From contig JAJZNV010000005.1 of assembly GCA_021852265.1 (NCBI GenBank), forward strand, positions 8,402 through 72,401: 64,000 nucleotides of DNA, written 5' to 3'. Numbering within the stretch: the first letter of the stretch is position 1; the number at the start of each line of letters is the position of its first letter. The DNA comes from Nanobdellota archaeon (GTDB lineage: Archaea > Nanobdellota > Nanobdellia > Parvarchaeales > Parvarchaeaceae). Position numbers and translations under genes: made by a program. A model generated the notes under the pieces. It had not been told where the DNA came from, ran no database searches, and was given only the letters and a program-made list of their open reading frames with translations. This document shows positions 1-64,000 of this stretch, one piece after another.

Positions 1-3
1 CAC

Positions 4-594
4 TTGGTTGATTACAAGCTCTTTAATAAGTATGATTTAAATGTGGAAGTAAGAGATCCTGGTCTTAGAGGAGTCATAGCTCTAAAACCGGTAATTGCTC
101 CAAAAAGCTCCGGGAGAACCTCTCAGCAGAGGTTAGCTAGAGCAAGGGTCAATATAGCAGAGCGGCTAATAACTCATCTGATGGTCCCCGGTCACAAGGG
201 AAAGAAACACTTGAGGACCTCTAAGTTATCTTCTGGTCGATTTTATACTGCTTTCAATATAGTAGATGGGGCGTTTAGTCGTCTCCAAAAAGATGGCAAA
301 AATCCTGTAGAAGTTCTTGTGCGAGCGATAGAGAATTCAGCTCCTCGTGAAGAAGTAATGTCCCTACTGATAGCAGGACAAAGGATTGCAAAACAAGTAG
401 ACACATCTCCGATGAGACGCCTAGATTTGGCGCTAAGGTGGATAGCAGAAGGCACATTCCAACTTTCCTTCACGGGAAAGAAGGCGAAGGACGCTCTCTA
501 TGAAGTGCTTTTGGGTGCATATAACAGATCTGACGCGGCATTTCCTATATCAAAAAGAATAGATACTGAAAGACAAGCCGCATCAAGCCGTTAA
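4..594 (+). CDS. rps7: 30S ribosomal protein S7 (uS7)
   Basis: 196-aa ORF with a TTG start at the window edge. Archaeal uS7 pattern: KLFNKYD..VEVRDPGL, NPVEVLVRAIENSAPREE, DTSPMRR, C-terminal TERQAASSR. Confidence 0.9.
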   Translation: MVDYKLFNKYDLNVEVRDPGLRGVIALKPVIAPKSSGRTSQQRLARARVNIAERLITHLMVPGHKGKKHLRTSKLSSGRFYTAFNIVDGAFSRLQKDGKNPVEVLVRAIENSAPREEVMSLLIAGQRIAKQVDTSPMRRLDLALRWIAEGTFQLSFTGKKAKDALYEVLLGAYNRSDAAFPISKRIDTERQAASSR

Positions 595-628
595 GTTTGG
601 TCGAAGGAAAGCATAGCTACATCGTTAT

Positions 629-1150
629 TCACCGTTTGAACTGTCTTTGAATCCTAATTATGTACTTACTGTAGTCTATTTTTGGAGCATGCCCTATAGG
701 ATTATTTTTAGTCAGCGAAATTATGTGATTTATCGTTTTATTTGGTGAGGCGGTATTATCCAACTGGACAACGTTTTTATGTCTCTCTATCGCTTCGAGA
801 TACGTTCCGTCAAGAGCTTCAAACATTACGTTATCATAAATTTTCTGTTTTCCATACCCGCGCTTCTCTAAGCGCTTGACAAGTTTGATAGGGTTACATC
901 TGAGTATTATAAAGAGATCTATTCTTTGAGAAGCCAAAAAGTGTGCCAAGTGTGATTCTATCACAGTGTTATCCATTAAAGAGTGTCTGGCAAGCCTGTT
1001 TATCTCGCGTATAGACACTTCTAATTCTAAGCTGGAATCCGCCTTTATTAGTTTTGATAGGTGCACTAAGTTATATCCAAGCCTTTGAGCAACCGCCTTG
1101 GCGATAGTACTTTTACCGGTTCCAGGCGTCCCGCTTATAACAATTAACAT
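629..1150 (-). CDS. Putative Fap7/AK6-type nucleoside kinase (adenylate kinase-like NTPase)
   Basis: P-loop ISGTPGTGKST directly after the internal Met (MLIVISG). Small, about 173 aa. The ORF could extend to 1183. Confidence 0.6.
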   Translation of the reverse strand: MLIVISGTPGTGKSTIAKAVAQRLGYNLVHLSKLIKADSSLELEVSIREINRLARHSLMDNTVIESHLAHFLASQRIDLFIILRCNPIKLVKRLEKRGYGKQKIYDNVMFEALDGTYLEAIERHKNVVQLDNTASPNKTINHIISLTKNNPIGHAPKIDYSKYIIRIQRQFKR

Positions 1151-1188
1151 ATTTTTATAATATTTCCATTCTAATATATACATACATT

Positions 1189-2835
1189 ATGGACACTGCC
1201 GGACAAAATCAAACCTCTGATAGTAAGGATAAGCGAAAGCGTAATCTGATGAGAGTTCTTACTTGCAAAGGTATGGATGAAACAGTTGATGAGGTATTCT
1301 GTAGAGATAAGCTCTCCGAATTCCCCGAGTTCGATGTTATTAACTATGCTAATGCCAAGTCCCGCTACGATATATGGGGAGTAAAGCGGTTTTATAGGGC
1401 ATTTCTTTATGATACCCTTCAATCACAGCGCAAAACTAAGGAAAATTCACCGCTGCAAAAAATGCTTTCTCCCGTCAGACAGTTGTCTGGTTTTGCAGCT
1501 TATGATTATATCCTTAAAAAAACAGGCAGTCACATTTTCGCCAATGGTGTTAGAGGAGCAGTATTTATGGCTGCACTGCAATCTGCAGCAGTTCCAATTA
1601 CAGCTTTAATCGTTTCTACATGTTTTGGCATTCCAGCGTCTACGGGTTGCTCTCCGACACCCTTCCTGGAAAACTTTTATACATTAGTATCCACGTCCTT
1701 GCCTATGCAGTTAGCGACAACGGTGCCAGCAGGTGGGCTTGTGGGGGCCTTTGGTATTTTAGCGATAATAGGATTAGAACGCGCATTTTATAGTGGAAAA
1801 AAGCTTTCACCAGAGTCAATAAAGCAAGATATAATACGCTATGTAAAAGAGTTTAATATCGTTTATGATAGGTATAGAGATCTGTTAAAAACCTCATCCC
1901 CTGGAGATAATGTCAGTTTAAACGAGCTTAATGCAGTATACATGCTTTCCAGCAGCAATATCAGTGATGCATATACAGACGCTTCTATATTTCGTCCTCT
2001 GGAACGTATACATAATTTTGTTTGTGATATAATCGGACATGCACGAGGTGCAAAATCTGGCTTATGGAATAAGCTGCGCAGCATGTATAACGCATCTATA
2101 AAATATGCTTATAGTTACTCAGAAGATTTACGTAGGCCAAATAGGGAGCTGAGGGCGCATGAAAGAGACGTTCTGCCCGCGATAAAAGAGGCTCTGAATG
2201 GTGAGATTAGCACACTGAGCATAGCTCACCTGTGCCCAGAAGGAGTAGGCGGATTCACAACAGTCTTTCCAACGAGCGTAATTGGTCAGGCAGTATCTGC
2301 GCTTAGAAGAATCGGCGTGGTCAAGAAAACAAGAATTTCAGGGCTGCTCCAGCGCGTGTACCTGAACAAAGAAAGATTATACGCTGCCCCAGAATATGAT
2401 TTTGCTATGGCGCACGAGTTGGCTCATGCGTCAGGTGCATTTAGCGAACCATTTGCAAATTATTATGCATTGAAGGCAACAGAAAATCTGTCAAAAAAAT
2501 TTCCGAAGTCTGGGTATGACCTATTCGCAGCTGTCAGCCATCTTGGTTTTGCTATAGGAGCCCTGCGCGATAAAATAGAAGACCCGGGTCAATTTTTGTC
2601 TGAATTAAAGGGCTTAAGTATCCAGCTGGATACTGAACAGATGGTCGGTGTGCCGGAATTTATATTTGAGGCATTTAATAGCACGTTTAATCCCACTTAT
2701 TCTCCTTTGCCACCGATGGAGAATCTTCTTGATGAAGGGTGGACTATAGAATCAAGGTTTCAGAGGCTATATTGTGGAAGTTCCTATGTAGCGATGAAGC
2801 TTGTTGAAACCGGGCTAAAAAAGGAGATATATTGA
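1189..2835 (+). CDS. Hypothetical protein with HExxH zinc-metallopeptidase-like motif and hydrophobic segments
   Basis: 548-aa ORF. AMAHELAHASG contains HELAH. Central hydrophobic stretches. No family recognised. Confidence 0.35.
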   Translation: MDTAGQNQTSDSKDKRKRNLMRVLTCKGMDETVDEVFCRDKLSEFPEFDVINYANAKSRYDIWGVKRFYRAFLYDTLQSQRKTKENSPLQKMLSPVRQLSGFAAYDYILKKTGSHIFANGVRGAVFMAALQSAAVPITALIVSTCFGIPASTGCSPTPFLENFYTLVSTSLPMQLATTVPAGGLVGAFGILAIIGLERAFYSGKKLSPESIKQDIIRYVKEFNIVYDRYRDLLKTSSPGDNVSLNELNAVYMLSSSNISDAYTDASIFRPLERIHNFVCDIIGHARGAKSGLWNKLRSMYNASIKYAYSYSEDLRRPNRELRAHERDVLPAIKEALNGEISTLSIAHLCPEGVGGFTTVFPTSVIGQAVSALRRIGVVKKTRISGLLQRVYLNKERLYAAPEYDFAMAHELAHASGAFSEPFANYYALKATENLSKKFPKSGYDLFAAVSHLGFAIGALRDKIEDPGQFLSELKGLSIQLDTEQMVGVPEFIFEAFNSTFNPTYSPLPPMENLLDEGWTIESRFQRLYCGSSYVAMKLVETGLKKEIY

Positions 2836-2909
2836 GCAATTTTTGTCCCACATAATGCATCTAATTATAAAACTAATACTTAAATTACCAATGCAATTAA
2901 TTTAAATAT

Positions 2910-4433
2910 ATGACAGTAGATTCAACGGCAGATTTGCTAAATAAAACTGAAAAATCGCTCTTGTTATCCGTTTCAGAATCTCCTAAATATATCTCTGAGG
3001 TATCAAGTGCAACTGGGGTAGATAAAACTGCACTGTCAAATGCAGCTAGGAAGCTTCTCGGTTTAGATTTGGTGAGGATATCGAATGAAATAACAATTTC
3101 CTATCAGCTTTCACCTCTTGGGAAGAAATATGTTAAGCAAAACCTGCCGGAAATAACCCTAATAAATATGGTAAAGAACTCAGCAAAGATGGGCGACTTG
3201 AAAAATGCGCCGTTGGAGAAACAGGAATTGAGTGCAGCATTCGGTTATCTAAAGAAAAGCGGTGTTATAGATGTGATAAATGGGGAAATAATACTTAACA
3301 TGGATAAAATAGGGAAAATCAATAGTAAAAATGATTTGCTCAAATCTATAAGTAATAAAGAAGTACCCTCTGATACAGAGGACCTGAATGACTTCATAAA
3401 AAGAAAGATAATAGAGAAATCTGAGAGTATCGCCGAGCGAATAGAAATAACTGCAGAGGGCGTTAAAGTAATAAAATCTCCAAATTTCGGTAGAAACCTT
3501 GTTGATAAGCTCACCCCTGAGACAATTAAGAGCTGGAAAGGTCTAGAATTTAGGGAGTATGATCTAAGTGCTCGTCCACCCATACCGCTATCAGGAAAAA
3601 GAAATATAGCAAAACAATTTATCTCAAATGTCAAAGACACTCTAGTTGCGATGGGGTTCAAGGAGATGCAAAGCAATTATGCAGAGTCAAGCTTCTGGAA
3701 TTTTGATGTAATGATGTTCAAGCAGGAGCATCCTGATAGAGATATACAAGACACCGTCTATATAAATGCTCCGGAGCCTGTCGTCCAGAAAAATATTCTT
3801 GAGAGGGTAAAACAGGTTTATGAATCAGGATTCAAGACCGCTAGAAACAACAAATCAATCGGCTATGCACGTAAATTTGATGATAAAAAAAGCAGGGTTC
3901 TGATAATGAGAGGCCATACAACTGCGACAACGTTCAGATACATAAATGAGTTTATATCTAAGAATAAGGACTCTCCGGCGAAATACTTTTCATTGAGTAA
4001 GGTTTTTAGAAATGAAACAATGGACCAGACGCATCTACCAGAATTCTATCAGGTTGAAGGGATAGTTTATGATGACAATCTAAATGTATCTCATCTAATC
4101 GGTTATATAAAAGAATTCTACGGGAGGATTGGAATGGACCAGATAAGACTAAAGCCAACTTATAATCCTTATACCGAACCAAGTCTGGAAATACAGGCAT
4201 TCAGCTCTAAACTCAATAAATGGATAGAAGTTGGGAATTCTGGAGTATTCAGACCAGAAACACTCGAACCCTTCGGAATCAAAAAGAACATAGTCGCGTG
4301 GGGTTTTGGATTTGATCGCATTCTTCTTTTAAAACTGGGACTAGCAGATGTCAGGCTGCTTTACGGCGGGTTTGCGGACCTCGATGTGCTAAGAAATGTA
4401 GAAGCAAGGAAACTGTTTGATAGGATGGGCTAA
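2910..4433 (+). CDS. pheS: Phenylalanyl-tRNA synthetase alpha subunit
   Basis: 507 aa. Class II core FRNETMDQTHLPEFYQVEG and GFGFDRILL. N-terminal wHTH repeats typical of archaeal PheS. Followed directly by pheT. Confidence 0.9.
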   Translation: MTVDSTADLLNKTEKSLLLSVSESPKYISEVSSATGVDKTALSNAARKLLGLDLVRISNEITISYQLSPLGKKYVKQNLPEITLINMVKNSAKMGDLKNAPLEKQELSAAFGYLKKSGVIDVINGEIILNMDKIGKINSKNDLLKSISNKEVPSDTEDLNDFIKRKIIEKSESIAERIEITAEGVKVIKSPNFGRNLVDKLTPETIKSWKGLEFREYDLSARPPIPLSGKRNIAKQFISNVKDTLVAMGFKEMQSNYAESSFWNFDVMMFKQEHPDRDIQDTVYINAPEPVVQKNILERVKQVYESGFKTARNNKSIGYARKFDDKKSRVLIMRGHTTATTFRYINEFISKNKDSPAKYFSLSKVFRNETMDQTHLPEFYQVEGIVYDDNLNVSHLIGYIKEFYGRIGMDQIRLKPTYNPYTEPSLEIQAFSSKLNKWIEVGNSGVFRPETLEPFGIKKNIVAWGFGFDRILLLKLGLADVRLLYGGFADLDVLRNVEARKLFDRMG

Positions 4434-4434
4434 T

Positions 4435-6084
4435 ATGGTCATGATAAACACAACTATAAGTGAACTCGGTAGGATCCTAAAGAGGAAAATATCACGGAAA
4501 GAACTGGAGGAGTTGTGCTTTAGATATGGTATAGATATAGAAGGTGAGGGCGATTTCGTCAATTTTGAAGTCACCTCTGACCGAATAGAGATAATTTCTA
4601 AATTCTCATTGGCGGATTTACTCGGAAGACTTATGGGGATTAGAGTGCACAGATATAACAGTCTGCCATCAAAGAAAATGGACATCGTCATAAAAGCGGC
4701 GCACAGACCCTTCGTGAACATCCTTTATGTCAAACTCGATGAACCCGCCGGTAAAGAACTCCAGGACCTACTGGTAATACAGGATAAATTTGATAGAACA
4801 GTTGGAAGGAGTCGCTCCTCCGCTGCGATAGGGATGTTTGATTTTTCAAATATTAAGTTCCCTATAGAATACAGAGAGGTTGATAAGGACAGTATATCTT
4901 TTGTCCCACTAGGTTTTGATTCAGAAAAGAGTTATAAGGAGATACTCGATAGCACGGAAAAAGGAAAAGAGTATGGATCTCTTCTAAAAGAAAAACCAAT
5001 TGTATGGAAGCAGAAAGATGGCAAAATATTCGCGTTGCCACCAATAATAAACGCCGATTTTTCATCTCTAACAAAAGATACGCGACAGATTTTTGTAGAT
5101 ATAACTGGTAATGACAGATATGCAGTTAATGCTTTGACTAAAGCTCTTGCATTTAACCTTCAGTTTGTGGGTGAAGTGTCGGTTGTCAGGCCGGTTTACA
5201 AAAATAAAAATATTGATACAGGCTTGAGCTTTAAGCAAGAAAACTTCTTAATCAATGTGTCCAACGTATCTACACTGCTGGGTATAGAATTGTCCTTAAA
5301 AGAGATAGCAAAGACACTGAACGCAATGGATTACACTGTCAAGGAAAATGAGTCAGGTTTGGAAGTGTCTCCACCTTTCTACAGACAGGATGTAATACAC
5401 CAGGTCGATATAGTAGATGATATATTGAGGTTTTATGGTGCACAACGTATAATTCCCAGCGCACCGAGTTCGTACACTCCTGGTGCAAAGCTCCAAAATT
5501 CTGGTATGCTTGAGAATATCTCTTCATTGCTGGTAGGTTTTGGATACCAAGAGTTGGATCTGAATGTGTTGACCTCAGAAAATTACCAGTTCAACAAAAC
5601 AGGTATCAAAAATGACATTTACGCATCACTCATAGGTCAAAAAAGTGGAGAAATAACAATGGCACGATCGAATTTAACTGGAGAGATGCTAAGGTTTATC
5701 TCAAACAACCTGCACAAAAAGTTCCCTCAGAAACTGTTTGATGTCGGATTCGTGTTAGAAAAAGCGGATGTTGATGTAGTCTTCAAGAATGCTCTACGTT
5801 TATCAATCTGTTCATGCGGACAGGAAACAAATCTCAGTGAGATAGTGGTTATTCTGGAAAGGCTGTTAAGAGACTCATTCGGAGAAAAACCACTCGATAT
5901 CAGATTAGATGAAACAATGGATGGTTTTAGCAAACTGTTCATAAAAGGCAGATCGGGCCTTCTGTATTATGGTGGTAAAAAAATTGGTGTTATCGGGGAG
6001 GTGCATCCACGCGTCCTGAATGAATTTGGTATAGAACTGCCGGTATCTTTAACAGAAGTATATCTGACCGAATTTGGTTTATGA
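4435..6084 (+). CDS. pheT: Phenylalanyl-tRNA synthetase beta subunit
   Basis: B3/4-like LPPIINADFS and B5-like FYRQDVIHQVDIVDDILRFYG. ATG at 4435 lies just after the pheS stop. The ORF track start at 4417 is an alternative. Confidence 0.85.
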   Translation: MVMINTTISELGRILKRKISRKELEELCFRYGIDIEGEGDFVNFEVTSDRIEIISKFSLADLLGRLMGIRVHRYNSLPSKKMDIVIKAAHRPFVNILYVKLDEPAGKELQDLLVIQDKFDRTVGRSRSSAAIGMFDFSNIKFPIEYREVDKDSISFVPLGFDSEKSYKEILDSTEKGKEYGSLLKEKPIVWKQKDGKIFALPPIINADFSSLTKDTRQIFVDITGNDRYAVNALTKALAFNLQFVGEVSVVRPVYKNKNIDTGLSFKQENFLINVSNVSTLLGIELSLKEIAKTLNAMDYTVKENESGLEVSPPFYRQDVIHQVDIVDDILRFYGAQRIIPSAPSSYTPGAKLQNSGMLENISSLLVGFGYQELDLNVLTSENYQFNKTGIKNDIYASLIGQKSGEITMARSNLTGEMLRFISNNLHKKFPQKLFDVGFVLEKADVDVVFKNALRLSICSCGQETNLSEIVVILERLLRDSFGEKPLDIRLDETMDGFSKLFIKGRSGLLYYGGKKIGVIGEVHPRVLNEFGIELPVSLTEVYLTEFGL

Positions 6085-6533
6085 ACTGCGAACTTTGCGG
6101 ACTTAGTGATACGAAGTTTTACACCACCGAACTAGAAGGGGCTACCATGGTTCTCTGTCAAACATGTTCCAAATACGGAAGAGTAATCGGAGAAGTTAAA
6201 GACGAAAAGAAAAGCAACTTTTCTAAGTCTATGACTATATCAACGGTTATCGAAAGGGAGTTAAAACCGGGTTATCAAAAATTGATAAGCGATGCACTTA
6301 CTGCTGAGAATACCTCGATTGATGAGCTTGCTCAAAGAATAAAAGTATCTCCGCAGGAATTGCGAAAAATAATCAATGGCAAATTAATGCCACAGGAATC
6401 CATCGCAGAAAAACTGGAAAAAGCTTTGAAAATATCTTTATTTGAGAATGTTGTTACATCTTATAAGAACGGGGGCGAAGAAAATCATCTTTCTTTTTCA
6501 GACGTTGTAAACCTAAAACACAAAAATAAATAA
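6081..6533 (+). CDS. Archaeal MBF1-type transcription cofactor (zinc ribbon + HTH)
   Basis: N-terminal CELCG..x..CQTCSKYG zinc ribbon and a C-terminal XRE-type HTH (IDELAQRIKVSPQELRKIING). ATGA overlap with the pheT stop. Confidence 0.75.
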   Translation: MNCELCGLSDTKFYTTELEGATMVLCQTCSKYGRVIGEVKDEKKSNFSKSMTISTVIERELKPGYQKLISDALTAENTSIDELAQRIKVSPQELRKIINGKLMPQESIAEKLEKALKISLFENVVTSYKNGGEENHLSFSDVVNLKHKNK

Positions 6534-6616
6534 GCAGGGGTAGCGAAGCGGTCAAACGCGTAAGGCTTAGGACCTTATGGCTTAGGCCTTCGAGGGTTCG
6601 AATCCCTCCTCCTGCA
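6534..6616 (+). tRNA. tRNA-Leu (anticodon UAG), long variable arm, no intron
   Basis: Hand-folded cloverleaf: acceptor GCAGGGG/CTCCTGC, anticodon stem TAAGG/CCTTA with loop CTTAGGA, long variable arm, T arm GAGGG-TTCGAAT-CCCTC. Confidence 0.85.
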
Positions 6617-6755
6617 ATAAGAGCTATAAGAGTGTAGATTTCAGTTAAACTGGAGTTTGGACGTTTTTGAGTCACAGAAAAAGTCGGGTTTTGGGCACAA
6701 AAGGATTTAAATAGACGGAATTCAATATTATCTATATAATAAATAAATTTGAGAG

Positions 6756-7154
6756 GTGTATATGACAGATTTACCATTTGATAAGTTCTTGAATTTGTTC
6801 AAGAAAAAAGTAGACCTTCAGGAATCCAATGAATATGTGGAATTGGAGGTTGATCAAAAGAGCAAACCTACGACAAAATTATACGTAAAATATTACTCTT
6901 TGGTCAAGTTTGAAGACGCTTCATCCGTTCTTAATGACATACGATCGGGATCTACACTTTCATTTATAAAAGTAAAGGATATAAGAGAGAAAGGTGGACT
7001 TGATGAACTTAAAAGAACGATTTCAAAGATGAAAAGAAGTGCGGATGCAGCAGAAGCTCAGATAGTTGGTATTGATGAGGACTATATCCTTGTGGTTCCA
7101 AACTTTGTAAATGTTTCAAAGGGAGATATCTTAGCCCCTAAATCAGAAGCTTAA
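6756..7154 (+). CDS. SepF-like (DUF552) cell-division protein candidate
   Basis: 132 aa. The pattern YVKYYSL.KFEDAS.VLNDIRSG..L.FIKV....GLDELKRTISKMK....AQIVGIDEDYILVVP resembles archaeal SepF. ATG at 6762 is an alternative start. Confidence 0.5.
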   Translation: MYMTDLPFDKFLNLFKKKVDLQESNEYVELEVDQKSKPTTKLYVKYYSLVKFEDASSVLNDIRSGSTLSFIKVKDIREKGGLDELKRTISKMKRSADAAEAQIVGIDEDYILVVPNFVNVSKGDILAPKSEA

Positions 7155-7480
7155 GATTTAACGGATTCACTGGCGTGACAAGCTGCCAGTATAGCTGGTT
7201 TTTCTTCTTCTTTTGTTATATTCAAAAAAGTAAGCTTGTCAAGGACTTCCCGAAGCTTTTCGTCCCCGCCCCTTTCCACCTTGACTACATTGAAAGCGTA
7301 TCTTATATCGTCGTAAATCGCAGCAGCGCTTATATCCATTCCGACTACGTCTGGCTTTGCAGTATCTAATATATCTTTGGCTTCGTTCGCGTCCTTTACA
7401 CGGTACACGTGCGCGGTAAAATTTATAATAACGGCTATTACAACCCTACCGTTTATAAGGGCTATGCCCGCGCTTTTCAT
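7151..7480 (-). CDS. Hypothetical protein
   Basis: 109-aa ORF packed between neighbours with overlapping ends. No family recognised. Confidence 0.4.
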   Translation of the reverse strand: MKSAGIALINGRVVIAVIINFTAHVYRVKDANEAKDILDTAKPDVVGMDISAAAIYDDIRYAFNVVKVERGGDEKLREVLDKLTFLNITKEEEKPAILAACHASESVKS

Positions 7481-8039
7481 ATATCCTTACTAGAATCAAT
7501 TCTTCGAAGAAGAATTTTTTTGTGTCTACAACCTTAAACTTAAAGTTTATAGATTCTAGTGCTTTATAAACTTTACTTACCTCATAAACATCTGATAGTA
7601 TAAGAAAAGCGACACCATCTGGCTTCAAATGTCTTTTAAGTTCATTTATGGCACTAATTGTAATCTCATAACCATTCTCGCCCCCAAGAGTCGCCGCATC
7701 CAATTCATCACCTTCGCGCCTTGCTCCAGGGAGGTAGGGGGGGTTCATGTATATAACATCAAATCTTCTTCCCCCTAACTTTGAAAAGAAATTTGATTTC
7801 ACTGCCTTATAATTTGTTATTCTATTTAGTTCGGCATTCCTGTTTATTGACTTTATAGCGTTTTCATTTATGTCTGCTAGTACAACATTGTCCGCTTTTT
7901 TTGCCGCACTAAGTCCGACTATGCCGCTTCCTGCGAATAAGTCCAGTACGTCTCCCTTTGCATATCTTACTGCTTCAAGTAAGAGGAAAGAGTCCTCTGA
8001 GGGAGGATATACTCCTGCAGCATCTTCTGTTTTGATCAT
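7446..8039 (-). CDS. HemK/Mtq2-family SAM-dependent methyltransferase (NPPY)
   Basis: SAM-binding LDLFAGSGIVG and catalytic MNPPYLPG. Size is typical of the archaeal release-factor glutamine methyltransferase family. Confidence 0.75.
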   Translation of the reverse strand: MIKTEDAAGVYPPSEDSFLLLEAVRYAKGDVLDLFAGSGIVGLSAAKKADNVVLADINENAIKSINRNAELNRITNYKAVKSNFFSKLGGRRFDVIYMNPPYLPGARREGDELDAATLGGENGYEITISAINELKRHLKPDGVAFLILSDVYEVSKVYKALESINFKFKVVDTKKFFFEELILVRIYEKRGHSPYKR

Positions 8040-8109
8040 ACCTTACCTACCAAACATTTATTAATGATTACATTTTATTAAAATAATAAAACAAAAATCA
8101 TGTAATATT

Positions 8110-8574
8110 ATGGAAATCGGTAATTATATAATTATTTCGTTTTTTGTATGCTTTTTAGTGCTCTTCATTACGTCGGGGTATTTGTCTATCCCAGGTAGTC
8201 AACCCAGCACTATTTCAACATCGCTACAGAACTGTCAGGGTGTAAACCTCACATTTAATTACAGTGCGCAGCAAACACCAATAAGAGCACCAATAAATAC
8301 AAACACGTTTAGTGTGGTCTATGTGACAAATGACGGCAATGTTACTCAAAATGTAAGTATCTCCGGCGTTGCTACGCCCTCGTTATCCCTAATTTTTGCA
8401 AAGCCTTTCCTGGCTGTTATAGGACAAAAATCGTACACAGAATATGAGATTTCAAATCCGCAAGTAATCGGCAATTACTCAGCGAATATGACGTTAACAT
8501 CTAATTATGCTAACTGCAGAACTTCAAAATCCTTCATTAGCAAAATAGACGTGGTAAGCAACAAAAGCACGTGA
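8110..8574 (+). CDS. Hypothetical membrane-anchored/secreted protein
   Basis: 154 aa. N-terminal hydrophobic helix IIISFFVCFLVLFITSGYL, then an N/S/T-rich region with N-x-S/T sequons. Confidence 0.4.
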   Translation: MEIGNYIIISFFVCFLVLFITSGYLSIPGSQPSTISTSLQNCQGVNLTFNYSAQQTPIRAPINTNTFSVVYVTNDGNVTQNVSISGVATPSLSLIFAKPFLAVIGQKSYTEYEISNPQVIGNYSANMTLTSNYANCRTSKSFISKIDVVSNKST

Positions 8575-8918
8575 TGGAAAATAATTTGATAAGAGACAGA
8601 CTTCTGTCAACAATAGACAAGAGTTCCGATGTGCGGGTGCGCGTAGTTGGCAAAGTAACTGCCCTAGATGAAAAAATTGGCACTTTTGTGCTGTCAGATG
8701 GCGCCTCCCGTGTAACCTGCTTGCCCCCTCTTAATAAGAGTTACCTGCCACAAACTGATGAGTTGGTAACCCTTGTCGGAAGGGTTGCTTATGCCGACAA
8801 TGATGAAGTAGAGATAAGGACGGATTTCTTAGAAAAAATTTCTCAAAAAGATTACGATTCCTACAATAAGTATTTAAAGATCCGTGGCAATTTATTACAT
8901 GATGGAAGTGGAGTTTAA
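8571..8918 (+). CDS. Hypothetical OB-fold-like protein
   Basis: 115 aa. RVRVVGKVTALDEKIGTFVLSDGASRVTC is an OB-fold-like strand pattern. Lies immediately upstream of PCNA. Confidence 0.35.
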   Translation: MMENNLIRDRLLSTIDKSSDVRVRVVGKVTALDEKIGTFVLSDGASRVTCLPPLNKSYLPQTDELVTLVGRVAYADNDEVEIRTDFLEKISQKDYDSYNKYLKIRGNLLHDGSGV

Positions 8919-9642
8919 GGAAGCCGACCTGTTCAAGAGGATAATGGACACGGTGGGTAGTTTGATGTCAGATGTGTCATTGGATTTTACTGATAAGGGT
9001 CTTTCTATAAAAGCTATGGATCCTGCAAACATTGCGATGATAATATTTGAGGGGGGCAAGGGACTATTTGATACCTTCAATGTAGAGAAAGACACCAAAC
9101 TTTCTGTCTCTCTAGACGACTTAAACGGCATATTGAAATTGCTAAAAAAAGATGATAAATTGAAACTGACGGACTCAAAGAACAGACTGAATCTAGATAT
9201 TGTTGGTAAAAATAAGCTTCATTTTACAATCTCGTTAATTGATGAAAATTATACTGCACAGAAGATACCTCAACTGAAATTTAGCGCAGAGGCGACTCTG
9301 TTGAGCAGTCTCGTAAAAGACGCGATAAAAGCAGGGTTTTTGGTCGATGATTCACTGTATATGACGATAGATGGGCATAGAATGATACTGAGTGCTAGAA
9401 GTGAAGAAAAGGAGTTCTCAGAAGATGTTTCGATAAATGAAAACAAAGAGATATTCAATATAAAATCGGATGCCCTTACGAGATCTAAATACTCTATAGA
9501 ATATATGACAAAATTCCTAAACGCAATGGACCCCGATAAACCCGTTAAGTTTTCCTTCTCAAACAATTATCCTCTTAGAATAGACTACGAACTTGGACCA
9601 AATGCGAATATGTCATTCATCCTAGCAAATAGGATAGAGTAA
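8899..9642 (+). CDS. pcn: DNA polymerase sliding clamp PCNA
   Basis: About 247 aa. N-terminus MMEVEFKEADLFKRIMDTVGSLMSDVSLDFTDKGLSIKAMDPANIAM matches the archaeal PCNA pattern. The exact start (8884/8899/8902) is uncertain. Confidence 0.85.
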   Translation: MMEVEFKEADLFKRIMDTVGSLMSDVSLDFTDKGLSIKAMDPANIAMIIFEGGKGLFDTFNVEKDTKLSVSLDDLNGILKLLKKDDKLKLTDSKNRLNLDIVGKNKLHFTISLIDENYTAQKIPQLKFSAEATLLSSLVKDAIKAGFLVDDSLYMTIDGHRMILSARSEEKEFSEDVSINENKEIFNIKSDALTRSKYSIEYMTKFLNAMDPDKPVKFSFSNNYPLRIDYELGPNANMSFILANRIE

Positions 9643-9645
9643 AAG

Positions 9646-10089
9646 TTATACAATATACAATTCATTCAGGTATAGATCCACATTTTTAAGTAAATCAGCC
9701 AGTGCATTAATGTCGACGCCAAGCACTTTTCCGACAGATTCAGTATGGTTTAAAAGTGAGCTAGTTTTATTTCTAGTTACTAGGAGCACAATTTTCTTCT
9801 TATACGCCAGTTCTGGTCTCAGCGTAATATAATTATCTGCACGTATTTTCTGCTTGAGTATGAAAGTTTCTTCTCCTGCAGGTGGGATATATGAGTGGTC
9901 TTTACAGTCCACAAAGAAACATATACGTTCATCGTATGCGATAAGATCTATCTGGAATCTGGCGCTGGTCTTAAATTGGATATCCCGCTCTACATGATAT
10001 CCGAACTGTTCGAAAATGTCAGCGACATCATTTTCAAACTTTTTCCAGTCTGGCTTTTTTTTCTCCGGTAAATCAACGTCAAAATACAT
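9646..10089 (-). CDS. Hypothetical PD-(D/E)xK nuclease-like protein
   Basis: 147 aa. E..(x)..IDLIAYDERICFFVDCKDH resembles a restriction-endonuclease-fold D...(D/E)xK core. Confidence 0.35.
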   Translation of the reverse strand: MYFDVDLPEKKKPDWKKFENDVADIFEQFGYHVERDIQFKTSARFQIDLIAYDERICFFVDCKDHSYIPPAGEETFILKQKIRADNYITLRPELAYKKKIVLLVTRNKTSSLLNHTESVGKVLGVDINALADLLKNVDLYLNELYIV

Positions 10090-10094
10090 AAGGA

Positions 10095-10165
10095 TGCATC
10101 GATCGGGATTCGAACCCGAGCCTCCACCGTGGCAGGGTGGTGTCTTACCGCTTGACTATCGATGC
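10095..10165 (-). tRNA. tRNA-Gly (anticodon GCC)
   Basis: The reverse complement folds as acceptor GCATCGA/TCGATGC, anticodon stem CCACC/GGTGG with loop CTGCCAC, and T arm TCGGG-TTCGAAT-CCCGA. 71 nt, no intron. Confidence 0.85.
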
Positions 10166-10192
10166 TTTATTCAAAACATAATTTGTTTTAGC

Positions 10193-10543
10193 TTATAAAT
10201 TTTTATTGAGTGCCCCAGTAGACGGTTTTCTTTTTTTCCTTATCCGATATCTCAAATAAAGCCAGTTTTTCAGGTTTTGAAGTTTTCTATGCACATTTCT
10301 AAAGCCCAGAAGATTGATTAAAAGGGTTATCACAGATACTAGAACTATTGCTAGGATGTACGGTGAAAATTCACTTATCCAGTAAAAAATCGCAGAAATT
10401 AGGAAGGTTACTAATACTCCAAGATTAACTCTGTAAAAATAGGTCATTGCTACGCCAGCAATAATCATGGCTACGAAAAGCCAAAATATGGCCGGATCGT
10501 TATAAGCCATCGTATACAGGAGCAGATACAAAAAGTTATCCAT
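10193..10543 (-). CDS. Hypothetical small integral membrane protein
   Basis: 116 aa with three hydrophobic helices and a basic C-terminal tail. Confidence 0.4.
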   Translation of the reverse strand: MDNFLYLLLYTMAYNDPAIFWLFVAMIIAGVAMTYFYRVNLGVLVTFLISAIFYWISEFSPYILAIVLVSVITLLINLLGFRNVHRKLQNLKNWLYLRYRIRKKRKPSTGALNKNL

Positions 10544-10551
10544 ACATCATG

Positions 10552-10944
10552 TTATAAGAGTTTAAGTTTCCCAGTTATTTTGTCTATCAGATTTTCGTAA
10601 TACGGTCCTACACCTATTGCAGTTTCTGTTCCAGGCGCCACCTGAGTCTGTCCAGCGTCTCTTATTGCCTTAAAAGGTATGTTTGCTGCCATTAGTTTGG
10701 ATTTTATTTCCCTTGCCTCATCCTCTCCGTTTATTTTTAAAACGATCTTTGTCTGTCCTTCAGATAGCCAAGTAGCAGCAACCATATGGTCCTTCTTTTC
10801 CGTTTCTAGATAACTAGACAAGCTTGCATGAGAAGCTTGTGCGGCGATTTTTCCGGCCCCCATCTTTAAATCCTTCCTTATAAGTATTACTTGTTTTATT
10901 TTTAAATTATCAGCAATCCTGGTCTTTTTTACAGCGCCAACCAT
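10552..10944 (-). CDS. pth2: Peptidyl-tRNA hydrolase, archaeal type (Pth2)
   Basis: 130 aa. LKMGAGKIAAQASHASL, KIVLK, TETAIGVGP and the C-terminal GKLKLL are typical of Pth2. Confidence 0.85.
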   Translation of the reverse strand: MVGAVKKTRIADNLKIKQVILIRKDLKMGAGKIAAQASHASLSSYLETEKKDHMVAATWLSEGQTKIVLKINGEDEAREIKSKLMAANIPFKAIRDAGQTQVAPGTETAIGVGPYYENLIDKITGKLKLL

Positions 10945-11035
10945 ATAAAAGACAATACCTTATACGTTAAATATCTTTTTTGAAAACATTATCCACCATG
11001 TTAAAGTTTTATATAATGTCCGATTAAATCTAATT

Positions 11036-12082
11036 ATGCAATGTAAAGAACCTGGTGAGTCACGCGTAGAGCAATCAGAGAAGAGTCTATCCCGGTTCTA
11101 TAAACTTATATCCGGTGTGCGCAGCTATCACATTTTGCGGCAAAAAATAAATGAAAATGAATTAAATGGGAGAGCCCAGCTGGAAACCATCTTAAGCAAC
11201 ACATTAGTACTTACTTCAAAAAATTTATACTCTGAAAAACTTCGGAATCACACGATTCAGCATGAAGATGTAATTTCGATCTTTTACAAAAATATTATAC
11301 AGTGTATGTCCAAGCTTGATAACTCAAACAGGTATGGGTGTGAAAATGAAAATTTTAGGTATCTTACTGAAAAGCAATTGCTTACAATGGTAATCCCGAA
11401 TCTTTATGATATACTAAATCTTGCAAAGTCAAAAACAGAAGAAATTATTAGAGTAAATCGCCCATTTGGATATTCAGATCTGCCACATGGTTGTGATATC
11501 TCAGAACATCTTAATAATAAAGCTGTAAAAGGTTTAGTCCTGAGTGCGCTGATAAATAATTCAGATTTGATAAAGAACATAAAGATTCAGGATCATGGTA
11601 ATTACGATTACGTTGGGGCTTTTTTGAAGAAAGGCAAAAAAGTGATCATTCGACCAGTAACCGGACAAAATGCGGGGTATAAGCGAGAAGCAGGGAGCTT
11701 CGTATATACGCAGAGTCTTATAAGAGAAGGCGAGCCTCGTAATCTATTTAGAATATTACAAGACAATTTTGTCTACTTTTACAGACGCGCAGCTGCAAAT
11801 ATCGTCAAGTATGGTGCCGCTGTAATTGGGGGAATGTCTGCTTATCCTGTTTTAGTAGCAGCAAGGATTCTACCAGCGTCTCTCCCCCACAATGTTATGG
11901 AGCAAATTATAAACTGTAATAGTCAGATATGTCCCAACTTTTACAACCTCTATATGCTTTACATATTTGGGACCATTATAAATACTGCGGTGGGCTCAAT
12001 AGCAGTTACTTCTTTTGCCGGTGCGTTTTATAATAGTATAAAATATTCAGTTAGAGAGTACTCAGAACAGAAAATAAAATAA
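11036..12082 (+). CDS. Hypothetical protein with C-terminal hydrophobic region
   Basis: 348-aa ORF. No recognised motifs. C-terminal hydrophobic helices. Confidence 0.35.
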   Translation: MQCKEPGESRVEQSEKSLSRFYKLISGVRSYHILRQKINENELNGRAQLETILSNTLVLTSKNLYSEKLRNHTIQHEDVISIFYKNIIQCMSKLDNSNRYGCENENFRYLTEKQLLTMVIPNLYDILNLAKSKTEEIIRVNRPFGYSDLPHGCDISEHLNNKAVKGLVLSALINNSDLIKNIKIQDHGNYDYVGAFLKKGKKVIIRPVTGQNAGYKREAGSFVYTQSLIREGEPRNLFRILQDNFVYFYRRAAANIVKYGAAVIGGMSAYPVLVAARILPASLPHNVMEQIINCNSQICPNFYNLYMLYIFGTIINTAVGSIAVTSFAGAFYNSIKYSVREYSEQKIK

Positions 12083-12146
12083 TACATGCTATTACGCCAC
12101 AAGCTTTTGTTTCGGTTCAAAAAAGAAAGTTATAAATATACACCGG

Positions 12147-12350
12147 ATGATAGAATTACGAATGGAAGAAACTAGTGCAAAGGGGGGCAGGAAACACTTC
12201 TGTCTGTCGTGTGGAAAAGACATAGCCGTTATAAAAGATTCAGTGATATTCAAGTGTCCAAATTGTAACAATGAGATCGCAAGATGCGGGAAGTGCAGAA
12301 TAAAAGGAGCAGAATTCACGTGTCCGGTTTGCGGGTCAGTGGGTCCGTAA
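12147..12350 (+). CDS. Small zinc-ribbon protein (archaeal, commonly upstream of aEF-1beta)
   Basis: 67 aa with four CxxC pairs (CLSCG, CPNCN, CGKC, CPVCG). Lies directly upstream of EF-1beta. Confidence 0.6.
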   Translation: MIELRMEETSAKGGRKHFCLSCGKDIAVIKDSVIFKCPNCNNEIARCGKCRIKGAEFTCPVCGSVGP

Positions 12351-12356
12351 TTGATT

Positions 12357-12626
12357 ATGGCTAAGGTAGTTTTGAAAATAAAGGCTTTGCCGAAGGATAT
12401 ATCTACTAATATTGACAGCTTAAAAGGTCATGTAAAAGAGTTTCTTATGAAGTATGGGACCGTCTACAGAATAGAAGTGGAACCATTGGCATTCGGCCTT
12501 AACGTAATTATAGTGACGTTCATAATGGAGGAATCTGAAGGCACTACGAGTTTAGAGGCTGCCTTCACTACTTTTAAAGATGCTGAGATGTCTATAACAG
12601 ACGTGTCTAGAATGCCAGATTTTTAG
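12357..12626 (+). CDS. Translation elongation factor aEF-1 beta
   Basis: About 89 aa. VVLKIKALPKD...L..........YG.VYRIEVEPLAFGL is the typical aEF-1beta size and pattern. Confidence 0.8.
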   Translation: MAKVVLKIKALPKDISTNIDSLKGHVKEFLMKYGTVYRIEVEPLAFGLNVIIVTFIMEESEGTTSLEAAFTTFKDAEMSITDVSRMPDF

Positions 12627-13714
12627 GATAAGCCAAGTTGTGCCCTTATTTCCTTAGAAAATAGTAGTTTGAATTTATCCCTATCTTCTGGCCTTATCTG
12701 CGCACCAGAAGCCTGGGCATGCCCACCCCCACTGCCTTTGATATGCTCAAAGATTTTACGAAGCGCAGAGGGGATATCAACATTCAATTCAGTAGCCCGC
12801 ATATTAACCTTCAGGATATCGGCTCTAACTTTTGTCATTATAACTACCACGTTTTTCCGGTATTCATTTAAGCCAAGTGCAGTCGATAAAGTTGAAGAGT
12901 ACCTTTTTTTGGATGCATCCATCTCAAAGAAATAAATAATATCACCAACGCATTCGCTCCTGGTCTTGAACTCCTCAATCAGAGATTTTAGGTTCTTGTC
13001 CACTTTCCCACTGGTTTGTTTTATTCTTTCGTTTTCCATAAACTCTGCAAGAGAATTAGAAGATAGTAATATCCCCAAGGCCTCATCCGCACCCGCTCGC
13101 CCATGCTCTATGATCATATTATTTGTCATCATTGCCGCTTCTCCAAATACCGTATCCAGTAAAAAATCATGTTTTCCTATAGGAATGGAATATTTCTTAA
13201 GTACAGACAACCCAAATTCCTTATTATCTTTAGGTCCTGCATCGCTTATCCAACCTATCATTGCAACCCAGTCTATGTCACTTATAACCTTTTCAAATAG
13301 TTTGTATACTAGAAGAGCACACGGGATATACGTCATATCACCCCACATCTTTGGGTTTATGTAAGCAAAACCTGGGTCCGTTATCAGTTCATGGTGGTCT
13401 ATCAGACATACATTTCTGTTCTCGAATAGACCTATATTCTTCTGTAGAGGGTGACCGTCAAGATCACATATTATTATATTTTTAGTTATTTCTGACATGG
13501 CTATTCCGTTTTCGAAATCCTCATAGTTTGTAGGACGATAAAATGATACTTTTTTACCGAGTCGGCTAAGCGCAGTAGAGAGCAACGTCGCACTTGTCAC
13601 GCCATCACCATCAAGGTGGTAGAATATAGAGAAGTCATCATTTTCTTCTATGAATTTCATTATCTCTTGTACTTCTTTTTCACCGAGTTTCATTCTTTTT
13701 AAAGAAAACCTCAA
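12623..13714 (-). CDS. DHH/DHHA1-family phosphoesterase (NrnA/RecJ-like)
   Basis: 363 aa with DHH motifs HLDGDGVTSA, CLIDHH and DHHA1 GGGHAQASGA. Confidence 0.75.
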   Translation of the reverse strand: MRFSLKRMKLGEKEVQEIMKFIEENDDFSIFYHLDGDGVTSATLLSTALSRLGKKVSFYRPTNYEDFENGIAMSEITKNIIICDLDGHPLQKNIGLFENRNVCLIDHHELITDPGFAYINPKMWGDMTYIPCALLVYKLFEKVISDIDWVAMIGWISDAGPKDNKEFGLSVLKKYSIPIGKHDFLLDTVFGEAAMMTNNMIIEHGRAGADEALGILLSSNSLAEFMENERIKQTSGKVDKNLKSLIEEFKTRSECVGDIIYFFEMDASKKRYSSTLSTALGLNEYRKNVVVIMTKVRADILKVNMRATELNVDIPSALRKIFEHIKGSGGGHAQASGAQIRPEDRDKFKLLFSKEIRAQLGLS

Positions 13715-13733
13715 TATTTATTTGTATCTTTGT

Positions 13734-15899
13734 TTATGAATAGTTTTGCTTAACTATTTTTTCTAGTTCAGAGCCGCCATTGCGTTTTAATGTATTTCTA
13801 AGTGCTATTTCAGGAATAAACACATTCCTTAAGTAGGATGTGCCCACCTTTCCATCTGTTGGAATATACGTAACCTCGAAGCCTCTGGTAAACTTGTTTT
13901 TCGCCACAATTTTCTTTTCAAATGAAGTAACGTCCTGTAACGCTCCTGAAGTCAGTGCAAGGAAAGTGTCCCATCTGTCACCAGATTTTTTGGCAAAGTA
14001 TTTTATATGGGCCTCATGGCAGTCCCCTGCAAATACCATATCTATCTTATCATTACCAGTTTTCACGACCTTGTATGCTAATGCAGTGCCTGCATCAACT
14101 CCACCACGGTACCCCGGACTGTGCAGCATAAAAAGAGTGTATGGTCCGAGTGAAATATCACGGTTTGCAAGCGATTCCTGATCTGCGTATACTATATTTT
14201 TGGTTCCTGCATTTTGCAATATAGGTCCAAGCATACCGCTCTCTCCTGCATGCCCTGCCGCTTTTTCAACATGATTTCCATCGACTAGATAAGCCGTATC
14301 AAAATATTTGGCAATTCTGCGCATTAATACCTGATCTGCTTCCCTAACCTGCTTACCGAGGTCCGGTATAGCGACACCGTCAATGGCTTCTCTAAAAACA
14401 GTGATTTTGTCTTCCAGCGTCTTTGCTTCCTTTAGTTTTTTAAGCATCTCACTTCTTGTGCCTCTTTGTGGCCATAGTATATCTGTCCAGTTGGCTTTAT
14501 CAGAACCACCATGAAGCATATCACCTAACAAGAATAGAAATCTCCGCTCTTTTGGAATCTCGCTGTTCATCAATTCGTAGGGTATTGCTTCCATAAGTTC
14601 GTACGCAGAACTCATACTGGGTGCACCCACATGTGCATCAGATATCTGCACCGTCTCATACAGTTCCTTAGAGGCATTCTTCTCTATTTTGGAGATGTCA
14701 ACGCCTTCTTTCAGCGCTCTAAATGACACATGCTGTAACTCAGCTCTATAATCATCGTCTAGGCTGAATATAGTAATACTGCTGTCCTCCATTTGGTCTG
14801 TTCGTTTCGCTTCAGTCGTTTTATTCCAACTTGAACGTCTTCTTAACTGTGCATCTAAATTCTGCAAGGGACCTACATTTAACATATAAACCGGTTTCCC
14901 GTCTCTAGATGGAAAATCGACAGCTGTAAAATCGGTAGATGACTCGTGTGCTCTTATATAAACATCGGGCAACCTGCCGTGAAGTGCGTCTTTATTTGCA
15001 TTGTCTATTGCCATAACAGTGCCCCTTTCGGTGGGTTTTCCCTCACTGTTACCTGCGTATAGTCCATTTATTGCATGCATAGCTCTTATCTTTACGCCGT
15101 TTACATCTATATCATTCTCAAATCTTTTCATTGTAAGAAAGTCTCCTGAATCCTCTATTTCAGCATTTTCAAGAATACTCAAGTTCTCATTTTTCGCCTG
15201 ACCTTTTTCAGAGAATATTGAGGCAATCCACTGTTTATACATATTTAATGCCATATCCTTTATGCCTTGTTTGTCATTGTTTTTCCACTGCGAAGCTTTT
15301 ATCTGGTAGCTTTTCTGTACAAATGACAGCAATCCCGCATCAACGCCTTTTAGTTCTGTAGGAACTGTATCTTCCTCTTCTTTATCTGAATCCTGTTTGG
15401 ACATGTATGCACTTAACTTTTCAAGTGCTTTTATAATATCAGCTACGTTCTTGTAATCATTTTCTGAGAAGATGTAATAAATGTTTATCCCCTTACGCTG
15501 TGCCTGTTTATAGATGTTCCTCATCTGGACTCTCGCAAGCCTTACCGCTTCTTCCAAAGAGTCGATTGAGTCGGTTCCTTTATTTGTCCCCTTCACTTCC
15601 TTATAAATTCTATCACCATAGTTTTCCCGTAAACTGTTCTCAAGGAGATCAAGCCGCTCCCCACGTCTAGTACTATATTGGTTCGGTATTTGTGCAAGGC
15701 CCCCGTTTAACACTAAAGCATCTATCCTGCCCTCATACTTTTTGATTATTTCACCAACGTTATACAATGCCGTATAATCGCTTAAGTTGGTAGCCAGTTC
15801 GGGTTCCGACATAAGCACTAATCTCAACTTCGTTTTATCTTTAGACAGATTTGAGTTCTTTGAGATAAGAGCCTCAAGACCAGAAATTTTTTTCACCAT
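13734..15899 (-). CDS. Large hypothetical protein with C-terminal calcineurin-like metallophosphoesterase domain
   Basis: 721 aa. The C-terminal half carries the ordered MPE motifs ISDAHVG, LLGDMLHGG, VDGNHVE, FMLHSPG and FAGDCHEAH. The N-terminal half is unrecognised. Confidence 0.55.
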   Translation of the reverse strand: MVKKISGLEALISKNSNLSKDKTKLRLVLMSEPELATNLSDYTALYNVGEIIKKYEGRIDALVLNGGLAQIPNQYSTRRGERLDLLENSLRENYGDRIYKEVKGTNKGTDSIDSLEEAVRLARVQMRNIYKQAQRKGINIYYIFSENDYKNVADIIKALEKLSAYMSKQDSDKEEEDTVPTELKGVDAGLLSFVQKSYQIKASQWKNNDKQGIKDMALNMYKQWIASIFSEKGQAKNENLSILENAEIEDSGDFLTMKRFENDIDVNGVKIRAMHAINGLYAGNSEGKPTERGTVMAIDNANKDALHGRLPDVYIRAHESSTDFTAVDFPSRDGKPVYMLNVGPLQNLDAQLRRRSSWNKTTEAKRTDQMEDSSITIFSLDDDYRAELQHVSFRALKEGVDISKIEKNASKELYETVQISDAHVGAPSMSSAYELMEAIPYELMNSEIPKERRFLFLLGDMLHGGSDKANWTDILWPQRGTRSEMLKKLKEAKTLEDKITVFREAIDGVAIPDLGKQVREADQVLMRRIAKYFDTAYLVDGNHVEKAAGHAGESGMLGPILQNAGTKNIVYADQESLANRDISLGPYTLFMLHSPGYRGGVDAGTALAYKVVKTGNDKIDMVFAGDCHEAHIKYFAKKSGDRWDTFLALTSGALQDVTSFEKKIVAKNKFTRGFEVTYIPTDGKVGTSYLRNVFIPEIALRNTLKRNGGSELEKIVKQNYS

Positions 15900-15991
15900 A
15901 TCAATCCTCCCCTCACTATAATACTATACTTCTATTTAGAGTGTATAGATTATAAATAGTTTTTATGTATTACTATAGTATTACTAAAAAT

Positions 15992-16738
15992 TCAATGGCC
16001 GCCCCAAACATCACGTTTTATATGCTCCTTATCATTCGGCAGACCTAAAGATGTGAGCAGATTTGTCATATCCGAATTAAATTTATTTGAACCGCATAAA
16101 TAAGCGACTCTTTCGGTAATGTCCGGTGCATATCTTCTTATTTTATCCATATCGACTCTACCTGATTCCCCTTTCCATTCAGCATCTTCAGCAGCCCTTG
16201 TTAGCGTTATTATAACCTTAGCGATGCCCCTCATATTAAACTCTATTAACTCTTGGCCTCGGATAATATCTGCCCTAGTACGTGCAGAATATAATAAAAT
16301 TATGTCTTCATGAATGTTGTTTCTTTCAATGTATTTCAACATAGAAAGGAATGGCGCTATACCGGTTGCCGCAGCTATAAACAGAGATTTTTTGTTGTAC
16401 CCTTGAGAATACTCAAAATTTTTACCATTAGGTTGGCTTATGTTGTAGATCTCCCCTATCTTTGCTTTATCAAGTATAGAAGTGAGTTTTCCCCCTACCA
16501 TCTCGATATAGAATTCCAAGGTCTCTGAACCAGGGGCTGAGCCTATCGAGTATGGCCTTTGAATGTCTATTTTTGAACCATCACCGCTGTATCCTATCTG
16601 TACGAATTGTCCTGGCTTAAAATCCATGATTTCGCCAAACTCAGATTTGAATTTAAGAGTTTTTACAGTTGGTGTTTCCTGTATAATATCAATTAATCTG
16701 TAAGGTCTTTTTATTGCATTTTGTTGTGTCGGGAGCAT
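15992..16738 (-). CDS. FAD/NAD(P)-binding oxidoreductase, ferredoxin-NADP reductase family
   Basis: 248 aa with the FAD-binding motif RPYSIGS and the NAD-binding motif LFIAAATGIAPFLSML. Confidence 0.65.
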   Translation of the reverse strand: MLPTQQNAIKRPYRLIDIIQETPTVKTLKFKSEFGEIMDFKPGQFVQIGYSGDGSKIDIQRPYSIGSAPGSETLEFYIEMVGGKLTSILDKAKIGEIYNISQPNGKNFEYSQGYNKKSLFIAAATGIAPFLSMLKYIERNNIHEDIILLYSARTRADIIRGQELIEFNMRGIAKVIITLTRAAEDAEWKGESGRVDMDKIRRYAPDITERVAYLCGSNKFNSDMTNLLTSLGLPNDKEHIKRDVWGGH

Positions 16739-16825
16739 ATCTTCTACATATTAAATTACACTAATAAGATAAATAAGTGGCTTTTGTGCTTAGAAGACAA
16801 GATTTATAAAATCTTTTCGGGTCCT

Positions 16826-18094
16826 TTAAAGTTCCCTAAACCCGGTATACTTCACGAGGATCTCGGGTATCTCTACAGTACCATCCGCACGCTGGTTGTT
16901 CTCGAGTATAGCCTTCAGTATCCTCTGTATAGCCAATCCGGTCGCATCAACGGTGTGTGCATATATTTTATTACCGTTCTTATCTAGATATCTTATATCG
17001 GATCTGCGACTTATCCAGTCAGTACAGTTGTCGTTCGACATCACTTCACGATATTTCTTCTGGAACGGCATGTATGCTTCTATATCATACTGCTTGAAAT
17101 CGCGTATTCCCATATCTCCCGTACAAAGAAGCATAATGCGGTATGGTATATTTAGCTCCCGCAGCATCTCCTCTTCATTTGCCAAGAACTCTGCCTGCAA
17201 CTTCTCCGAATCCTCTGGTTTACATATAGCAATCTGTTCCGTTTGGTCGAACTGGTGTAGTCTAAATATGCCTTTGGTATCGCGTCCATGCGCGCCAGCC
17301 TCTTTTCTAAATGCAGGACTCTCTCCTACTAGTTTGATCGGCAATTCATTCTCATTCAAAATCTCACCGCTGTACATCGCGATAAGCGGATGCTCTGTAG
17401 TAGAAATAAGATAACGATTGTCCTCTGAATCTTCCTCTTTTCCACTAACCTTGTATAGCGCATCCTCAAATGTCGTCATATGCGCTATTCCCGCGTAAAT
17501 ATCTTCTCTCATCAAAAATGGAGGTATCACTGCGGTATAGCCTTTGTCCGCGACCTTCTTCAGCGAGTATAACTGCAGTGCAAGCGCAAGCTGTGCTAGC
17601 TTTCCTTTTATGAATGCGAAGCGGCTCCCCGCTATTTTTGCAGCCCTCTCTATATCTAATAAGCCTTTAGACTGTGATAGTTCCTCTGCGCTTTTTACAT
17701 CGAATCCTTTCTCTTTTATATCTCCCCATTTCTTGATCTCGGCATTGTTAGTTTCATCCTTTGCGATAGGGACGGAAGAGTCGGTTACGTTTGGTATCTT
17801 GAGGAACAGTGCATTAGCCTTAGATTGCTCGTTCTCTATGTTCTTCTCTAGCTCTTCAAGATGCAACTTTAGTTTTTTAGCTTTATCCTTCTTGTCCTCA
17901 TCTTTCCCCTTCAAGCGACTTATTAGGTTTCTCTCGTGTCTTATCTCATCAATTTCTGCCTGGTCTTTTTTTATCTTGTCTTGTAATTCTATAAGCTTGT
18001 CCACTTCCGAACCATCAAACGGCAAGAATCTATTATTGGTAGACTTCACTAGAGCATCACGGTTCTCTTTCACATATTTTAGGTCATAGTACAT
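16826..18094 (-). CDS. serS: Seryl-tRNA synthetase
   Basis: 422 aa. N-terminal coiled-coil arm, class II core FRKEAGAHGRDTKGIFRLHQFDQTEQ, and C-terminal GTVEIPEIL. Confidence 0.9.
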   Translation of the reverse strand: MYYDLKYVKENRDALVKSTNNRFLPFDGSEVDKLIELQDKIKKDQAEIDEIRHERNLISRLKGKDEDKKDKAKKLKLHLEELEKNIENEQSKANALFLKIPNVTDSSVPIAKDETNNAEIKKWGDIKEKGFDVKSAEELSQSKGLLDIERAAKIAGSRFAFIKGKLAQLALALQLYSLKKVADKGYTAVIPPFLMREDIYAGIAHMTTFEDALYKVSGKEEDSEDNRYLISTTEHPLIAMYSGEILNENELPIKLVGESPAFRKEAGAHGRDTKGIFRLHQFDQTEQIAICKPEDSEKLQAEFLANEEEMLRELNIPYRIMLLCTGDMGIRDFKQYDIEAYMPFQKKYREVMSNDNCTDWISRRSDIRYLDKNGNKIYAHTVDATGLAIQRILKAILENNQRADGTVEIPEILVKYTGFREL

Positions 18095-18146
18095 AAGCTA
18101 TTTTAATAGAAAAGATATTTAAGCATTTGTTATTTAGGACTAGTAT

Positions 18147-18232
18147 GGGTCCATAGTCTAGTGGTTATGACGTCCGCTTGACGAAATGTTTCAAAATGCG
18201 GAAGCTCGAGGGTTCGAACCCCTCTGGGCCCA
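18147..18232 (+). tRNA. tRNA-Val (anticodon GAC) with about 13-nt intron at 37/38
   Basis: Acceptor GGGTCCA/TGGGCCC, anticodon stem TCCGC/GCGGA, loop TTGACG + intron + T, T arm GAGGG-TTCGAAC-CCCTC. 86 nt in total. Confidence 0.75.
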
Positions 18233-18282
18233 TTTAACTTATAAGTTATTTAAGACTTGAAGATGCACTATGAATCTTAGAT

Positions 18283-18468
18283 TTATCCTGTCTTTCCCTG
18301 GCTTATGAGCACCGCTTTCAGTTTTTCAACCGATTTTACATCCTCCAGTCTTCCGACAGTTCCCGCACTGCAGTCTAGTAATAATCCATCAAAGTACGTG
18401 GATGAAAGCTGCCTCGCACTTCCGACATATCCTGCCGCCCCCGTTCCGAGAAATATTAACTCTGGCAT
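18283..18468 (-). pseudogene. Truncated N-terminal fragment of a metallo-beta-lactamase-fold (RNase Z-like) gene
   Basis: 61 aa. ELIFLGTGAA...LLLDCSAGT matches the MBL N-terminus but stops (VLISQGKTG*) where the HxHxDH motif is expected. Only about 50 bp remain before tRNA-Val. Confidence 0.45.
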
Positions 18469-18500
18469 TTAAATATTATTATTTCAGCATGTAAATAGAT

Positions 18501-18755
18501 TTGCAGTATTTAGACTATTTATATCTGAAGAGTATTTGTTTTAGTATGATAGACCGTTATATGAAAGAGCTTACCCGGGTCAGTCTGGGAGCAATAATTG
18601 TTGGTGTTATTGTTTGGTTGTTCGGAGATTTTTACTGGGCGGCAGGATATGGGAGCACGTCAGTCTGGTATGTCTTTTTATACGGAGGAGTGTTCTTAAT
18701 CGCAATTGGCGTAGTTGAATGGACATATCTGAGTAGGAAAGTACGTTTGATATAA
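18501..18755 (+). CDS. Hypothetical small membrane protein
   Basis: 84 aa with two hydrophobic helices. Confidence 0.35.
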   Translation: MQYLDYLYLKSICFSMIDRYMKELTRVSLGAIIVGVIVWLFGDFYWAAGYGSTSVWYVFLYGGVFLIAIGVVEWTYLSRKVRLI

Positions 18756-18765
18756 ACAGGAATGT

Positions 18766-19413
18766 TTAGTCACGACTTTGCCATAGATATATAGATGCTA
18801 TACTTTTGTAGTGTCCCCAGCTCAAGGATATGCGTTCTAGTTGCTGCTTATTCGGTAACTCTCTAAGTTTATACTCTTTTTGTACCGCTTTCCTTATTCC
18901 GAGATCGTCTACTGGAAGAACATCTGTTCGCTGGAGGGTGCCAATTAAATACATCTCTGCTGTCCAGCGACCTATCCCTTTTACTTCATCAAGTTCTCTT
19001 ATTATCTCCTCATTTGCAAGTCTCCCGAATTTTTTTGGCTCTAATCGCCCATCCTTTATCCTTTCACACAGGTCCTTTAGATAGAGATATTTTTGGGGGG
19101 AGATTCCCGCAGATCTGATATATTTTTCCTTGCTTTTTAAGAACTCTTGTGGAGAAGGTATCTTACCTCCATATAAATTTTTGAATTTCTTTAATATTGA
19201 TATGCCTGCGCGACCGGATATCTGCTGGAAGACTATCGCTCCTACCAAGGACTCATAGTGGTTTGGCTCCCACCATCTACTCGCAGCCTTCCACGCATCA
19301 TTTATACCAACCTTTTTTATTACCTTCCTAAGGATTATGTCTTTTCTCTCAAGATATTTAACGCCAGTAGTCCAAACTTTTTTATCTGATAACTTGCTGT
19401 ACTCGGTTCTCAT
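18766..19413 (-). CDS. HhH-GPD DNA glycosylase (AlkA/3-methyladenine glycosylase II-like)
   Basis: 215 aa with the helix-hairpin-helix LDEVKGIGRWTAEMYL followed by VLPVDDLGIRKAV (catalytic Asp region). Confidence 0.75.
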   Translation of the reverse strand: MRTEYSKLSDKKVWTTGVKYLERKDIILRKVIKKVGINDAWKAASRWWEPNHYESLVGAIVFQQISGRAGISILKKFKNLYGGKIPSPQEFLKSKEKYIRSAGISPQKYLYLKDLCERIKDGRLEPKKFGRLANEEIIRELDEVKGIGRWTAEMYLIGTLQRTDVLPVDDLGIRKAVQKEYKLRELPNKQQLERISLSWGHYKSIASIYLWQSRD

Positions 19414-19508
19414 TTATTATTCACGCACGCTATATACACCCAATGACTAAATAAACACATTTGGGTTTTAGTATAAAACAATTGTTTAGAAACAGATTTA
19501 TAATATCT

Positions 19509-20435
19509 ATGTTAGATAATACTGTGGTAGAAAATCTTATAATAATAGGTTCTGGTCCGGCGGGATACGCTGCGGCGGTATACGCCGTAAGGGACGAATT
19601 AAATCCGATACTTTTTAGGGGTTTCCAACCCGGAGGACAACTGATGCTTACCTCTGCAGTTGAGAATTATCCAGGCTTTGTGTCGATACAGGGGCCAGAA
19701 CTAATGGAGAACATGAGAAAACACGTAGAAAGCCTAAAATGCAGGATATTAGATGAAGATGTATCTGCAGTCGACTTGAACAGCTATCCTTATAAGATAA
19801 CTGCAGGAGGAACGGAGTATGAAACGCGTTCAATTATAATTGCTTCCGGAGCCAGTGCGAAATGGTTGGGGCTGGAAAATGAGAAAAGACTGATTGGAAA
19901 AGGCGTGTCTGGCTGTGCAGTATGCGATGGATTCTTCTTCAAAGGTAAGGAGGTGGTAGTCGTTGGCGGGGGAGACAGCGCCATGGAAGATGCATCGTAC
20001 CTCGCAAATATGGTAAAGAGCGTCACAATAATACATCGGAAAAGTGAATTTAGGGCAAGCAAAACGATGCAGGATAGAGTGTTGTCAGATCCAAAAATAA
20101 AAATCATATGGGACACTGTCGTAGAAGATGTGCTTGGTGAATCCAGGATATCTGGCTTAAAGATTAGGGACCTAAAAACAAACAAAATAAAAGAGCTAAA
20201 AACAGAGGGGCTCTTCATTGCGATAGGCCATTCACCGAATACTAAACTTTTTGAAGGAAAGCTGGACCTAGACGAGCTTGGCTACATCAAAACTCATGAT
20301 TTCACAAAAACAAGCAAATCCGGCGTGTTTGCAGCAGGGGATGTACAGGACAGGCACTATAAACAGGCGGTAATAGCTGCAGGCTGGGGTGCTATGGCTG
20401 CTATAGATGCAAGAGATTTCTTGTCAAAACGATGA
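19509..20435 (+). CDS. trxB: Thioredoxin-disulfide reductase
   Basis: IIGSGPAGYAAAVYA (FAD), redox-active CAVCDG, VVGGGDSAMEDA (NADPH), GVFAAGDV. Start taken at the ATG giving MLDNTVV. Confidence 0.85.
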   Translation: MLDNTVVENLIIIGSGPAGYAAAVYAVRDELNPILFRGFQPGGQLMLTSAVENYPGFVSIQGPELMENMRKHVESLKCRILDEDVSAVDLNSYPYKITAGGTEYETRSIIIASGASAKWLGLENEKRLIGKGVSGCAVCDGFFFKGKEVVVVGGGDSAMEDASYLANMVKSVTIIHRKSEFRASKTMQDRVLSDPKIKIIWDTVVEDVLGESRISGLKIRDLKTNKIKELKTEGLFIAIGHSPNTKLFEGKLDLDELGYIKTHDFTKTSKSGVFAAGDVQDRHYKQAVIAAGWGAMAAIDARDFLSKR

Positions 20436-20476
20436 ATTTTTAAGTTATTTATAATACTTGTGTTCATACATTCGGA

Positions 20477-21211
20477 ATGAAGCTAGATCTCGATGCGATT
20501 CTTAAAAGGATAGGTATACACATCTACAAACCAGAACTCTCATTTAAAAGGTTCTATGGTCTCGATAAGGTAGGATATTATGGTGCAATAACCTACCGGG
20601 AAACAAATGAAAAATATAGCAAGTCTAAGCTATTTAGCATATCTAGATTAAGCGGTATAAGGCAGGCAACTTTCATATGCGGCGGAGGAAACCAGGTATT
20701 AAAATTATCCGCGGAACTGATAAAAAACAATTACGGTATCAAGAGTATACAGGTAGTTGACTCAAAGGCAGCTCAGCTGGAAAATTTAGTAGGGTGGTTA
20801 GATGCATATAACGACACGGAAATACGTGAACAGGATAAATCGTCTATGTATCCAGAGGCACATCATGAACTAGGTCATTTAGATAAATTTAAGTTTCGGC
20901 GCAAGCTAAATTTTGATTTGTATAATGCTAATATTGAGGATTTTGTAAAGAACTTAAGCGGTAAAAATGTGCGGTTTATCTATCTTTCGAACGTGCATGA
21001 CTATATAGGACAGAATAACTTTAGAAATTTTATAGAATCGATTCTAAATAGCGAAGCGTTCGATTATGGAAGTGTTCTACTCATAGCACAAGCACACTCT
21101 TCAGAGCATTCCCTTCTAAAAAAAGTAGAGACTAACCATGGACCGCGTCTACTGTCGTACGGATTTCCATGGAAGAAAATCGACTACTTATCAGATATAT
21201 CTCTCTTCTAG
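20477..21211 (+). CDS. Hypothetical protein
   Basis: 244-aa ORF with no family recognised. Its last 20 codons include copy 1 of a 38-bp direct repeat. Confidence 0.4.
   Translation: MKLDLDAILKRIGIHIYKPELSFKRFYGLDKVGYYGAITYRETNEKYSKSKLFSISRLSGIRQATFICGGGNQVLKLSAELIKNNYGIKSIQVVDSKAAQLENLVGWLDAYNDTEIREQDKSSMYPEAHHELGHLDKFKFRRKLNFDLYNANIEDFVKNLSGKNVRFIYLSNVHDYIGQNNFRNFIESILNSEAFDYGSVLLIAQAHSSEHSLLKKVETNHGPRLLSYGFPWKKIDYLSDISLF
21150..21187. repeat. 38-bp direct repeat, copy 1 (tactgtcgtacggatttccatggaagaaaatcgactac)
   Basis: Identical string found again at 21223-21260 by direct comparison. Confidence 0.9.
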
Positions 21212-21222
21212 CATCGGCACTG

Positions 21223-21260
21223 TACTGTCGTACGGATTTCCATGGAAGAAAATCGACTAC
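21223..21260. repeat. 38-bp direct repeat, copy 2
   Basis: Identical to 21150-21187. The copies are separated by 35 bp that contain the stop codon of the upstream ORF. Confidence 0.9.
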
Positions 21261-21317
21261 CGCGAGATCTACATACCTTAATGTCAATGATATAAAACGA
21301 AGAAGACTATAATACAC

Positions 21318-22310
21318 ATGATTCTGGGTGGTTTAAACGAGGAGAGCCAGATTAGACGAGACTACCGAACTGGGCGCTTATGTATAATTGCGCCAAAGCG
21401 CAGCCGTCGTCCGATAGAACTACAGGAAACGGATATAAGCAGCATTGACCTATCGAAATGCCCGTTCGAAAGGGGAAATGAGACTCTTACGTCTGAGATA
21501 GCGCGATATGGAAATCCTTGGGAGATACGCGTTATAGCGAATAAATTCCCTGAGTTATCCGGTACAACCCCGTTTATGTCCAGTAAGACTGCAAAAGACC
21601 TCATAAACTATAGGGGAGGTTATGGCTACAATGAAGTAATTTTATTGAGTCCAAACCATTCAGATCTTATAGAAGAATTACCTCTAGATAAATTAGTAAG
21701 CTGGCTTAACGTGTTAATAGAACGTAGTGAGATATTATATTCCAGAAAATGGATAAGGTATGTTCAGATATTTTATAATTACGGTGCTGCAGGCGGCGCC
21801 AGTCTAAGTCATCCCCATGGTCAGATAATAGCATGGCCATTAATTGCAGGTACCGTAAGACGTGAAATAAAATTAGCTGGTAGGTACAAAGCCAAGAATG
21901 GCTCATGCATGTATGAAGACATATTTGATACGGAGAAAGGAAGGCTTCTCACCGAAAATAAAAATTTCTTTGCAATAGCCCCGTTCGGCTCAAGAATAAC
22001 TGCAGAATCTATGGTTGTTCCGAAAAGGCATATCGATTGTGTAGATAACCTAACATTGGAAGAGAAAAATGATTTTATGTCAATTTTAAAAACCGTATTG
22101 CGCACGAATAAGGGGTTATATGACAGGCATGCCTTTAATTTTACAATTCATGAGGTAAAAGATAACCCTGACTCCCATATGCATCTTGAGATTTATCCCA
22201 GGATGACTGCTCTAGCAGGGATAGAATTAGGCCAAGATATATTCGTAAATGCAATCTCTCCAGAAGAGTATTCTGAGGCATTCAGAGCCTATCCAATAAC
22301 GAATAATTAG
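21318..22310 (+). CDS. galT: Galactose-1-phosphate uridylyltransferase family (HIT-like) protein
   Basis: 330 aa. N-terminal Cys/His region and the active-site motif SLSHPHGQIIA (HxHxQ). Confidence 0.8.
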   Translation: MILGGLNEESQIRRDYRTGRLCIIAPKRSRRPIELQETDISSIDLSKCPFERGNETLTSEIARYGNPWEIRVIANKFPELSGTTPFMSSKTAKDLINYRGGYGYNEVILLSPNHSDLIEELPLDKLVSWLNVLIERSEILYSRKWIRYVQIFYNYGAAGGASLSHPHGQIIAWPLIAGTVRREIKLAGRYKAKNGSCMYEDIFDTEKGRLLTENKNFFAIAPFGSRITAESMVVPKRHIDCVDNLTLEEKNDFMSILKTVLRTNKGLYDRHAFNFTIHEVKDNPDSHMHLEIYPRMTALAGIELGQDIFVNAISPEEYSEAFRAYPITNN

Positions 22311-22489
22311 TTTTAGCATTTGTAATGTGGCATATAGCTAATCGCCAAAGACGCGTGTGATTAAAGCACTGGTTCTAAGCGCCTTTTTAGAAAACTTTAA
22401 ATACTACATCTATCTGTATAGTTAATTGTTATATGGGTTGACACCAAACGGTTCGCCCAAAACAGACTCAAATGGAGGTACTTTAATAT

Positions 22490-24127
22490 ATGGCAGAAGG
22501 AATACAACCGATTTTCATTTTACCGGAAGGATACACTAGGACAAGTGGAAAGGATGCGCAGCGGAACAATATAGCTGCAGCAAAGGCGATAGCAAACACG
22601 GTAAAATCCACACTTGGCCCAAGAGGTATGGATAAGATGCTGGTAGACAATATAGGCGATATAACGATAACGAATGATGGTGTGACCGTATTGAAGAGCA
22701 TGGAAGTAGAGAATCCTGCTGCAAAGATGATAGTAGAAGTTGCAAAAACACAGGAAGAAGAGGTCGGCGATGGTACAACGACTGCAGTTATAATCGCAGG
22801 AGAGTTGCTAAAGAGCGCAGAGACGCTACTGGATCAAGGCATACATTCAACGCTGGTAGCAAGGGGATATAGACTTGCCGTAAATGAAGCGCAAAGAATA
22901 CTCGAAAAACTTGGAATAAAATTGGATATAAACAAAAAAGAGGATCTATCTAAGATAGTCAAAACAGCTACCATCGGCAAGAGTACGGGCGCTGATGAAC
23001 ACATAATCTCGTTAATAGTGGACGCAATACGCCACGTAAAATCAGTTTCAGGAGAAAACAAGAATGTAGATCTGGATGATATAAAGATAGACAAGAAAGT
23101 CGGTGGCGGGCTCGGCGATTCAAAACTGATAAAGGGTGTCATAATCGATAAAGAAAAGGTACACCCGGATATGCCTGATACTGTCAAGAGCGCCAAAATT
23201 GCGCTGCTAAACATGGCACTGGAAATAGAGAAGACTAATATTGATGCACAGATACGCATAGAAAAGCCGGAGCAGTTGAGCGCATTTTTAGACGAAGAAG
23301 AGAGAATGCTGAAAGCGATGACCGATAAAGTAAAGAAATCCGGTGCGAATGTATTGATATGCCAGAAGGGAATAGATGACACCGCACAGCACTTCTTAGC
23401 AAAAGCAGGAATTCTCTCATTTAGACGTGTATCAGAGAATGATATGAAAAAGATAGGTAAGGCGACTGGAGCAAAGATAATTTCGACTCTCGATGAGCTT
23501 GACGGAGAGAGCCTTGGAATGGCAGGTGTGGTTAGGGTTGAAAAATTAGCTGGTGAGACATTAGCATTCATAGAAGAGTGTAAGAATCCTAAGGCAGTGA
23601 CTATACTGGTTAGGGGCGGAACCGAGCATGTGGTTGATGAGGTACAGCGAGCTATCGATGACAGCTTAGGTGATCTTAGATCGGTGATAGAGGATGATGG
23701 TGCGGTTGTCGCAGGAGGCGGTTCTTGTGAGATGGAAGTCTCTAAGCAGCTAAGAGATTTTGCCAAGAAGCTGGAAGGCAGAGAACAGCTAGCTGTGAAT
23801 GCATTTGCAGATTCTTTAGAGATAGTTGTTAAGACACTTGCTGAAAATGCTGGCTTAGACCCTATTGATATACTAGTGGACTTAAGAGCTGCCCACCAAA
23901 AAGGAAGAGTGTGGGCGGGTGTTAACCTATCTGATGTATACAAGCCTGGAGTATCCGATATGGATAAAGAAGGTGTTATAGAGCCGTTGAGGACTAAGAA
24001 ACAGGCGATAAAAAGTGCGGGGGAAGTAGCCATAATGATATTAAGAATAGATGATATAATCGCAGCGGGCAAATCTTCAAATCCGCAGCCCCAAATGCCT
24101 GGTGGAATGGGTGGAGGCTACGAGTAA
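22490..24127 (+). CDS. ths: Thermosome subunit (group II chaperonin)
   Basis: 545 aa. [48 protein letters not shown] and the C-terminal GGMGGG tail. Confidence 0.95.
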
Positions 24128-24131
24128 TAAC

Positions 24132-24362
24132 ATGTCAGAAAATGCAAGGCCTTTGGATCTTTTGAATACCGCGAGGGGAAAGATGGTTTTGGTAGAACTA
24201 AAAAATAACCATGCTATCACAGGTAAGCTTGTAGCATTTGATGTGCACATAAACGTAACACTTGAAAATGCCGAGGAGAAAAAGGAAGGAGAGACACTAA
24301 GAAAACTTGGTAATGTATTTATTAGGGGAGACACCATAATACTGATATCACCGACTATATGA
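24132..24362 (+). CDS. Sm-like archaeal protein (SmAP/LSm)
   Basis: RPLDLL......V.VELKNNHAITGKLVAFDVHINVTLENAEE....LGNVFIRGDTIILI covers the Sm1 and Sm2 motifs. Confidence 0.8.
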   Translation: MSENARPLDLLNTARGKMVLVELKNNHAITGKLVAFDVHINVTLENAEEKKEGETLRKLGNVFIRGDTIILISPTI

Positions 24363-24541
24363 GTACAAAATCGATGGGTTTGCACAACAGGAAGCAACCC
24401 CATGTTCAATGTAGAAGATGTGGTAAAGAGTCATACCTTAAGCGAAAGCACTATTGTGCTCACTGCGGTTATGGTAGAACGGCTAAATTACGCGCGTATT
24501 CTTGGTTAAGCAAGAAGATAAATGGCGTAAGAAAATATTAA
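24359..24541 (+). CDS. rpl37e: 50S ribosomal protein L37e (eL37)
   Basis: 60 aa. HVQCRRCGKESYLKRKHYCAHCGYGRTAKLRAYSW is a zinc-ribbon eL37 pattern. Sm-L37e adjacency is typical of archaea. Confidence 0.85.
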   Translation: MSTKSMGLHNRKQPHVQCRRCGKESYLKRKHYCAHCGYGRTAKLRAYSWLSKKINGVRKY

Positions 24542-24562
24542 ATAAAAGTTTTCTGTAATTCT

Positions 24563-25288
24563 ATGAAATCTGGTTCAAAAGATGTTGTTCATGCCGTTAT
24601 TTTCGATTTTGATAATACACTAGTAAATACCCAGAAGGTGATAACAGATGCTTATAATCAGATATTTGAGGATATGAGTAAAAGACATGGCATTTCAAAA
24701 AAAATATTATCCTCAGAGATAGAGAAAATCGAGACAAAGATGGTGCGGAACGTTGATAAGACCAAAGAGAACTATGATAGAGGCAGCTGGTTTGAGATGC
24801 TGTCGAAGAATCTCAATATGGGCTTATCAAAAAAACAGATCAATAAGTATAGAGACAAGTTTTATTCTTATATGCTGGAGAATGTGGAATTCTCTGAGCA
24901 CACCGAAAGTATATTAGCAGACATAAAAGCGAGTGGCAAAAAAGTCGCTTTATTGACAGAAAAAGATGATGCTATCGAAGGATTCAAGCAGCACAGAGTG
25001 GAAAAATTGTCATTCTCGAGGCACTTCGATCTTATAGTAATCGCAGGAGACACAATACCGGAACGGAAGATTAGTCCCATAGCATTTTCAAAGACCGTCA
25101 AGATGTTAAACGTAAGTCCAAAAAATGTTTTGATGGTCGGGGATAGACTGGACATAGACGTAGAACATGGGAAAGAGGTAGGTATGCGTACAGTCCTGTT
25201 TAAGTCTTATGCATCATCTGGTACCGGGCTCTATAAACCAGATTATATCGTCTCAGATTTAAGAGAGATTTTGAGCATAATAAAATAG
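24563..25288 (+). CDS. HAD-superfamily hydrolase
   Basis: Motif I VIFDFDNTLV and motif IV MVGDRLDIDV. Confidence 0.75.
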   Translation: MKSGSKDVVHAVIFDFDNTLVNTQKVITDAYNQIFEDMSKRHGISKKILSSEIEKIETKMVRNVDKTKENYDRGSWFEMLSKNLNMGLSKKQINKYRDKFYSYMLENVEFSEHTESILADIKASGKKVALLTEKDDAIEGFKQHRVEKLSFSRHFDLIVIAGDTIPERKISPIAFSKTVKMLNVSPKNVLMVGDRLDIDVEHGKEVGMRTVLFKSYASSGTGLYKPDYIVSDLREILSIIK

Positions 25289-25383
25289 GGCCGGACTGCA
25301 GACGAATTTCTCTAATAAATAAAATTACGTCTATTCGTGTTAGAAAGGTATAAAAATAATGGTATATAATAACTATTACATGG

Positions 25384-26502
25384 ATGGAAACAATCTCTGG
25401 CTTATTAGAGGACAATGAGAAATTGGTTAGCCAGTTCCAGGCAAAACGTTTTTCTTCATTGAAAGAGTTTCCGGATTTTTATACTTTTGATAAAGGGCTG
25501 TTTTACTCACATAGAGACTTTGATACATTTTTCGAACGGCTCAAAAAAGGTGAAAAGTCGGCGATAGTTTCCGGTCTTAATCCTTCCGGCACTTTACAAT
25601 TAGGACACAAGGCAGTTTTCGATACAAATCTTTTGTTTCAAAAGAAGTACGGGATACCAGTATTCATTCCCCTGTCTGATGATGAGAGCTACGTTGCTAA
25701 AAAAGTGGATTCGCGGATGGATGCTGTAAAGCACGGCGTGAACCTTATAATTGACATATTAGCTTTTGGTTTTGATCCAAAATTAACGAAAGTGGTATTC
25801 GACTTTTATTTTACAGATATATTTAGCACTGCAATGAACCTATCCCGCCATGTAACGATGTCTGAAATAAAAGCGGTATATGGCTATCTGAACGAGGATA
25901 ACGTGGGGCTTCATTTTTACCCGACTATCCAGTCCGCACATGTCTTGCTCCCGCAGATAAGTTATGGAATAAAAAATGTATTAGTACCCATAGGAGCGGA
26001 TGAAGACTCTCACCTAAGACTTTGTAGGGACATTGCAAGCAGGATGGGATATAATAAGCCAGCGATACTGCACGCGAGGTTTATGCCCGGTATCGATGGG
26101 TTAAAAATGTCTAAATCTCGGCCCGAGTCAGCAATATTCTTGCATGACACTCCCGAGTCGGTCTCTAAAAAGATAAGCAGGGCTTTCAGTGGTGGAAGGG
26201 ATACTGTAGAGGAGCACCGTAAACTCGGTGGCAATCCGGATATCGATATATCATTCCTTTACCTATCCACGTACTTTCTGGATGCAAGTGAAGCGGAGAG
26301 GCTAAGGCAAGAATACACAAGCGGGAAGCTACTTAGTGGTGAACTTAAAAAGATGCTTACTGAAAAAATAGTTGACTTCAACGAAAAGTTTGAAGAAAGG
26401 CGTAAAAGAGTGGACTTCGGGCAGGTAAAAAGTGTACTGCTGGCAAATGAGCAAGATGGACGATTAGATGAAATCAAAAAGATTTTCGAACAGATAAAGT
26501 GA
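25384..26502 (+). CDS. trpS: Tryptophanyl-tRNA synthetase
   Basis: 372 aa, class I. HIGH-like GTLQLGH, KMSKS (LKMSKSRP), and GGRDTVEEHRKLGGNPDIDISF typical of archaeal/eukaryotic-type TrpRS. Confidence 0.8.
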   Translation: METISGLLEDNEKLVSQFQAKRFSSLKEFPDFYTFDKGLFYSHRDFDTFFERLKKGEKSAIVSGLNPSGTLQLGHKAVFDTNLLFQKKYGIPVFIPLSDDESYVAKKVDSRMDAVKHGVNLIIDILAFGFDPKLTKVVFDFYFTDIFSTAMNLSRHVTMSEIKAVYGYLNEDNVGLHFYPTIQSAHVLLPQISYGIKNVLVPIGADEDSHLRLCRDIASRMGYNKPAILHARFMPGIDGLKMSKSRPESAIFLHDTPESVSKKISRAFSGGRDTVEEHRKLGGNPDIDISFLYLSTYFLDASEAERLRQEYTSGKLLSGELKKMLTEKIVDFNEKFEERRKRVDFGQVKSVLLANEQDGRLDEIKKIFEQIK

Positions 26503-26555
26503 TGAATGGTAAGCTGCAGAGTAATATACACTATAATACACAATTGAGGAATGTA

Positions 26556-26762
26556 CCTGCCTAAATGCCACCCCGTGCGCGCTCTACGATTAAACGAGGC
26601 TATGGCGGGAAAGCCGTTCTCAGACGCTCATAGTGGGCTCTGTTCCAAATACAGTTGGTATATAGAGGCAGATAAAAATAAACGGTCACTCTTTCGATCC
26701 ACTTTTTTGGATAGGCGTAGAAAAGAGAGGTCCTCATGCGGATATCTGGGAAGGGCGGCAGG
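26556..26762. ncRNA. Candidate structured non-coding RNA (class unresolved; RNase P RNA or SRP RNA are possibilities)
   Basis: Visibly GC-elevated block in a 355-bp intergenic gap. The ends can pair (CCTGCC at 26556 with GGCAGG at 26757, extended by GCC/GGC and CCC/GGG). Internal hairpins GCTATG...CATAGT and ATCCA...TGGAT. Contains GGGAAAGCCG, which recalls the RNase P CR-I GGAAAGUCCG. The overlapping 85-aa ORF does not look protein-like. Confidence 0.3.
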
Positions 26763-26857
26763 GAAAGAAATTAAAATTCACAAACTGTATTTAGTGAAAA
26801 AGCCCTAAATTACATATATCTAAAGTTTTATATATAAGTACTACTCTTAAGTAATAT

Positions 26858-27586
26858 ATGATAAAAGAAAATCGGATTAGTAATGACTTAGACTCCCTAG
26901 TTTCTGATGGTCGAAAGCATGAAAAACCGCTCGAAGCTGCGTTACTAACCGAAGACCTTAGTAAATATGATATCATACTCGTTGGGGAGGCTCATACAAG
27001 TTTGGGGGATAAACTTTATGAATTAGAACTATTGAAAAAGTACAAGCCGGAATATCTGCTTTCAGAAGGGTTTGGCTGGAGTGATTTAGATTCGGATATG
27101 TGGTTACCCGAAGCCACTCAAGCGTTCGGGATAGTACAGATTGGTGTCGATGTAAATCAGTATATACATACGAACTGGCCGTTCGTAGAGAATTTAAATG
27201 CGCCGGGCGCAAACATTTATGAAAAAATCAACAACACACCCAAATTCCTCTCAGATCGCATAAGAGCGTATTTTAAAAACCCGAATGAAGAAACACTTAA
27301 ACAAAAAGACGAAGCAATCAGGGATCAGAAAAATGTGCTAAAATTTCATCGTTGGGCAACCGCCATGACTAAACATAGGGAGACTGCAATGAGCGAGAAT
27401 ATAGTTAGCTATGTTAACAATCGATTTACAAAAAATAGCCCTCTTATAGCAATTATTGGTCATCATCACTTGGATACCCCTCCAGAACATAAGAAACTGC
27501 CGATTATTCTAGAAAACCTTGAAAAAAGTGGGATAAAATATATGGTTATAATTTTGTCGCACGAAAATAGTTTAGCGCCGTTATAA
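26858..27586 (+). CDS. Hypothetical protein (weak TraB/GumN/Tiki-like GxxH signatures)
   Basis: 242 aa. ILVGEAHTS and IIGHHHL resemble the paired motifs of that superfamily. The call is weak. Confidence 0.3.
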   Translation: MIKENRISNDLDSLVSDGRKHEKPLEAALLTEDLSKYDIILVGEAHTSLGDKLYELELLKKYKPEYLLSEGFGWSDLDSDMWLPEATQAFGIVQIGVDVNQYIHTNWPFVENLNAPGANIYEKINNTPKFLSDRIRAYFKNPNEETLKQKDEAIRDQKNVLKFHRWATAMTKHRETAMSENIVSYVNNRFTKNSPLIAIIGHHHLDTPPEHKKLPIILENLEKSGIKYMVIILSHENSLAPL

Positions 27587-27773
27587 ATCCGAATGTGCAA
27601 CTTTATGGGCGGAAAACTCCGTGCCCAATTTTCGTAGTCCTGACCTTATCCCGTTCTTCTCAAGGAAGAAGAAGTTCTTCCTTGTAGTTATGCACACACA
27701 TAGTTAATTGGAAAATCAGAAAAAGTTTAGTTTTCTTTGTGTTTGCAAAAATACCCAAAGGCCGTTTCACAAT

Positions 27774-28073
27774 TTAAGCGTAGGATATCTTAACAGACTG
27801 ACCGTCTGCTGCCTTTTTTAGTTTCTTAATCAAGTCATTCCACTGTTTATCTGACCAAGCATGCTTTTCACGTGCATATCTAAAATTATCAGAAGGAAAA
27901 CCATCAATTGCACGGCACTTTGTACAGTATGTCGGCATAAACGTTATATAGCCGCCGTCTTTTAAGGGAATGTCAAATTCTAAACTGACTATAGAATAGT
28001 CATGTTGGCACAGACTAACTTTACTGCTATTCCCAGCACTAAGCCCATCCTCTAATTTATTATTGCGTTTCAT
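27774..28073 (-). CDS. Hypothetical small protein with Cys/His cluster
   Basis: 99-aa ORF. CQHDY...CTKCRAIDG may bind metal. Confidence 0.35.
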   Translation of the reverse strand: MKRNNKLEDGLSAGNSSKVSLCQHDYSIVSLEFDIPLKDGGYITFMPTYCTKCRAIDGFPSDNFRYAREKHAWSDKQWNDLIKKLKKAADGQSVKISYA

Positions 28074-28278
28074 ATCCTCTCTTTAACATTAGATATTCGC
28101 GTGGCTATATAAATATTATTGAACTCGCATTAAAAATGTCGTACCTTAGAATTATACAATGAACGGTGCCATTTTATATATCTCATACTTTGGCGCTTTT
28201 AAAAGTAAGACTATCTACACAAAGCCCCATGCCATTAAAACTATTTATACTAGTAATTATCTATAATTATAAGTAATT

Positions 28279-28503
28279 ATGAAAAAAACAAATAAGGTAG
28301 AATTTACGACAGTATCAATACCAAAACCTTTGGCAGAAAAGGTAAAAAAAATTATAGAGAAAACAGGATTTACCTCTCTTTCGGGTTTTGTTGAATACAT
28401 ACTGAGGGAGATAGTCTCAGAAGAGAAATCTGGGTCTGGAAAACACAGTAAAGAAGACGTACGAGGCGTCGAAGAAAAATTAAGACGTCTTGGGTATATG
28501 TGA
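28279..28503 (+). CDS. Ribbon-helix-helix (CopG-like) DNA-binding protein
   Basis: 74 aa. Beta strand FTTVSIP followed by two helices (PLAEKVKKIIEKTGFTSLSGFVEYILREI). C-terminal EEKLRRLGYM. Confidence 0.6.
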   Translation: MKKTNKVEFTTVSIPKPLAEKVKKIIEKTGFTSLSGFVEYILREIVSEEKSGSGKHSKEDVRGVEEKLRRLGYM

Positions 28504-28511
28504 GGTGTAAT

Positions 28512-29342
28512 ATGGAAAAACAAGAATTTTCGATGGGATCAAGAAGAGTTGAAGCTGGTCTAAGTTTAGACGCAAAAGAAGATATGGCTTTTGTGGTAAT
28601 AAAGGATGCTCTAAAAAGATATAAACGACCAACAATTGTCTGGAGTGCTGGGAAAGATAGCACTGTGGTTTTGGATCTTGTTAAAAGAGTTTGTAAAGAA
28701 TTAAAGATGGCAATACCGCCGGCGTTGTTTATTGACCACGGCCAGCACTACGATGAAACCATGGAAATGCTGAAGGAAATCAGCAAAAAATGGGGATTTA
28801 AAATGCTATACGCGAGAAATGAGGATGTATTGAGCAAAGTAGGTAAAAATAATAAGATAAAAATAAGTGCGCTAAATGATCTGAATCAAAAAGAAGCGAA
28901 AAGAATAGGCTATGAGAAACCGGAGATGGACTATGACCTAGAAACAGAAGTTGGAAATCACCTGCTTAAGACGGTAGCTATGAATCTGGCAATAGAGAAA
29001 TATAGGTTCGATGCTCTTTTCACAGGCGTCAGATGGGATGAGAATGAAGCGCGATCGGGTGAAGTATTTATAAGCCCTAGAACCCATCCGGATCATGTAC
29101 GTGTTCAGCCTATTCTCCCATTTACAGAGAGAAATATATGGCAATACATGTTCAAATATAAACTGCCGATTCATCCGCTTTATAAGCAGGGATACAGATC
29201 TATAGACGGTAAACTCGACTCAAAGAAAACGAGCGACCTTCCTGCCTGGGAGCAAGATTTGGAACACACTAAAGAAAGGGCCGGGCGTTCTCAGGATAAA
29301 GAAGGTGTAATGGAGAAACTTAGAATGTTTGGTTATATGTGA
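28512..29342 (+). CDS. PAPS reductase/CysD-like PP-loop ATP pyrophosphatase family protein
   Basis: PP-loop VWSAGKDSTVVLDL and CysD-like C-terminus ERAGRSQDKEGVMEKLRMFGYM. GTG at 28500 is an alternative start. Confidence 0.75.
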   Translation: MEKQEFSMGSRRVEAGLSLDAKEDMAFVVIKDALKRYKRPTIVWSAGKDSTVVLDLVKRVCKELKMAIPPALFIDHGQHYDETMEMLKEISKKWGFKMLYARNEDVLSKVGKNNKIKISALNDLNQKEAKRIGYEKPEMDYDLETEVGNHLLKTVAMNLAIEKYRFDALFTGVRWDENEARSGEVFISPRTHPDHVRVQPILPFTERNIWQYMFKYKLPIHPLYKQGYRSIDGKLDSKKTSDLPAWEQDLEHTKERAGRSQDKEGVMEKLRMFGYM

Positions 29343-29345
29343 GAT

Positions 29346-29582
29346 ATGAAAACAGAATTAAAGGATGTGCTCAATTTACCAAGAAAAAAGTCGCTGCCAT
29401 GGAAAGAGTTGGTTGGTATGTATATCAGTGCAGGGGCAGTCTTAACCGGATTAGCGCTCTCTATAAACTATCTAAATTTAAACGAGTTTTACGCCAATCT
29501 TCTTACTTTAAGTGGCAGTCTCGGATATGGGTCTATCGTCGCATATAGACTAAATAATATAGAGACTTTCCTGATGAAATGA
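29346..29582 (+). CDS. Hypothetical small membrane protein
   Basis: 78 aa with two hydrophobic segments. Preferred over the overlapping ORF at 29339-29548, which is basic and does not look protein-like. Confidence 0.35.
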   Translation: MKTELKDVLNLPRKKSLPWKELVGMYISAGAVLTGLALSINYLNLNEFYANLLTLSGSLGYGSIVAYRLNNIETFLMK

Positions 29583-29609
29583 CGGAGTAAATTAAATATT
29601 TAGAACCCT

Positions 29610-30656
29610 CTATTTTATAGCAGTTATAAACTTTTTAAGGCGGTTTTCGTCTGCAAAAATTGCGCCTCCACACGCTTTATGAAGCCGATTCATTATAGCT
29701 AATCCGATCCCTTTCTCCTCAAAAGATTCACAAATTGCAAAATTAGGTTCAAATTTGTCTATTGCTCTTAAAGATGAGAACAGATTTTTAGCGATCTCGT
29801 AAAGATTTTTTGAACTCCCTAGCCGGATTTTTACAGCCTTTTCATTGTATATCCTTCCGCAAATTTCGTTGGAGGCTATAAAACAGAAACTTTTCCCGAG
29901 GTTGTTAGCTATATTAACAAAACTTTCATTATCGCCCGAAAAAAGGAATAGTGGTTTAGAAGGTGCATAATGCCTGTACTTCATACCCGGGCTCATCGGT
30001 TTTGCTATTTCCTTTGTTTGTTTGAATATTTTTGGGATCTTTCCAAAAATTTTAGTTATCTCTCCTATTGTAAAAGGTCCTGGTCTAGCGATAGTAAAAG
30101 TTTCTAGGTCTATAACTGTAGATTCTAATCCAAAGAAAGTCGGACCTCCATCTATTATTATATCTATTCTATCCCCAAAATCTTCTATGACGCTTGAGGC
30201 TTCAGTAGGAGACGGTTTGCCAGACAAGTTTGCGCTTGGAGCCGCTATTGGCAGCCCAGCTTCTTTTATTAGTTCTAATGCTATTGGGTGCGCAGGCATC
30301 CTTAAAGCTACAGTTTCAAGCCCAGCCGTCACAGAATTAGGTAAAATGTTTTTCTTTTTCACTATAAAGGTTATTGGAGATGGCCAGGCCTGCCTAATTT
30401 TTTGTAGGTATTCTTTTGGGATCTCTGCCAGTTTTTCAGCCATCTCAATCGAAGAAACATGTACTATCAAAGGATTATCTTGCGGCCTCCCCTTGGTTAA
30501 GAATATCCTCTTACATGCCTCATCATCAAGTGCATTTGCGCCAAGACCATAGACCGTTTCAGTTGGAAAAACTGCCAGTTTTCCTTCTCTTATCGCATTT
30601 GCAGCCATTCTTATTTTATCTAATTCAGGCTTTATCGGGTTTATTTTTAGTATCAT
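29610..30656 (-). CDS. sua5: Threonylcarbamoyl-AMP synthase Sua5/TsaC (YrdC domain + Sua5 C-terminal domain)
   Basis: 348 aa. GKLAVFPTETVYGLGANAL, SAPSANLSGKPSPT and a C-terminal Sua5 extension. Confidence 0.85.
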   Translation of the reverse strand: MILKINPIKPELDKIRMAANAIREGKLAVFPTETVYGLGANALDDEACKRIFLTKGRPQDNPLIVHVSSIEMAEKLAEIPKEYLQKIRQAWPSPITFIVKKKNILPNSVTAGLETVALRMPAHPIALELIKEAGLPIAAPSANLSGKPSPTEASSVIEDFGDRIDIIIDGGPTFFGLESTVIDLETFTIARPGPFTIGEITKIFGKIPKIFKQTKEIAKPMSPGMKYRHYAPSKPLFLFSGDNESFVNIANNLGKSFCFIASNEICGRIYNEKAVKIRLGSSKNLYEIAKNLFSSLRAIDKFEPNFAICESFEEKGIGLAIMNRLHKACGGAIFADENRLKKFITAIK

Positions 30657-30733
30657 ATTCTAGCTATAGTTAGGAGTATATATTTAAACAATAACTTATA
30701 AAATTAAGTAATAAGCTTAATATTAATTAACAG

Positions 30734-30829
30734 GGATTCGTAGCTTAACGGTGAAGCGCTGCTCTTATATGAGCGTGCTTTAACATTTAGGATAAGCAGA
30801 GATCGAGGGTTCGACTCCCTCCGAATCCA
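30734..30829 (+). tRNA. tRNA, probable Ile (anticodon UAU), with about 24-nt intron at 37/38
   Basis: Acceptor GGATTCG/CGAATCC, D stem GCTT/AAGC, anticodon stem CTGCT/AGCAG, loop CTTATA + intron (30770-30793) + A, T arm GAGGG-TTCGACT-CCCTC. Hand-folded only. Confidence 0.6.
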
Positions 30830-31013
30830 TTATTAGCGTAAAACCCCGACCTAATCTATTATCTTCGTAAGTTTATGATTTTATTGAATATTTTTCTGTA
30901 AAAAGCATATACAATAACCTTTATAAACAGCATACTGCTCTATAATTAGATAGAAAGAAGTTAAGTTTTCTCGAAGAACTTAATGCCCCTTTCTATATAA
31001 TAGGAGGTAAAAG

Positions 31014-31154
31014 ATGCCAGGAAGATTTGAGCGAAAAATGTACAAAGCTACTTGCTCTGAGTGCGGCAAAGAGACGGAAGTTCCGTTCCAGCCACAGGAA
31101 GGTAGGCCAGTTTTCTGCAGAGATTGCTACATGAAGAAGAAAGGAATGCAATAA
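31014..31154 (+). CDS. Small CxxC-x17-CxxC zinc-ribbon protein (46 aa; below the ORF-track cutoff)
   Basis: MPGRFERKMYKATCSECGKETEVPFQPQEGRPVFCRDCYMKKKGMQ. Preceded by a GGAGGT Shine-Dalgarno-like sequence. The TCSECGK...VPF.P...RPV.CRDCY motif is a recurrent small zinc-ribbon module. Confidence 0.55.
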   Translation: MPGRFERKMYKATCSECGKETEVPFQPQEGRPVFCRDCYMKKKGMQ

Positions 31155-31241
31155 AGCAAAGAAACTAGGTTTCTAGAAGAATAATTGATTTTTAATTTTT
31201 TATTTTTAGATTAAGTTAATGGTGATTCGGTTCTCGAGGTT

Positions 31242-32696
31242 TTATTCCTCGTCCTCCACGGTTCGCAATTGCGGGAAAGGTATCACCTCTTTTATAGATT
31301 TTGAATTAGTTCCAAGCATAACAAGTCTATCTATCCCGATGCCAACTCCTCCGGCAGGGGGCATTCCATATCCAAGTGCCTCAATGAAGTCTCTGTCGAA
31401 TTCTTGTGTCTCGTCAATCCCGCGCTCCTTTCTTCGCGCTTCCTCATTGAATCTTTTGATCTGTTCAATTGGATCATTCAACTCACTAAACGCGTTTGCA
31501 ATTTCCATGCCTCCTATATATAGTTCGAATCTATAAACAAAGTGCGGGTCCTCCTCCATGTTTTTAGCGAGGGGAGAAACCTCTACTGGAAATTTGGTTA
31601 TAAACGTTGGCTGTATTAATTTTTTCTCAACGTGCTCCTCAAATAAGACGTTTATCGCTTCGCCGTAGCTTACCACCTTTTTATCTATTTTTTGGGCCAT
31701 AGAGATGAGATCTTTTTGGTTTGTTTCTTTCAATGTTTCTTTTACACTGTCCTCCATCGTTTTTATAATGAATTTTGAGAAATCTATCTTGTTCTCGCCG
31801 TGCTCTACAACGTAAGTCTTATTTGCCGCAAATATAGCCGCCTTTATTATCTCTTCAGTTATAGCCAGCATATCACTCAGGTCTCCATAAGCTTGGTAAA
31901 GTTCAAAGGCTAGGAATTCAGGATTATGTCTTGTATCTACCCCTTCATTCCTAAGATTTTTACTTATATCGTATATCTTCTCAAATCCGCCGACTAACAA
32001 CCTTTTAAGGTAAAGTTCAGACGCTATCTTTAAGAATAAATCCCTATCCAGTGCGTGGTAGTGTGTCACGAATGGCCTAGCATTTGTACCGCCAGGGATT
32101 GGATGGAGCAGCGGAACCGTTACCTCTAGAAAATCTTTTTTCTCAAGAAGCTCTCTTATCGCAGTTAGCATTATACTACCTTTCTTTATTTTTTCCCTAG
32201 AATCACGATTCATTATAAAATCCAAATATCTCTTTCTATAACGTTTTTCCGTGTCCTCTAACCCATACCATTTTGATGGAAGCGAGAGCAGTGATTTCGA
32301 AAGTATCGTGATTGTTTTTGCCTGGACTGATAGCTCGCCAGTTTTCGTTTTTATGACTTTCCCAGTCACACCTATTATATCCCCCGCGTCCAGGTATTCT
32401 AGCAGCTCTGCAGATTTTGTCTCCAACTCTTTTTCAGTCACATATATCTGTATATTTCCGTTTTCGTCTGCTAGATCAAAGAATTTTAATTTACCATGAT
32501 CACGTCTGGCCATTATCCTGCCGGCTATTTTTACTTCTTTTCCATCAAGTTTTTCAAAATCGCGCCTTATCTCTCCAGTATTACTAGTAGTTTCAAATCT
32601 TGAGCCGAATGGGTTGAAACCGTTCGATCTCATAGCATCTAGTTTACCTAGCCGATCTGCGTCAAAATCAAATTTGAATTCCATAGTAAGATACAA
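31242..32696 (-). CDS. lysS: Lysyl-tRNA synthetase, class II
   Basis: 484 aa. OB anticodon-binding domain VKIAGRIMARRDHGKLKFFDLADENGNIQIYV. Class II motifs LRNEGVDTRHNPEF, FELYIGGMEIANAFSELNDP and GMPPAGGVGIGIDRLVM. Confidence 0.85.
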   Translation of the reverse strand: MYLTMEFKFDFDADRLGKLDAMRSNGFNPFGSRFETTSNTGEIRRDFEKLDGKEVKIAGRIMARRDHGKLKFFDLADENGNIQIYVTEKELETKSAELLEYLDAGDIIGVTGKVIKTKTGELSVQAKTITILSKSLLSLPSKWYGLEDTEKRYRKRYLDFIMNRDSREKIKKGSIMLTAIRELLEKKDFLEVTVPLLHPIPGGTNARPFVTHYHALDRDLFLKIASELYLKRLLVGGFEKIYDISKNLRNEGVDTRHNPEFLAFELYQAYGDLSDMLAITEEIIKAAIFAANKTYVVEHGENKIDFSKFIIKTMEDSVKETLKETNQKDLISMAQKIDKKVVSYGEAINVLFEEHVEKKLIQPTFITKFPVEVSPLAKNMEEDPHFVYRFELYIGGMEIANAFSELNDPIEQIKRFNEEARRKERGIDETQEFDRDFIEALGYGMPPAGGVGIGIDRLVMLGTNSKSIKEVIPFPQLRTVEDEE

Positions 32697-33933
32697 ATGC
32701 AGTTATCAATATAAATGCTCCCATAAGTAAAGAGTAACCAAAAACTCGAATTCTTATAGGCTTATTGCGCGATAATAATGCGAGAAAGCCTTTTTCCACA
32801 ACACTTGCACCAATAACCAGACCAAGTAAAAACGCAGTGTAGCTTGCGCTGATATCCCCATTAAGGAAAAAGAAGCCAAGCGAAAATGCAGAGCCTGCCA
32901 CATTTGCTAGTCCCGAAATGAACATTGTAAGTGTTAAAAATTGCGGTATAAAGATGTTTACAAGCCTGGATACTGTAAAAATGACAAAGAATAGGATGGC
33001 AAACTTGATTGTTTGTAAGATTGGAAAGGGGTTTTGAGGTGCAGACATTTTGAAACCGAACTCTTTTTTACCTAAAAATAGAAATGCCAATAAGAATACA
33101 AATGATACAATTAGTACCGGAAGTAGGTAATATAATATTTGTGGTGAAAATGTAACTGCATATATAACCAATGCCCCCTGTCCGAAAATCATCGGGATAT
33201 TCGATGAAAACATTATATTGTAAAAAATCGGTTTAACTGCTTTCTTTACAGAATTTCCTAAGCGAAGAAGTGTAAGTGTTATGGCCGTGCCGGTTATAGC
33301 GCTACCAATTATTGAAGATAAGAATAATCCGAACTTTGAGAATCGCAGAATAAGATATTGTATAAAGAAAACTAGTCCAACAGTTGCCACTATCATCCAG
33401 AACTCAAATGGGTTAAAAAAGGCGTACGGACCTATAAAATTGTCTGGTAGGAGCGGTAATATCACAAAGAAAATTATAAGCAAATTGAGCGTGGCTATAA
33501 CTTCCTTTCTTTTGAGTTTATGGATTACATTTAGGAACTCACGTTTATAGAAGCTTACTGCTGCCAGTAAAACACTAAGTACAATCGCGTATTCAAAATA
33601 ACCTAACCCTACAAGTAAACCAGATAAAAATAATATGAATACTCCTGAAAAAGTAGTTGCTCCCGGGTCTTTTAGTATTTGACTCTTTTCGATGTACATT
33701 GCAGTTGCTATAACTGTTATTACGCCAAATGTAGCCACGAGTACCTCTGGGCTAGAAGTTATTAGATAAAATAATGATGAGACGTATCCAAGTACAGAGA
33801 TAAATATGCTCGTCCTTAGCCCTAGAAATATCCTGACACCATTCTGCATCCTGTATTCATTCTCAAGGCCGACTATGGCTCCAAGTAACGCGGCAAGCAG
33901 TAAATACTCAAGTGGTGGTAATAATGCCAACAT
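32668..33933 (-). CDS. MgtC/SapB-family + DUF4010-like polytopic membrane protein
   Basis: 421 aa, about 12 hydrophobic helices. N-terminal LLAALLGAIVGLENEYR resembles the MgtC signature. Confidence 0.65.
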   Translation of the reverse strand: MLALLPPLEYLLLAALLGAIVGLENEYRMQNGVRIFLGLRTSIFISVLGYVSSLFYLITSSPEVLVATFGVITVIATAMYIEKSQILKDPGATTFSGVFILFLSGLLVGLGYFEYAIVLSVLLAAVSFYKREFLNVIHKLKRKEVIATLNLLIIFFVILPLLPDNFIGPYAFFNPFEFWMIVATVGLVFFIQYLILRFSKFGLFLSSIIGSAITGTAITLTLLRLGNSVKKAVKPIFYNIMFSSNIPMIFGQGALVIYAVTFSPQILYYLLPVLIVSFVFLLAFLFLGKKEFGFKMSAPQNPFPILQTIKFAILFFVIFTVSRLVNIFIPQFLTLTMFISGLANVAGSAFSLGFFFLNGDISASYTAFLLGLVIGASVVEKGFLALLSRNKPIRIRVFGYSLLMGAFILITAFVSYYGIQI

Positions 33934-34238
33934 ATTAAAAATAATTATTTAGGCAATTTAACCTTTTAATTTCGGATTGTAATCACATTCACGCGATAGT
34001 CTGCTTTTGTAGGCCACTATGAATTTTGCGCTTATTTTTCCATCAAATAAAATAGATTTAGATAAGCATCACTTGGTGCAGTTTAAGTTATCCACTATGC
34101 TTTAAGTTTTCTGATATCAGCCCCGTTTTGAGCCTTAAAACTGAATTTAAATACATTTTCAATACTTTTGATATGCTGGCGCTCAAGAAAAACTTTTTAT
34201 TCTATAGCATACGAAACTATTGACATAACAAGATACAT

Positions 34239-36359
34239 ATGTTGAAATTAGAAGATTCGGTAGAGATAATCCCTCCGTATATATATGAAAGACTTGCAAA
34301 TAAAATAACAGAATTTTTACCGCCGCAAGAGGAAGCACTAAAGAAAGGGCTGTTCTCAGGTGAAAATATGTTAATCTCTGCACCCACTGCATCAGGTAAA
34401 ACACTAATAGCTGAAATGGCCATTCTTAATGCCGTATCACAGCATAAAAAAGCGATTTATGTAGCACCGATGCGGGCACTAATAAGTGAAAAATTCAAGG
34501 ATTTTCACGAGAGCTATCCGGATATAAGATGTGCTTTATCGATGGGTGATTACAATGAGTCGGATTCAAAACTCACAAGCTATGATGTGATATTCGTATC
34601 GACGGAAAAATTGGACAGCTTACTCAGAAATTCACGTAATTATATTGGCAACATAGGCTGTATCGTGTACGACGAAATACATTTGCTTACCGATATAAAG
34701 AGGGGCCCAACCCTTGAGTTCCTTATAGCCTTGAACAAGAAGATATTTCCGTCCGCCCAGATAATCTGCCTCAGTGCAACTATCGATAACGGTACAGAGA
34801 TAGCGCGTTGGATTGGATGTAAACTAGTACACAGCGAATTCAGACCAGTAAAACTTGTCAAGAAGATATATTTTGATGGCGAACTTTTAAATGGAAAAAC
34901 AGAACAGATCAATAACGTGGATGATCCCCTGCTAAATATAGTGTTGGAACTCCTAAAAAATAAGAAGCAGGCACTAATCTTTGCACAAACCAAGAAAGTT
35001 GCAGTATCAAATACGAAACTAATCTCTACTGTAATGGATAGCAAACTCTCTAAGGAAGAAAAAGAAAGTCTTTACACACTCTCAAATTCAATTCTTAAGG
35101 TTCTGGATCGGCCGACATCCCAGTGCGAAGAGCTTAGTGAGGCTGTAAAACATGGCGTTGCATTCCATCACGCCGGACTTATTAATAAGCAGAGGGAACT
35201 GATAGAAAACGCATTTAGGCAAGGGCAGTTGAAATTGATAGTAGCCACACCTACATTGGCGATGGGTGTAAATCTGCCTGCCAATACAGTAGTTATCTCC
35301 TCGGTATATCGCTATGGAGATTACGGTTCAGAACCTATGCCGGCTCTGGAGGTGGAGCAGATGCTCGGCCGCGCCGGTAGACCAAAATATGATAAGGAAG
35401 GGACTGCAATAATAATATCCAGAAATGAGAGAGATCTGGACCTCATTAAGCGGAAGTATTTCGAAGGGAACATAGAACCCATCATCTCTAAGTTCAACAG
35501 CGAGATTGCAGTAAGAAAATACGTTTTGTCGCTTATAGATATGGCGTTATATGACTCAGAGTCTGCAGTCAAAGATTTTTTTGAGGGATTGTTTATATCT
35601 TATCAAGGAATAGATATCTTTGATAAAATAGAAGATGCGATAGAATTTCTACTTGAACATGGTTTTATAGTCAGTAAGAATGGTAAATTATCAACTACAA
35701 GACTTGGGAAACTCATTAATTCCCTATACCTGGACCCATATACTGGCGTGGTATTTATTAGATTCATAGAGAAATCGAAGGGATTGGGCAAGCTAGACAC
35801 CTTTTCTGCACTGCACGTGCTTTTTTGCACAGAGGAATTTAAGTTTATACGGATATCGCAGTCTGAATTCCAAAAGTATGAAGAGGAGAGCTATACTCTG
35901 AACTTAGTGGCAGACCAGAACCTGATAGAATATGATAGATTTATCTCAGCCATAAAGATGGCACATATAATTTGGGATTGGTTAGAGGAAAAAGGGGAGC
36001 CTGAAATAGAAGAAATGTACAAAGTGTTACCTGGAGAATTCTATGTGACATTAGAAAGTCTTAGGTGGCTTATGTATGGTTTGAAAGAGCTTTCCAGAGC
36101 TTTGGGTGGAAGCATCAATGAGATAGCGCGGCTAAATATACGAATCAAGTATGGTATAAAGGAGGAGTTATTACCGCTAGTATCTATACCGGACGTTGGA
36201 AGAATCAGAGCGAGGAAACTTTATTCGAATGGGTTTAAGACAGTAGAAAACCTGAAGGATGCGAACATGACAAGATTATCACATATTTTAGGTGCAAAAA
36301 TAGCAAATAAGATATATTCTTATCTGCACAAACAAGAGAGTCAAAGAAAATTAATATAA
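34239..36359 (+). CDS. hel308: Ski2-like DNA helicase Hel308/Hjm
   Basis: 706 aa. Walker A SAPTASGKT, DEIH box, SAT (LSAT), HHAGL and QMLGRAGRP. The C-terminal winged-helix/ratchet/HhH length fits Hel308. Confidence 0.8.
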   Translation: MLKLEDSVEIIPPYIYERLANKITEFLPPQEEALKKGLFSGENMLISAPTASGKTLIAEMAILNAVSQHKKAIYVAPMRALISEKFKDFHESYPDIRCALSMGDYNESDSKLTSYDVIFVSTEKLDSLLRNSRNYIGNIGCIVYDEIHLLTDIKRGPTLEFLIALNKKIFPSAQIICLSATIDNGTEIARWIGCKLVHSEFRPVKLVKKIYFDGELLNGKTEQINNVDDPLLNIVLELLKNKKQALIFAQTKKVAVSNTKLISTVMDSKLSKEEKESLYTLSNSILKVLDRPTSQCEELSEAVKHGVAFHHAGLINKQRELIENAFRQGQLKLIVATPTLAMGVNLPANTVVISSVYRYGDYGSEPMPALEVEQMLGRAGRPKYDKEGTAIIISRNERDLDLIKRKYFEGNIEPIISKFNSEIAVRKYVLSLIDMALYDSESAVKDFFEGLFISYQGIDIFDKIEDAIEFLLEHGFIVSKNGKLSTTRLGKLINSLYLDPYTGVVFIRFIEKSKGLGKLDTFSALHVLFCTEEFKFIRISQSEFQKYEEESYTLNLVADQNLIEYDRFISAIKMAHIIWDWLEEKGEPEIEEMYKVLPGEFYVTLESLRWLMYGLKELSRALGGSINEIARLNIRIKYGIKEELLPLVSIPDVGRIRARKLYSNGFKTVENLKDANMTRLSHILGAKIANKIYSYLHKQESQRKLI

Positions 36360-36381
36360 GCTAAAAATACCCATAGTTTTT

Positions 36382-36993
36382 ATGAAGATATTGGCTGCCT
36401 CAGACATACATGGCGATAAAAAAGCGACGGAACAACTAGCCAAACGTGCGAAAAAAGAGAAAGTTGACTTAGTGATACTAGCAGGAGACTTATCCATATT
36501 TGGCAATGGTCTGGAAGGTCTGCTTAAACCCTTCTCAGATGTGAATAAAAAGGTGGCAATAATACCTGGAAATCACGATAGCGAGGCCGACATCTTTATG
36601 TTAAAAAAGAGATATCCAGACATCTTATACGATCTTCATAGCTATGCATTTAAAATAGGAGATATCGGATTCTTCGGTTGTGGTCTTGCGAATATAGGTC
36701 CAAATGAACTTTCTGAGAACCAGATAAAGAAGAAGATAGAAAAATCTTTCAAGTACATAAGTGATGCAAAGAAGAAGATACTGGTCGTTCATGTGCCGCC
36801 TTACAAGAGTAAACTGGATCTGATAGGCAAGGATATAAATGTGGGAAGCACAGCGGTTAGAGAAGCAATAGAAAAATTAAAGCCAAACAAAGCAATATGC
36901 GGTCATATCCATGAGACATTCAATCTCGAAGATAAATTGGGAGAAACAACGGTAATAAATGCCGGCCCAAAAGGGAAAATAATAGAGATCTGA
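36382..36993 (+). CDS. Metallophosphoesterase (YfcE/MJ0936-like)
   Basis: 203 aa. ASDIHGD, LAGDL, PGNHD, VHVPP and CGHIHE. Confidence 0.75.
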   Translation: MKILAASDIHGDKKATEQLAKRAKKEKVDLVILAGDLSIFGNGLEGLLKPFSDVNKKVAIIPGNHDSEADIFMLKKRYPDILYDLHSYAFKIGDIGFFGCGLANIGPNELSENQIKKKIEKSFKYISDAKKKILVVHVPPYKSKLDLIGKDINVGSTAVREAIEKLKPNKAICGHIHETFNLEDKLGETTVINAGPKGKIIEI

Positions 36994-37058
36994 GCTTTGA
37001 TATTACGTAATACAAATAAGCTAAAGTTAAATATGCCGTGCATACAAGACTACTATAT

Positions 37059-37147
37059 GGGCCCGTCGTCTAGTGGATAGGATCGATGGCTTCGAATGCC
37101 ACTGATGGAGTGACCATCAGGCCGGGGTTCAAATCCCTGCGGGCCCT
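37059..37147 (+). tRNA. tRNA, probable Arg (anticodon UCG), with about 17-nt intron; integration target of the casposon
   Basis: Acceptor GGGCCCG/CGGGCCC, anticodon stem GATGG/CCATC, loop CTTCGA + intron + A, T arm CGGGG-TTCAAAT-CCCTG. The last 4 nt lie inside the left target-site duplication copy. Confidence 0.7.
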
Positions 37148-37157
37148 ATTCTGATTG
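37144..37157. repeat. Target-site duplication, left copy (ccctattctgattg)
   Basis: The same 14-mer abuts the outer end of each TIR in direct orientation (second copy at 50694-50707). Confidence 0.85.
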
Positions 37158-37380
37158 GGGGTATAGTATATCTCTTCCTTAATTTCACTCCTGCCCCAGT
37201 ATATATACAAAAGTATATACTTTCAATAATTCATGCCCAAATCATTTAAAATCAATATCTAATTTGTATAGGTTTCATTTAGGAGTATTCTAAGAGTAAA
37301 GTAGGGGTCATCTCGGATTCATCTGCGAGAAAACTCACTAATTAGTGATTCGTGAAAAAGGGGAAAAGTTCGAGAACTCG
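37158..37380. repeat. Left terminal inverted repeat (223 bp)
   Basis: Checked 10-mer by 10-mer: exact reverse complement of 50471-50693. Confidence 0.95.
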
Positions 37381-37553
37381 GAACAGTTTAAATAACTAAT
37401 TAGTGATGTTTGAGTAGGGTAACTAGGGATAGAGTCGAGTTACTATCAGTTAGCTAATATAATAAAAGTTTTTTAAGTTTGAAGGCCTGATTAAGAGTTG
37501 TAAAATTTACTTAAAAAGTAATCTTTATATAGATAAAATTTAACTATGTTTCA

Positions 37554-38696
37554 ATGGACCTTATATTAGAAGGGTTATTTATATTTTTTGTGATTGTTAC
37601 GACTCCGTTTACTCTTTTTCAGTTAGTACTTATTGTACGTAATAGGAAAGTTCTAAATAAAAAAATACCCCCTCCTCAATCTGGCAGGCGTATACTAGCT
37701 GTAATTGCGACTCTTGGTAAAGCAGATGATGTAGTGTTTCAAATCGTAAAACAACTCAAATCATATAATTTTAAGAATTTATACATATACATATTAGTTG
37801 AGTACGATAATAAGACTGATTATGGCGTAAAATCTATTGTAGTTCCAAAGGACTATAAAACAGATCATCATTCTAAATCCAAACATAGAGCTTTACATTA
37901 TTTTTCAGAATGGCTTAAAAAAGAAGGATATGGCAAGGAAACCTATGTAGTGCATTTAGACGATGATTCTGTAGTTTCTAAAAAATATTTAGAGTATGTG
38001 ATGGGAATGACGGCCGAGGCCGGACAGGGGGCCATAAGACTTAGGACGTATGGACACCATCTTTTTTCTACTTTAGCCGATTTTGGTAGAGTTGTAGATT
38101 GCGATACTTACTGCGCATTTTTTAATTCGAGAAGTACTCCTTTTGGAGTGCATGGGGAAGGTTTGGTAATAAGAGCCGATGTAGAAGAAGAGATTGGTTG
38201 GGATTATCAACCTACAGTAGCCGAAGATTTTATAATGGGCCAAAATATTTACTCCAAAGGGTATAAGTTTGATTTTATTCCAGGAGGTATCTACATAGCA
38301 CCACCTACAAACACAAGAGACTTTTATAATCAAAGAAGACGTTGGCACCACCACTTTTTTGAGTCGATTCACCTAGGTTACAAATTACATAAAAGTGCTA
38401 CTGCTTGGTTTGCATATCAGTATTCAATGGGTTGGGCCATGGCATTGGGGCTAGGTATCTGGATTTATGTTCTTATAGCCAGACCTAGTATCTATCCTAT
38501 ATTATTCTATATAACCACTTTTAATTTAATAGTGTCTTTTGGATTGTACCAATACGCTGCATATTACATAAAAAAATTAAAATACCATCTACTTATGTTA
38601 TTACTTCAAATCCCAGTCACCGTATATTACTCATTAACATTTTTTTACTACCTCCTTAAAAAACCTAAGAGCGATATATACATAAAAAAAGTGTAA
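37554..38696 (+). CDS. Family 2 glycosyltransferase, membrane-embedded processive type (D,D,D,QxxRW)
   Basis: 380 aa. N-terminal TM helix, VVHLDDDSVV (DxD), QRRRWHHH (Q-x-x-R-W) and C-terminal TM helices. Casposon cargo. Confidence 0.7.
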   Translation: MDLILEGLFIFFVIVTTPFTLFQLVLIVRNRKVLNKKIPPPQSGRRILAVIATLGKADDVVFQIVKQLKSYNFKNLYIYILVEYDNKTDYGVKSIVVPKDYKTDHHSKSKHRALHYFSEWLKKEGYGKETYVVHLDDDSVVSKKYLEYVMGMTAEAGQGAIRLRTYGHHLFSTLADFGRVVDCDTYCAFFNSRSTPFGVHGEGLVIRADVEEEIGWDYQPTVAEDFIMGQNIYSKGYKFDFIPGGIYIAPPTNTRDFYNQRRRWHHHFFESIHLGYKLHKSATAWFAYQYSMGWAMALGLGIWIYVLIARPSIYPILFYITTFNLIVSFGLYQYAAYYIKKLKYHLLMLLLQIPVTVYYSLTFFYYLLKKPKSDIYIKKV

Positions 38697-38727
38697 AAGT
38701 TATTAATTAAAGCAGTTTATAAATTTA

Positions 38728-39411
38728 ATGTCAACAACTATATTTGGGAAGATATCTTTTCTTAATGGTCAAATCGCTAAATTATCAATGGGTTCTAAGA
38801 TATTGAATTATGGCGGAGGTAGCATAGACATCAAAAACGGTATTGTGACAATAATTTTCAATGATACGAAGGAAAAAACGTTATTTGAGTTATACCACAT
38901 ATCTTATGATTTAATTGATAATCTCCTTTTAGGCAATGAACTTAACCTAGACAGAGCCATTATATTCTTCCCGGAAAGTGTAGAAAGAGACGGAATACAG
39001 GAACAGTTTGATTGGGATGTTTTCGAAATAAAGGCCGAACAAGTTGATATAAGAGAATTTGGAATTTTCCTTGCGGGAGATCCTCTATTTAGACAAGCTG
39101 TAAGAAACTTCCATATTGGTTTACTTGATACACGTGATGCACCGGCTCATTTTTATAGGGCCATTGAAGTTTTAAGGATAAGAGTTGCAACTCCAAATCC
39201 TAATAATAGAAGCGCCGAATGGGAGGAATTTAAGTCTAAAATATGTTTAAACAAAGAAGAGAAAGCTGACTTAATTTGTATGAAGGAAATAGCAAAAAAT
39301 TATCGACATGGTGTTAGGCTGGAAAATATAGATCATTTAAAATGGGTAGAGTTTACTAAAAAATTAATAATAAAAACTTATAATTACCTAAAAAAACAGC
39401 AGGCTTTTTGA
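38728..39411 (+). CDS. Hypothetical protein (casposon)
   Basis: 227-aa ORF with no family recognised. Confidence 0.4.
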   Translation: MSTTIFGKISFLNGQIAKLSMGSKILNYGGGSIDIKNGIVTIIFNDTKEKTLFELYHISYDLIDNLLLGNELNLDRAIIFFPESVERDGIQEQFDWDVFEIKAEQVDIREFGIFLAGDPLFRQAVRNFHIGLLDTRDAPAHFYRAIEVLRIRVATPNPNNRSAEWEEFKSKICLNKEEKADLICMKEIAKNYRHGVRLENIDHLKWVEFTKKLIIKTYNYLKKQQAF

Positions 39412-39419
39412 ATTTCTTT

Positions 39420-39674
39420 TCACTTCTCCCCCCACTGTTTTAATATCCTATCTGCTTCAAGTTCTTTTTCATAAATCCAATTATCATTTATCTCTGATAT
39501 TAACCCGATTAATTTTGGCGATCTTTTGTAAGCCGTTTTAGTTGCAGCGTAAACTTCTAATATCTTAGTAAAAACTGCATCGGCGCTTCTGCTTTTACTA
39601 TCAAGCTTTATTTGCATTATTTTTCTCCAGTTCTCGTAAGACACTGTAATGTCTTTATAGCCATTTCTTCTCAT
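39420..39674 (-). CDS. Hypothetical small protein (casposon; possibly RHH-like)
   Basis: 84 aa. Last gene of the minus-strand polB operon. The beta-strand/helix pattern ITVSYENWRKIMQIKLD is only suggestive. Confidence 0.35.
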   Translation of the reverse strand: MRRNGYKDITVSYENWRKIMQIKLDSKSRSADAVFTKILEVYAATKTAYKRSPKLIGLISEINDNWIYEKELEADRILKQWGEK

Positions 39675-39703
39675 ATTTTATGTTTTAAAGCCTAGTATTT
39701 TAA

Positions 39704-40138
39704 TCAGATTTCACCTTTTTTTATCAAGTCAGTCAATGCCCTTCCCTGCGTGTCAAGGAAATCCCTTCTCTGTTTCGCATCTGGATCTATCTTAGCCGAA
39801 GTTTTGTCTAAAACGTCCGTGTTTCTGAAGCGCAGTACGACATCGTCATCAAGCTTCTTCATAGAGGTATAATGCAGGTTTCTAAGTTTATCTGCGCAGT
39901 AGATACAGAACTTGCTGAATGGCACCATACTCTTATAGTTTTTTGATTTTATTGCGTCAGTCTTTGATAGTAGGTCTATTGCTTCATAGTAATCGGAGCT
40001 AGTTACTACAAAGTCCAGTGGGCGTCTTTTTTCCAGGTATACAATCACAAGCGCTTTGTACCATATCCTGTCTTTCGATTCAATCATATACTCATTCAAT
40101 GAACCGAATAATACGTTTTCAGGATCTTTATCTCTCAT
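39704..40138 (-). CDS. Hypothetical protein (casposon)
   Basis: 144 aa. Overlaps the polB 3' end by 11 nt, which suggests translational coupling. Confidence 0.4.
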   Translation of the reverse strand: MRDKDPENVLFGSLNEYMIESKDRIWYKALVIVYLEKRRPLDFVVTSSDYYEAIDLLSKTDAIKSKNYKSMVPFSKFCIYCADKLRNLHYTSMKKLDDDVVLRFRNTDVLDKTSAKIDPDAKQRRDFLDTQGRALTDLIKKGEI

Positions 40139-42836
40139 ATACCGCCTTGCTTTTTTGGCATCCCATCTTTGGATTTAAATCCATGTATGCCTGTATCCGT
40201 TTTATTATCTTACCCATCCTTCTGAATGGTTCTTGCTGTTTCCTTATCTGATAATACCTTCTTTTAGATATCCCTAGTCTGATTCTGTCGGTTTCTGTCA
40301 GCTCTCTCGCTTTTTCGGCCAGGTCCTCATATACTGTATAACTTCCATCTAAAACACCTACTACCTCGGACTCTTCCAGTTCATTGCTTTCTTTTCCTAT
40401 GTATTTTGTACTAGATGAGCAGAATATTACATGCTTTCTGCTTAGTTCTCCTATGTCTCCTTTAAACTTGCTCTCTGGGTGCTTCCAGTAATCCCATACC
40501 ACCTCTTCTATGGGCGTCCAGTATAATTGTGTATCCTGCTCGTATAATTTCCCACTCTTATAATCTATGAAAGGTTCATAGACTAAACTATTAAATGACT
40601 CTTTACTGCTGTTGACAAATGAATGAACTGGTATTATTGGCTCGTTAGTTTCAGGATCACGCCTACAGGATCTGCCCACCAAAACGAAATTGAACGGCCT
40701 TATAATCCCGAGCTTGGAAAATCTCTTTATTATTGACGGCTTTGTTACATTCAGCTCTGAAATCGCAAACTTACCTGAGTATTTTCGCACTATTTCATTA
40801 GGCCCTGTATTATTCAGTTCAATTTTCAGGATATCCTCCCAAATCTCTTTATTTTGAATGCCTTCTAGGTTTCCTAGCCCATGGGACGATGATGTGCGTA
40901 TAATTGGATTACCGTTTATGGTATCAAATAGAGCGTATCTCTTTGCTGATATACCATAGAAATTGACGTTTTCCAATGGTCTTCCATCCTCATCTTTCTC
41001 TACTTTAAACATGTCTGTTTCATGTTCATATGGGTTCAAAGGCTTGAAAAAGCTTTGTATTAGGTCTTTATGCTGCGGAGAGATCATTACGCTGTCTGTG
41101 TCGCAGTAAGCAAGGTACCCGCCGTTTCTTTTCAGCAGCGCTTCCGCTATACCCAAAACCAATCTAGAGGCTGATGTAAGCATAGTAGCTATGAGTGGAT
41201 TAAATTTAGAACCTGGTTTTTCAAGTCTATTCACCTTGCATATAAATTTCTTTAGGCCGTATACATCAACATTCTTATATTTTTCCAGTGGTTCAATGTC
41301 CAACTCTACGAAGATCCCGTAAGACATGGCATTAACTATGGTTTTTATCGCTTTCTGTTTAATAGTCAGCTGCCTTATCTCATTTTTATCCTTGGATATG
41401 CCTGCTTTGCGCTTTATCTCTAGTCTTTCATCTATTAGCTTCCGGACTATATTCTCTTCGGGACTTATAGTTATATCATCCATTATGTTTATCTCTCTAA
41501 GGCTATTTTGAACACCCTCACGCAGAAACTTTATAGCCGTTTTTATCTTTGGGACTTTGCCCGATAAGAATTTATCAGCTACCAGATCGGCAAGACTGTA
41601 CCATAAAGCCGTGCCGTCTGAAGAACTGACTACATTAAGCCCTATCGTATATGCATTCCTCCCATCATAATTGGATCTTATAGGCAATATATCGGAATCT
41701 GGGACTATCTCGCATATCACTGGAAGGCGTTTCCAAGTGCCTTTATCCATGAAATCTTCAATTTTTACAATTTCTAAGAAGGACTGAGTCTCGGCTGTCG
41801 CATCTTCATACCTTATCTTTTCAGCTTTTAGGAATGAGTCCATGTCTGTCAGAGTATAAACAGAAGGGTACATCGAAGTAAAGTCAAGATATGTTACTTT
41901 TGATGGCAATTTTCGGATTTTTACTTCTGTCCTACCCCCATAATATGTAGTCATAATATAACCCAATAGCTCTTTTGGAAAGTCTTTATTCTGCTCCATA
42001 AAGGGTTTTATACCGTAATTTTTAAGGTATGCTTTGGCCAGAGATGCCGGTGAGAGCAGCCTTTCGGGCGGTATATCAAGCATAAAGGTTGAGTATCTTT
42101 CCGTTAGCTTCTTATATAATTCGTAGGTAACATCCACATCGTTAATGTTATAAGCTATGTAATCTGGTGTTATTCTGCCGTGTCCATTTGGATGCGTCTT
42201 CCTGGAAATGCAGTCAAAATCCTCAGCGGCTGACTCAAGCGAGTAGCTTTTGCTTGTCAATGCAAATGCAAATGTCCTTAGATCCAGAAATCTTCCTCTG
42301 TAATATTCATATTCCTCATCTCTTTTGTCTCGGGGGGCAGTTATAGAATAAAATGACCTCTTTGAATCAAGGCTCTTTATATCTATCCTAGGCATTGTGG
42401 GATTTTTGGACAGGATAAAGGAGAACCCCCCTTTCAATGATTTTCTAGCTTCTCCGTATCTTATTGCGAGTCTGGATATGTCAAACGGCAAGTTAAACCC
42501 GACACAGAGGGCCTTTGCATTGTAAACGTAAGGCAGGAATATCCTATCAACAAAATCCGATCTGTTCATTAAAGTGAGATCATTTTCTAATGCGTATTGC
42601 TCTATTGTTTTTACATCATCTGTTTTTAAATCATCCGCGTAGAATAAGTATACAGCAAGGAGTTTGTCAGAAATGAATATCTTGCATGTTCCAAACAGCA
42701 GTTTCTGTTCTTTGTCTGTAGTAGTTTCCGTATCAAAAACAAGGATTATGTCGGTACTATAACAAAATCGCTTATCTGGTTTATCTACCAATTCAATAGG
42801 GGCATACGCCCTTAGCACTACAGTTTCATTAACCAT
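40128..42836 (-). CDS. polB: Family B DNA polymerase (casposon-encoded)
   Basis: 902 aa. ExoI LVFDTET, ExoII GFNLPFD, ExoIII YNINDVDVTYELY, Pol A YLDFTSMYPS, Pol B KTIVNAMSYGIF, Pol C YCDTDSV, KxY SAKRYALF. Confidence 0.9.
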   Translation of the reverse strand: MVNETVVLRAYAPIELVDKPDKRFCYSTDIILVFDTETTTDKEQKLLFGTCKIFISDKLLAVYLFYADDLKTDDVKTIEQYALENDLTLMNRSDFVDRIFLPYVYNAKALCVGFNLPFDISRLAIRYGEARKSLKGGFSFILSKNPTMPRIDIKSLDSKRSFYSITAPRDKRDEEYEYYRGRFLDLRTFAFALTSKSYSLESAAEDFDCISRKTHPNGHGRITPDYIAYNINDVDVTYELYKKLTERYSTFMLDIPPERLLSPASLAKAYLKNYGIKPFMEQNKDFPKELLGYIMTTYYGGRTEVKIRKLPSKVTYLDFTSMYPSVYTLTDMDSFLKAEKIRYEDATAETQSFLEIVKIEDFMDKGTWKRLPVICEIVPDSDILPIRSNYDGRNAYTIGLNVVSSSDGTALWYSLADLVADKFLSGKVPKIKTAIKFLREGVQNSLREINIMDDITISPEENIVRKLIDERLEIKRKAGISKDKNEIRQLTIKQKAIKTIVNAMSYGIFVELDIEPLEKYKNVDVYGLKKFICKVNRLEKPGSKFNPLIATMLTSASRLVLGIAEALLKRNGGYLAYCDTDSVMISPQHKDLIQSFFKPLNPYEHETDMFKVEKDEDGRPLENVNFYGISAKRYALFDTINGNPIIRTSSSHGLGNLEGIQNKEIWEDILKIELNNTGPNEIVRKYSGKFAISELNVTKPSIIKRFSKLGIIRPFNFVLVGRSCRRDPETNEPIIPVHSFVNSSKESFNSLVYEPFIDYKSGKLYEQDTQLYWTPIEEVVWDYWKHPESKFKGDIGELSRKHVIFCSSSTKYIGKESNELEESEVVGVLDGSYTVYEDLAEKARELTETDRIRLGISKRRYYQIRKQQEPFRRMGKIIKRIQAYMDLNPKMGCQKSKAVYER

Positions 42837-43302
42837 GCTTGTCTGCCCCCAGTAAAGTTGATATCGTGTAACATAAAGAGTTTGACAAGAATAATGCAGA
42901 AGCTTCGTTTAGTTTTACGTACCGAAGCATTAATATGTCGGATATTCCCTGTAGTAAAAAGGCATTTCTAACGTTTTCTGTTTGATCGGCAAGCTCCCAT
43001 CTTTTGTCCCATACCATCTGCCTTTTTGATAGTTCCTGGTGGCATGATTTACACACGGTTAAGACTATATTCGGGTTATGCTTCCATCCGGACGGATGGT
43101 GCAGTTCTGAATCATTATCTTTTATCAGTTTGTCGCATACCTTACAGATTGGGCTACGGAGAAATTCCTCATTATTGGATATTATAAAATTAATAAGTTT
43201 AATTAAATCAGACAGCTCTTTAGATAGGTTTTTAATATAATCCTCTTCAGCTTTCTTTAATTCAGAATTCAATTTTACCAGTAAACTTTCAGTCGGTGGC
43301 AT
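42829..43302 (-). CDS. HNH-type nuclease-like protein (casposon)
   Basis: 157 aa. CKVCDKLI...ELHHPSGWKHNPNIVLTVCKSCHQELS is an HNH-like CxxC...HH...N...CxxCH arrangement. Overlaps the polB start by 8 nt. Confidence 0.6.
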   Translation of the reverse strand: MPPTESLLVKLNSELKKAEEDYIKNLSKELSDLIKLINFIISNNEEFLRSPICKVCDKLIKDNDSELHHPSGWKHNPNIVLTVCKSCHQELSKRQMVWDKRWELADQTENVRNAFLLQGISDILMLRYVKLNEASALFLSNSLCYTISTLLGADKHG

Positions 43303-43966
43303 AGATGGAATAAAATTCAGGCTCCTCCCTCCTCTCCACTATTTCGAGAATCTTTTTCAGATCAGTTTCAAATGGATAAAACTTTAGATTTGAATCGAAA
43401 ACTCCACGGTTCTTAAATGCTTCTAACCTTTCTGGTTCGTTTTTGAAAATGAACCAGCGAACCGCATCAAGATATTGTCCAAGCAAAGATGCCTCTCTAG
43501 AATTATTTAGTTCAATTATAAGATCATTAGAATTTGAATATATGTGCATTATTCTTGGTATCTCGTCACTTGGATTAACAATCCATTTATTGCCCACTTT
43601 ACGGAAAGCGCCTGTGGCTCTTACAACATCAGAAAACTTAATGCCGTTGCTTTTAGCTATTTGAACAGGATCTCTATCTGGAAAGCGCCTAGATTCACTT
43701 ACGACTTTAAGGGCCATTTCTCTTTGTATTTTTTGCTTTGATGTCAACTTATTCCAAGGTCGCTGGTATAACGGCTTTCTTTTAGGATACCTTAAAGGAT
43801 TAGAGCCGTGTCCTCTTAGTTCCCTTAAAGTCGCATTCGGATATTTTGCATGTGCTTTTATAATGCGCTGAACGTATGGGCTGTTTGGATTCTTTTGCGC
43901 CGCTAACCACTCTTCAAACGTCCGAAACCTCCCAGAGAGCCCCATGATTAATATCTGGTCTCCCAT
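43289..43966 (-). CDS. Hypothetical protein (casposon, first gene of polB operon)
   Basis: 225 aa. Overlaps the downstream HNH gene by 14 nt. No family recognised. Confidence 0.4.
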   Translation of the reverse strand: MGDQILIMGLSGRFRTFEEWLAAQKNPNSPYVQRIIKAHAKYPNATLRELRGHGSNPLRYPKRKPLYQRPWNKLTSKQKIQREMALKVVSESRRFPDRDPVQIAKSNGIKFSDVVRATGAFRKVGNKWIVNPSDEIPRIMHIYSNSNDLIIELNNSREASLLGQYLDAVRWFIFKNEPERLEAFKNRGVFDSNLKFYPFETDLKKILEIVERREEPEFYSIYATD

Positions 43967-43975
43967 GAATAAATA

Positions 43976-44004
43976 CGTTATAGCGTACTTAGTTCGTTAT
44001 AGCG
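43976..44004. promoter_or_regulatory. Two copies of CGTTATAGCG (43976-43985, 43995-44004) in the 66-bp divergent promoter region; candidate operator
   Basis: Direct 10-mers 19 bp apart, between the divergent operons. A TATA-like tatttata follows at about 44011-44018. Confidence 0.3.
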
Positions 44005-44032
44005 AAAAGTATTTATAGGTGGGATAACTTAA

Positions 44033-45097
44033 GTGTATATGGTAAATAATAATAAGACACTTAAAAAGATAGAAAATAAATATGAGATTTTGGGGTACTT
44101 ATTTTCCAAGTCTAATCCAGTAACTTCGGCCGATTTGATTAAAGAAATACGCGGTATGAAGAGAACTGCATTTTTTAGTAATTTAAGAGATTTGGTAGAT
44201 AAAGGATATGTCTCTAAAACATATATAAATGGGGGTCCGGTCTATACACTGACACCTAAAGGAATAGATTACTACAAAAAAGATGTTTGGAGGGTCATAT
44301 CAGACCTTATGAGTTTCCAAGAGTATGACTATGGGGGGGATAATGATTCAGGCTTGCATACAATGTTTCAAGGTGTTTATTTTAATATTTTTCAATCTAG
44401 TGGAAAATCAGCACTTTTAGATTTAAAGAAAAGTAGTGATGAGATAAAAGATTCAATAATAAACCGTATATCTAATCAGATAAAAATGGCTTTAAACGCA
44501 AAAACTCTGCCTAAAGTGAATCCTGGAGCTAAAGTGATATTCGCTTTAGATATAGACTATGAACAAATGTACCAAAGGATAAATACACTAAGAATATTTA
44601 TAGATGATCTAAATGAGGATGTTTCTTATATCTTTAAAGATACAAGGCTTGGTTTCTTTCATGAGGAGGATAAAAGGCGATTTAATCTTGAGATGTTATT
44701 TAAGATCTTATCCGAATTGGAAAATTTTCTTGGTAAGAGCATCGAAAAGAAGATAAATAAGCTTCTTGATTACATATCTGATAATGAAGAGGAGTTCTTG
44801 GAATTTATAAACGGCGCTTTAGATACGGAGCTGTTAAACTGTGTAATAGAAGATGTCCGAAAAAATAAGCATCCCTTGGATGATCCGGAGATAAAAAATA
44901 AGCTTGTTGAAGTAGAGCTTACTCCTGGTAAATTTGGTGTTCGCATCTTAACTGGAACTTATCTAGATGTCGCGCTTTATCTTTTACATAAAAATAAAGA
45001 ATTAGTAGCTAAAATAGAAAAGTTTACAAAAGAAAATCGTGATAAAGAAGATGATATTGTGAAAAATATCTTAAAAAACGGGGTAAGAAAAGTATGA
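44033..45097 (+). CDS. Winged-helix DNA-binding protein (casposon)
   Basis: 354 aa. N-terminal wHTH ILGYLFSKSNPVTSADLIKEIRGMKRTAFFSNLRDLVDKGYVSKTYINGGPVYTLTPKG. ATG at 44039 is an alternative start. ATGA overlap with cas1. Confidence 0.55.
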   Translation: MYMVNNNKTLKKIENKYEILGYLFSKSNPVTSADLIKEIRGMKRTAFFSNLRDLVDKGYVSKTYINGGPVYTLTPKGIDYYKKDVWRVISDLMSFQEYDYGGDNDSGLHTMFQGVYFNIFQSSGKSALLDLKKSSDEIKDSIINRISNQIKMALNAKTLPKVNPGAKVIFALDIDYEQMYQRINTLRIFIDDLNEDVSYIFKDTRLGFFHEEDKRRFNLEMLFKILSELENFLGKSIEKKINKLLDYISDNEEEFLEFINGALDTELLNCVIEDVRKNKHPLDDPEIKNKLVEVELTPGKFGVRILTGTYLDVALYLLHKNKELVAKIEKFTKENRDKEDDIVKNILKNGVRKV

Positions 45098-46272
45098 AAC
45101 CGCTATTAATCTCTGGTTTTGGGAGCTTCTTAAGCGTTGACAGGCGCAAACTAATAGTTTACAATACTTTTACTAAAGAAAAGTTTGAATTTTACCCCCA
45201 TCAGATAGAATATGATACAATAATAATAGACGGCCACTCTGGCGCTGTATCCTTTGATGCAATGAGATGGATAGCCAAGCATGATATAGCTTTAACCCTG
45301 CTGAATTGGAATGGGAATGTTCTTAGCACTCTGCAGCCTAAAGAGCCAGTTTCTGGAAAGCTTAAAATTGCACAGTACAAATCTTATCTTAATAAAGAAA
45401 GGCGTATAAACCTAGCTTCAGAGATAATAAAAGCCAAAATAAACAAATCGTATGAAATACTGGAAAAACTCTCCGTATATTACAAAGATCTGAAAATAAA
45501 TGATGTAAAAGCAAGCTTCGATAAAGAAGCCAGTCAAACTAAATTAGAGAGTATTAACTATATAATGATGTACGAAGGAAGGGTAGCCGATTTATACTGG
45601 AAAAACATGGCTAAAATCTTTAATTATTTAGCTCCGGAATTCAATTTCAAGTCTAGAAAAGGGAAATCGTATTCCTGGAACATGAATGCATCCGATGAAA
45701 TAAATGCCATGCTAAACTACGGATATGCCATTTTGGAAACACTGGTTAGAAAATATGTAAATGCCATCGGATTGGATCAAGATATCGGATTCTTGCACGA
45801 ACTAGCTAATTCGAGGGCTAGCCTAATTTACGACTTGCAGGAATTGTACAGATGGGTAATAGATCTTAGTGTTATCCAGGTTTTAGAGGATAAGAAGCTT
45901 AAGAAGAGCGACTTCATAGTCACTGAGAACTATAATATAAGACTTAGGGAAAGTGCTGCAAAGATGCTAATAAATAAGATAAAAGTTAACTTCAATAGCA
46001 CGTCTGTTTACAAGGGCAAAAATAGGGCCTTGGAATTCACCTTACTGGACAACATAAGAAAGCTGGCCGATCATGTATCCGATAGATCAAATGTTCTTGA
46101 GTTTTACATTCCGGAGGTAAAGATTGACAGAAACGATGACATAGCGGTAAGAGATAAAATATTGAGCATTACGCCTGCTGAAAGGAAAAAGCTTAAGATA
46201 AACAAAAGCACATTATGGTACAGGCAGAAAGCTATAAAGAATAGAAAAAGGATTAAACTATACAAACAATGA
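45094..46272 (+). CDS. cas1: Cas1-family integrase (casposase) with C-terminal HTH
   Basis: 392 aa. Cas1 motifs MMYEGRVADLYW (Glu), NAMLNYGYAILE, GFLHE (His) and LIYDLQELYRW (Asp). Basic C-terminal HTH-like tail KINKSTLWYRQKAIKNRKR. Confidence 0.85.
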   Translation: MKPLLISGFGSFLSVDRRKLIVYNTFTKEKFEFYPHQIEYDTIIIDGHSGAVSFDAMRWIAKHDIALTLLNWNGNVLSTLQPKEPVSGKLKIAQYKSYLNKERRINLASEIIKAKINKSYEILEKLSVYYKDLKINDVKASFDKEASQTKLESINYIMMYEGRVADLYWKNMAKIFNYLAPEFNFKSRKGKSYSWNMNASDEINAMLNYGYAILETLVRKYVNAIGLDQDIGFLHELANSRASLIYDLQELYRWVIDLSVIQVLEDKKLKKSDFIVTENYNIRLRESAAKMLINKIKVNFNSTSVYKGKNRALEFTLLDNIRKLADHVSDRSNVLEFYIPEVKIDRNDDIAVRDKILSITPAERKKLKINKSTLWYRQKAIKNRKRIKLYKQ

Positions 46273-46287
46273 TAATTTAAACTATTT

Positions 46288-46704
46288 CTAAAATAATCTT
46301 GGAGGCCTACGTTCTTTTAAACCTGTAATTGGGTTAATCCAATACTCTCCTTTTTCTTTTTTATGTGCCCTTTTTTGTCGTATTTCTTTTACTCTATCAT
46401 CGTTAGTTTTTTGGGCATGACAAGTGGCACATAGTGCTTGTATATTTGATATGTCAGTTTCCCCTCCCTTTGAATGGGGTTTAATATGGTCGTATTGGGT
46501 AGCAGAGGGTATTAATTGTTTACCACATATCGCACATTTGCCATGCTGCCTTTCCCATACCTTGTTTTTTTCCGATTTACTTATTTGTCTTTTATGGTCC
46601 TTTTTATTAGATTTTGGACTTTGCCAGATAGAATTTAAGCCTAGGGAATTGTTCTTTTTTATTTTATTACCAAAAATATCATAATTACTGTCTAAAATAC
46701 CCAT
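46288..46704 (-). CDS. HNH endonuclease (casposon)
   Basis: 138 aa. HGKCAICGKQL...YDHIKPHSKGGETDISNIQALCATCHAQK is a canonical HNH motif. Confidence 0.8.
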   Translation of the reverse strand: MGILDSNYDIFGNKIKKNNSLGLNSIWQSPKSNKKDHKRQISKSEKNKVWERQHGKCAICGKQLIPSATQYDHIKPHSKGGETDISNIQALCATCHAQKTNDDRVKEIRQKRAHKKEKGEYWINPITGLKERRPPRLF

Positions 46705-46778
46705 TATCGATGTAGTATTTCTTTATTTAAATAAGTTTATGCCATTTCGGTTTCTCTAAAACTATGTTGTAACTATTT

Positions 46779-47414
46779 TTACTTATACAATAAAACATGT
46801 TTAGGAAAGTGGAGTAGAAGATAAAATGTATTAGAAATTGAATTCCTATAATCATCTTTTATATATGAAGTTATGCAGAATGGTTGCAAAGAAGTATCAA
46901 TTTTCATTCGTGGGTAAGTTTTGGTTTCTTTTTTGTTACAGTGTAGCTGAGCTATAAAGATTTTCTTCTTAATTTTCCCCCTAAGATTTTTGTATCTATA
47001 CAAACCATCACTTAAGGCTATACCATATTCACAACCATGACTAAATATAAAAACACTCTCCATGTTTTTATTTATAATAGCTCTTTCGAAATCTCGCCCT
47101 TTTTCAACAAAAATTATTTTGTAATTCAATTTTAGGTGTTTTAACCTATATAGAAGTAAGAAAATAGAATTACTGTAAATATGTATATTCTCTAAAGAAC
47201 TGCGCATCCCAGATATTTTACGTTTTCCAATTATAATTCCTACAAATTTTGTAGTTTTGTTGTATTTCTTTTTTTTGTTAGTATTTTTAGATACTCTTAA
47301 TAATATTGGCATGAAAATAATAGAGATTGCTATAAAAATAAAACTGATTACTAGCGGTATTACAAATGCTATTACAAGTATTATTGTTATTAATACAATT
47401 AATTGAAATGCCAT
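46779..47414 (-). CDS. Hypothetical membrane-anchored protein (casposon)
   Basis: 211 aa with an N-terminal hydrophobic helix pair followed by a Lys-rich linker. No family recognised. Confidence 0.35.
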   Translation of the reverse strand: MAFQLIVLITIILVIAFVIPLVISFIFIAISIIFMPILLRVSKNTNKKKKYNKTTKFVGIIIGKRKISGMRSSLENIHIYSNSIFLLLYRLKHLKLNYKIIFVEKGRDFERAIINKNMESVFIFSHGCEYGIALSDGLYRYKNLRGKIKKKIFIAQLHCNKKETKTYPRMKIDTSLQPFCITSYIKDDYRNSISNTFYLLLHFPKHVLLYK

Positions 47415-47595
47415 TTATATAATGATACAAAAACCAAATAAATATTTATAAAAGATTTTTAAGTCCGTAAGATTAGCGCCAAATGCTGATAAATAATAAA
47501 ATTTTATTATTCCCACCCTATAAAAATGGGCTAACTTGTGTTCCCCCTAATCAAAAAATAACAAATTATAATTTATTTATGGCAATTAAAAAGAT

Positions 47596-48986
47596 TTAAG
47601 AAACGCTGCCAAAGCTCACGGAAGGCATAACCCCCTCTGGAGCCAAATTTGCTAGAGCAATATAAAATATGATCATTTTTCCTGAATTAAGTTGAAAAAA
47701 TACACCTGTTTTAGCTGGAGTCGACATTTTTACACCACCAGTAATATAATTAACAAAATTTATTGAGGAGTATACATTTCTATTTAAGAAATACATTGAG
47801 AGTGGATACGTCTGATTCGCTACGGTACTTGGTATACTATAACCATAATAATCATTTGAAAGATTATATGTTTGAACACCATAATTACCATTACCGCCTG
47901 CGCCATTCAACCAATAAGTTGGCGCTGTATTTGGTCCACCAAATCCATCTCTTGCATATGAAGCATTAGAAAAAGATTGGAATAAAGTTATGTATAGATA
48001 ATCCGAAGGAGAGAAATAACCATAACTTCCGCCACTACTTGAGGATAAATGTAAACCATCATCTGCAGAACTTACGGGAGGCAACGGATTATAAGCACTA
48101 CTCCAACCATTTAATGAGGCGGAATTTTCAAAATTATTATAATAATAAAATAAATTGAACCCATCATCGTATTCTGCATAAGTGGAAGATAATTGAGGGG
48201 CTTCTCCATCGTTTACTGTATTGAAAAGATTAGTTGATGTAGGAGCGAAGCCCATGTAGATTGTCTGCTTTGAGCCTGCGGGATTGATGAGGTCAACTTG
48301 ACCCACCAGATTGCATGGGCTGATGTATAGTTTTCAAGCCAGGAATCTAGTATCTGGCCTGTTGAAGAGAAGAATTCGACGTTCTGGCCAAAAGGAGACG
48401 AAGAGATCTTTACCCAGCCTGGACTGGAGCTAGTGACGTTAATCATCTGCTGAAAAGGGGAAGGAGTGCCTTGACTTTGTGTGTTTGTTATATTTAAGGG
48501 TTCATATGAAGTAGCTGAAGAAGGGGGAGAAGCTGCTGTTCCTGAGACAGTTCCTGTTGAAGTGTATGGTCCCGGAAATATCTGTCCTGGCTCCAGGTAG
48601 GATATGACAGCAGAAACTGAATACCTTGCTCCTGGGCTGCATAATGATGATGAGGGTACCGTTACAGTCTGTATGCTATTGGGCTGGATTAGGATGTTTG
48701 GACTGTAGGTTGTCTTGCCTGATGAGGAGGTCAGGTTGATTTGGGTTATGTTTATAGGGTAACCTGTTGAGTCTCCCATTGATATTGTGAAGCTTGTTCC
48801 TCCTAGGCAGACTGCATTTATTGTTCCTAAATTGGAGAAGCCTGTTATTGTTGTTGACAGTGATGAAGAAGGTGAAAAGATACCTAGACTATATAAGACT
48901 GCTGCGACGATGACAATGACTAGTATGGCCCAGCCGTACGTCATCATATACTCCAATGCCGATTGGGATTTTCGTGGGAGACTCAT
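47596..48986 (-). pseudogene. Type IV pilin-like (class III signal peptide) surface protein with DUF2341-like domain, interrupted by a frameshift
   Basis: ORFs 48213-48986 and 47596-48306 overlap by 94 nt in different frames. Joined, they read ...AIWWVKLTSSIP / AGSKQTIYMGFAP..., a continuous DUF2341-like motif. The N-terminal 170 aa are paralogous to 49220-50404. The total length of 1391 nt is not divisible by 3. Confidence 0.65.
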
Positions 48987-49219
48987 ATAAGAGAAATAAG
49001 GGGAGTAAATAAATAGTTTTCATCGGGGCTACAGTAAACCACTTGATTAGGGCAGATTTTGCTCGAATCCAGTATTTATTACCTCGAAGGAGATTTAAAT
49101 TATGTTGTGTTCTATTAAAGTTATAGATTAAGAGAGTCATCGCCTAATAAATTCTGTTCTGCTTCAGGCGCTTAGACTTTATGTGCTTGTTTCTCTGCTA
49201 TTTGTGGTCAAGATATATA

Positions 49220-50404
49220 TTAGGAAAGCCCAGTATCCTGGTAATTACTTGTAAACAGAACATCTGAAACAATTCCATTTTTATTATTTCCGCTGTAATC
49301 CACAGCTGAACCATTCAAGGGCCAAAATACATCTATATTCATCCCACTAAGCGGTTTGCCTGTTAATCCGCTCGTGTACAATTGTTTTATTTGTGCAGGC
49401 GAAAGAGAACTATTATAGTATTGAAAGTTACTAACAAAACCATCTATTGTAGATGCTATACTTGGAGAGGATGAACTAAATATATTTGTTGGGTGTCCAT
49501 TTGGATAACCTAAATAAAAACATACGCTGCCAGGCGGCCAGCTTTCTGCCCCAGTATTAGATGAAACTAAGTTTCCATTTAAATATAAAGAATCATTATC
49601 AGTGGCGTTGTTATAAGACAGAACTGTATAGTACCATTCTCCTTGGTGTACGCTTGGACTTACTAGGTCAGGAAGATTCCATACCGATCCCCAGATAACT
49701 CCTGAGTTTAGGCCTAGGGGCGACATAGAGCCTGTGCAAAGTAATTGAATGAATGGCTGCACGGAATTCACATTAGATATTGAATTCATATAAACCCACA
49801 TCGAAAATGTTTTTGGTGAATTCGTTTCCATAGCTAAATTACTTATTTCTATTGTGCTTATCGGCGAACTACCCCCAGCGGTTGAATTTTGACCAAAGAA
49901 TTCAGCTACATATTTCGGTAAAATTAAAGAAGAAGACGTTCCAGAAACCGTTCCACTCGAGATATATGGTCCCGGGAATGTCTGACTTGGTTCAGTGTAG
50001 TTTACTGTCACAGCAAGAGAGTAGCGTGAGCCTGCTGCCGGACAAATGTTCGGAACTGAGAATATGTAACTCGAAGTAGGCTGGATTATTGGATTTGGGT
50101 CCACGGTTGAATTTGGCTTGAATGTGGAGATCTGACCAGTGGATGATTTTGCTGTGACACTAGTAATATTTATTGGGTAACCTGTGGAGTCTCCTAAGCT
50201 TATTCTTAATATTCCGTTGGCTGTGCACTCTCCCGTAACACTGCCCAGGTTGGAGAAACCGGTTACTGTTGAAGACAATGAGGATGCTGGAGAAAATATT
50301 CCCAAACTGTATAAAACCCCTGCTACTATCACAATGACTAGTATGGCCCAGCCATAAGTCATCATATACTCCAGTGCTGATTGGGATCTTCGTGGTAGAC
50401 TCAT
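49220..50404 (-). CDS. Type IV pilin-like (class III signal peptide) surface protein with C-terminal LamG/ConA-like lectin domain
   Basis: 394 aa. N-terminus MSLPRRSQSALEYMMTYGWAILVIVIVAGVL (prepilin-type signal plus hydrophobic helix). C-terminal FSMWVYMN...GEWYYTVLSYNNATDNDSLYLNGNLV is typical of Laminin-G-3-like domains. Confidence 0.7.
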   Translation of the reverse strand: MSLPRRSQSALEYMMTYGWAILVIVIVAGVLYSLGIFSPASSLSSTVTGFSNLGSVTGECTANGILRISLGDSTGYPINITSVTAKSSTGQISTFKPNSTVDPNPIIQPTSSYIFSVPNICPAAGSRYSLAVTVNYTEPSQTFPGPYISSGTVSGTSSSLILPKYVAEFFGQNSTAGGSSPISTIEISNLAMETNSPKTFSMWVYMNSISNVNSVQPFIQLLCTGSMSPLGLNSGVIWGSVWNLPDLVSPSVHQGEWYYTVLSYNNATDNDSLYLNGNLVSSNTGAESWPPGSVCFYLGYPNGHPTNIFSSSSPSIASTIDGFVSNFQYYNSSLSPAQIKQLYTSGLTGKPLSGMNIDVFWPLNGSAVDYSGNNKNGIVSDVLFTSNYQDTGLS

Positions 50405-50470
50405 ATGATAGAGAAGGCAAGAGGAAATAAATAGTTTTCATTGGACTGCGGAAAGTCAAATTTTAAACCT

Positions 50471-50693
50471 CGAGTTCTCGAACTTTTCCCCTTTTTCACG
50501 AATCACTAATTAGTGAGTTTTCTCGCAGATGAATCCGAGATGACCCCTACTTTACTCTTAGAATACTCCTAAATGAAACCTATACAAATTAGATATTGAT
50601 TTTAAATGATTTGGGCATGAATTATTGAAAGTATATACTTTTGTATATATACTGGGGCAGGAGTGAAATTAAGGAAGAGATATACTATACCCC
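50471..50693. repeat. Right terminal inverted repeat (223 bp)
   Basis: Exact reverse complement of 37158-37380. Confidence 0.95.
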
Positions 50694-50707
50694 CCCTATT
50701 CTGATTG
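50694..50707. repeat. Target-site duplication, right copy (ccctattctgattg)
   Basis: Identical to 37144-37157 and directly abuts the right TIR. Confidence 0.85.
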
Positions 50708-50720
50708 AAGAGGGATAATT

Positions 50721-52259
50721 TTATACATTACCGAAAAGACTGTTCACATAGTTGCAGGTATTCTGGATTATCGTGGAGTTAAAAGAGATCCATGTGCATG
50801 GTTCAAATGGCAGCGTGGTTTGGTTAATTGAAGCAAGATACTGATTTTTTAAGATAAAATAATCTATGTTAACTTTATAAAAGCTGCAACTATTTTTGCC
50901 ATAAATGTAAACATTGCCATAGCTATAACGCAATGGGAGAGAAATGTTGCTCATAGGAAAGTAACTTATTATCGGCTCTGATATGTTATTTACATTGTAT
51001 GGTAATGGTGCGGCAGGTATACCATAATAATCTAAGTAAACCCATTCATTCGAATAAACTGTGCAGTTCATAGTTCCATAGATTGAACTAAAAGGCACCG
51101 ATGCCCCGCTTAATTGGCTCATTGCTATTAGATTCCCATTAGTAGGAGATACTGCCGAAAAAATTATACATGCTGAGATTAAGAGAGATACAAGCGCAAA
51201 ACAGAATATCCAAAAATAATCCCTTCTTGTGAACGTAGCCGATAAAATTAATATGGAAAAAATGAGCGTTAGTAAAAAGAACCTAAATGTAGCATCACTA
51301 TTGCTAACTAACCCATAAGCCCTATAGTAAATGAAAAATGCTAGCACAAGTCCGCCAAATAATACTGAGTTTCTCTTATTAAGTGTTTTCTTCAGGAATT
51401 TGTTTCTGTAAATTGCATATCCAACTATAATCAGTCCTGCAGGTATTACTAGTTCGATTAGTCCATTAAGAATAAAATGCGTCGCCCAATAAAAACCACG
51501 CGCGATAGTAATCCCAAACGACAGGTAAGCCACCGCAAAACCATAAATAAAATTACCGTATCTAATATAATTAAAAAAGAAGTAAGGTAGCAAGGTAACT
51601 ATAAATATCACTGCATTTTTTATGAATAAAATTGTATTCTTTGCATGCTGCTTATTGACGAATAAAAACAGAAGCAGCGGAGCAAATAATATGGCGTAAT
51701 ATTTAGATAAGAATGCCAATGCTAGGAAGAACCCTGCCAGAACATCACGTTTGTAGATACTCGAAACAAAAAGAATAAGAAATGAGAAGGTAATAAGCTC
51801 GGCGCCGTTCATCATCCCGTATGCGAGCAGGAAAAAGTTCATGCAGAGAGAGACAGAAATAAACATATCTATACCAGTCAGTTTTGTTATGCGATAAATT
51901 GCGTAAAAAAATATTACATTAGAGAGAAGTATAAACCCGTAGACGGCATAATTTCCCATAACAAAGGCGAGGAGGCCTATTATAAAACTCTCTAAAATCG
52001 CACGGAAATTCTCAAAATAATAACCATTATGTAAAAGATAATTTCCATTTAGTATTCTAACTACCATATCCCATGACTGGAAATAAAAGAACTGTAAACA
52101 AAATATCAGCGTTGAGGCCAGGAAATAAAAGATAAGAATATAGCGCAGATTTTTATGGATAAAATCTGATAATTGTTTGTTTATAGACCGTATTTTTGTG
52201 CCAATTACGCCATAGCGTGTAATTTTATCTGTTATGATATGAAAATATCGCGTGCCCAT
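50721..52259 (-). CDS. Polytopic integral membrane protein (possible GT-C-type glycosyltransferase)
   Basis: 512 aa with more than 10 hydrophobic helices and a C-terminal soluble domain. The topology resembles ArnT/PMT-like enzymes, but no diagnostic motif was verified. Confidence 0.35.
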   Translation of the reverse strand: MGTRYFHIITDKITRYGVIGTKIRSINKQLSDFIHKNLRYILIFYFLASTLIFCLQFFYFQSWDMVVRILNGNYLLHNGYYFENFRAILESFIIGLLAFVMGNYAVYGFILLSNVIFFYAIYRITKLTGIDMFISVSLCMNFFLLAYGMMNGAELITFSFLILFVSSIYKRDVLAGFFLALAFLSKYYAILFAPLLLFLFVNKQHAKNTILFIKNAVIFIVTLLPYFFFNYIRYGNFIYGFAVAYLSFGITIARGFYWATHFILNGLIELVIPAGLIIVGYAIYRNKFLKKTLNKRNSVLFGGLVLAFFIYYRAYGLVSNSDATFRFFLLTLIFSILILSATFTRRDYFWIFCFALVSLLISACIIFSAVSPTNGNLIAMSQLSGASVPFSSIYGTMNCTVYSNEWVYLDYYGIPAAPLPYNVNNISEPIISYFPMSNISLPLRYSYGNVYIYGKNSCSFYKVNIDYFILKNQYLASINQTTLPFEPCTWISFNSTIIQNTCNYVNSLFGNV

Positions 52260-52311
52260 GTATAGTAATCTAGACTATAATATAAAAATAAGGATTCAAC
52301 CGTTATGTTCG

Positions 52312-52845
52312 TTAAATAAAATTAAATACGCCGCTCTTGGTGAGATATTCTGCTAGCAAGACCGTATCCAGTGCACCGGCATCTTTTATTATGGTTTCGA
52401 AGTGATCTGGATCAGATTTTAATTTGCAGTTTAAGTCTTTAAACTGCCCTGCATTCGTTGTTATAATACCTCTAATAAGATTATAGTGGGGATAAGAAAG
52501 ATGGTATTTTAGCCTTGATGCAAATTCAGAAACATATCCATATCCTACGCCGGAAAGTTCGAAGGCGATACGTCCAAAATCGTATGTAGACGTTCCCGCG
52601 GATTCAGATAAATGTGAATATTTTGATATATCTATAGTTTTTTCGCCGTTAGAAATACGCATCGCGGACACTGCGCACAGTGAGGTGTAAAGTCCATGTG
52701 CGAGGCCGCGGTAATCAGTAGATTTATCTTCATCTCGCCAAAAGTATGCTTCCAATGATTTAGCGAGTGAAATATAAGTGCTAGACTCACGATTTGTAAT
52801 TATCAGGTCGGCCTTTTCAAGTTCACAGAGGTTTTTTGATATCAT
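52312..52845 (-). CDS. Hypothetical protein
   Basis: 177-aa ORF with no family recognised. Confidence 0.4.
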   Translation of the reverse strand: MISKNLCELEKADLIITNRESSTYISLAKSLEAYFWRDEDKSTDYRGLAHGLYTSLCAVSAMRISNGEKTIDISKYSHLSESAGTSTYDFGRIAFELSGVGYGYVSEFASRLKYHLSYPHYNLIRGIITTNAGQFKDLNCKLKSDPDHFETIIKDAGALDTVLLAEYLTKSGVFNFI

Positions 52846-53048
52846 TTTAAATCGTATGATGTATTTCCCGTTCTTTTCGGATATCTATAGAAAGAAAGTA
52901 ATATATAAGGTTTTTTATACATAATTAGTATCACTTCACAAAGAGTGTTTTTTAATATAAAATAAAAATTATGGCTGCCATGCGCACACATCAACATCTC
53001 AAAATGATTAAGAAAGGTATAAATATCTAGCAACTATACGTCATATCT

Positions 53049-53318
53049 ATGGCTGAGTCAGATACAAAAAAAACCACAAGAAGACTATTGTTACATGAAA
53101 AGCCTTTTATGCTCTTGCAGACAATTGCAAACAATGATGGCAGGATATATTCTGCCAGAATCTCAAAAAAAATAGACTGCAGTTATGCTTACATCGTAAA
53201 GCTGATAAAAGTAATGAATAAACTCGGACTGACTACTTTCGAAGGTACTAAACACAAGAAGCTGATAAGTCTTACAGTTAAAGGAAAGAAAGTCTTTAAA
53301 CTTCTGTCAGAGATCTAA
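53049..53318 (+). CDS. Small winged-helix transcriptional regulator
   Basis: 89 aa. wHTH-like ARISKKIDCSYAYIVKLIKVMNKLGLTTFEGTKHKKLISLTVKG. Confidence 0.5.
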   Translation: MAESDTKKTTRRLLLHEKPFMLLQTIANNDGRIYSARISKKIDCSYAYIVKLIKVMNKLGLTTFEGTKHKKLISLTVKGKKVFKLLSEI

Positions 53319-53783
53319 TTGTTCATCGATCTTGTTTGCGTACTCGCCCACTCTGCTTATTATTCTTTCAATAATATATGGTCTTATAAATGCATCAAGA
53401 AGCTCGTGTAGTTTCATGTTTTCTTTTATACGGTATTTGTTTTCCCTACGTTCGACAACACCTACAGCGATGAGCTTCCTTAGATCTCTGAGTATATTCG
53501 CATAAACTATTTTTACATCCTTCTGATAGAGTTCTTTTATTATAGCGTAGCTGTCCAATCCATCCGGATTCTTTTTCCTAGTTTTAAGCAGCAAGTCTAG
53601 TATATGAACTATTCCGACCCTGCTCTCACCAGGGCTGATAACCCCTAAGGATATGCAGAAACGCCTTAAGTTTGTCATATAATCCGTGCCCGGTTTTTCG
53701 AATTCATTAAGGCTAATACCTGCAAGAGGCTTATCTTTATACAAGCGTTTTCTTATGTCTCCGTTTTCTTCACGGCTTTCCAT
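53307..53783 (-). CDS. Winged-helix domain protein
   Basis: 158 aa. YANILRDLRKLIAVGVVERRENKYRIK is wHTH-like. Its start abuts the stop of the upstream coiled-coil gene. Confidence 0.45.
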   Translation of the reverse strand: MESREENGDIRKRLYKDKPLAGISLNEFEKPGTDYMTNLRRFCISLGVISPGESRVGIVHILDLLLKTRKKNPDGLDSYAIIKELYQKDVKIVYANILRDLRKLIAVGVVERRENKYRIKENMKLHELLDAFIRPYIIERIISRVGEYANKIDEQLDL

Positions 53784-55043
53784 CTACACTCCCTTTGATA
53801 TCCTATCAAGTCGGTTGTGCATTTCCATGATGTCTTCTTTGGTCGCAAACAGCGGAAGTTTTCCTTTTATTTTGTCTAGTTCGGTTTGTATACCATCAAT
53901 TTTGTTTGCAGTCTCATTTAGTTTTGTATTTATGTCTATGACTTTGTTCATGTAAGATTTCATCTCGTTGAACATTACTTCTACTCTCGACATTTGGGCA
54001 TTTATTCTAGATTCCTCATCTTCTATCGTTTTTGCAGTTGTTTGGACAGTTTCAAAAAGTTTATTCGCATTTTTTACCACAGAAAGGTCCGATACTTTAC
54101 CGGATAGAGCGGCGATGCCCTTTTCCAGACCGTTGTAGTTCTCCAGTACTTTCGTTAATTCTTTATCTAAAGTTTCTGTGCGATCCTCAGTTTTTCTTAT
54201 AGCTATGTTTAAAGTCTCTGGGTTGTATGTGCTTACACTAGAGGTTGCAGCCCTAGCGATGCTTATAAAATCCATAACATGCTTCTGTGTATCGACTATA
54301 CCCTGCTGAACGTTCTGGAACTCTTTGCCGATAGTTTCTAGTTTAAGATTCAATCCATTTGATTCTACGGTAAGTGCATTTGTAGCGTTTGTAATACTCT
54401 CAAATCTAGCATTTATGTTTGAGTGGAGCCTTTTGAGTTCATTAACATCATCAGCTAATCTGTTAATGTTTGGTAAACCTGAATAAAGGTCCTCAGTAAT
54501 CTTATTTATTTTAGAGGCCAGTTCATTGTCATTTGTTTTTAATTCATTTATATTCGCACTAGTCATCCCTGAAAATTTATTAATTGCCTCGTTCATTTTT
54601 GTCACTGCCGAAGTCGTCATATTTGAATCAGCGCCAACTTTTTGTGAGACCGAATTAAAATTATTTACAGTTTTAGTAAGCTCAGTAGATAACTTGCCTA
54701 AGTTTTGAGAAATCGTGTCCACATCCCCGTTTAACTTATTTATCCGACCGAAAGAATCCTTATAGTTTTGATTTAATCGATCTATAGCCGAATTAAAGCT
54801 CATTATCGTATCATTTATATTCGTAGCGAGCCTATCAACTTTGTCGCCTATTTTTTCTACGTATGCAGGATCGACACGGTCCTTCCTGCCCTTATCTAAT
54901 TCATTTACGCTCTGTGCTATAACTCCTAATTTTTTGTATATGTCTGAAATTGTCGAGTTAAGGTAACTATTAAAATCCTCAACCTTTTTGGCATAAGTTT
55001 CATAGTCTTTAGAAACGCCATTTGCTTGCGAATCGATATGCAT
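53784..55043 (-). CDS. Long coiled-coil protein, N/S/T/K-rich, function unknown
   Basis: 419 aa with heptad-like periodicity throughout and no catalytic motifs. Confidence 0.45.
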   Translation of the reverse strand: MHIDSQANGVSKDYETYAKKVEDFNSYLNSTISDIYKKLGVIAQSVNELDKGRKDRVDPAYVEKIGDKVDRLATNINDTIMSFNSAIDRLNQNYKDSFGRINKLNGDVDTISQNLGKLSTELTKTVNNFNSVSQKVGADSNMTTSAVTKMNEAINKFSGMTSANINELKTNDNELASKINKITEDLYSGLPNINRLADDVNELKRLHSNINARFESITNATNALTVESNGLNLKLETIGKEFQNVQQGIVDTQKHVMDFISIARAATSSVSTYNPETLNIAIRKTEDRTETLDKELTKVLENYNGLEKGIAALSGKVSDLSVVKNANKLFETVQTTAKTIEDEESRINAQMSRVEVMFNEMKSYMNKVIDINTKLNETANKIDGIQTELDKIKGKLPLFATKEDIMEMHNRLDRISKGV

Positions 55044-55082
55044 GAAGTTTATTGCTATTATTGATATTTAAAGATTTAATAT

Positions 55083-55997
55083 TTAATTCGATTTAATTCC
55101 GTTTATCTGTATTTTTATTAAGCAAGCTTCACAAATGTCATTTGAACTCGGCATTTTACACAATTTACAGTTGCTTATAGTTTTGTATGTGCTGTTTTTT
55201 ACACAAGTGTCTCTTAATGCCATCATAACATCAATCAGATTTCTTTTTGAACCCGCCATTTCAGATTCTATTTCCTTTATTTTCCGTGACATGACTCCTC
55301 TAAAACCGAAACCCGCATATGGGCAAGGAGTGTGCAATGCAGTTATGCCATTTAAAATTGAAAACAGCATCGTTTCCTTTTCGCTTAAAAACATTAATGG
55401 TTTTATTCTCGGTACGAACCCATCAGATTCTACTACGCCAGAAACTGGGCCTAAACGTACCATCTTCTCTAAATCATTTTGGAACAGGTTCATTAAAACA
55501 TTCTCCGCTTCATCATCCATATTGTGGGCAGTCGCAATTTTGTCAGCCCCCGTCTCCATAGCCGCAAAGTTTAGCATATGTCTTCTTAATACTCCACAGG
55601 CAGCGCAAGGTATTCCTTCGCGTATTTTCGTTATACTATCCATCGTCGCGCCCACGAAATCTTTGTAAGAATATACGCAGTACTCTACCTTCCATGAATC
55701 ACAATATTTTTTCATCGTCTCCATAGTCTTATTCCTATAACCGGCGATTCCCTCATCTATCGTTATAGAAATTATCTTATTTTTATTTCCGAAATTTTTA
55801 GAAAGCACATATAAAAGTGATAGAGAGTCCTTCCCTCCAGAGTTTGCTACAGCAATTATTTCACCACGTCTTATTAGTTTGTATTTTTTTATTGTCTCCA
55901 TTACGACGCTTTCAAATTTCTTCTTGAAGTGGGTCTCGCACAGTGTGCCGTTTCTTGTTGATATAACTGCAATACCCTCACAGATTTCACATCGCAT
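55083..55997 (-). CDS. ttuA: tRNA 2-thiolation PP-loop ATPase (TtuA/NcsA/Ctu1 family)
   Basis: 304 aa. N-terminal CEICEG...CETHF zinc finger, PP-loop ANSGGKDSLSL, central CAACG and C-terminal CKLCK...CEAC. Confidence 0.75.
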   Translation of the reverse strand: MRCEICEGIAVISTRNGTLCETHFKKKFESVVMETIKKYKLIRRGEIIAVANSGGKDSLSLLYVLSKNFGNKNKIISITIDEGIAGYRNKTMETMKKYCDSWKVEYCVYSYKDFVGATMDSITKIREGIPCAACGVLRRHMLNFAAMETGADKIATAHNMDDEAENVLMNLFQNDLEKMVRLGPVSGVVESDGFVPRIKPLMFLSEKETMLFSILNGITALHTPCPYAGFGFRGVMSRKIKEIESEMAGSKRNLIDVMMALRDTCVKNSTYKTISNCKLCKMPSSNDICEACLIKIQINGIKSN

Positions 55998-55998
55998 A

Positions 55999-56205
55999 TT
56001 ATCCGCCCGAAAAAACCTCTATAATGCTCACACTGGAGCCATCCCTAAGTTTTCTATCCTTTGTAAATATCTTGCCGTCCTCTCCAACAATTAGGATAGA
56101 ATCATCGTTAGCATTGAGTTTTCCTATTAATTCATTCACACTGCCAGTTTTCAAAGACACCTTTCGTGTTTTTTGATTTAAACCGTTAACTTTTACAGAT
56201 ATCAT
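55999..56205 (-). CDS. Ubiquitin-like sulfur carrier (ThiS/MoaD/TtuB/SAMP-like) ending in Gly-Gly
   Basis: 68 aa with C-terminus ...IIEVFSGG. Lies immediately upstream of the TtuA-like gene. Confidence 0.7.
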   Translation of the reverse strand: MISVKVNGLNQKTRKVSLKTGSVNELIGKLNANDDSILIVGEDGKIFTKDRKLRDGSSVSIIEVFSGG

Positions 56206-58520
56206 TAGATTTTAATTTTGTGTGCTTTAATAAATACATCTTTATAATTTTGTAGATCTGCAGGTATTGCAATTCCGCTTATTTCACCGTTCAATGGGAT
56301 ACCGCTACTCTTTTTTGTGGTCCAGACAGTACTATCAAAATCTCCGATTGATTGGATCAGCTCAGAGAAATCTTGGGTATCGAGTTTATTCGAAAATATA
56401 CTCTGTTTTATATCTTTTGAGTATAGTCCTTGATATATATGCTGCGTAAAAAAGGGAGCTATCGGGTTCAAGAGTTCTAGCGTATTCATAAGAATGTGAT
56501 TAAGTGTGAATATCGCAGATTTGTCACCACCATAAGCAGATGATTTTCTTAGTTCAAGGTAGTGGTCTGCAAATATATTTATAACGAAATTTTTAATCTC
56601 ACGAAGGGCTTTGAAGAAATCATACTGGTTATATTGTATTAAAATGTTGTTGTAGATTCTGTTAAACTCCTTTATGAATACCTCATCGAAACCATCGATT
56701 TTGTTGGGTTGCGTTGTCTGATCTTTTCCGAATTGTGATATGAATTTTGCTATATTCGATATTTTATTTATTATGCGCTCTGCCTCATTTATTTTTTCTT
56801 TTGAGTATCTTATGTCGCCTTCAACAAGATTACCTCCTAGATACGCCCATAAACGTATTACGTCTCCGCCGTTTTCCTTTAAAGCTTTCTCTATTAGTAT
56901 GCCATTTCCTTTGCTCTTGGAGAATTTTTCACCAAACTCATCAATAGCATGGTTTGTTATTAATACCTCGTTGAACGGTTTTTTGCCGGTTAACTGGTAT
57001 GATTTCAACATTGTATAAAAGAGCCATGTTCTTATAATCTCCTTCCCCTGCGGCCTTATAGACGTTGGAAAATTCTTTTCGAAGAACTTGGAGTCTTTTC
57101 CGTATCCAAGTATAAAAAGGTTTGAATTGCTGGAATCCATCCAAGTATCAAATATACGCGTTTCACCAGTCAGTTTTTTTGAACCGCATTTACCACAACC
57201 CAAGTCTTTCGGCGTCTCTTTCCAGGGTTGGTAATATCGTCCTGGCTCTGGCGCAACATACTCACCACAATCTTTGCATTTCCATAGGGGTATCTCTGTA
57301 CCGTAATAGCGTGTTCTTGATATTGGCCAGTCCCGGTCTATTGATTTTATCCAATCCAATAGTATCTGTCTGGATTCCTTCTTATAAAATTCCATGGACC
57401 CCGATAATTCAGTTAACATGTCCTTTAACTCTTTTTGCTTTAAGTATAATTCTTTTTCGCGTATCAGTTCTACTGCATTTTTAGATCGCCAGCATATTGG
57501 CTTCTCCGTCTTAATAACCTCTTCTTTTATTAAGTGGCCTCCCTTCTTTAAGTCATCAACTATCTTTTCCCTTGCTTTTGATACACTTAAGCCAGTGTAA
57601 TCTCCGGAATCCTGCATCTTTCCATTTTCATCTATTATTATTTTTTCTTTTAAATTGTATTTTTTGAATAATTCCGCATCTCTCTTATCACCATATGAGC
57701 ATATCATCATCACTCCCGTACCAAAGTTAAGATCTATGGATTCATCTCGTATAACCGGTACTTCCACCCCTGTTACCGGCATAATTGCCTTATTTAACCC
57801 AGTGTATCGGTTATCCGCAGGATTTACGCATAGTGCTGCACAGGCAGGAATAAGTTCTGGACGGGTTGTAGCTATATCTAGCATTTTACCATCTATTTTA
57901 ACACTTATAGTGAATAATTTTGAGTCCTTTTCTTCATACTCTACTTCTGCATCAGATAAAGTTGTATGGCATGCGGTACAATAATTAACAAGTTGCGTGT
58001 CTTCGTATATCTTGCCTTCTTTCCACAGTTTTATGAATATAGATTGCCCAAATGCCCTATATTCTTGGCTATCCGTTTCGTATGCTCCTCCAAGTTCACC
58101 AGTGACTGTGTAGCTATTGAATGAAAACCCCAATCGTTTGAAAACGTTCTTGTTCTTATCTCTATATTTATCCAATAAGTTCCTGCAGGCTTCCACATAC
58201 TCTTCTCTTGGCGTTTTTCTTATATCGACGCCGAATTCTTTTTCAGCCTGTACTTCTATGGGTAGCCCGTTCTTGTCCAGTCCGAATGGAAATAAGACGT
58301 TAAATCCGAGTGCGCGCTTTACTCTCGCTACAGTATCTATGTAAGTGTATGCTGCGGCATGGCCGACATGCAACTCTGCATTTATGTATGGCGGCGGCGT
58401 ATCAATAGAGAATACCCCTGCATTCGATTTCTTACTGAATCCGAATGGCCAGGACTTTTCCCAGTCCTCAAGTACATCATTCTCTATCTTTATCCGCTCC
58501 TGGGCATTCATATTACTCAA
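56205..58520 (-). CDS. valS: Valyl-tRNA synthetase
   Basis: 771 aa, class Ia. TPPPYINAELHVGH (HIGH), ATTRPELIPA, DWPISRTRYYGTEIPLW, FDTWMDSS and KFSKSKGN (KMSKS). Confidence 0.75.
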   Translation of the reverse strand: MSNMNAQERIKIENDVLEDWEKSWPFGFSKKSNAGVFSIDTPPPYINAELHVGHAAAYTYIDTVARVKRALGFNVLFPFGLDKNGLPIEVQAEKEFGVDIRKTPREEYVEACRNLLDKYRDKNKNVFKRLGFSFNSYTVTGELGGAYETDSQEYRAFGQSIFIKLWKEGKIYEDTQLVNYCTACHTTLSDAEVEYEEKDSKLFTISVKIDGKMLDIATTRPELIPACAALCVNPADNRYTGLNKAIMPVTGVEVPVIRDESIDLNFGTGVMMICSYGDKRDAELFKKYNLKEKIIIDENGKMQDSGDYTGLSVSKAREKIVDDLKKGGHLIKEEVIKTEKPICWRSKNAVELIREKELYLKQKELKDMLTELSGSMEFYKKESRQILLDWIKSIDRDWPISRTRYYGTEIPLWKCKDCGEYVAPEPGRYYQPWKETPKDLGCGKCGSKKLTGETRIFDTWMDSSNSNLFILGYGKDSKFFEKNFPTSIRPQGKEIIRTWLFYTMLKSYQLTGKKPFNEVLITNHAIDEFGEKFSKSKGNGILIEKALKENGGDVIRLWAYLGGNLVEGDIRYSKEKINEAERIINKISNIAKFISQFGKDQTTQPNKIDGFDEVFIKEFNRIYNNILIQYNQYDFFKALREIKNFVINIFADHYLELRKSSAYGGDKSAIFTLNHILMNTLELLNPIAPFFTQHIYQGLYSKDIKQSIFSNKLDTQDFSELIQSIGDFDSTVWTTKKSSGIPLNGEISGIAIPADLQNYKDVFIKAHKIKI

Positions 58521-59844
58521 AAATTAATTCCTGTCCGTCAAGAAGTATGTGTGAGGTCTTATTCAATTCATAACCGAGTTCTTTGGCCAGTTCAATGCCA
58601 ACACTTATTTTTTCCATGCCGCCATGCGATGGAATGTAATGTTTTGGTCTAAGCATTTTTAACATTAGTTTGTGCTCATTTTTAGACGCGTGACCAGATA
58701 CATGTACGTTATCTGCAACATTTACATTAAGGTCGTCCAGAGCCTTTTGTAGCATACTGCGATTTGCAGTATTCAGTGGTGTGGGTATAACCCTCGATGA
58801 AAATATTACCGCGTCATCTTCACCAAGTTTATAGTCGTATTGTCCAGTAACTAGTTTATCAAGAAAAGCCCCTTTCTCGCCCTGATGTCCAGTACAGATG
58901 ACGACATATTTACCGGGTCGGTCTCTTACATACTTTAGTAGATTATTTATCTGCTCCTTTCGCATGGCTATATCTGGGAATTTTGCTTTCTCTATCGTTT
59001 TTGTGTCTATCGCAGCCTTTATGTACATTGACATGCTCCTGCCAAATATCATGACCTGCCTGTTCAATTTACGGCTTATCTCTACAATGTTCTTTATTCT
59101 TGCGATATGCGATGAGAAAGTCGTTATAAAAATTGTTTTGTTATCCAACGTCTTTTTTATAACATCTTCCAGCATTGTTCTAACTATACTCTCAGAAAAG
59201 GTGTATCCATCCTGATCTACATTCGTTGAATCTAAAATTAGACTATGCACGCCTTCTTTTGAGATTTGTTCAAGTCTTTCATAATCTGGCTTTTTCCCAA
59301 GGGTTGGTGTATCATCAAGCTTCCAGTCATTTGCATAAACTATCGCACCATATTTGGTGTGCAGAACGGAAATTGCCGAATTTGGTATTGAATGCGTTAT
59401 ATTTACAAATTCGAGAGTCAGGTGCTCCGAAAGTTTGTACTTGCTGCCGGTGTTTAGATTTATCAACCTCAAATTTTTCTGCTTGAAATTTTTCATTAAA
59501 TGCTCTATTACTTTTATTGTGAATGGGGTAGCAAAGATGGGACACTTATATTTAGCCGCTAAAAATGGTACCGCCCATATATGGTCAAGGTGACCATGTG
59601 TAAGGGCAATTGCTTTGACTTTTTTACCGTTTTCCTCAAAGAAGTCCCTATCATTCGGTATTACGCCATTATCTATAAGCGCCTCAGCATCATGCAGAGA
59701 AATATAATTTTTATCCTCTTCAAAATCTACTAATTTTTCTATGTCGGCACCCATATCAGTTATAACGATCTCATTATCGACTTCTATTGCCGTCATGCTT
59801 TTTCCAATCTTACTATATCCACCAAATGCTTTTATTTTTATCAT
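58513..59844 (-). CDS. rnj: Archaeal ribonuclease J (MBL/beta-CASP)
   Basis: 443 aa. LTHGHLDHIWAVP (HxHxDH), a beta-CASP middle region and C-terminal VSGHASKNEH. Confidence 0.7.
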   Translation of the reverse strand: MIKIKAFGGYSKIGKSMTAIEVDNEIVITDMGADIEKLVDFEEDKNYISLHDAEALIDNGVIPNDRDFFEENGKKVKAIALTHGHLDHIWAVPFLAAKYKCPIFATPFTIKVIEHLMKNFKQKNLRLINLNTGSKYKLSEHLTLEFVNITHSIPNSAISVLHTKYGAIVYANDWKLDDTPTLGKKPDYERLEQISKEGVHSLILDSTNVDQDGYTFSESIVRTMLEDVIKKTLDNKTIFITTFSSHIARIKNIVEISRKLNRQVMIFGRSMSMYIKAAIDTKTIEKAKFPDIAMRKEQINNLLKYVRDRPGKYVVICTGHQGEKGAFLDKLVTGQYDYKLGEDDAVIFSSRVIPTPLNTANRSMLQKALDDLNVNVADNVHVSGHASKNEHKLMLKMLRPKHYIPSHGGMEKISVGIELAKELGYELNKTSHILLDGQELIFE

Positions 59845-60767
59845 ATACTATTTATAAAATCACCTACGTTTTTAATCTTATCCATTTTGGATAAGCGTTC
59901 TAGACTCTTAATTACTCCGCTGCCATACTGCATAGCCCGCTTATGCCTACTGCTCAGGAGGTTTCCGAGTCCCAATTTTTTACCTATTCTTCTGATTATT
60001 ATCTTACTGCCACTATTATTACGCATCCGATCGACATTTAGCCTTAACGCAGATTTGATTACAGAATCATCAAGGTACGGCGTAAGAATATTAACGCCAG
60101 TATGCTCAGACAATATGCGTATACGTAATAGATCCGTCGCCGATAGGTAGAATAACCTACTCAGTCTATACTCCGTTAAAGCCCCTTTAGCTAAATCTTT
60201 GTGCCGTCTGAATCCAAAGAATAGTTCATCGCTGCCAAGTCCGCTCACAACGCGATGGTATCCTTTGCTTCTAGCATATGATACCGCGATGTATTCCACC
60301 ACTCCAAGTATTATGTTATAAGTGTCAAGGTTCATGCGCTTTAAACTATTGACGGCGTCCAACACATCCTCATTGCGGATTATAACTGCCGACATAGGAA
60401 CTTTTAATCGTTCACATAGAATTCTTGCGTATTTTATGTCTTCACTATCTTCAAACCCAACTGAGATAAAAGCGCAATCTTTACGTATTGTTTTCGCCAT
60501 CACCGCCAAGACAGATGAGTCTATTCCCCCCGAAATAAGAACTGCATCAAAATCACCACAGTGCTTGACTGCCTCAAACAACGCTTTCTCGACAGTACGG
60601 TTTCTACATTTTGACGCCCCCTTTTGTTTTATTCTCAGTGTTTTACCGGTTTCTATAACAGAATTAGGGGGCAATATAAAATCTAAATCGCCTAATTTTA
60701 CAGAAATGGCCCCAGAGTTCACTGCGTCTGTTTTTATTTCGTTCGTTTTATTTCTTAATCTCATCAT
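59841..60767 (-). CDS. Asparagine-synthetase-domain-like PP-loop ATP pyrophosphatase
   Basis: 308 aa. LISGGIDSSVLAVMA and SGLGSDELFFGF are typical of the AsnB C-terminal domain. No glutaminase domain. Confidence 0.6.
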   Translation of the reverse strand: MMRLRNKTNEIKTDAVNSGAISVKLGDLDFILPPNSVIETGKTLRIKQKGASKCRNRTVEKALFEAVKHCGDFDAVLISGGIDSSVLAVMAKTIRKDCAFISVGFEDSEDIKYARILCERLKVPMSAVIIRNEDVLDAVNSLKRMNLDTYNIILGVVEYIAVSYARSKGYHRVVSGLGSDELFFGFRRHKDLAKGALTEYRLSRLFYLSATDLLRIRILSEHTGVNILTPYLDDSVIKSALRLNVDRMRNNSGSKIIIRRIGKKLGLGNLLSSRHKRAMQYGSGVIKSLERLSKMDKIKNVGDFINSI

Positions 60768-61098
60768 AAATTTTTATACGGAGTTTTTCTCCAGTTTTAA
60801 TCTTAAAAGTATTCTTTGTCGGCAACTCAAGTACATGCACAGAATTTTTCGGGCCGTAATAAAGGCGCCATTTCATTGCGATCTTATCGTCTACTACTCT
60901 AAATTCGCTGTCGAGCCACAGCACTCTAAGTTTAAATCTGACAAAGTTCATATGGATATCCTTTACATCAGGCAAAAATGCGCCATTGCCAGGCGAGCTT
61001 ACAAACATTAGTCCCTTAAGTTTAGAAGTAAAAGTGCCGCAATATTTAACTCTTCTAGCGACTCGTCTCTTTCCAAGATAGAAATCACATACTCTCAT
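60748..61098 (-). CDS. DUF192-family protein
   Basis: 116 aa. KGLMF.....GAFL.......IHMNFVRFKLRVLWLDSEFRVV follows the DUF192 pattern. Confidence 0.5.
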   Translation of the reverse strand: MRVCDFYLGKRRVARRVKYCGTFTSKLKGLMFVSSPGNGAFLPDVKDIHMNFVRFKLRVLWLDSEFRVVDDKIAMKWRLYYGPKNSVHVLELPTKNTFKIKTGEKLRIKIYDEIKK

Positions 61099-61105
61099 AG
61101 TTAAT

Positions 61106-61705
61106 CTAAAAATCTAGCTCTTTGCTAAGAAAATCATCTAGGGCAACCTTATCAAGCTTTTCTTTTTCTTCTTTTGTTGCCAATTCACCTGCTAAAAGAT
61201 ACAGTATAAGTCCTATACTATTCCCGTTCTTATTATTTCCAGGGATTATAAGGTCTATAAAACCGATCTTATTATCGGTATCACAAATTCCGATAATTGG
61301 TATATTTATTTTCTTAGCATCATTTATTGCTCTCCGGTTTGCATTTGGATCCGTTACAAACAAAATCTTCGGCTCGAAGAAGTTCTTATAATTTATATTA
61401 GTCAATGAACCAGCGAGATACCTGCCGAAATTAACACTTATGTTCATTAGCTTGGCAAAGTTATAAATTGCGTAATATGCACTGTCGAGAGTACATACCA
61501 AAAGTATATCCTTCCGTTTGTACCCTCCCAACATTTTGGCCGCAAGTTTTATTCTTTCGTCTATAAGCTTTATATTCAATATTGTAAATTTATTGGCGAT
61601 TCGTTTGAATATAAATCTGCTAAGAGCATTATTTATGGTGCTTGTGCCTATCCTAGTACCGTATTTTTTATAGGCTTCTAACTTCTCAATTTTCTTGAAT
61701 ACCAT
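61106..61705 (-). CDS. rps2: 30S ribosomal protein S2 (uS2)
   Basis: 199 aa. GRYLAGSLTN, ILFVTDPNANRRAINDAKKINIPIIGICDTDN. Conserved eno-rps2 adjacency. Confidence 0.85.
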   Translation of the reverse strand: MVFKKIEKLEAYKKYGTRIGTSTINNALSRFIFKRIANKFTILNIKLIDERIKLAAKMLGGYKRKDILLVCTLDSAYYAIYNFAKLMNISVNFGRYLAGSLTNINYKNFFEPKILFVTDPNANRRAINDAKKINIPIIGICDTDNKIGFIDLIIPGNNKNGNSIGLILYLLAGELATKEEKEKLDKVALDDFLSKELDF

Positions 61706-61706
61706 C

Positions 61707-62870
61707 TTATTGTAATTCGAGTAGTCTATTTATCTTTTCTACTCTCTCTCCTCTATTGATTCCTACTTTTAAATACTTTGCGCCAGTACCAACCGCTATG
61801 TCGGATATAATCGGAATACAGGTCTCTTCGGATCTGTGGGATACTATCTTAGTGAACTTTAGCTTGTCTGCCATAACCGAGAACTCTGATACCTTGTATA
61901 AGAGGCCAACTTGATTGGGTTTTATTAATACGGAATTTATATTCCCCTCTGCAGAAGAAAGCCTTTCCGTTTTGGTGGCAGTGACATCATCCCCTACTAC
62001 TAGCGCACTGGTTTCGGAGAGGACCTTCCCATAATCTTCTATTAGTGTTTCATCGACGGGGTCTTCAATATAATACAGGTCAAATTCCTCTGATAATTTC
62101 TTTATGAGGTCCACTTGCTCATCTCGTGAGACCTCCTTTCTCCCATATAACGGTTTTTTATAAACATACTTCCCATCCTGATAGAATGTTGAAGCTGCCA
62201 TATCTATTCCGAGACGGATATCTTTGCCTGTTTTTTGTATTATATGTTCTACGGCTTTCTTCGCCAATTTTAATGATTCATAATTATCAAGTCCGGTGAC
62301 AAATCCTCCTTCAGGATCAACTCCTCCCAGAAAACTGTATGTGCTGCCCTTTAGGAGTTCTTTTAACTCCTTATACACTGCAAGGGTACTAGCCACGCTT
62401 TCTTTTATGTTGTCATCTAATGTCATTACAAGTATCTCTTGGATGTCCATGCCCAGATTTCCAGCGTGTACGCCCCCTCCGAGTATCTTGGATACTGGGA
62501 CAACAGGAGATTTTTTTCCAAAAAAAGAGTAGGGTTCTACTCTCAGGGAAGCGCTTAATGCATATAACAATGCATATGACAAAGATAGGGAAGGGCCTCC
62601 TACAAATCTTTCAGGAATCAATTTCTCTACTCCGTATATATCCTGGATTTCGTTTATATCACGGTTTTTTAATCCACTTAAAAAGGTGTTAAACTCTCTG
62701 ATTTCCGAGTCTAAGTCCCCTCTGAACTGCAGTACTTCGTATTTACTATTACTCTCACCTGCAGGTGATGAGCCACGGAAAAAGCCATCTTCAGTCTCCA
62801 CCTTTACTTGTATTGTAAAATTCGAATTTGAGTTTAATACCTTATTTCCAATGGCACTTTTTATCTTCAT
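61707..62870 (-). CDS. eno: Enolase (short, divergent)
   Basis: 387 aa. LIKPNQVG, VSHRSEETCIPIISDIAVGTGAKYLKVG (compare SHRSGETED) and GERVEKINRLLEL. Confidence 0.8.
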   Translation of the reverse strand: MKIKSAIGNKVLNSNSNFTIQVKVETEDGFFRGSSPAGESNSKYEVLQFRGDLDSEIREFNTFLSGLKNRDINEIQDIYGVEKLIPERFVGGPSLSLSYALLYALSASLRVEPYSFFGKKSPVVPVSKILGGGVHAGNLGMDIQEILVMTLDDNIKESVASTLAVYKELKELLKGSTYSFLGGVDPEGGFVTGLDNYESLKLAKKAVEHIIQKTGKDIRLGIDMAASTFYQDGKYVYKKPLYGRKEVSRDEQVDLIKKLSEEFDLYYIEDPVDETLIEDYGKVLSETSALVVGDDVTATKTERLSSAEGNINSVLIKPNQVGLLYKVSEFSVMADKLKFTKIVSHRSEETCIPIISDIAVGTGAKYLKVGINRGERVEKINRLLELQ

Positions 62871-62940
62871 TACTTAAATAATATCTTTAATTATTTATAG
62901 ATTCCAATCATAATGGTATCTACAAAATGTGACAAATCTA

Positions 62941-63684
62941 TCATTTTTCTATCTTTCTAGAAAAAAGTAGAAATGCGGTGTGTGTTATACCGTCACTTTC
63001 CGGTCGTAGTATATCCCTACTTAAATCAACTTTCCAGTTGTTTTCCACAGTACTTATTAGCCGTTCCACCTTCATTGATGCAGGTAGGGACTTTAAGGTC
63101 CTCTCTACTTGTATTATAGACGGCGAGTAAGTGCATAATCGTCCACCAACCTTTATTGATTTTATTACAGTTGGAATCACCTCCCACGGGTCAGGTAAAT
63201 CAAGAAGGACAAAATCAAATTCTTTTTGTTTCACGCCTTTCTTTATGTCTGCATTTATTATTGAGACATTTTGTAATCCATAAAGTGCAACGTTTTTATT
63301 CGCTACCTTTGCAAAATCGCCCCTTCTTTCGTATGAAACAACTTTTCCTTCCTTGGCAAAAGAAGCCATTACACAAGTTGCGAATGCCGAGCCAGTTCCG
63401 GCCTCAAGTATTTTGCTGTTTGCTTTTATACCAGAATAGGCTAGTACACTTCCTATATCCTTCAGTGTTATTATCTGTGGGAGTCTTATCATCTTTCTGA
63501 AAAGATCCGGAGCCGAAGGCTCTACAACAAAGAATACTTTTCCAATATGGGTCTTTATCTTAGACCCCGCCTTTGCCTTCTTTAACTGTTCTGATTTTAT
63601 AATACCGAATTCTGTATTCGAATCCTTGTTTATATCTAACCAAAGACTGGCTTCAGAATTTATAAGAAATATTTTCTTTTCCAT
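62941..63684 (-). CDS. trmI: tRNA (adenine-N1)-methyltransferase TrmI/Gcd14 family
   Basis: 247 aa with SAM motif ILEAGTGSAFATCVMA and LLDLPDPWEV. Confidence 0.8.
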   Translation of the reverse strand: MEKKIFLINSEASLWLDINKDSNTEFGIIKSEQLKKAKAGSKIKTHIGKVFFVVEPSAPDLFRKMIRLPQIITLKDIGSVLAYSGIKANSKILEAGTGSAFATCVMASFAKEGKVVSYERRGDFAKVANKNVALYGLQNVSIINADIKKGVKQKEFDFVLLDLPDPWEVIPTVIKSIKVGGRLCTYSPSIIQVERTLKSLPASMKVERLISTVENNWKVDLSRDILRPESDGITHTAFLLFSRKIEK

Positions 63685-63935
63685 CAGTTTGTCTTTATTA
63701 TGTTTATTATGTTTCCATACTCTGAGTAGTCTGCGATCTTTTTTGCATTGGTTATAATGAAAGAAACCGTTTTATAAGAGGCGGCATACCCTGCGAATTT
63801 TATAAAGTCCTTTTTGGTTAAGTTGGCTTTCATTGCCATTATAACAATAGATTTAAGCCGATTTGGTCCGTATTCACAAATATACACTCCAGGGTCTACC
63901 TTATCCACGCCGCTAAAACCATATCCGAAAAGCAT
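63684..63935 (-). CDS. Hypothetical protein, N-terminus possibly beyond or near the window edge
   Basis: 83-aa ORF from the first Met. The reading frame may continue toward 64000. No family recognised. Confidence 0.3.
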   Translation of the reverse strand: MLFGYGFSGVDKVDPGVYICEYGPNRLKSIVIMAMKANLTKKDFIKFAGYAASYKTVSFIITNAKKIADYSEYGNIINIIKTN

Positions 63936-64000
63936 ATTCTTAACCTCTGTTGTAGGTAAAGTTTGTATAGGGCCCCTTTTTGCTTTTGAATGTTTTACTT

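Follow-up and report, generated by a model that had tools for sequence, protein, structure and literature searches.

Casposons are transposons that insert by means of a Cas1 enzyme and carry a DNA polymerase of their own. The CRISPR adaptation machinery has been proposed to descend from them, and their integration step has already been studied. Those of family 2 encode two distinct conserved HTH proteins, one of which has C-terminal HEAT-like repeats. The described family-2 casposons AciBoo-C1 from Aciduliprofundum boonei, MetMaz-C1 from Methanosarcina mazei and NitNCS1-C1 from Nitrosotalea okcheonensis share a core of Cas1 with a C-terminal extension, PolB, an HNH protein and two HTH proteins (PMC4046053, PMC6563490, PMC10359463), and MetMaz-C1 has been found to be mobile in experiments (PMC10359463). 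A domain common to the C-termini of PolB and the casposase is the hallmark of family 2, while the wHTH protein and the HNH protein belong to the published core of families 2 and 3, for which a role in target recognition and integration has been suggested (PMC4046053). The Nitrosopumilus casposons of family 1 also combine Cas1 with PolB and have small conserved genes right in front of polB; however, their PolB is a true pPolB with the His1/His2 enzymes as relatives, their Cas1 has no C-terminal HTH, and their usual target is the ef-2 gene. No biochemical study of the mechanism of a family-2 casposon polymerase was found in the literature searched.

The locus described here lies in a window of 64,000 nt (the whole stretch of DNA that was analysed) from a Nanobdellota archaeon, and the element that it contains is a complete family-2 casposon of 13.5 kb at positions 37158-50693. 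Its PolB, Cas1 and target show none of the features just named for family 1. The element is of a known kind, and what is added here is a phi29-type layout of its PolB, as read from a predicted model. Five minus-strand genes are likely to form the polymerase half of the casposon core and to serve its replication, a judgement that covers the identity of the module and its replication role but not any single mode of priming. This copy is a clean one, with intact genes, perfect ends and close variants at hand, and it narrows the question of casposon replication to testable options.

The casposon and its ends

The left terminal inverted repeat (TIR; 37158..37380, plus strand) is 223 nt long and starts with GGGGTATAGTATATC, and the right TIR (50471..50693, minus strand) is 100% complementary to it. 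The left copy of the 14-bp TSD, CCCTATTCTGATTG (37144..37157, plus strand), overlaps the 3′ end of the tRNA-Ser(CGA) gene (37059-37147), at which the casposon sits and which is its target, and the right copy (50694..50707, plus strand) matches the left one exactly. The TIR end GGGGTATAG fits the GGG(G)WTAWAG termini; this terminal motif is common to 30+ related casposons, whose termini begin with 3–5 G, and it resembles the TIR of MetMaz-C1 (PMC10359463). As in the known family-2 casposons, the TIR thus has a GGG(G)ATATAG-like start, the TSD is 14 bp long and the insertion is at a tRNA 3′ end. Unlike in those elements, the target is tRNA-Ser instead of tRNA-Pro, and the TIRs stand out by their length and perfect identity. 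The archaeal host, too, differs in having a very small genome, and family-2 casposons are thereby known from a wider range of hosts. The host assembly comprises 0.78 Mb, is 88% complete and holds a single copy of the casposon. A 96%-identical variant, L091, was found, and variants with different cargo occur in several samples. Judged from its sequence, the casposon is probably still mobile. A related contig, L002, was considered as a free linear element with 141-nt inverted ends; this was rejected, since the length of these ends equals the assembler k-mer length (k141) and they are an assembly effect.

The casposase gene (45094..46272, plus strand) encodes a Cas1-family protein with a C-terminal extension: PF01867 matches residues 4-296 (1.3e-58) and TIGR00287 matches at 9e-53, and the Cas1 Pfam domain stops at residue 296 of 392. 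The gene appears intact, no other Cas1 is encoded in the assembly (single genomic match), and it counts as a casposase gene without CRISPR association. Ahead of it, as the first gene of the same divergent operon, stands a gene for a 354-aa wHTH and helical protein (44033..45097, plus strand), which gives weak wHTH/MarR matches. Its orthologues are found between cas1 and the gene for p225 in loci L002 and L003 and in Micrarchaeota casposons, and the protein would be the other of the two conserved HTH proteins that family-2 casposons have. On the other side of the casposase gene, a second HNH endonuclease of 138 aa (46288..46704, minus strand; PF01844, 4.7e-14) is of the canonical type and counts as cargo or accessory gene; it is missing from L091, where an SLFN_AlbA_2 gene holds that side. 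This second HNH and a cargo of cell-surface genes (GT2, LamG/DUF2341) again set the element apart from the known family-2 casposons. No primase, helicase or clamp was recognised among the casposon ORFs that were scanned, which are part of the total. With TIRs, TSD, Cas1, HNH and PolB all present, the original prediction that the five minus-strand genes belong to a casposon is borne out.

The five-gene operon

Five minus-strand ORFs had been predicted, and their coordinates confirm them: p225 (43289..43966, 225 aa) is the first gene, followed by p157 (42829..43302, 157 aa), PolB (40128..42836, 902 aa), p144 (39704..40138, 144 aa) and p84 (39420..39674, 84 aa). It had also been claimed that these genes overlap by 14, 8 and 11 nt. 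The three overlaps are as described, p157 sharing 14 nt with p225 and 8 nt with PolB and p144 overlapping the PolB stop by 11 nt, and every one of them is a +1 frame change, but p84 overlaps nothing and follows after a 29-nt spacer. In L091 the same five genes keep identical 14/8/11-nt overlaps and the 29-nt gap, and SD-like purine tracts stand before the PolB and p144 starts, both of which back the tight translational coupling that had been proposed; none of these tracts lies upstream of p225. The same gene order is found in relatives with 70% and 59% PolB identity. Against the 96% variant, dN/dS is 0.12-0.16 for p225, p157, PolB and p84 and 0.38 for p144, the latter from 5 changes only, while p144 gives 0.12 against the 70% relative. 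By these comparisons, the five genes are real genes under purifying selection and not chance ORFs.

Judged by their spacing, the five genes would form a tightly packed, co-oriented operon. The 66-bp region between it and the wHTH-cas1 operon (43967..44032) contains TATA-like boxes and is a candidate promoter or control region for both divergent operons, and a run of seven T (39390..39396, minus strand), 24 nt past the p84 stop, is a candidate archaeal terminator that may end the PolB operon. The 29-nt gap before p84 could hold a separate promoter for this gene. A scan of contigs with a single PolB query yielded 0 loci, while an alignment-based profile query yielded 80. In 82 of 85 casposon loci, from archaea as well as bacteria, the genes for p225, HNH and PolB are on one strand and in fixed order, with p225 homologues directly upstream of HNH-PolB and an orthologue of p157 just before PolB. 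This suggests that they form a fixed, translationally coupled triad across both domains. By contrast, no positional equivalent of p144 or p84 was found 3′ of polB in other casposons, where this region is variable.

The p225 protein has a basic N-terminal region with the motif Y31..R34-I35..R51-G-H53, a winged helix spanning roughly residues 76-130 and, at the C-terminus, an alpha/beta domain in which T201, F218 and Y222 are nearly invariant (Y222 in 69/71, T201 in 65/71 and, in the N-terminal motif, Y31 in 61/71 sequences). Its AF2 model has a pLDDT of 91.6. Searches of this model against the PDB and BFVD gave no fold match at E<0.1, just wHTH fragments, and the reading of p225 as a known terminal protein or another known fold was rejected on this ground. 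No Pfam match was obtained, and its homologues fill at least 413 database clusters, each labelled 'hypothetical'. Listed as an unknown at first, p225 is not specific to its lineage but a conserved casposon wHTH protein with an unmatched C-terminal domain. The proposal that the three uncharacterised proteins of the operon are terminal-protein candidates found no backing either, as nothing links the operon proteins to a terminal-protein fold in the PDB/BFVD searches with p225.

The p157 protein carries the motif C53xxC56 ... E66-x-H68-H69 ... C84xxC87-H88 ... Q95 behind an N-terminal helical extension that is specific to its clade and about 50 aa long. Pfam HNH models miss it, both in the present copy and in five orthologues, while weak PHROG HNH matches were obtained and its own HMM also picks up canonical HNH ORFs. 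On its motif and gene position, p157 is a divergent zinc-finger HNH nuclease, the conserved HNH of casposons.

Of the three proteins listed as unknown, only p144 and p84 are lineage-specific. Only 4 clusters of p144 were found in 5.8 billion proteins, and 12 representatives in 1.84 billion; it has no Pfam, PHROG, NCBIfam or PDB match, and its distant relatives sit in non-casposon gene arrays that resemble mobile elements. Homologues of p84 are restricted to the nearest relatives, with a dN/dS of 0.12-0.15, and p84 has no Pfam, PHROG or NCBIfam match and no PDB match of substance; by eye, its N-terminus could be a ribbon-helix-helix. The PDB matches listed for the two proteins were rejected as spurious (de novo TIM barrels on 20 residues; AcrIF14 at E 0.15). 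Both would be accessory genes that are limited to the closest relatives of the casposon and kept under purifying selection, and this clade-specific pair coupled 3′ of polB is a further difference from the known family-2 casposons.

Placement and architecture of the polymerase

All exonuclease and polymerase motifs predicted for PolB were found at their places, i.e., ExoI (D35-T-E37), ExoII (N115-LPF-D119), ExoIII (Y229-NIN-D233), motif A (D318-FTSMYPS), motif B (K498...N502AMSYG507), motif C (Y577-CDTDS, 577-582) and KxY (K632-R-Y634). In a 121-sequence family alignment, the columns of all these motifs are invariant or nearly so, the catalytic positions included, which is consistent with a catalytically intact enzyme. 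More than 4,400 homologues were found; PolB is 42% identical to the PolB of Methanocella arvoryzae MRE50, and 40-49% identical to the Nitrosotalea, Micrarchaeota and Methanocella copies. In the tree it belongs to an archaeal clade, whose separation from a bacterial clade has 100% local (SH-like) support, and its neighbours there are casposon PolBs of Nitrosotalea, Thermoplasmatota and Micrarchaeota. Residues 808-867 match positions 300-360 at the C-terminus of the casposase HMM with an E of 1.2e-5, and with 1e-9 to 1e-15 in related PolBs, as in family-2 casposons; pairwise BLASTP of the C-terminal tails of PolB and Cas1 alone showed no similarity. According to Kazlauskas et al. 2020 (PMC7544198), the PolB_CDTDS cluster contains the A. 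boonei casposon PolB and is related to the main PolB and pPolB groups, yet it forms a cluster of its own. The present PolB resembles this cluster in its motif C (CDTDS), and its Pfam, hhalign and Foldseek results fit the ties to both groups stated there. Sequence and tree together thus resolve the placement in the PolB phylogeny that had been called for: PolB is of the family-2 type (PolB_CDTDS, arCOG04926) and not a family-1 pPolB. It stands apart from the chromosomal PolB of the host lineage, with its catalytic Asp residues kept, so that neither of the two findings named beforehand as speaking against the original prediction was made.

Profile searches tie PolB to both sides. PF03175, the protein-primed family, matches residues 211-333 only, with 41 bits against a 25.8-bit cut-off, and is a stronger Pfam match than PF00136, which matches the fingers. 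Against PDB sequences, the PolB profile found only archaeal PolB fingers (E~1e-5), and no phi29-type chain was retrieved in these searches. The AF2 model of PolB (pLDDT 91.7, pTM 0.91) has an exonuclease domain from about residue 30 without an N-terminal domain, an alpha/beta insert of about 130 aa at about 330-460 in the TPR1 position, fingers at 463-505, a 30-residue beta-hairpin at 512-541 in the TPR2 position, and a C-terminal region of about 200 aa that includes the domain shared with the casposase (808-867). ExoI lies at residue 9 in phi29, 35 in the casposon PolB, 152 in the host enzyme and 156 in E. coli Pol II; the spacing from motif A to B is 180, 134 and 74 aa and that from motif B to C 79, 71 and 50 aa in the casposon PolB, phi29 and E. 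coli Pol II, respectively.

In hhalign comparisons, the family profile aligned with phi29 at Prob 88% over 389 columns, without a break between ExoII and motif C, though the E of 2.9e-6 against a single sequence amounts to marginal similarity and confidence in the TPR1 stretch is low. With Pol II it reached Prob 56% over 204 columns and stopped at motif A, and with a PolB of the host genus Prob 28% over 146 columns, where the template has a gap against residues 512-550. The same-genus enzyme was used as control in place of the host's own PolB, which is invalid for this use because an N-run (34 X) covers its motifs A and B; a reading of the host polymerase as truncated was rejected because of this N-run. 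In Foldseek, phi29 DNAP was among the top matches (E~1e-13, target-normalised TM 0.51-0.55), on a par with Pol delta and archaeal PolBs. In the alignment, the hairpin 512-541 falls opposite the part of phi29 that runs from motif B to the palm helix, which we take to be TPR2, and it has no counterpart in the host-genus PolB. Inserts are thus present at both places where TPR1 and TPR2 had been proposed to be sought, though PolB is not a family-1 pPolB, and the likeness is one of position, with hairpin form in addition for TPR2, and not of coordinates superposed on phi29. The searchable text of PMC7544198 contains neither a domain analysis of the PolB_CDTDS cluster nor a mention of TPR1 or TPR2; the missing N-terminal domain and the inserts at these positions are our own reading of the predicted model.

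The model suggests that PolB is built more like the phi29 enzyme than like a typical RNA-primed PolB. As in phi29 PolB, there is no N-terminal domain, inserts lie between motifs A/B and B/C, and motif C is YCDTDS; unlike it, the casposon enzyme is 330 aa longer and has a large C-terminal extension. PolB has neither the N-terminal domain nor the short A-B and B-C spacings of cellular PolB1, PolB3 and Pol II, and in sequence it does not cluster with pPolBs. The piPolB of pipolins (PMC5695915) likewise has inserts of the TPR1/TPR2 type and serves a self-replicating integrated element in which no primase gene is recognisable; however, KxY and PolC are altered in piPolB and canonical here (KRY and YCDTDS), and pipolins use tyrosine recombinases where the casposon uses Cas1.

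Replication and priming

In the proposed mechanism, PolB would be the element's own replicase. Its operon would be read from the 66-bp divergent region shared with the wHTH-cas1 operon, p225 would bind the TIRs and position PolB, and a nick by the HNH protein (or the casposase) could supply a 3′-OH as primer. Synthesis would then start at or beside the TIR ends and copy the casposon in a processive, strand-displacing manner without clamp or helicase, and Cas1 would integrate the finished copy at a tRNA 3′ end. The part given to p225 and HNH in initiation is suggested by gene position. For the primer itself, a nick or other DNA 3′-OH and an RNA primer made by the host primase are each possible at well under even chances; protein priming is doubtful, and a de novo start, as in piPolB, is more doubtful still.

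The view found in the literature, in which an archaeal-type PolB extends RNA primers of the host primase, probably with PCNA and helicase, while the wHTH and HNH proteins serve Cas1 in target recognition, excision and integration instead of replication, has a real though minority chance of being correct. PolBs of families 2 and 3 have been described as typical RNA-primed enzymes and placed beside PolB3-like ones, and priming by host primase has been proposed for them (PMC4046053, PMC4104785); the archaeal fingers as sole sequence-level PDB matches, the PF00136 match and the canonical KxY and motif C agree with this, and the p225 winged helix could serve Cas1 by recognising the target or the TIR. 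On the other hand, the modelled enzyme has no N-terminal domain and has inserts at both phi29-specific positions, its profile gives longer and better alignments to phi29 than to Pol II or a PolB of the host genus, PF03175 outscores PF00136, PMC7544198 separates PolB_CDTDS from the main PolB cluster, and p225 and HNH are coupled to polB and not to cas1 in 82/85 loci. It is unlikely, going the other way, that p225 is itself a terminal protein which receives the first nucleotide on Y222, T201 or Y31, with the terminal G-run allowing sliding back and the identical TIRs acting as two origins. The strong conservation of these three residues, the pPolB-like layout, the partial PF03175 match above cut-off, the perfect TIRs and the G-starts of the 30+ elements would suit such priming, as would the place of p225 upstream of polB, usual for a terminal-protein gene (PMC4046053; phi29 gene order). 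Like the casposon, phi29 is linear with inverted terminal repeats and packs small accessory genes around its polymerase gene, with terminal protein gene 3 upstream of gene 2, but the casposon integrates via Cas1. Against protein priming, no operon protein resembles a known terminal protein, and p225 contains an ordinary winged helix and has no fold match among solved or viral predicted proteins, terminal proteins included; the HNH gene stands between p225 and polB, the terminal motif is equally explained as a casposase recognition site, and the PolB group clusters apart from pPolBs (PMC7544198).

A silent operon with a non-functional PolB, whose motifs would merely reflect recent inheritance, is highly improbable. 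The single copy in an 88%-complete assembly would fit such a relic, but the TIRs are 100% identical and the TSD exact, none of the five genes is disrupted and all are under purifying selection when compared with the 96% variant and the 70% relative, Cas1 is intact by sequence, and variants with different cargo occur in several samples. Returning to the element as an active replicon with its own PolB, a further and speculative suggestion, to which we give only a small chance, is that the PolBs of family-2/3 casposons are a third phi29-like, clamp-independent and strand-displacing lineage that is not RNA-primed and is started by p225, as a terminal protein acting through its nearly invariant C-terminal Tyr, or by an HNH nick at the TIR. 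If so, casposon replication would be independent of the host primase, which is relevant in a minimal DPANN-type host. A PolB that proved to be strand-displacing and self-sufficient might also be of use as an amplification polymerase.

Predicted architecture and family of the casposon polymerase

The AlphaFold model of PolB (902 aa; 121-sequence alignment; pLDDT 91.7, pTM 0.91) shows a predicted domain layout that is phi29-like. The casposon enzyme appears to lack the N-terminal domain that precedes the exonuclease in cellular PolBs, since its ExoI lies at residue 35, compared with residue 9 in phi29 and 156 in E. coli Pol II. In the model, an alpha/beta insert of ~130 aa (residues 330–460) stands between motif A and the fingers, and a 30-residue beta-hairpin (512–541) separates motif B from the palm helix ahead of motif C; the spacing from motif A to B is 180 aa in the casposon enzyme, 134 aa in phi29 and 74 aa in Pol II, and that from motif B to C is 79, 71 and 50 aa, respectively. 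The original prediction had proposed a search for TPR1 and TPR2, the phi29-type subdomains of protein-primed PolB (pPolB), and modelled inserts are found at both sites, where they are placed by position, not as TPR1 and TPR2 proper. With single-sequence templates, which are weak controls, hhalign aligned the family profile with phi29 polymerase over 389 contiguous columns (88% probability, E 2.9e-6), a stretch that starts at ExoII, takes in both insert regions and reaches motif C, with Pol II over 204 columns ending at motif A (56%), and with a same-genus chromosomal PolB over just 146 columns (28% probability), leaving a gap facing the 512–541 hairpin; PolB is thus not of the chromosomal host type that would have refuted the original prediction. 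In Foldseek searches with the model, phi29 structures are among the top matches and have the best target-normalised TM (0.51–0.55); by E-value, Pol delta, the ASFV polymerase and archaeal PolBs are level with them. Of two partial Pfam matches, the one to PF03175, the protein-primed model, is stronger. PDB sequence searches matched archaeal PolB fingers only, which counts against a phi29-like layout.

All the polymerase motifs first reported are present, at D35/E37, N115–D119, Y229–D233, D318, K498–G507, Y577–S582 and K632–Y634, with no catalytic aspartate substituted, and their residues form invariant or nearly invariant columns in family alignments of 21 and 121 sequences. The protein collection contains over 4,400 relatives of PolB; the nearest are 96%, 70% and 59% identical, and the next (40–49%) come from Nitrosotalea, Nitrosopumilus, Micrarchaeota and Methanocella arvoryzae MRE50, the last a described host of a family-2 casposon. 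In a midpoint-rooted FastTree phylogeny of 78 PolBs from 85 loci, built with no outgroup, the window PolB falls in an archaeal casposon clade beside Nitrosotalea, Thermoplasmatota/Woesearchaeota and Micrarchaeota elements, and 100% local (SH-like) support splits off a bacterial (family-3-type) clade. The C-terminal ~65 positions of a casposase HMM match PolB residues 808–867 (E 1.2e-5), which corresponds to the C-terminal domain common to casposase and PolB that Krupovic et al. gave as a family-2 hallmark. Sequence comparison therefore places the window PolB in the family-2 type, not with family-1 pPolB, which answers the family half of the priming question. Its motif C is YCDTDS. Kazlauskas et al. 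call this cluster PolB_CDTDS, count the A. boonei casposon enzyme among its members and describe the cluster as related to the main PolB group and to the pPolB group alike (PMC7544198). The architectural reading concerns this whole group, not the window copy alone, and it sharpens, not overturns, the 2020 finding that PolB_CDTDS lies between the two classical PolB groups.

Two PolB homologues, P0104 (655-kb contig) and P0110 (39-kb contig), keep the polymerase motifs and lack the ExoI acidic residues, with GSQTT and SSQIT in place of DTETT, and may be exonuclease-dead or domesticated copies. A PolB on a 4.3-kb contig of a Bacteroidota bin (L028) nests among those of Methanococcoides and Methanolobus casposons, and its assignment is probably mis-binning. 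The 610-aa host chromosomal PolB (G000:C7, L086 1438–3270, minus strand) was considered as a real deletion and rejected: an N-run (34 X) replaces the motif A and B stretch, so this is a gap or masked stretch; PolBs of same-genus genomes are 772–824 aa long.

The probable five-gene operon and its conserved triad

ORF calling returned the five predicted minus-strand genes at the same positions: p225 (43966–43289), p157 (43302–42829), PolB (42836–40128), p144 (40138–39704) and p84 (39674–39420), the numbers in the names being lengths in aa. The overlaps of 14, 8 and 11 nt between the first four also hold, each with a +1 frame change, and a 29-nt spacer separates p144 and p84. SD-like purine tracts precede the PolB and p144 starts by 5–13 nt, within the preceding gene, and none precedes p225; TATA-like boxes lie upstream of p225, 66 bp separate it from the divergent gene, and a seven-T run follows the p84 stop. 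We infer one transcript with coupled translation.

The order p225, p157, PolB on one strand recurs in 82 of 85 loci (iterated HMMs, six-frame ORFs), including alphaproteobacterial, acidobacterial and Bdellovibrionota elements, usually with a divergent Cas1 1–2 kb upstream; wHTH-HNH-PolB is a fixed gene triad. Pfam HNH models do not recognise p157, and its HMM cross-matches canonical HNH ORFs; with C53xxC56, E66, H68-H69, C84xxC87-H88 and Q95 kept in 42–45 of 45 sequences, the protein, rightly called HNH-like at the outset, is by its residue pattern a zinc-finger HNH too divergent for those models. The three-part p225 model (pLDDT 91.6) begins with a basic N-terminal region that carries a conserved Y..RI...RGH motif, continues with a winged helix (~residues 76–130) and ends in an alpha/beta C-terminal domain with T201 (65/71), F218 and Y222 (69/71). 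Its fold has no match in PDB and BFVD beyond winged-helix fragments, and its family spans at least 413 database clusters, all unnamed. The published family-2/3 casposon core includes HNH and two HTH proteins, to which p157 and p225 correspond as the HNH and one of the HTH proteins; p225 is therefore not a lineage-specific unknown.

The label fits p144 and p84, for which library and PDB searches gave no name. Both occur only in the 96%, 70% and 59% relatives, the region downstream of polB being variable in all other casposons, and their dN/dS of about 0.12 against the 70% relative points to purifying selection. Searches of 5.8 billion and 1.84 billion proteins gave p144 4 clusters and 12 representatives, respectively, and its distant relatives lie in non-casposon, mobile-element-like arrays beside AAA ATPase, MCM or SNF2 genes. 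A weak relative, P0157 (280 aa), carries the central p144 motif (FPQFCTYCPDKLW...) three times in tandem, so this stretch of ~50 aa acts as a module that can be repeated; its CxxC is not invariant in the family.

The intact casposon and its proposed replication

The operon is part of an intact casposon. Divergent to it lie genes for a 354-aa wHTH-type protein and a Cas1 homologue (PF01867, 1.3e-58; TIGR00287, 9e-53), then a canonical HNH. The terminal inverted repeats (TIRs; 37158–37380 and 50471–50693) are 223 nt each and 100% identical. An exact 14-bp direct repeat, CCCTATTCTGATTG, stands on either side of the element, and the copy on the left overlaps the tRNA-Ser(CGA) 3' end. The TIR starts with GGGGTATAG, and GGG(G)[AT]TA[TA]AG is the TIR start in over 30 related elements. 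In MetMaz-C1, whose mobility has been shown by experiment, the TIR has GGGATATAGGTAAC and the target-site duplication is 14 bp long (PMC10359463). The window element shows the testable family-2 features, and its second HTH protein may carry the HEAT-like part that family 2 has there. The host assembly (0.78 Mb, 88% completeness) has PolD and a chromosomal PolB besides a single casposon PolB and a single Cas1. What is particular to the window element is that it inhabits a very small host genome, targets tRNA-Ser, adds p144 and p84 to the core, has a second HNH and carries surface-protein genes as cargo.

In the proposed mechanism, p225 would bind the TIRs, the HNH or casposase would supply a 3'-OH primer, PolB would copy the casposon by strand displacement without clamp or helicase, and Cas1 would integrate the copy. 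A nick-derived primer is a tentative reading, and RNA priming by host primase, which is the literature's proposal, is possible to a like degree; in the searchable literature, biochemical work on family-2 casposon PolBs was looked for and not found. Protein priming, in which p225 would be the terminal protein, seems rather unlikely, and de novo initiation by PolB is more doubtful still. In piPolB, the primer-independent PolB of pipolins, KxY and motif C are altered, whereas both are canonical in the casposon enzyme.

Cargo exchange and other loci

The outermost TIR bases GGG(G)[AT]TA[TA]AG are kept across archaeal and several bacterial casposons (L009, L010, L015, L017, L021–L027, L029, L032, L041, L046, L047, L059, L077, L083, L085 and the window, at 37158 and 50693), and a 14–15-bp target-site duplication can be read just outside them in most cases. 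The 96%-identical variant L091 (ena:ERZ27237514 k141_41155), with L092 and L093, retains the core in full as well as the p227-GT2 side, with a GT2 gene of 320 aa against 380 aa in the window; beyond cas1, an SLFN_AlbA_2 gene replaces HNH138, the canonical HNH of the window, together with a 211-aa membrane protein and LamG/DUF2341 genes, so the cas1 end is where cargo is exchanged. Two proteins evolve far faster than everything else in the element: p227 (38728–39411, plus strand), whose homologues contain PF26504 (DUF8168_C), and the wHTH protein of 354 aa (44033–45097, plus strand). With this variant as reference, dN/dS reaches 0.70 and 0.45, respectively, and 0.11–0.16 in the core genes.

L004, the 59% relative, adjoins tRNA-Arg(TCT) (3168–3242) and also has a canonical HNH, at its far end; to judge by its degenerate 159-nt TIRs (3363–3521 and 18500–18658; 89%), it seems to have inserted earlier than the window casposon. 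L002 was considered as a free linear element and rejected, since the 141-nt perfect inverted repeats at its contig ends (1–141 and 15152–15292) equal the assembler's k (k141); the ends are an assembly break within a TIR of at least 141 nt. In several genomes (L019, L032, L050, L020, L031; Methanolobus, Methanococcoides and a Rhodospirillaceae MAG), a stretch of 22 kb contains two casposon cores or core fragments, which is consistent with tandem or nested insertions.

What the first reader, a model, noticed from the sequence alone, without database searches (positions are those of the whole stretch)
45094..46272. Solo Cas1 with C-terminal HTH and no CRISPR context: candidate casposase
The ORF carries the Cas1 hallmark segments EG..A..YW, N..LNYGY..LE, GFLHE and YDL.E.YR, which contain the Glu/His/Asp metal-binding residues. 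It ends in a basic HTH-like tail (KINKSTLWYRQKAIKNRKR), the extra domain described for casposases. It is translationally coupled (ATGA overlap) to an upstream 354-aa wHTH protein. I saw no cas2, cas4 or repeat array anywhere in the window.
Basis: partly seen in the sequence, partly recalled or inferred. Interest (0 to 1): 0.7.

Follow-up and report, generated by a model that had tools for sequence, protein, structure and literature searches.

The report
Mobile family-2 casposon in Parvarchaeota
The gene encodes the Cas1-type integrase of a complete 13.5-kb self-replicating transposon (a family-2 casposon) inserted beside a tRNA-Ser gene of a tiny DPANN archaeon; near-identical populations lack it, so it moved recently, but it is a known kind of element in a new host.

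Summary
ORF 45094-46272 is a full-length Cas1 (Pfam E 1e-58). Its best solved relative is the Methanosarcina mazei casposase 6OPM (E 2e-75, C-terminal tail included). The catalytic residues E161/H235/E250 are conserved, and a three-helix C-terminal HTH is predicted.

It lies inside a 13,536-bp element (37158-50693) with perfect 223-nt terminal inverted repeats that start GGGGTATAG. A 14-bp target-site duplication (CCCTATTCTGATTG) flanks it. The first 4 nt of that duplication are the last 4 nt of tRNA-Ser(CGA), the same geometry as in M. mazei casposons.

The element also carries an intact family-B polymerase (motif C YCDTDS, with a Cas1-like C-terminal HTH), an HNH nuclease and a translationally coupled winged-helix protein. 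The Cas1 is 58%/57% identical to AciBoo-C1/MetArv-C1 (family 2) and 28% to family 1.

Eight contigs from the same Ca. Parvarchaeota population (flanks 99.7-100% identical in the seven compared) carry the exact empty site. Another carries a different element with a 93%-identical repeat, and another a ~471-bp deletion derivative.

I found no cas2, cas4 or CRISPR array in the 64 kb. Verdict: a new member of a known kind, in a host lineage not named in the casposon papers I read.

The parts
37059..37147 (+). Host tRNA-Ser(CGA) gene; integration target. Its last 4 nt (CCCT) are the first 4 nt of the TSD.
   Evidence: ARAGORN and Rfam RF00005 at 46.7 bits; sequence.
37144..37157 (.). [quoted passage not shown]
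   Evidence: The empty sites in L024-L030 carry exactly one copy.
37158..37380 (+). Left terminal inverted repeat, 223 nt, starting GGGGTATAGTATATC. It contains the palindrome CACTAATTAGTG at 37336-37347.
   Evidence: The terminal motif matches the family-2 TIR starts listed in the PMC4046053 supplement.
37554..38696 (+). Cargo: family-2 glycosyltransferase (380 aa).
   Evidence: Pfam PF13632, E 7.6e-24. Absent from the related elements L005 and L006.
38728..39411 (+). Cargo: 227-aa protein of unknown function.
   Evidence: The precomputed Pfam annotation gives DUF8168_C, but my own hmmscan found no hit.
39420..39674 (-). Conserved small core protein (84 aa), function unknown.
   Evidence: 66% identity in L005 and 44% in L006, in the same position.
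39704..40138 (-). Conserved core protein (144 aa), function unknown.
   Evidence: 66% identity in L005 and 51% in L006. No Pfam or NCBIfam hit.
40128..42836 (-). Family-B DNA polymerase (902 aa) with intact exonuclease and polymerase motifs and a C-terminal HTH resembling that of the Cas1.
   Evidence: Pfam PF03175 E 1.3e-10 and PF00136 E 4.5e-6. Motifs FDTET34, NLPFD115, YNINDVD229, DFTSMYPS318, NAMSYG502 and CDTDS578. hhalign of the Cas1 C-terminal profile against the PolB C-terminal profile gives probability 89.6%, E 1.9e-6. 45% identity to the PolB of the Nitrosotalea casposon L009.
42829..43302 (-). Conserved core protein (157 aa) with an invariant CxxC...ELHHxxG...CxxCH motif. It looks like an HNH-type zinc finger, but this is unconfirmed.
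   Evidence: Alignment A3. The PDB profile hits to McrA and the IscB HNH region are only sub-threshold, E 0.07-0.2.
43289..43966 (-). Conserved core protein (225 aa), function unknown. It is a candidate for the second family-2 'HTH' protein, but this is not shown.
   Evidence: Conserved in L005, L006, L009, L010 and L035, always next to PolB. No PDB, Pfam or NCBIfam hit.
44033..45097 (+). 354-aa protein with an N-terminal winged helix and a helical C-terminal domain. Its gene overlaps cas1 by 4 nt (ATGA).
   Evidence: AF2 model with a wHTH at residues 6-83 (pLDDT 82-93) and a helical domain at 176-353. Foldseek matches to SSV1 F-93, HxlR, PadR and MarR wHTH proteins at E 3e-3 to 1e-2. The remote homologue P0145 also lies just upstream of a casposase gene and overlaps it by 4 nt.
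45094..46272 (+). Casposase: a Cas1-family integrase with a C-terminal HTH (392 aa). This is the finding.
46288..46704 (-). HNH endonuclease (138 aa), a family-2 core gene.
   Evidence: Pfam PF01844, E 4.7e-14. Homologues in L006 and L012.
46779..47414 (-). Cargo: 211-aa predicted membrane protein, function unknown.
   Evidence: ORF. No family hit.
47596..48986 (-). Cargo: surface-protein gene split into two overlapping ORFs (257 aa and 236 aa). The N-terminus is paralogous to the next gene.
   Evidence: Direct repeat D1, 80% over 195 nt. A DUF2341 match is truncated at the end of the 257-aa ORF. The same split appears in L002 and L003.
49220..50404 (-). Cargo: 394-aa secreted or surface protein with a concanavalin/LamG-like domain and a hydrophobic N-terminus that looks like an archaeal class III signal peptide.
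   Evidence: Pfam PF13385, E 8e-10. The signal-peptide reading is my own inference from the sequence MSLPRRSQSALEYMMTYGWAIL.
50471..50693 (-). Right terminal inverted repeat, 223 nt, 100% complementary to the left one. The 3' end reads ...CTATACCCC.
50694..50707 (.). Right copy of the 14-bp TSD CCCTATTCTGATTG.

Best explanation
The ORF encodes the casposase of an intact family-2 casposon, 13,536 bp long (37158-50693), integrated in the chromosome of a Candidatus Parvarchaeota (DPANN) archaeon.

The likely mechanism is inferred from the experimentally studied A. boonei and M. mazei enzymes. The Cas1-HTH protein binds the element's ...CCCC-3'OH ends. It recognises the 3' part of a tRNA gene and joins the two ends to opposite strands 14 bp apart, starting 4 nt inside tRNA-Ser(CGA). 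Gap repair then produces the 14-bp duplication and leaves the tRNA gene intact. The element's own B-family polymerase is presumed to copy the element. The HNH nuclease, the coupled winged-helix protein and the other conserved small proteins are presumed accessory factors for end processing, targeting or regulation.

The remaining genes are cargo: a glycosyltransferase and surface proteins. The element was mobile recently in this population.

What is shown: the anatomy, the homology, the conserved catalytic residues and the empty/occupied polymorphism. What is inferred: enzymatic activity, the roles of the accessory proteins and the replication mode.
For: Casposase identity
- Pfam Cas1 E 1.3e-58.
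- 6OPM casposase E 2.1e-75 over residues 1-386.
- AF2 model with pLDDT 86.5. Its top Foldseek hits are 6OPM chains (E 3.5e-31, TM 0.86-0.88), ahead of all CRISPR Cas1 structures.
- E161/H235/E250 align with the M. mazei active site E162/H232/E247 (PMC6977970). They are invariant or at least 90% conserved in 37 homologues.
- The C-terminal helices 350-357, 361-367 and 371-382 form an HTH.

Family placement
- 58% identity to AciBoo-C1, 57% to MetArv-C1 and 40% to MetMaz Go1, against 28% to family 1 and 25-27% to family 3. A neighbour-joining tree places it inside family 2 (reference sequences from the PMC4046053 supplement).

Element anatomy
- Perfect 223-nt TIRs and a 14-bp TSD.
- The terminus GGGGTATAG resembles the family-2 TIR starts.
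- PolB has all catalytic motifs and a Cas1-like C-terminal HTH. An HNH nuclease is present.
- The core gene order is conserved in L005, L006, L009, L010 and L035.

Target geometry
- The TSD consists of the last 4 nt of the tRNA plus 10 nt, as in M. mazei.
- Three related elements place a GGGG[TA]ATAG terminus 9-10 nt after tRNA-Arg, tRNA-Val and tRNA-Gln.

Recent mobility
- L024-L030 and L034 carry the exact empty site with one TSD copy. The flanks of L024-L030 were compared and are 99.7-100% identical over about 10 kb on each side.
- Further alleles at the same site are seen in L031 and L032.

Host
- Identical flanking proteins are named Ca. Parvarchaeota in NCBI.
Against: - No biochemical activity was or could be tested.
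- The right junction was seen only in the window. The independent assemblies confirm the left junction, the empty site and, in L032, the right-end sequence, but not the full right junction.
- The TSD length is formally ambiguous (12-14 bp) because of the G/C run at the ends. I chose 14 bp because the termini of L006, L009 and L012 have exactly four Gs.
- The reported HEAT-repeat domain of the family-2 HTH protein and a clear second HTH protein were not demonstrated.
- PolB was not compared directly with a reference family-2 PolB sequence.
- The tree is a small neighbour-joining tree without family-4 references and without support values.
- Short-read metagenome assemblies cannot fix the orientation of the segment between 223-nt inverted repeats.
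Confidence: 0.92

Rival explanations
1. It is an ordinary CRISPR adaptation Cas1 whose cas2 gene and array lie outside the 64-kb window.
For: Pfam and the public annotations call it 'CRISPR-associated protein Cas1'. Only 64 kb of the genome was seen.
Against: It is at most 25% identical to CRISPR Cas1 references and 58% identical to casposases. It has the family-2-specific C-terminal HTH. It lies between TIRs with a PolB and a TSD, and the whole block is absent from near-identical genomes. No cas2, cas4 or array is present in the window.
Confidence: 0.01
2. It is a casposon relic: structurally recognisable but no longer mobile, fixed or decaying at this site.
For: Many described casposons are inactive (PMC4779613). 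The related Methanocellaceae element L010 has a fragmented cas1. One cargo gene here is split into two ORFs. A deletion derivative exists at the same site.
Against: The TIRs are 100% identical over 223 nt. All core ORFs are intact, with conserved catalytic residues in Cas1 and PolB. The site is empty in contigs whose flanks are 99.99-100% identical (L026), which points to very recent insertion or excision. A second, different element occupies the same site.
Confidence: 0.05
3. It is a tRNA-integrating plasmid or provirus that moves through another recombinase, and the Cas1 gene is only cargo.
For: The insertion is at a tRNA 3' end with a short direct repeat, as for tyrosine-integrase elements. 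M. mazei tRNA-Leu is also used by such elements.
Against: No tyrosine or serine recombinase or other transposase domain was found in any ORF of the element. The ends are long inverted repeats with the family-2 terminal motif, and the direct repeat is 14 bp, which is the casposase stagger.
Confidence: 0.01
4. It founds a new casposon family, distinct from family 2 and specific to DPANN archaea.
For: The host lineage is not among those named for family 2 in the papers read. The wHTH partner protein is very divergent, with only 12 relatives at E<=1e-3 among 1.84 billion representatives. HEAT repeats were not detected.
Against: The Cas1 nests among AciBoo-C1, MetArv-C1 and the thaumarchaeal, Micrarchaeota and Marsarchaeota sequences, not on a separate deep branch. 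It has the family-2 features tested here: Cas1-HTH, a PolB with a similar HTH, HNH, the tRNA target and the 14-bp TSD.
Confidence: 0.04

Closest known systems
AciBoo-C1, family-2 casposon of Aciduliprofundum boonei T469
   Same: The Cas1 is 58% identical over the published trimmed alignment and shares the SYSWNM and DLSVIQ.LEDKKLKKS.FIVTENY segments. Both have a C-terminal HTH, a PolB with motif C CDTDS (PMC7544198), an HNH nuclease, integration at a tRNA 3' end and G-rich TIR termini.
   Different: The target is tRNA-Pro with a 15-16-bp repeat rather than tRNA-Ser with 14 bp. The TIRs are 40 nt rather than 223 nt, and the element is 9.1 kb rather than 13.5 kb. The host is a euryarchaeon and the cargo differs.
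M. mazei family-2 casposons (e.g. MetMaz1FA1A3-C2) and the casposase structure 6OPM
   Same: The TSD geometry is identical: 14 bp made of the last 4 bp of a tRNA gene plus 10 bp. The 3'-terminal C run at the element ends is similar (TATATCCC against TATACCCC). The active site matches (E162/H232/E247 against E161/H235/E250), and the HTH is required for activity in M. mazei. Both show an empty/occupied polymorphism among strains.
   Different: The identity is only about 39-40%. The target-contacting residues R191/R192, which read the CGCA motif, are S194/W195 here, and the TSD starts CCCT. The TIRs are 31-59 nt there.
MetArv-C1 (Methanocella arvoryzae) and NitNCS1-C1 (Ca. Nitrosotalea okcheonensis), family 2
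   Same: Cas1 identity to MetArv-C1 is 57%; that element has a 14-bp TSD at tRNA-Arg and TIRs starting GGGGATAATG. The Nitrosotalea casposon L009 shares the PolB (45%), p157, p225 and Cas1 (50%) and ends 9 nt from a tRNA-Val gene.
   Different: The hosts differ (Methanocellales and Thaumarchaeota) and so does the cargo. The wHTH partner is not detectably conserved at the sequence level in L009 or L010.
CRISPR Cas1-Cas2 adaptation integrase
   Same: The Cas1 fold and catalytic triad are shared (Foldseek E 1e-20 to 1e-15 against 4N06, 4WJ0, 8D3P and 7CR6). Both carry out staggered integration next to a defined sequence.
   Different: There is no Cas2 and no array. There is an extra C-terminal HTH. 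The protein is encoded inside a TIR-flanked element with its own polymerase. Sequence identity is at most 25%.

Membership tests
Casposon (superfamily) | Cas1-family integrase with an intact active site that is not part of a CRISPR-cas locus | tested here: met
   Pfam E 1.3e-58. E161/H235/E250 are conserved. No cas2, cas4 or array in the 64 kb.
Casposon (superfamily) | Family-B DNA polymerase encoded in the same element | tested here: met
   The 902-aa PolB at 40128-42836 has all exonuclease and polymerase motifs.
Casposon (superfamily) | Terminal inverted repeats flanked by a target-site duplication | tested here: met
   223-nt perfect TIRs and a 14-bp TSD. Removing the element and one TSD copy reproduces the empty site in L024 exactly.
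Casposon (superfamily) | Integrase activity of the Cas1 on the element's ends | not testable with these tools
   This needs protein purification and an integration assay.
Family-2 casposons | Cas1 carries a C-terminal HTH domain (PMC4046053) | tested here: met
   The alignment to 6OPM runs to residue 386. AF2 predicts helices at 350-382. L374/W375/Y376 are invariant.
Family-2 casposons | Cas1 groups with family-2 Cas1 in phylogeny | tested here: met
   58%/57%/40% identity to AciBoo, MetArv and MetMaz against 28% to family 1 and 25-27% to family 3; the neighbour-joining tree agrees. Family-4 references were not available.
Family-2 casposons | Distinct (not protein-primed) PolB of the CDTDS group with a C-terminal HTH similar to that of Cas1 | tested here: inconclusive
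   Motif C is YCDTDS. There are weak hits to both PF03175 and PF00136, as described for the CDTDS cluster. hhalign of the Cas1 tail against the PolB tail gives probability 89.6%. The PolB of Nitrosotalea casposon L009 is 45% identical. No direct comparison with a reference AciBoo or M. mazei PolB was possible.
Family-2 casposons | HNH endonuclease gene | tested here: met
   PF01844, E 4.7e-14, at 46288-46704.
Family-2 casposons | [quoted passage not shown] | tested here: inconclusive
   One winged-helix protein with a helical C-terminal domain was found and is conserved next to cas1. HEAT repeats were not detected by Pfam. The second HTH protein was not identified; p225 has no detectable fold match.
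Family-2 casposons | Integration into the 3' region of a tRNA gene or into an intergenic site, with a TSD of about 14-15 bp | tested here: met
   tRNA-Ser(CGA) with a 14-bp TSD that overlaps the last 4 nt of the gene. Three relatives show the same spacing.
CRISPR-Cas adaptation module | cas2 gene adjacent to cas1 and a CRISPR array in the locus | tested here: not met
   The neighbours are a wHTH protein and an HNH nuclease. No array was found.

The most novel reading that the evidence does not exclude
This is a currently active casposon lineage in host-dependent DPANN archaea. One tRNA-Ser site shows four natural allelic states in the sampled populations: empty, full-length, a second related element, and a ~471-bp MITE-like deletion derivative that keeps both ends. 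Relatives sit at a fixed 9-10-nt distance from four different tRNA genes. That would imply targeting by a ruler set on the conserved tRNA T-arm/acceptor region rather than by a TSD motif. Together these would give a natural system for studying casposon turnover, non-autonomous derivatives and target choice. The cell-surface and glycosylation cargo might also affect symbiont-host contact.
Probability: 0.3. Interest if true: 0.55.

Novelty: new member of a known kind. Interest (0 to 1): 0.38.

Why it matters
Casposons are the presumed ancestors of the CRISPR adaptation machinery. Only two casposases have been studied biochemically, and in vivo movement has been shown only for M. mazei.

This element extends family 2 to a DPANN (Parvarchaeota) host. 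It also offers an unusually clean natural record of movement: an exact empty site, an intact copy, a second element and a mini-derivative, all at one tRNA site. It adds a new tRNA target (Ser-CGA) with the same 4+10 geometry as in M. mazei. Its target-contact loop differs from the M. mazei one (SW instead of RR), which is useful for comparative work on target recognition.

It does not change the current picture of what casposons are.

Tried and rejected
- BLASTP of the Cas1 tail against the PolB tail found nothing, and a Smith-Waterman score was not significant against shuffles (p about 0.07). Only the profile-profile comparison supported a shared HTH.
- I considered that the SWNM loop of the AciBoo/MetArv/this subgroup co-varies with TSDs starting CCC, as opposed to RR with CGCA. 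The extended set does not support a conserved 5' TSD motif: the sites in L006, L009 and L012 begin GGCA, CCAT-like and CTAC. I dropped this in favour of a fixed distance from the tRNA end.
- The genome-contig scan did not return the window's own genome, only relatives at 78% identity or less. The host was identified instead through exact-sequence cluster names.
- NCBIfam gave no hits for ten casposon proteins. PDB profile searches for p225 and p157 gave nothing significant.
- No TIRs were detected for L005. The 48-nt inverted repeat in L006 lies inside genes and is probably not the terminus. The far ends of the L006, L009 and L012 elements lie outside the fetched DNA, so their TSDs could not be checked.
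- I looked for an independent right junction through the 512-aa flanking gene. Only empty-site contexts were returned.
- The supplements of PMC4779613, which hold the family-4 references, are not held. PMC5665730 is not held.
- A 12-bp TSD with 5-G termini fits the window equally well. I rejected it because three relatives have exactly four terminal Gs.
Full report
**1. The observation**

ORF 45094-46272 (+) encodes 392 aa. The quoted motifs are all present: YEGRVADLYW (E161), NAMLNYGYAILE, GFLHE (H235) and YDLQELYR (D247/E250). The basic tail KINKSTLWYRQKAIKNRKR is also there. The start codon overlaps the stop of the upstream 354-aa ORF (44033-45097) in an ATGA.

**2. What the protein is**

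The best solved relative by sequence is 6OPM, the Methanosarcina mazei casposase, at E 2.1e-75. The alignment covers residues 1-386, so it includes the C-terminal tail. The next hit is a CRISPR Cas1 (4N06) at E 3e-30.

An AlphaFold2 model built on 37 homologues has mean pLDDT 86.5 and pTM 0.86. It shows the N-terminal beta domain, the helical catalytic domain and three short C-terminal helices (350-357, 361-367, 371-382), which form an HTH. Foldseek ranks the 6OPM chains first (E 3.5e-31, TM 0.86-0.88), ahead of all CRISPR Cas1 structures.

The M. mazei active site is E162/H232/E247 (PMC6977970). These residues align with E161/H235/E250 here. E161 and E250 are invariant and H235 is at least 90% conserved among the 37 homologues.

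The only low-confidence loop in the model (190-199) corresponds to the M. mazei loop that carries R191/R192, which contact the CGCA target motif. Here those positions are S194/W195.

**3. The element around it**

The gene lies inside a 13,536-bp element, 37158-50693.
- **Terminal inverted repeats (TIRs):** 223 nt, 100% complementary (37158-37380 and 50471-50693), starting GGGGTATAGTATATC. This start resembles those listed for family-2 casposons, such as GGGGTAGTAG, GGGTAATAG, GGGGATAATG, GGGATATAGG and GGGTTATAGG (PMC4046053 supplement).
- **Target-site duplication (TSD):** the element is flanked by CCCTATTCTGATTG at 37144-37157 and 50694-50707.
- **Target:** the first 4 nt of the left copy are the last 4 nt of tRNA-Ser(CGA), 37059-37147. 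This is the geometry described for M. mazei, where a 14-bp TSD consists of the last 4 bp of tRNA-Leu plus 10 bp (PMC6977970).
- **TSD length:** the G/C run allows 12-14 bp. Three related elements have exactly four terminal Gs, which favours 14 bp.
- **Copy number:** the window holds no other copy of the terminus.

**4. Gene content**

The genes form two divergent modules.

The leftward module runs p225, p157, PolB, p144, p84.
- PolB is 902 aa. Pfam gives PF03175 at E 1.3e-10 and PF00136 at E 4.5e-6.
- Its catalytic motifs are intact: ExoI FDTET, ExoII NLPFD, ExoIII YNINDVD, A DFTSMYPS, B NAMSYG and C YCDTDS.
- The motif C and the weak similarity to both the main and the protein-primed PolB groups match the "PolB_CDTDS" cluster, which contains the A. 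boonei casposon polymerase (PMC7544198).

The rightward module runs wHTH-354, Cas1, and then HNH on the opposite strand (PF01844, E 4.7e-14).

A profile of the Cas1 C-termini aligns with a profile of the PolB C-termini at hhalign probability 89.6%, E 1.9e-6, over 34 columns. This matches the reported family-2 trait that PolB carries an HTH similar to that of Cas1 (PMC4046053).

The 354-aa protein models as a winged helix at residues 6-83 (pLDDT 82-93), then a poorly predicted linker, then a confident helical domain at 176-353. Foldseek matches only the N-terminal domain, to wHTH proteins (SSV1 F-93, HxlR, PadR, MarR; E 3e-3 to 1e-2).

This protein family evolves fast. Only 12 relatives reach E<=1e-3 among 1.84 billion representatives. 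One distant relative, P0145 (28% identity), is again immediately upstream of a casposase gene that starts MNPLLLSGFG. The two genes overlap by 4 nt and are divergent from a YCDTDS PolB.

p157 has an invariant CxxC...ELHHxxG...CxxCH motif. It looks HNH-like, but the PDB hits are not significant. p225 is conserved from DPANN to Nitrosotalea and Methanocellaceae elements and has no detectable fold relative.

The cargo consists of:
- a GT2 glycosyltransferase (E 7.6e-24);
- a 227-aa unknown protein;
- a 211-aa membrane protein;
- two paralogous surface proteins, one with a LamG-like domain (E 8e-10) and one split into two ORFs.

**5. Family assignment**

I took reference Cas1 sequences from the alignment published with Krupovic et al. 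2014 and compared them with the window protein.

| Reference | Family | Identity |
|---|---|---|
| AciBoo-C1 | 2 | 57.9% |
| MetArv-C1 | 2 | 56.7% |
| MetMaz Go1 | 2 | 40.4% |
| MetLum | 2 | 39.2% |
| Nitrosopumilus | 1 | 27.9% |
| Bacterial | 3 | 25-27% |
| CRISPR Cas1 | - | 18-25% |

A neighbour-joining tree places it inside family 2, in the AciBoo/MetArv subclade, together with Micrarchaeota, Marsarchaeota and thaumarchaeal sequences. Family-4 references were not available.

The family-2 traits listed in PMC4046053 are mostly met: Cas1-HTH, PolB with a similar HTH, HNH, and a tRNA or intergenic target. The "two HTH proteins, one with HEAT repeats" criterion is only partly met.

**6. Host and mobility**

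The flanking genes are housekeeping genes: aminoacyl-tRNA synthetases, thermosome, PCNA, ribosomal proteins and enolase. Several tRNAs contain introns. Identical proteins are named Candidatus Parvarchaeota in NCBI. GC content is 35.8% in the element and 38.5% in the host flanks.

I looked up the gene just upstream of the tRNA in other assemblies. Seven contigs (L024-L030) have flanks 99.7-100% identical to the window, and in them the tRNA is followed directly by ...CCCTATTCTGATTGAAGAGGG. That is one TSD copy and no element. The sequence reconstructed by deleting the element and one TSD copy is found verbatim in L024. L034 shows the same empty context from the other side.

Two further contigs show other states at the same site.
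- **L031** has the TSD, then a TIR 93% identical over 223-226 nt, then unrelated internal sequence. This is a different related element.
- **L032** has the TSD and nt 1-84 of the left TIR. These are joined through a 6-nt microhomology (CCCAAA) to window position 50301 onwards. The contig then runs through the right TIR to its end. This is a ~471-bp internal-deletion derivative that keeps both ends.

The casposon itself recurs as stand-alone 10-13-kb contigs that break in the TIRs in several metagenomes.

Relatives with 80% and 67% identical casposases keep the core but carry different cargo, mostly defence-like. Examples are ResIII plus an N6/N4 methyltransferase, SLFN/AlbA_2 and HepT/MNT.

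Three relatives end with GGGG[TA]ATAG 9-10 nt after the 3' end of tRNA-Arg (L006), tRNA-Val (L009, Nitrosotalea) and tRNA-Gln (L012, a Nanoarchaeota-labelled MAG). The target is therefore set by position relative to a tRNA 3' end, not by a conserved TSD motif.

**7. No CRISPR context**

TRF, Rfam and a k-mer chain scan found no array. No Cas2 or Cas4 domain occurs among the annotated genes of the window.

**8. Mechanism**

The mechanism is inferred from the A. boonei and M. mazei enzymes (PMC5137440, PMC6614799, PMC6977970). The casposase, probably as a tetramer, uses the 3'-OH of the terminal C at each end to attack the two target strands 14 bp apart next to the tRNA gene. It needs its HTH domain for this. 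Repair of the gaps gives the TSD and leaves the tRNA intact. Replication by the element's PolB, and the roles of HNH, wHTH-354, p157 and p225, are presumed and not shown.

**9. Comparison and novelty**

This is a family-2 casposon. The casposon papers I could read name Euryarchaeota and one Nitrosotalea as hosts of family 2. My literature searches found no description of a casposon in Parvarchaeota or other DPANN archaea. Public databases nevertheless hold many unannotated relatives from Micrarchaeota, Marsarchaeota and Nanoarchaeota MAGs.

It is therefore a new member of a known kind. Its added value is a clean natural record of recent mobility, a new tRNA target and a possible MITE-like derivative. 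I rate interest as moderate to low (0.38).

**10. Caveats**

- No activity data exist.
- The right junction was seen only in the window.
- The assemblies are short-read metagenomes.
- The tree is small, neighbour-joining and without support values.
- The HEAT domain and the second HTH protein were not shown.
- The class III signal-peptide reading of the cargo proteins rests on my own inspection of the sequence.

Noticed in passing
L032:10777-11240 (GCA_027370475.1 DAICKD010000001.1), corresponding to window 37158-37241 joined to 50301-50686: At the same tRNA-Ser site there is a ~471-bp internal-deletion derivative of this casposon. Left TIR nt 1-84 are fused at a 6-nt microhomology (CCCAAA) to the last ~390 nt of the element, which include the whole right TIR. 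This could be a MITE-like non-autonomous casposon. The contig ends 7 nt before the terminus.
   Followed up: partly
L031:10777-11343 (ERZ27237541 k141_1341046): The same TSD and site are occupied by a different element. Its TIR is 93% identical over 223-226 nt, and it is followed by 340 nt with no match to the window element or to L001-L007. This suggests independent use of the site by a related casposon.
   Followed up: partly
window 47596-48986 (-) and 49220-50404 (-): These are two paralogous cargo genes. Their N-termini (MSLPR.SQSALEYMMTYGWAILVIVIV) are 80% identical at the DNA level and look like archaeal class III (pilin-type) signal peptides. One gene has a LamG-like domain. The other is split into overlapping 257-aa and 236-aa ORFs, with a DUF2341 match cut at the break. 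The same split occurs in L002 and L003, so it is either a shared frameshift or programmed.
   Followed up: partly
window 37336-37347, 37394-37405, 50504-50515: The perfect palindrome CACTAATTAGTG sits at the inner edge of each TIR, and a third, 1-mismatch copy lies 58 nt further inside the left end. There are 4 matches in the window against 0.19 expected. It is conserved in the diverged TIR of L031. It may be a binding site for one of the HTH proteins.
   Followed up: partly
window 42829-43302 (-): The conserved 157-aa core protein has an invariant CxxC...ELHHxxG...CxxCH motif across five elements. It looks like a second, divergent HNH-type nuclease or zinc finger. The database hits are not significant.
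   Followed up: partly
L005:11184-15013 and L006:11235-16041: Related casposons (casposase 80% and 67% identical) keep the core but swap the cargo for defence-like genes: a ResIII helicase plus an N6/N4 methyltransferase, SLFN/AlbA_2 proteins and a HepT/nucleotidyltransferase pair. For L006 the element's limits are not defined, so the last pair may lie outside it.
   Followed up: no
L006:14485-14569, L009:9233-9317, L012:14606-14687: Three related elements end with GGGG[TA]ATAG 9-10 nt downstream of tRNA-Arg(TCT), tRNA-Val(TAC) and tRNA-Gln(CTG). The spacing from the tRNA 3' end is conserved across different tRNA genes and host phyla.
   Followed up: partly
window 18147-18232 and 30734-30829: Rfam found two tRNA genes that ARAGORN did not. 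They are 86 and 96 nt long, presumably intron-containing archaeal tRNAs.
   Followed up: no
window 21150-21260: A two-copy direct repeat of at least 25 nt, 73 nt apart, lies at the end of the ORF 20477-21211 and in the spacer after it. It is not a CRISPR array, since there are only two copies.
   Followed up: no
L010:10001-11172: The Methanocellaceae relative has 65-nt TIRs (86% complementary), but its cas1 is broken into fragments (the largest ORF is 160 aa). It is a decaying casposon, in contrast to the intact one in the window.
   Followed up: no
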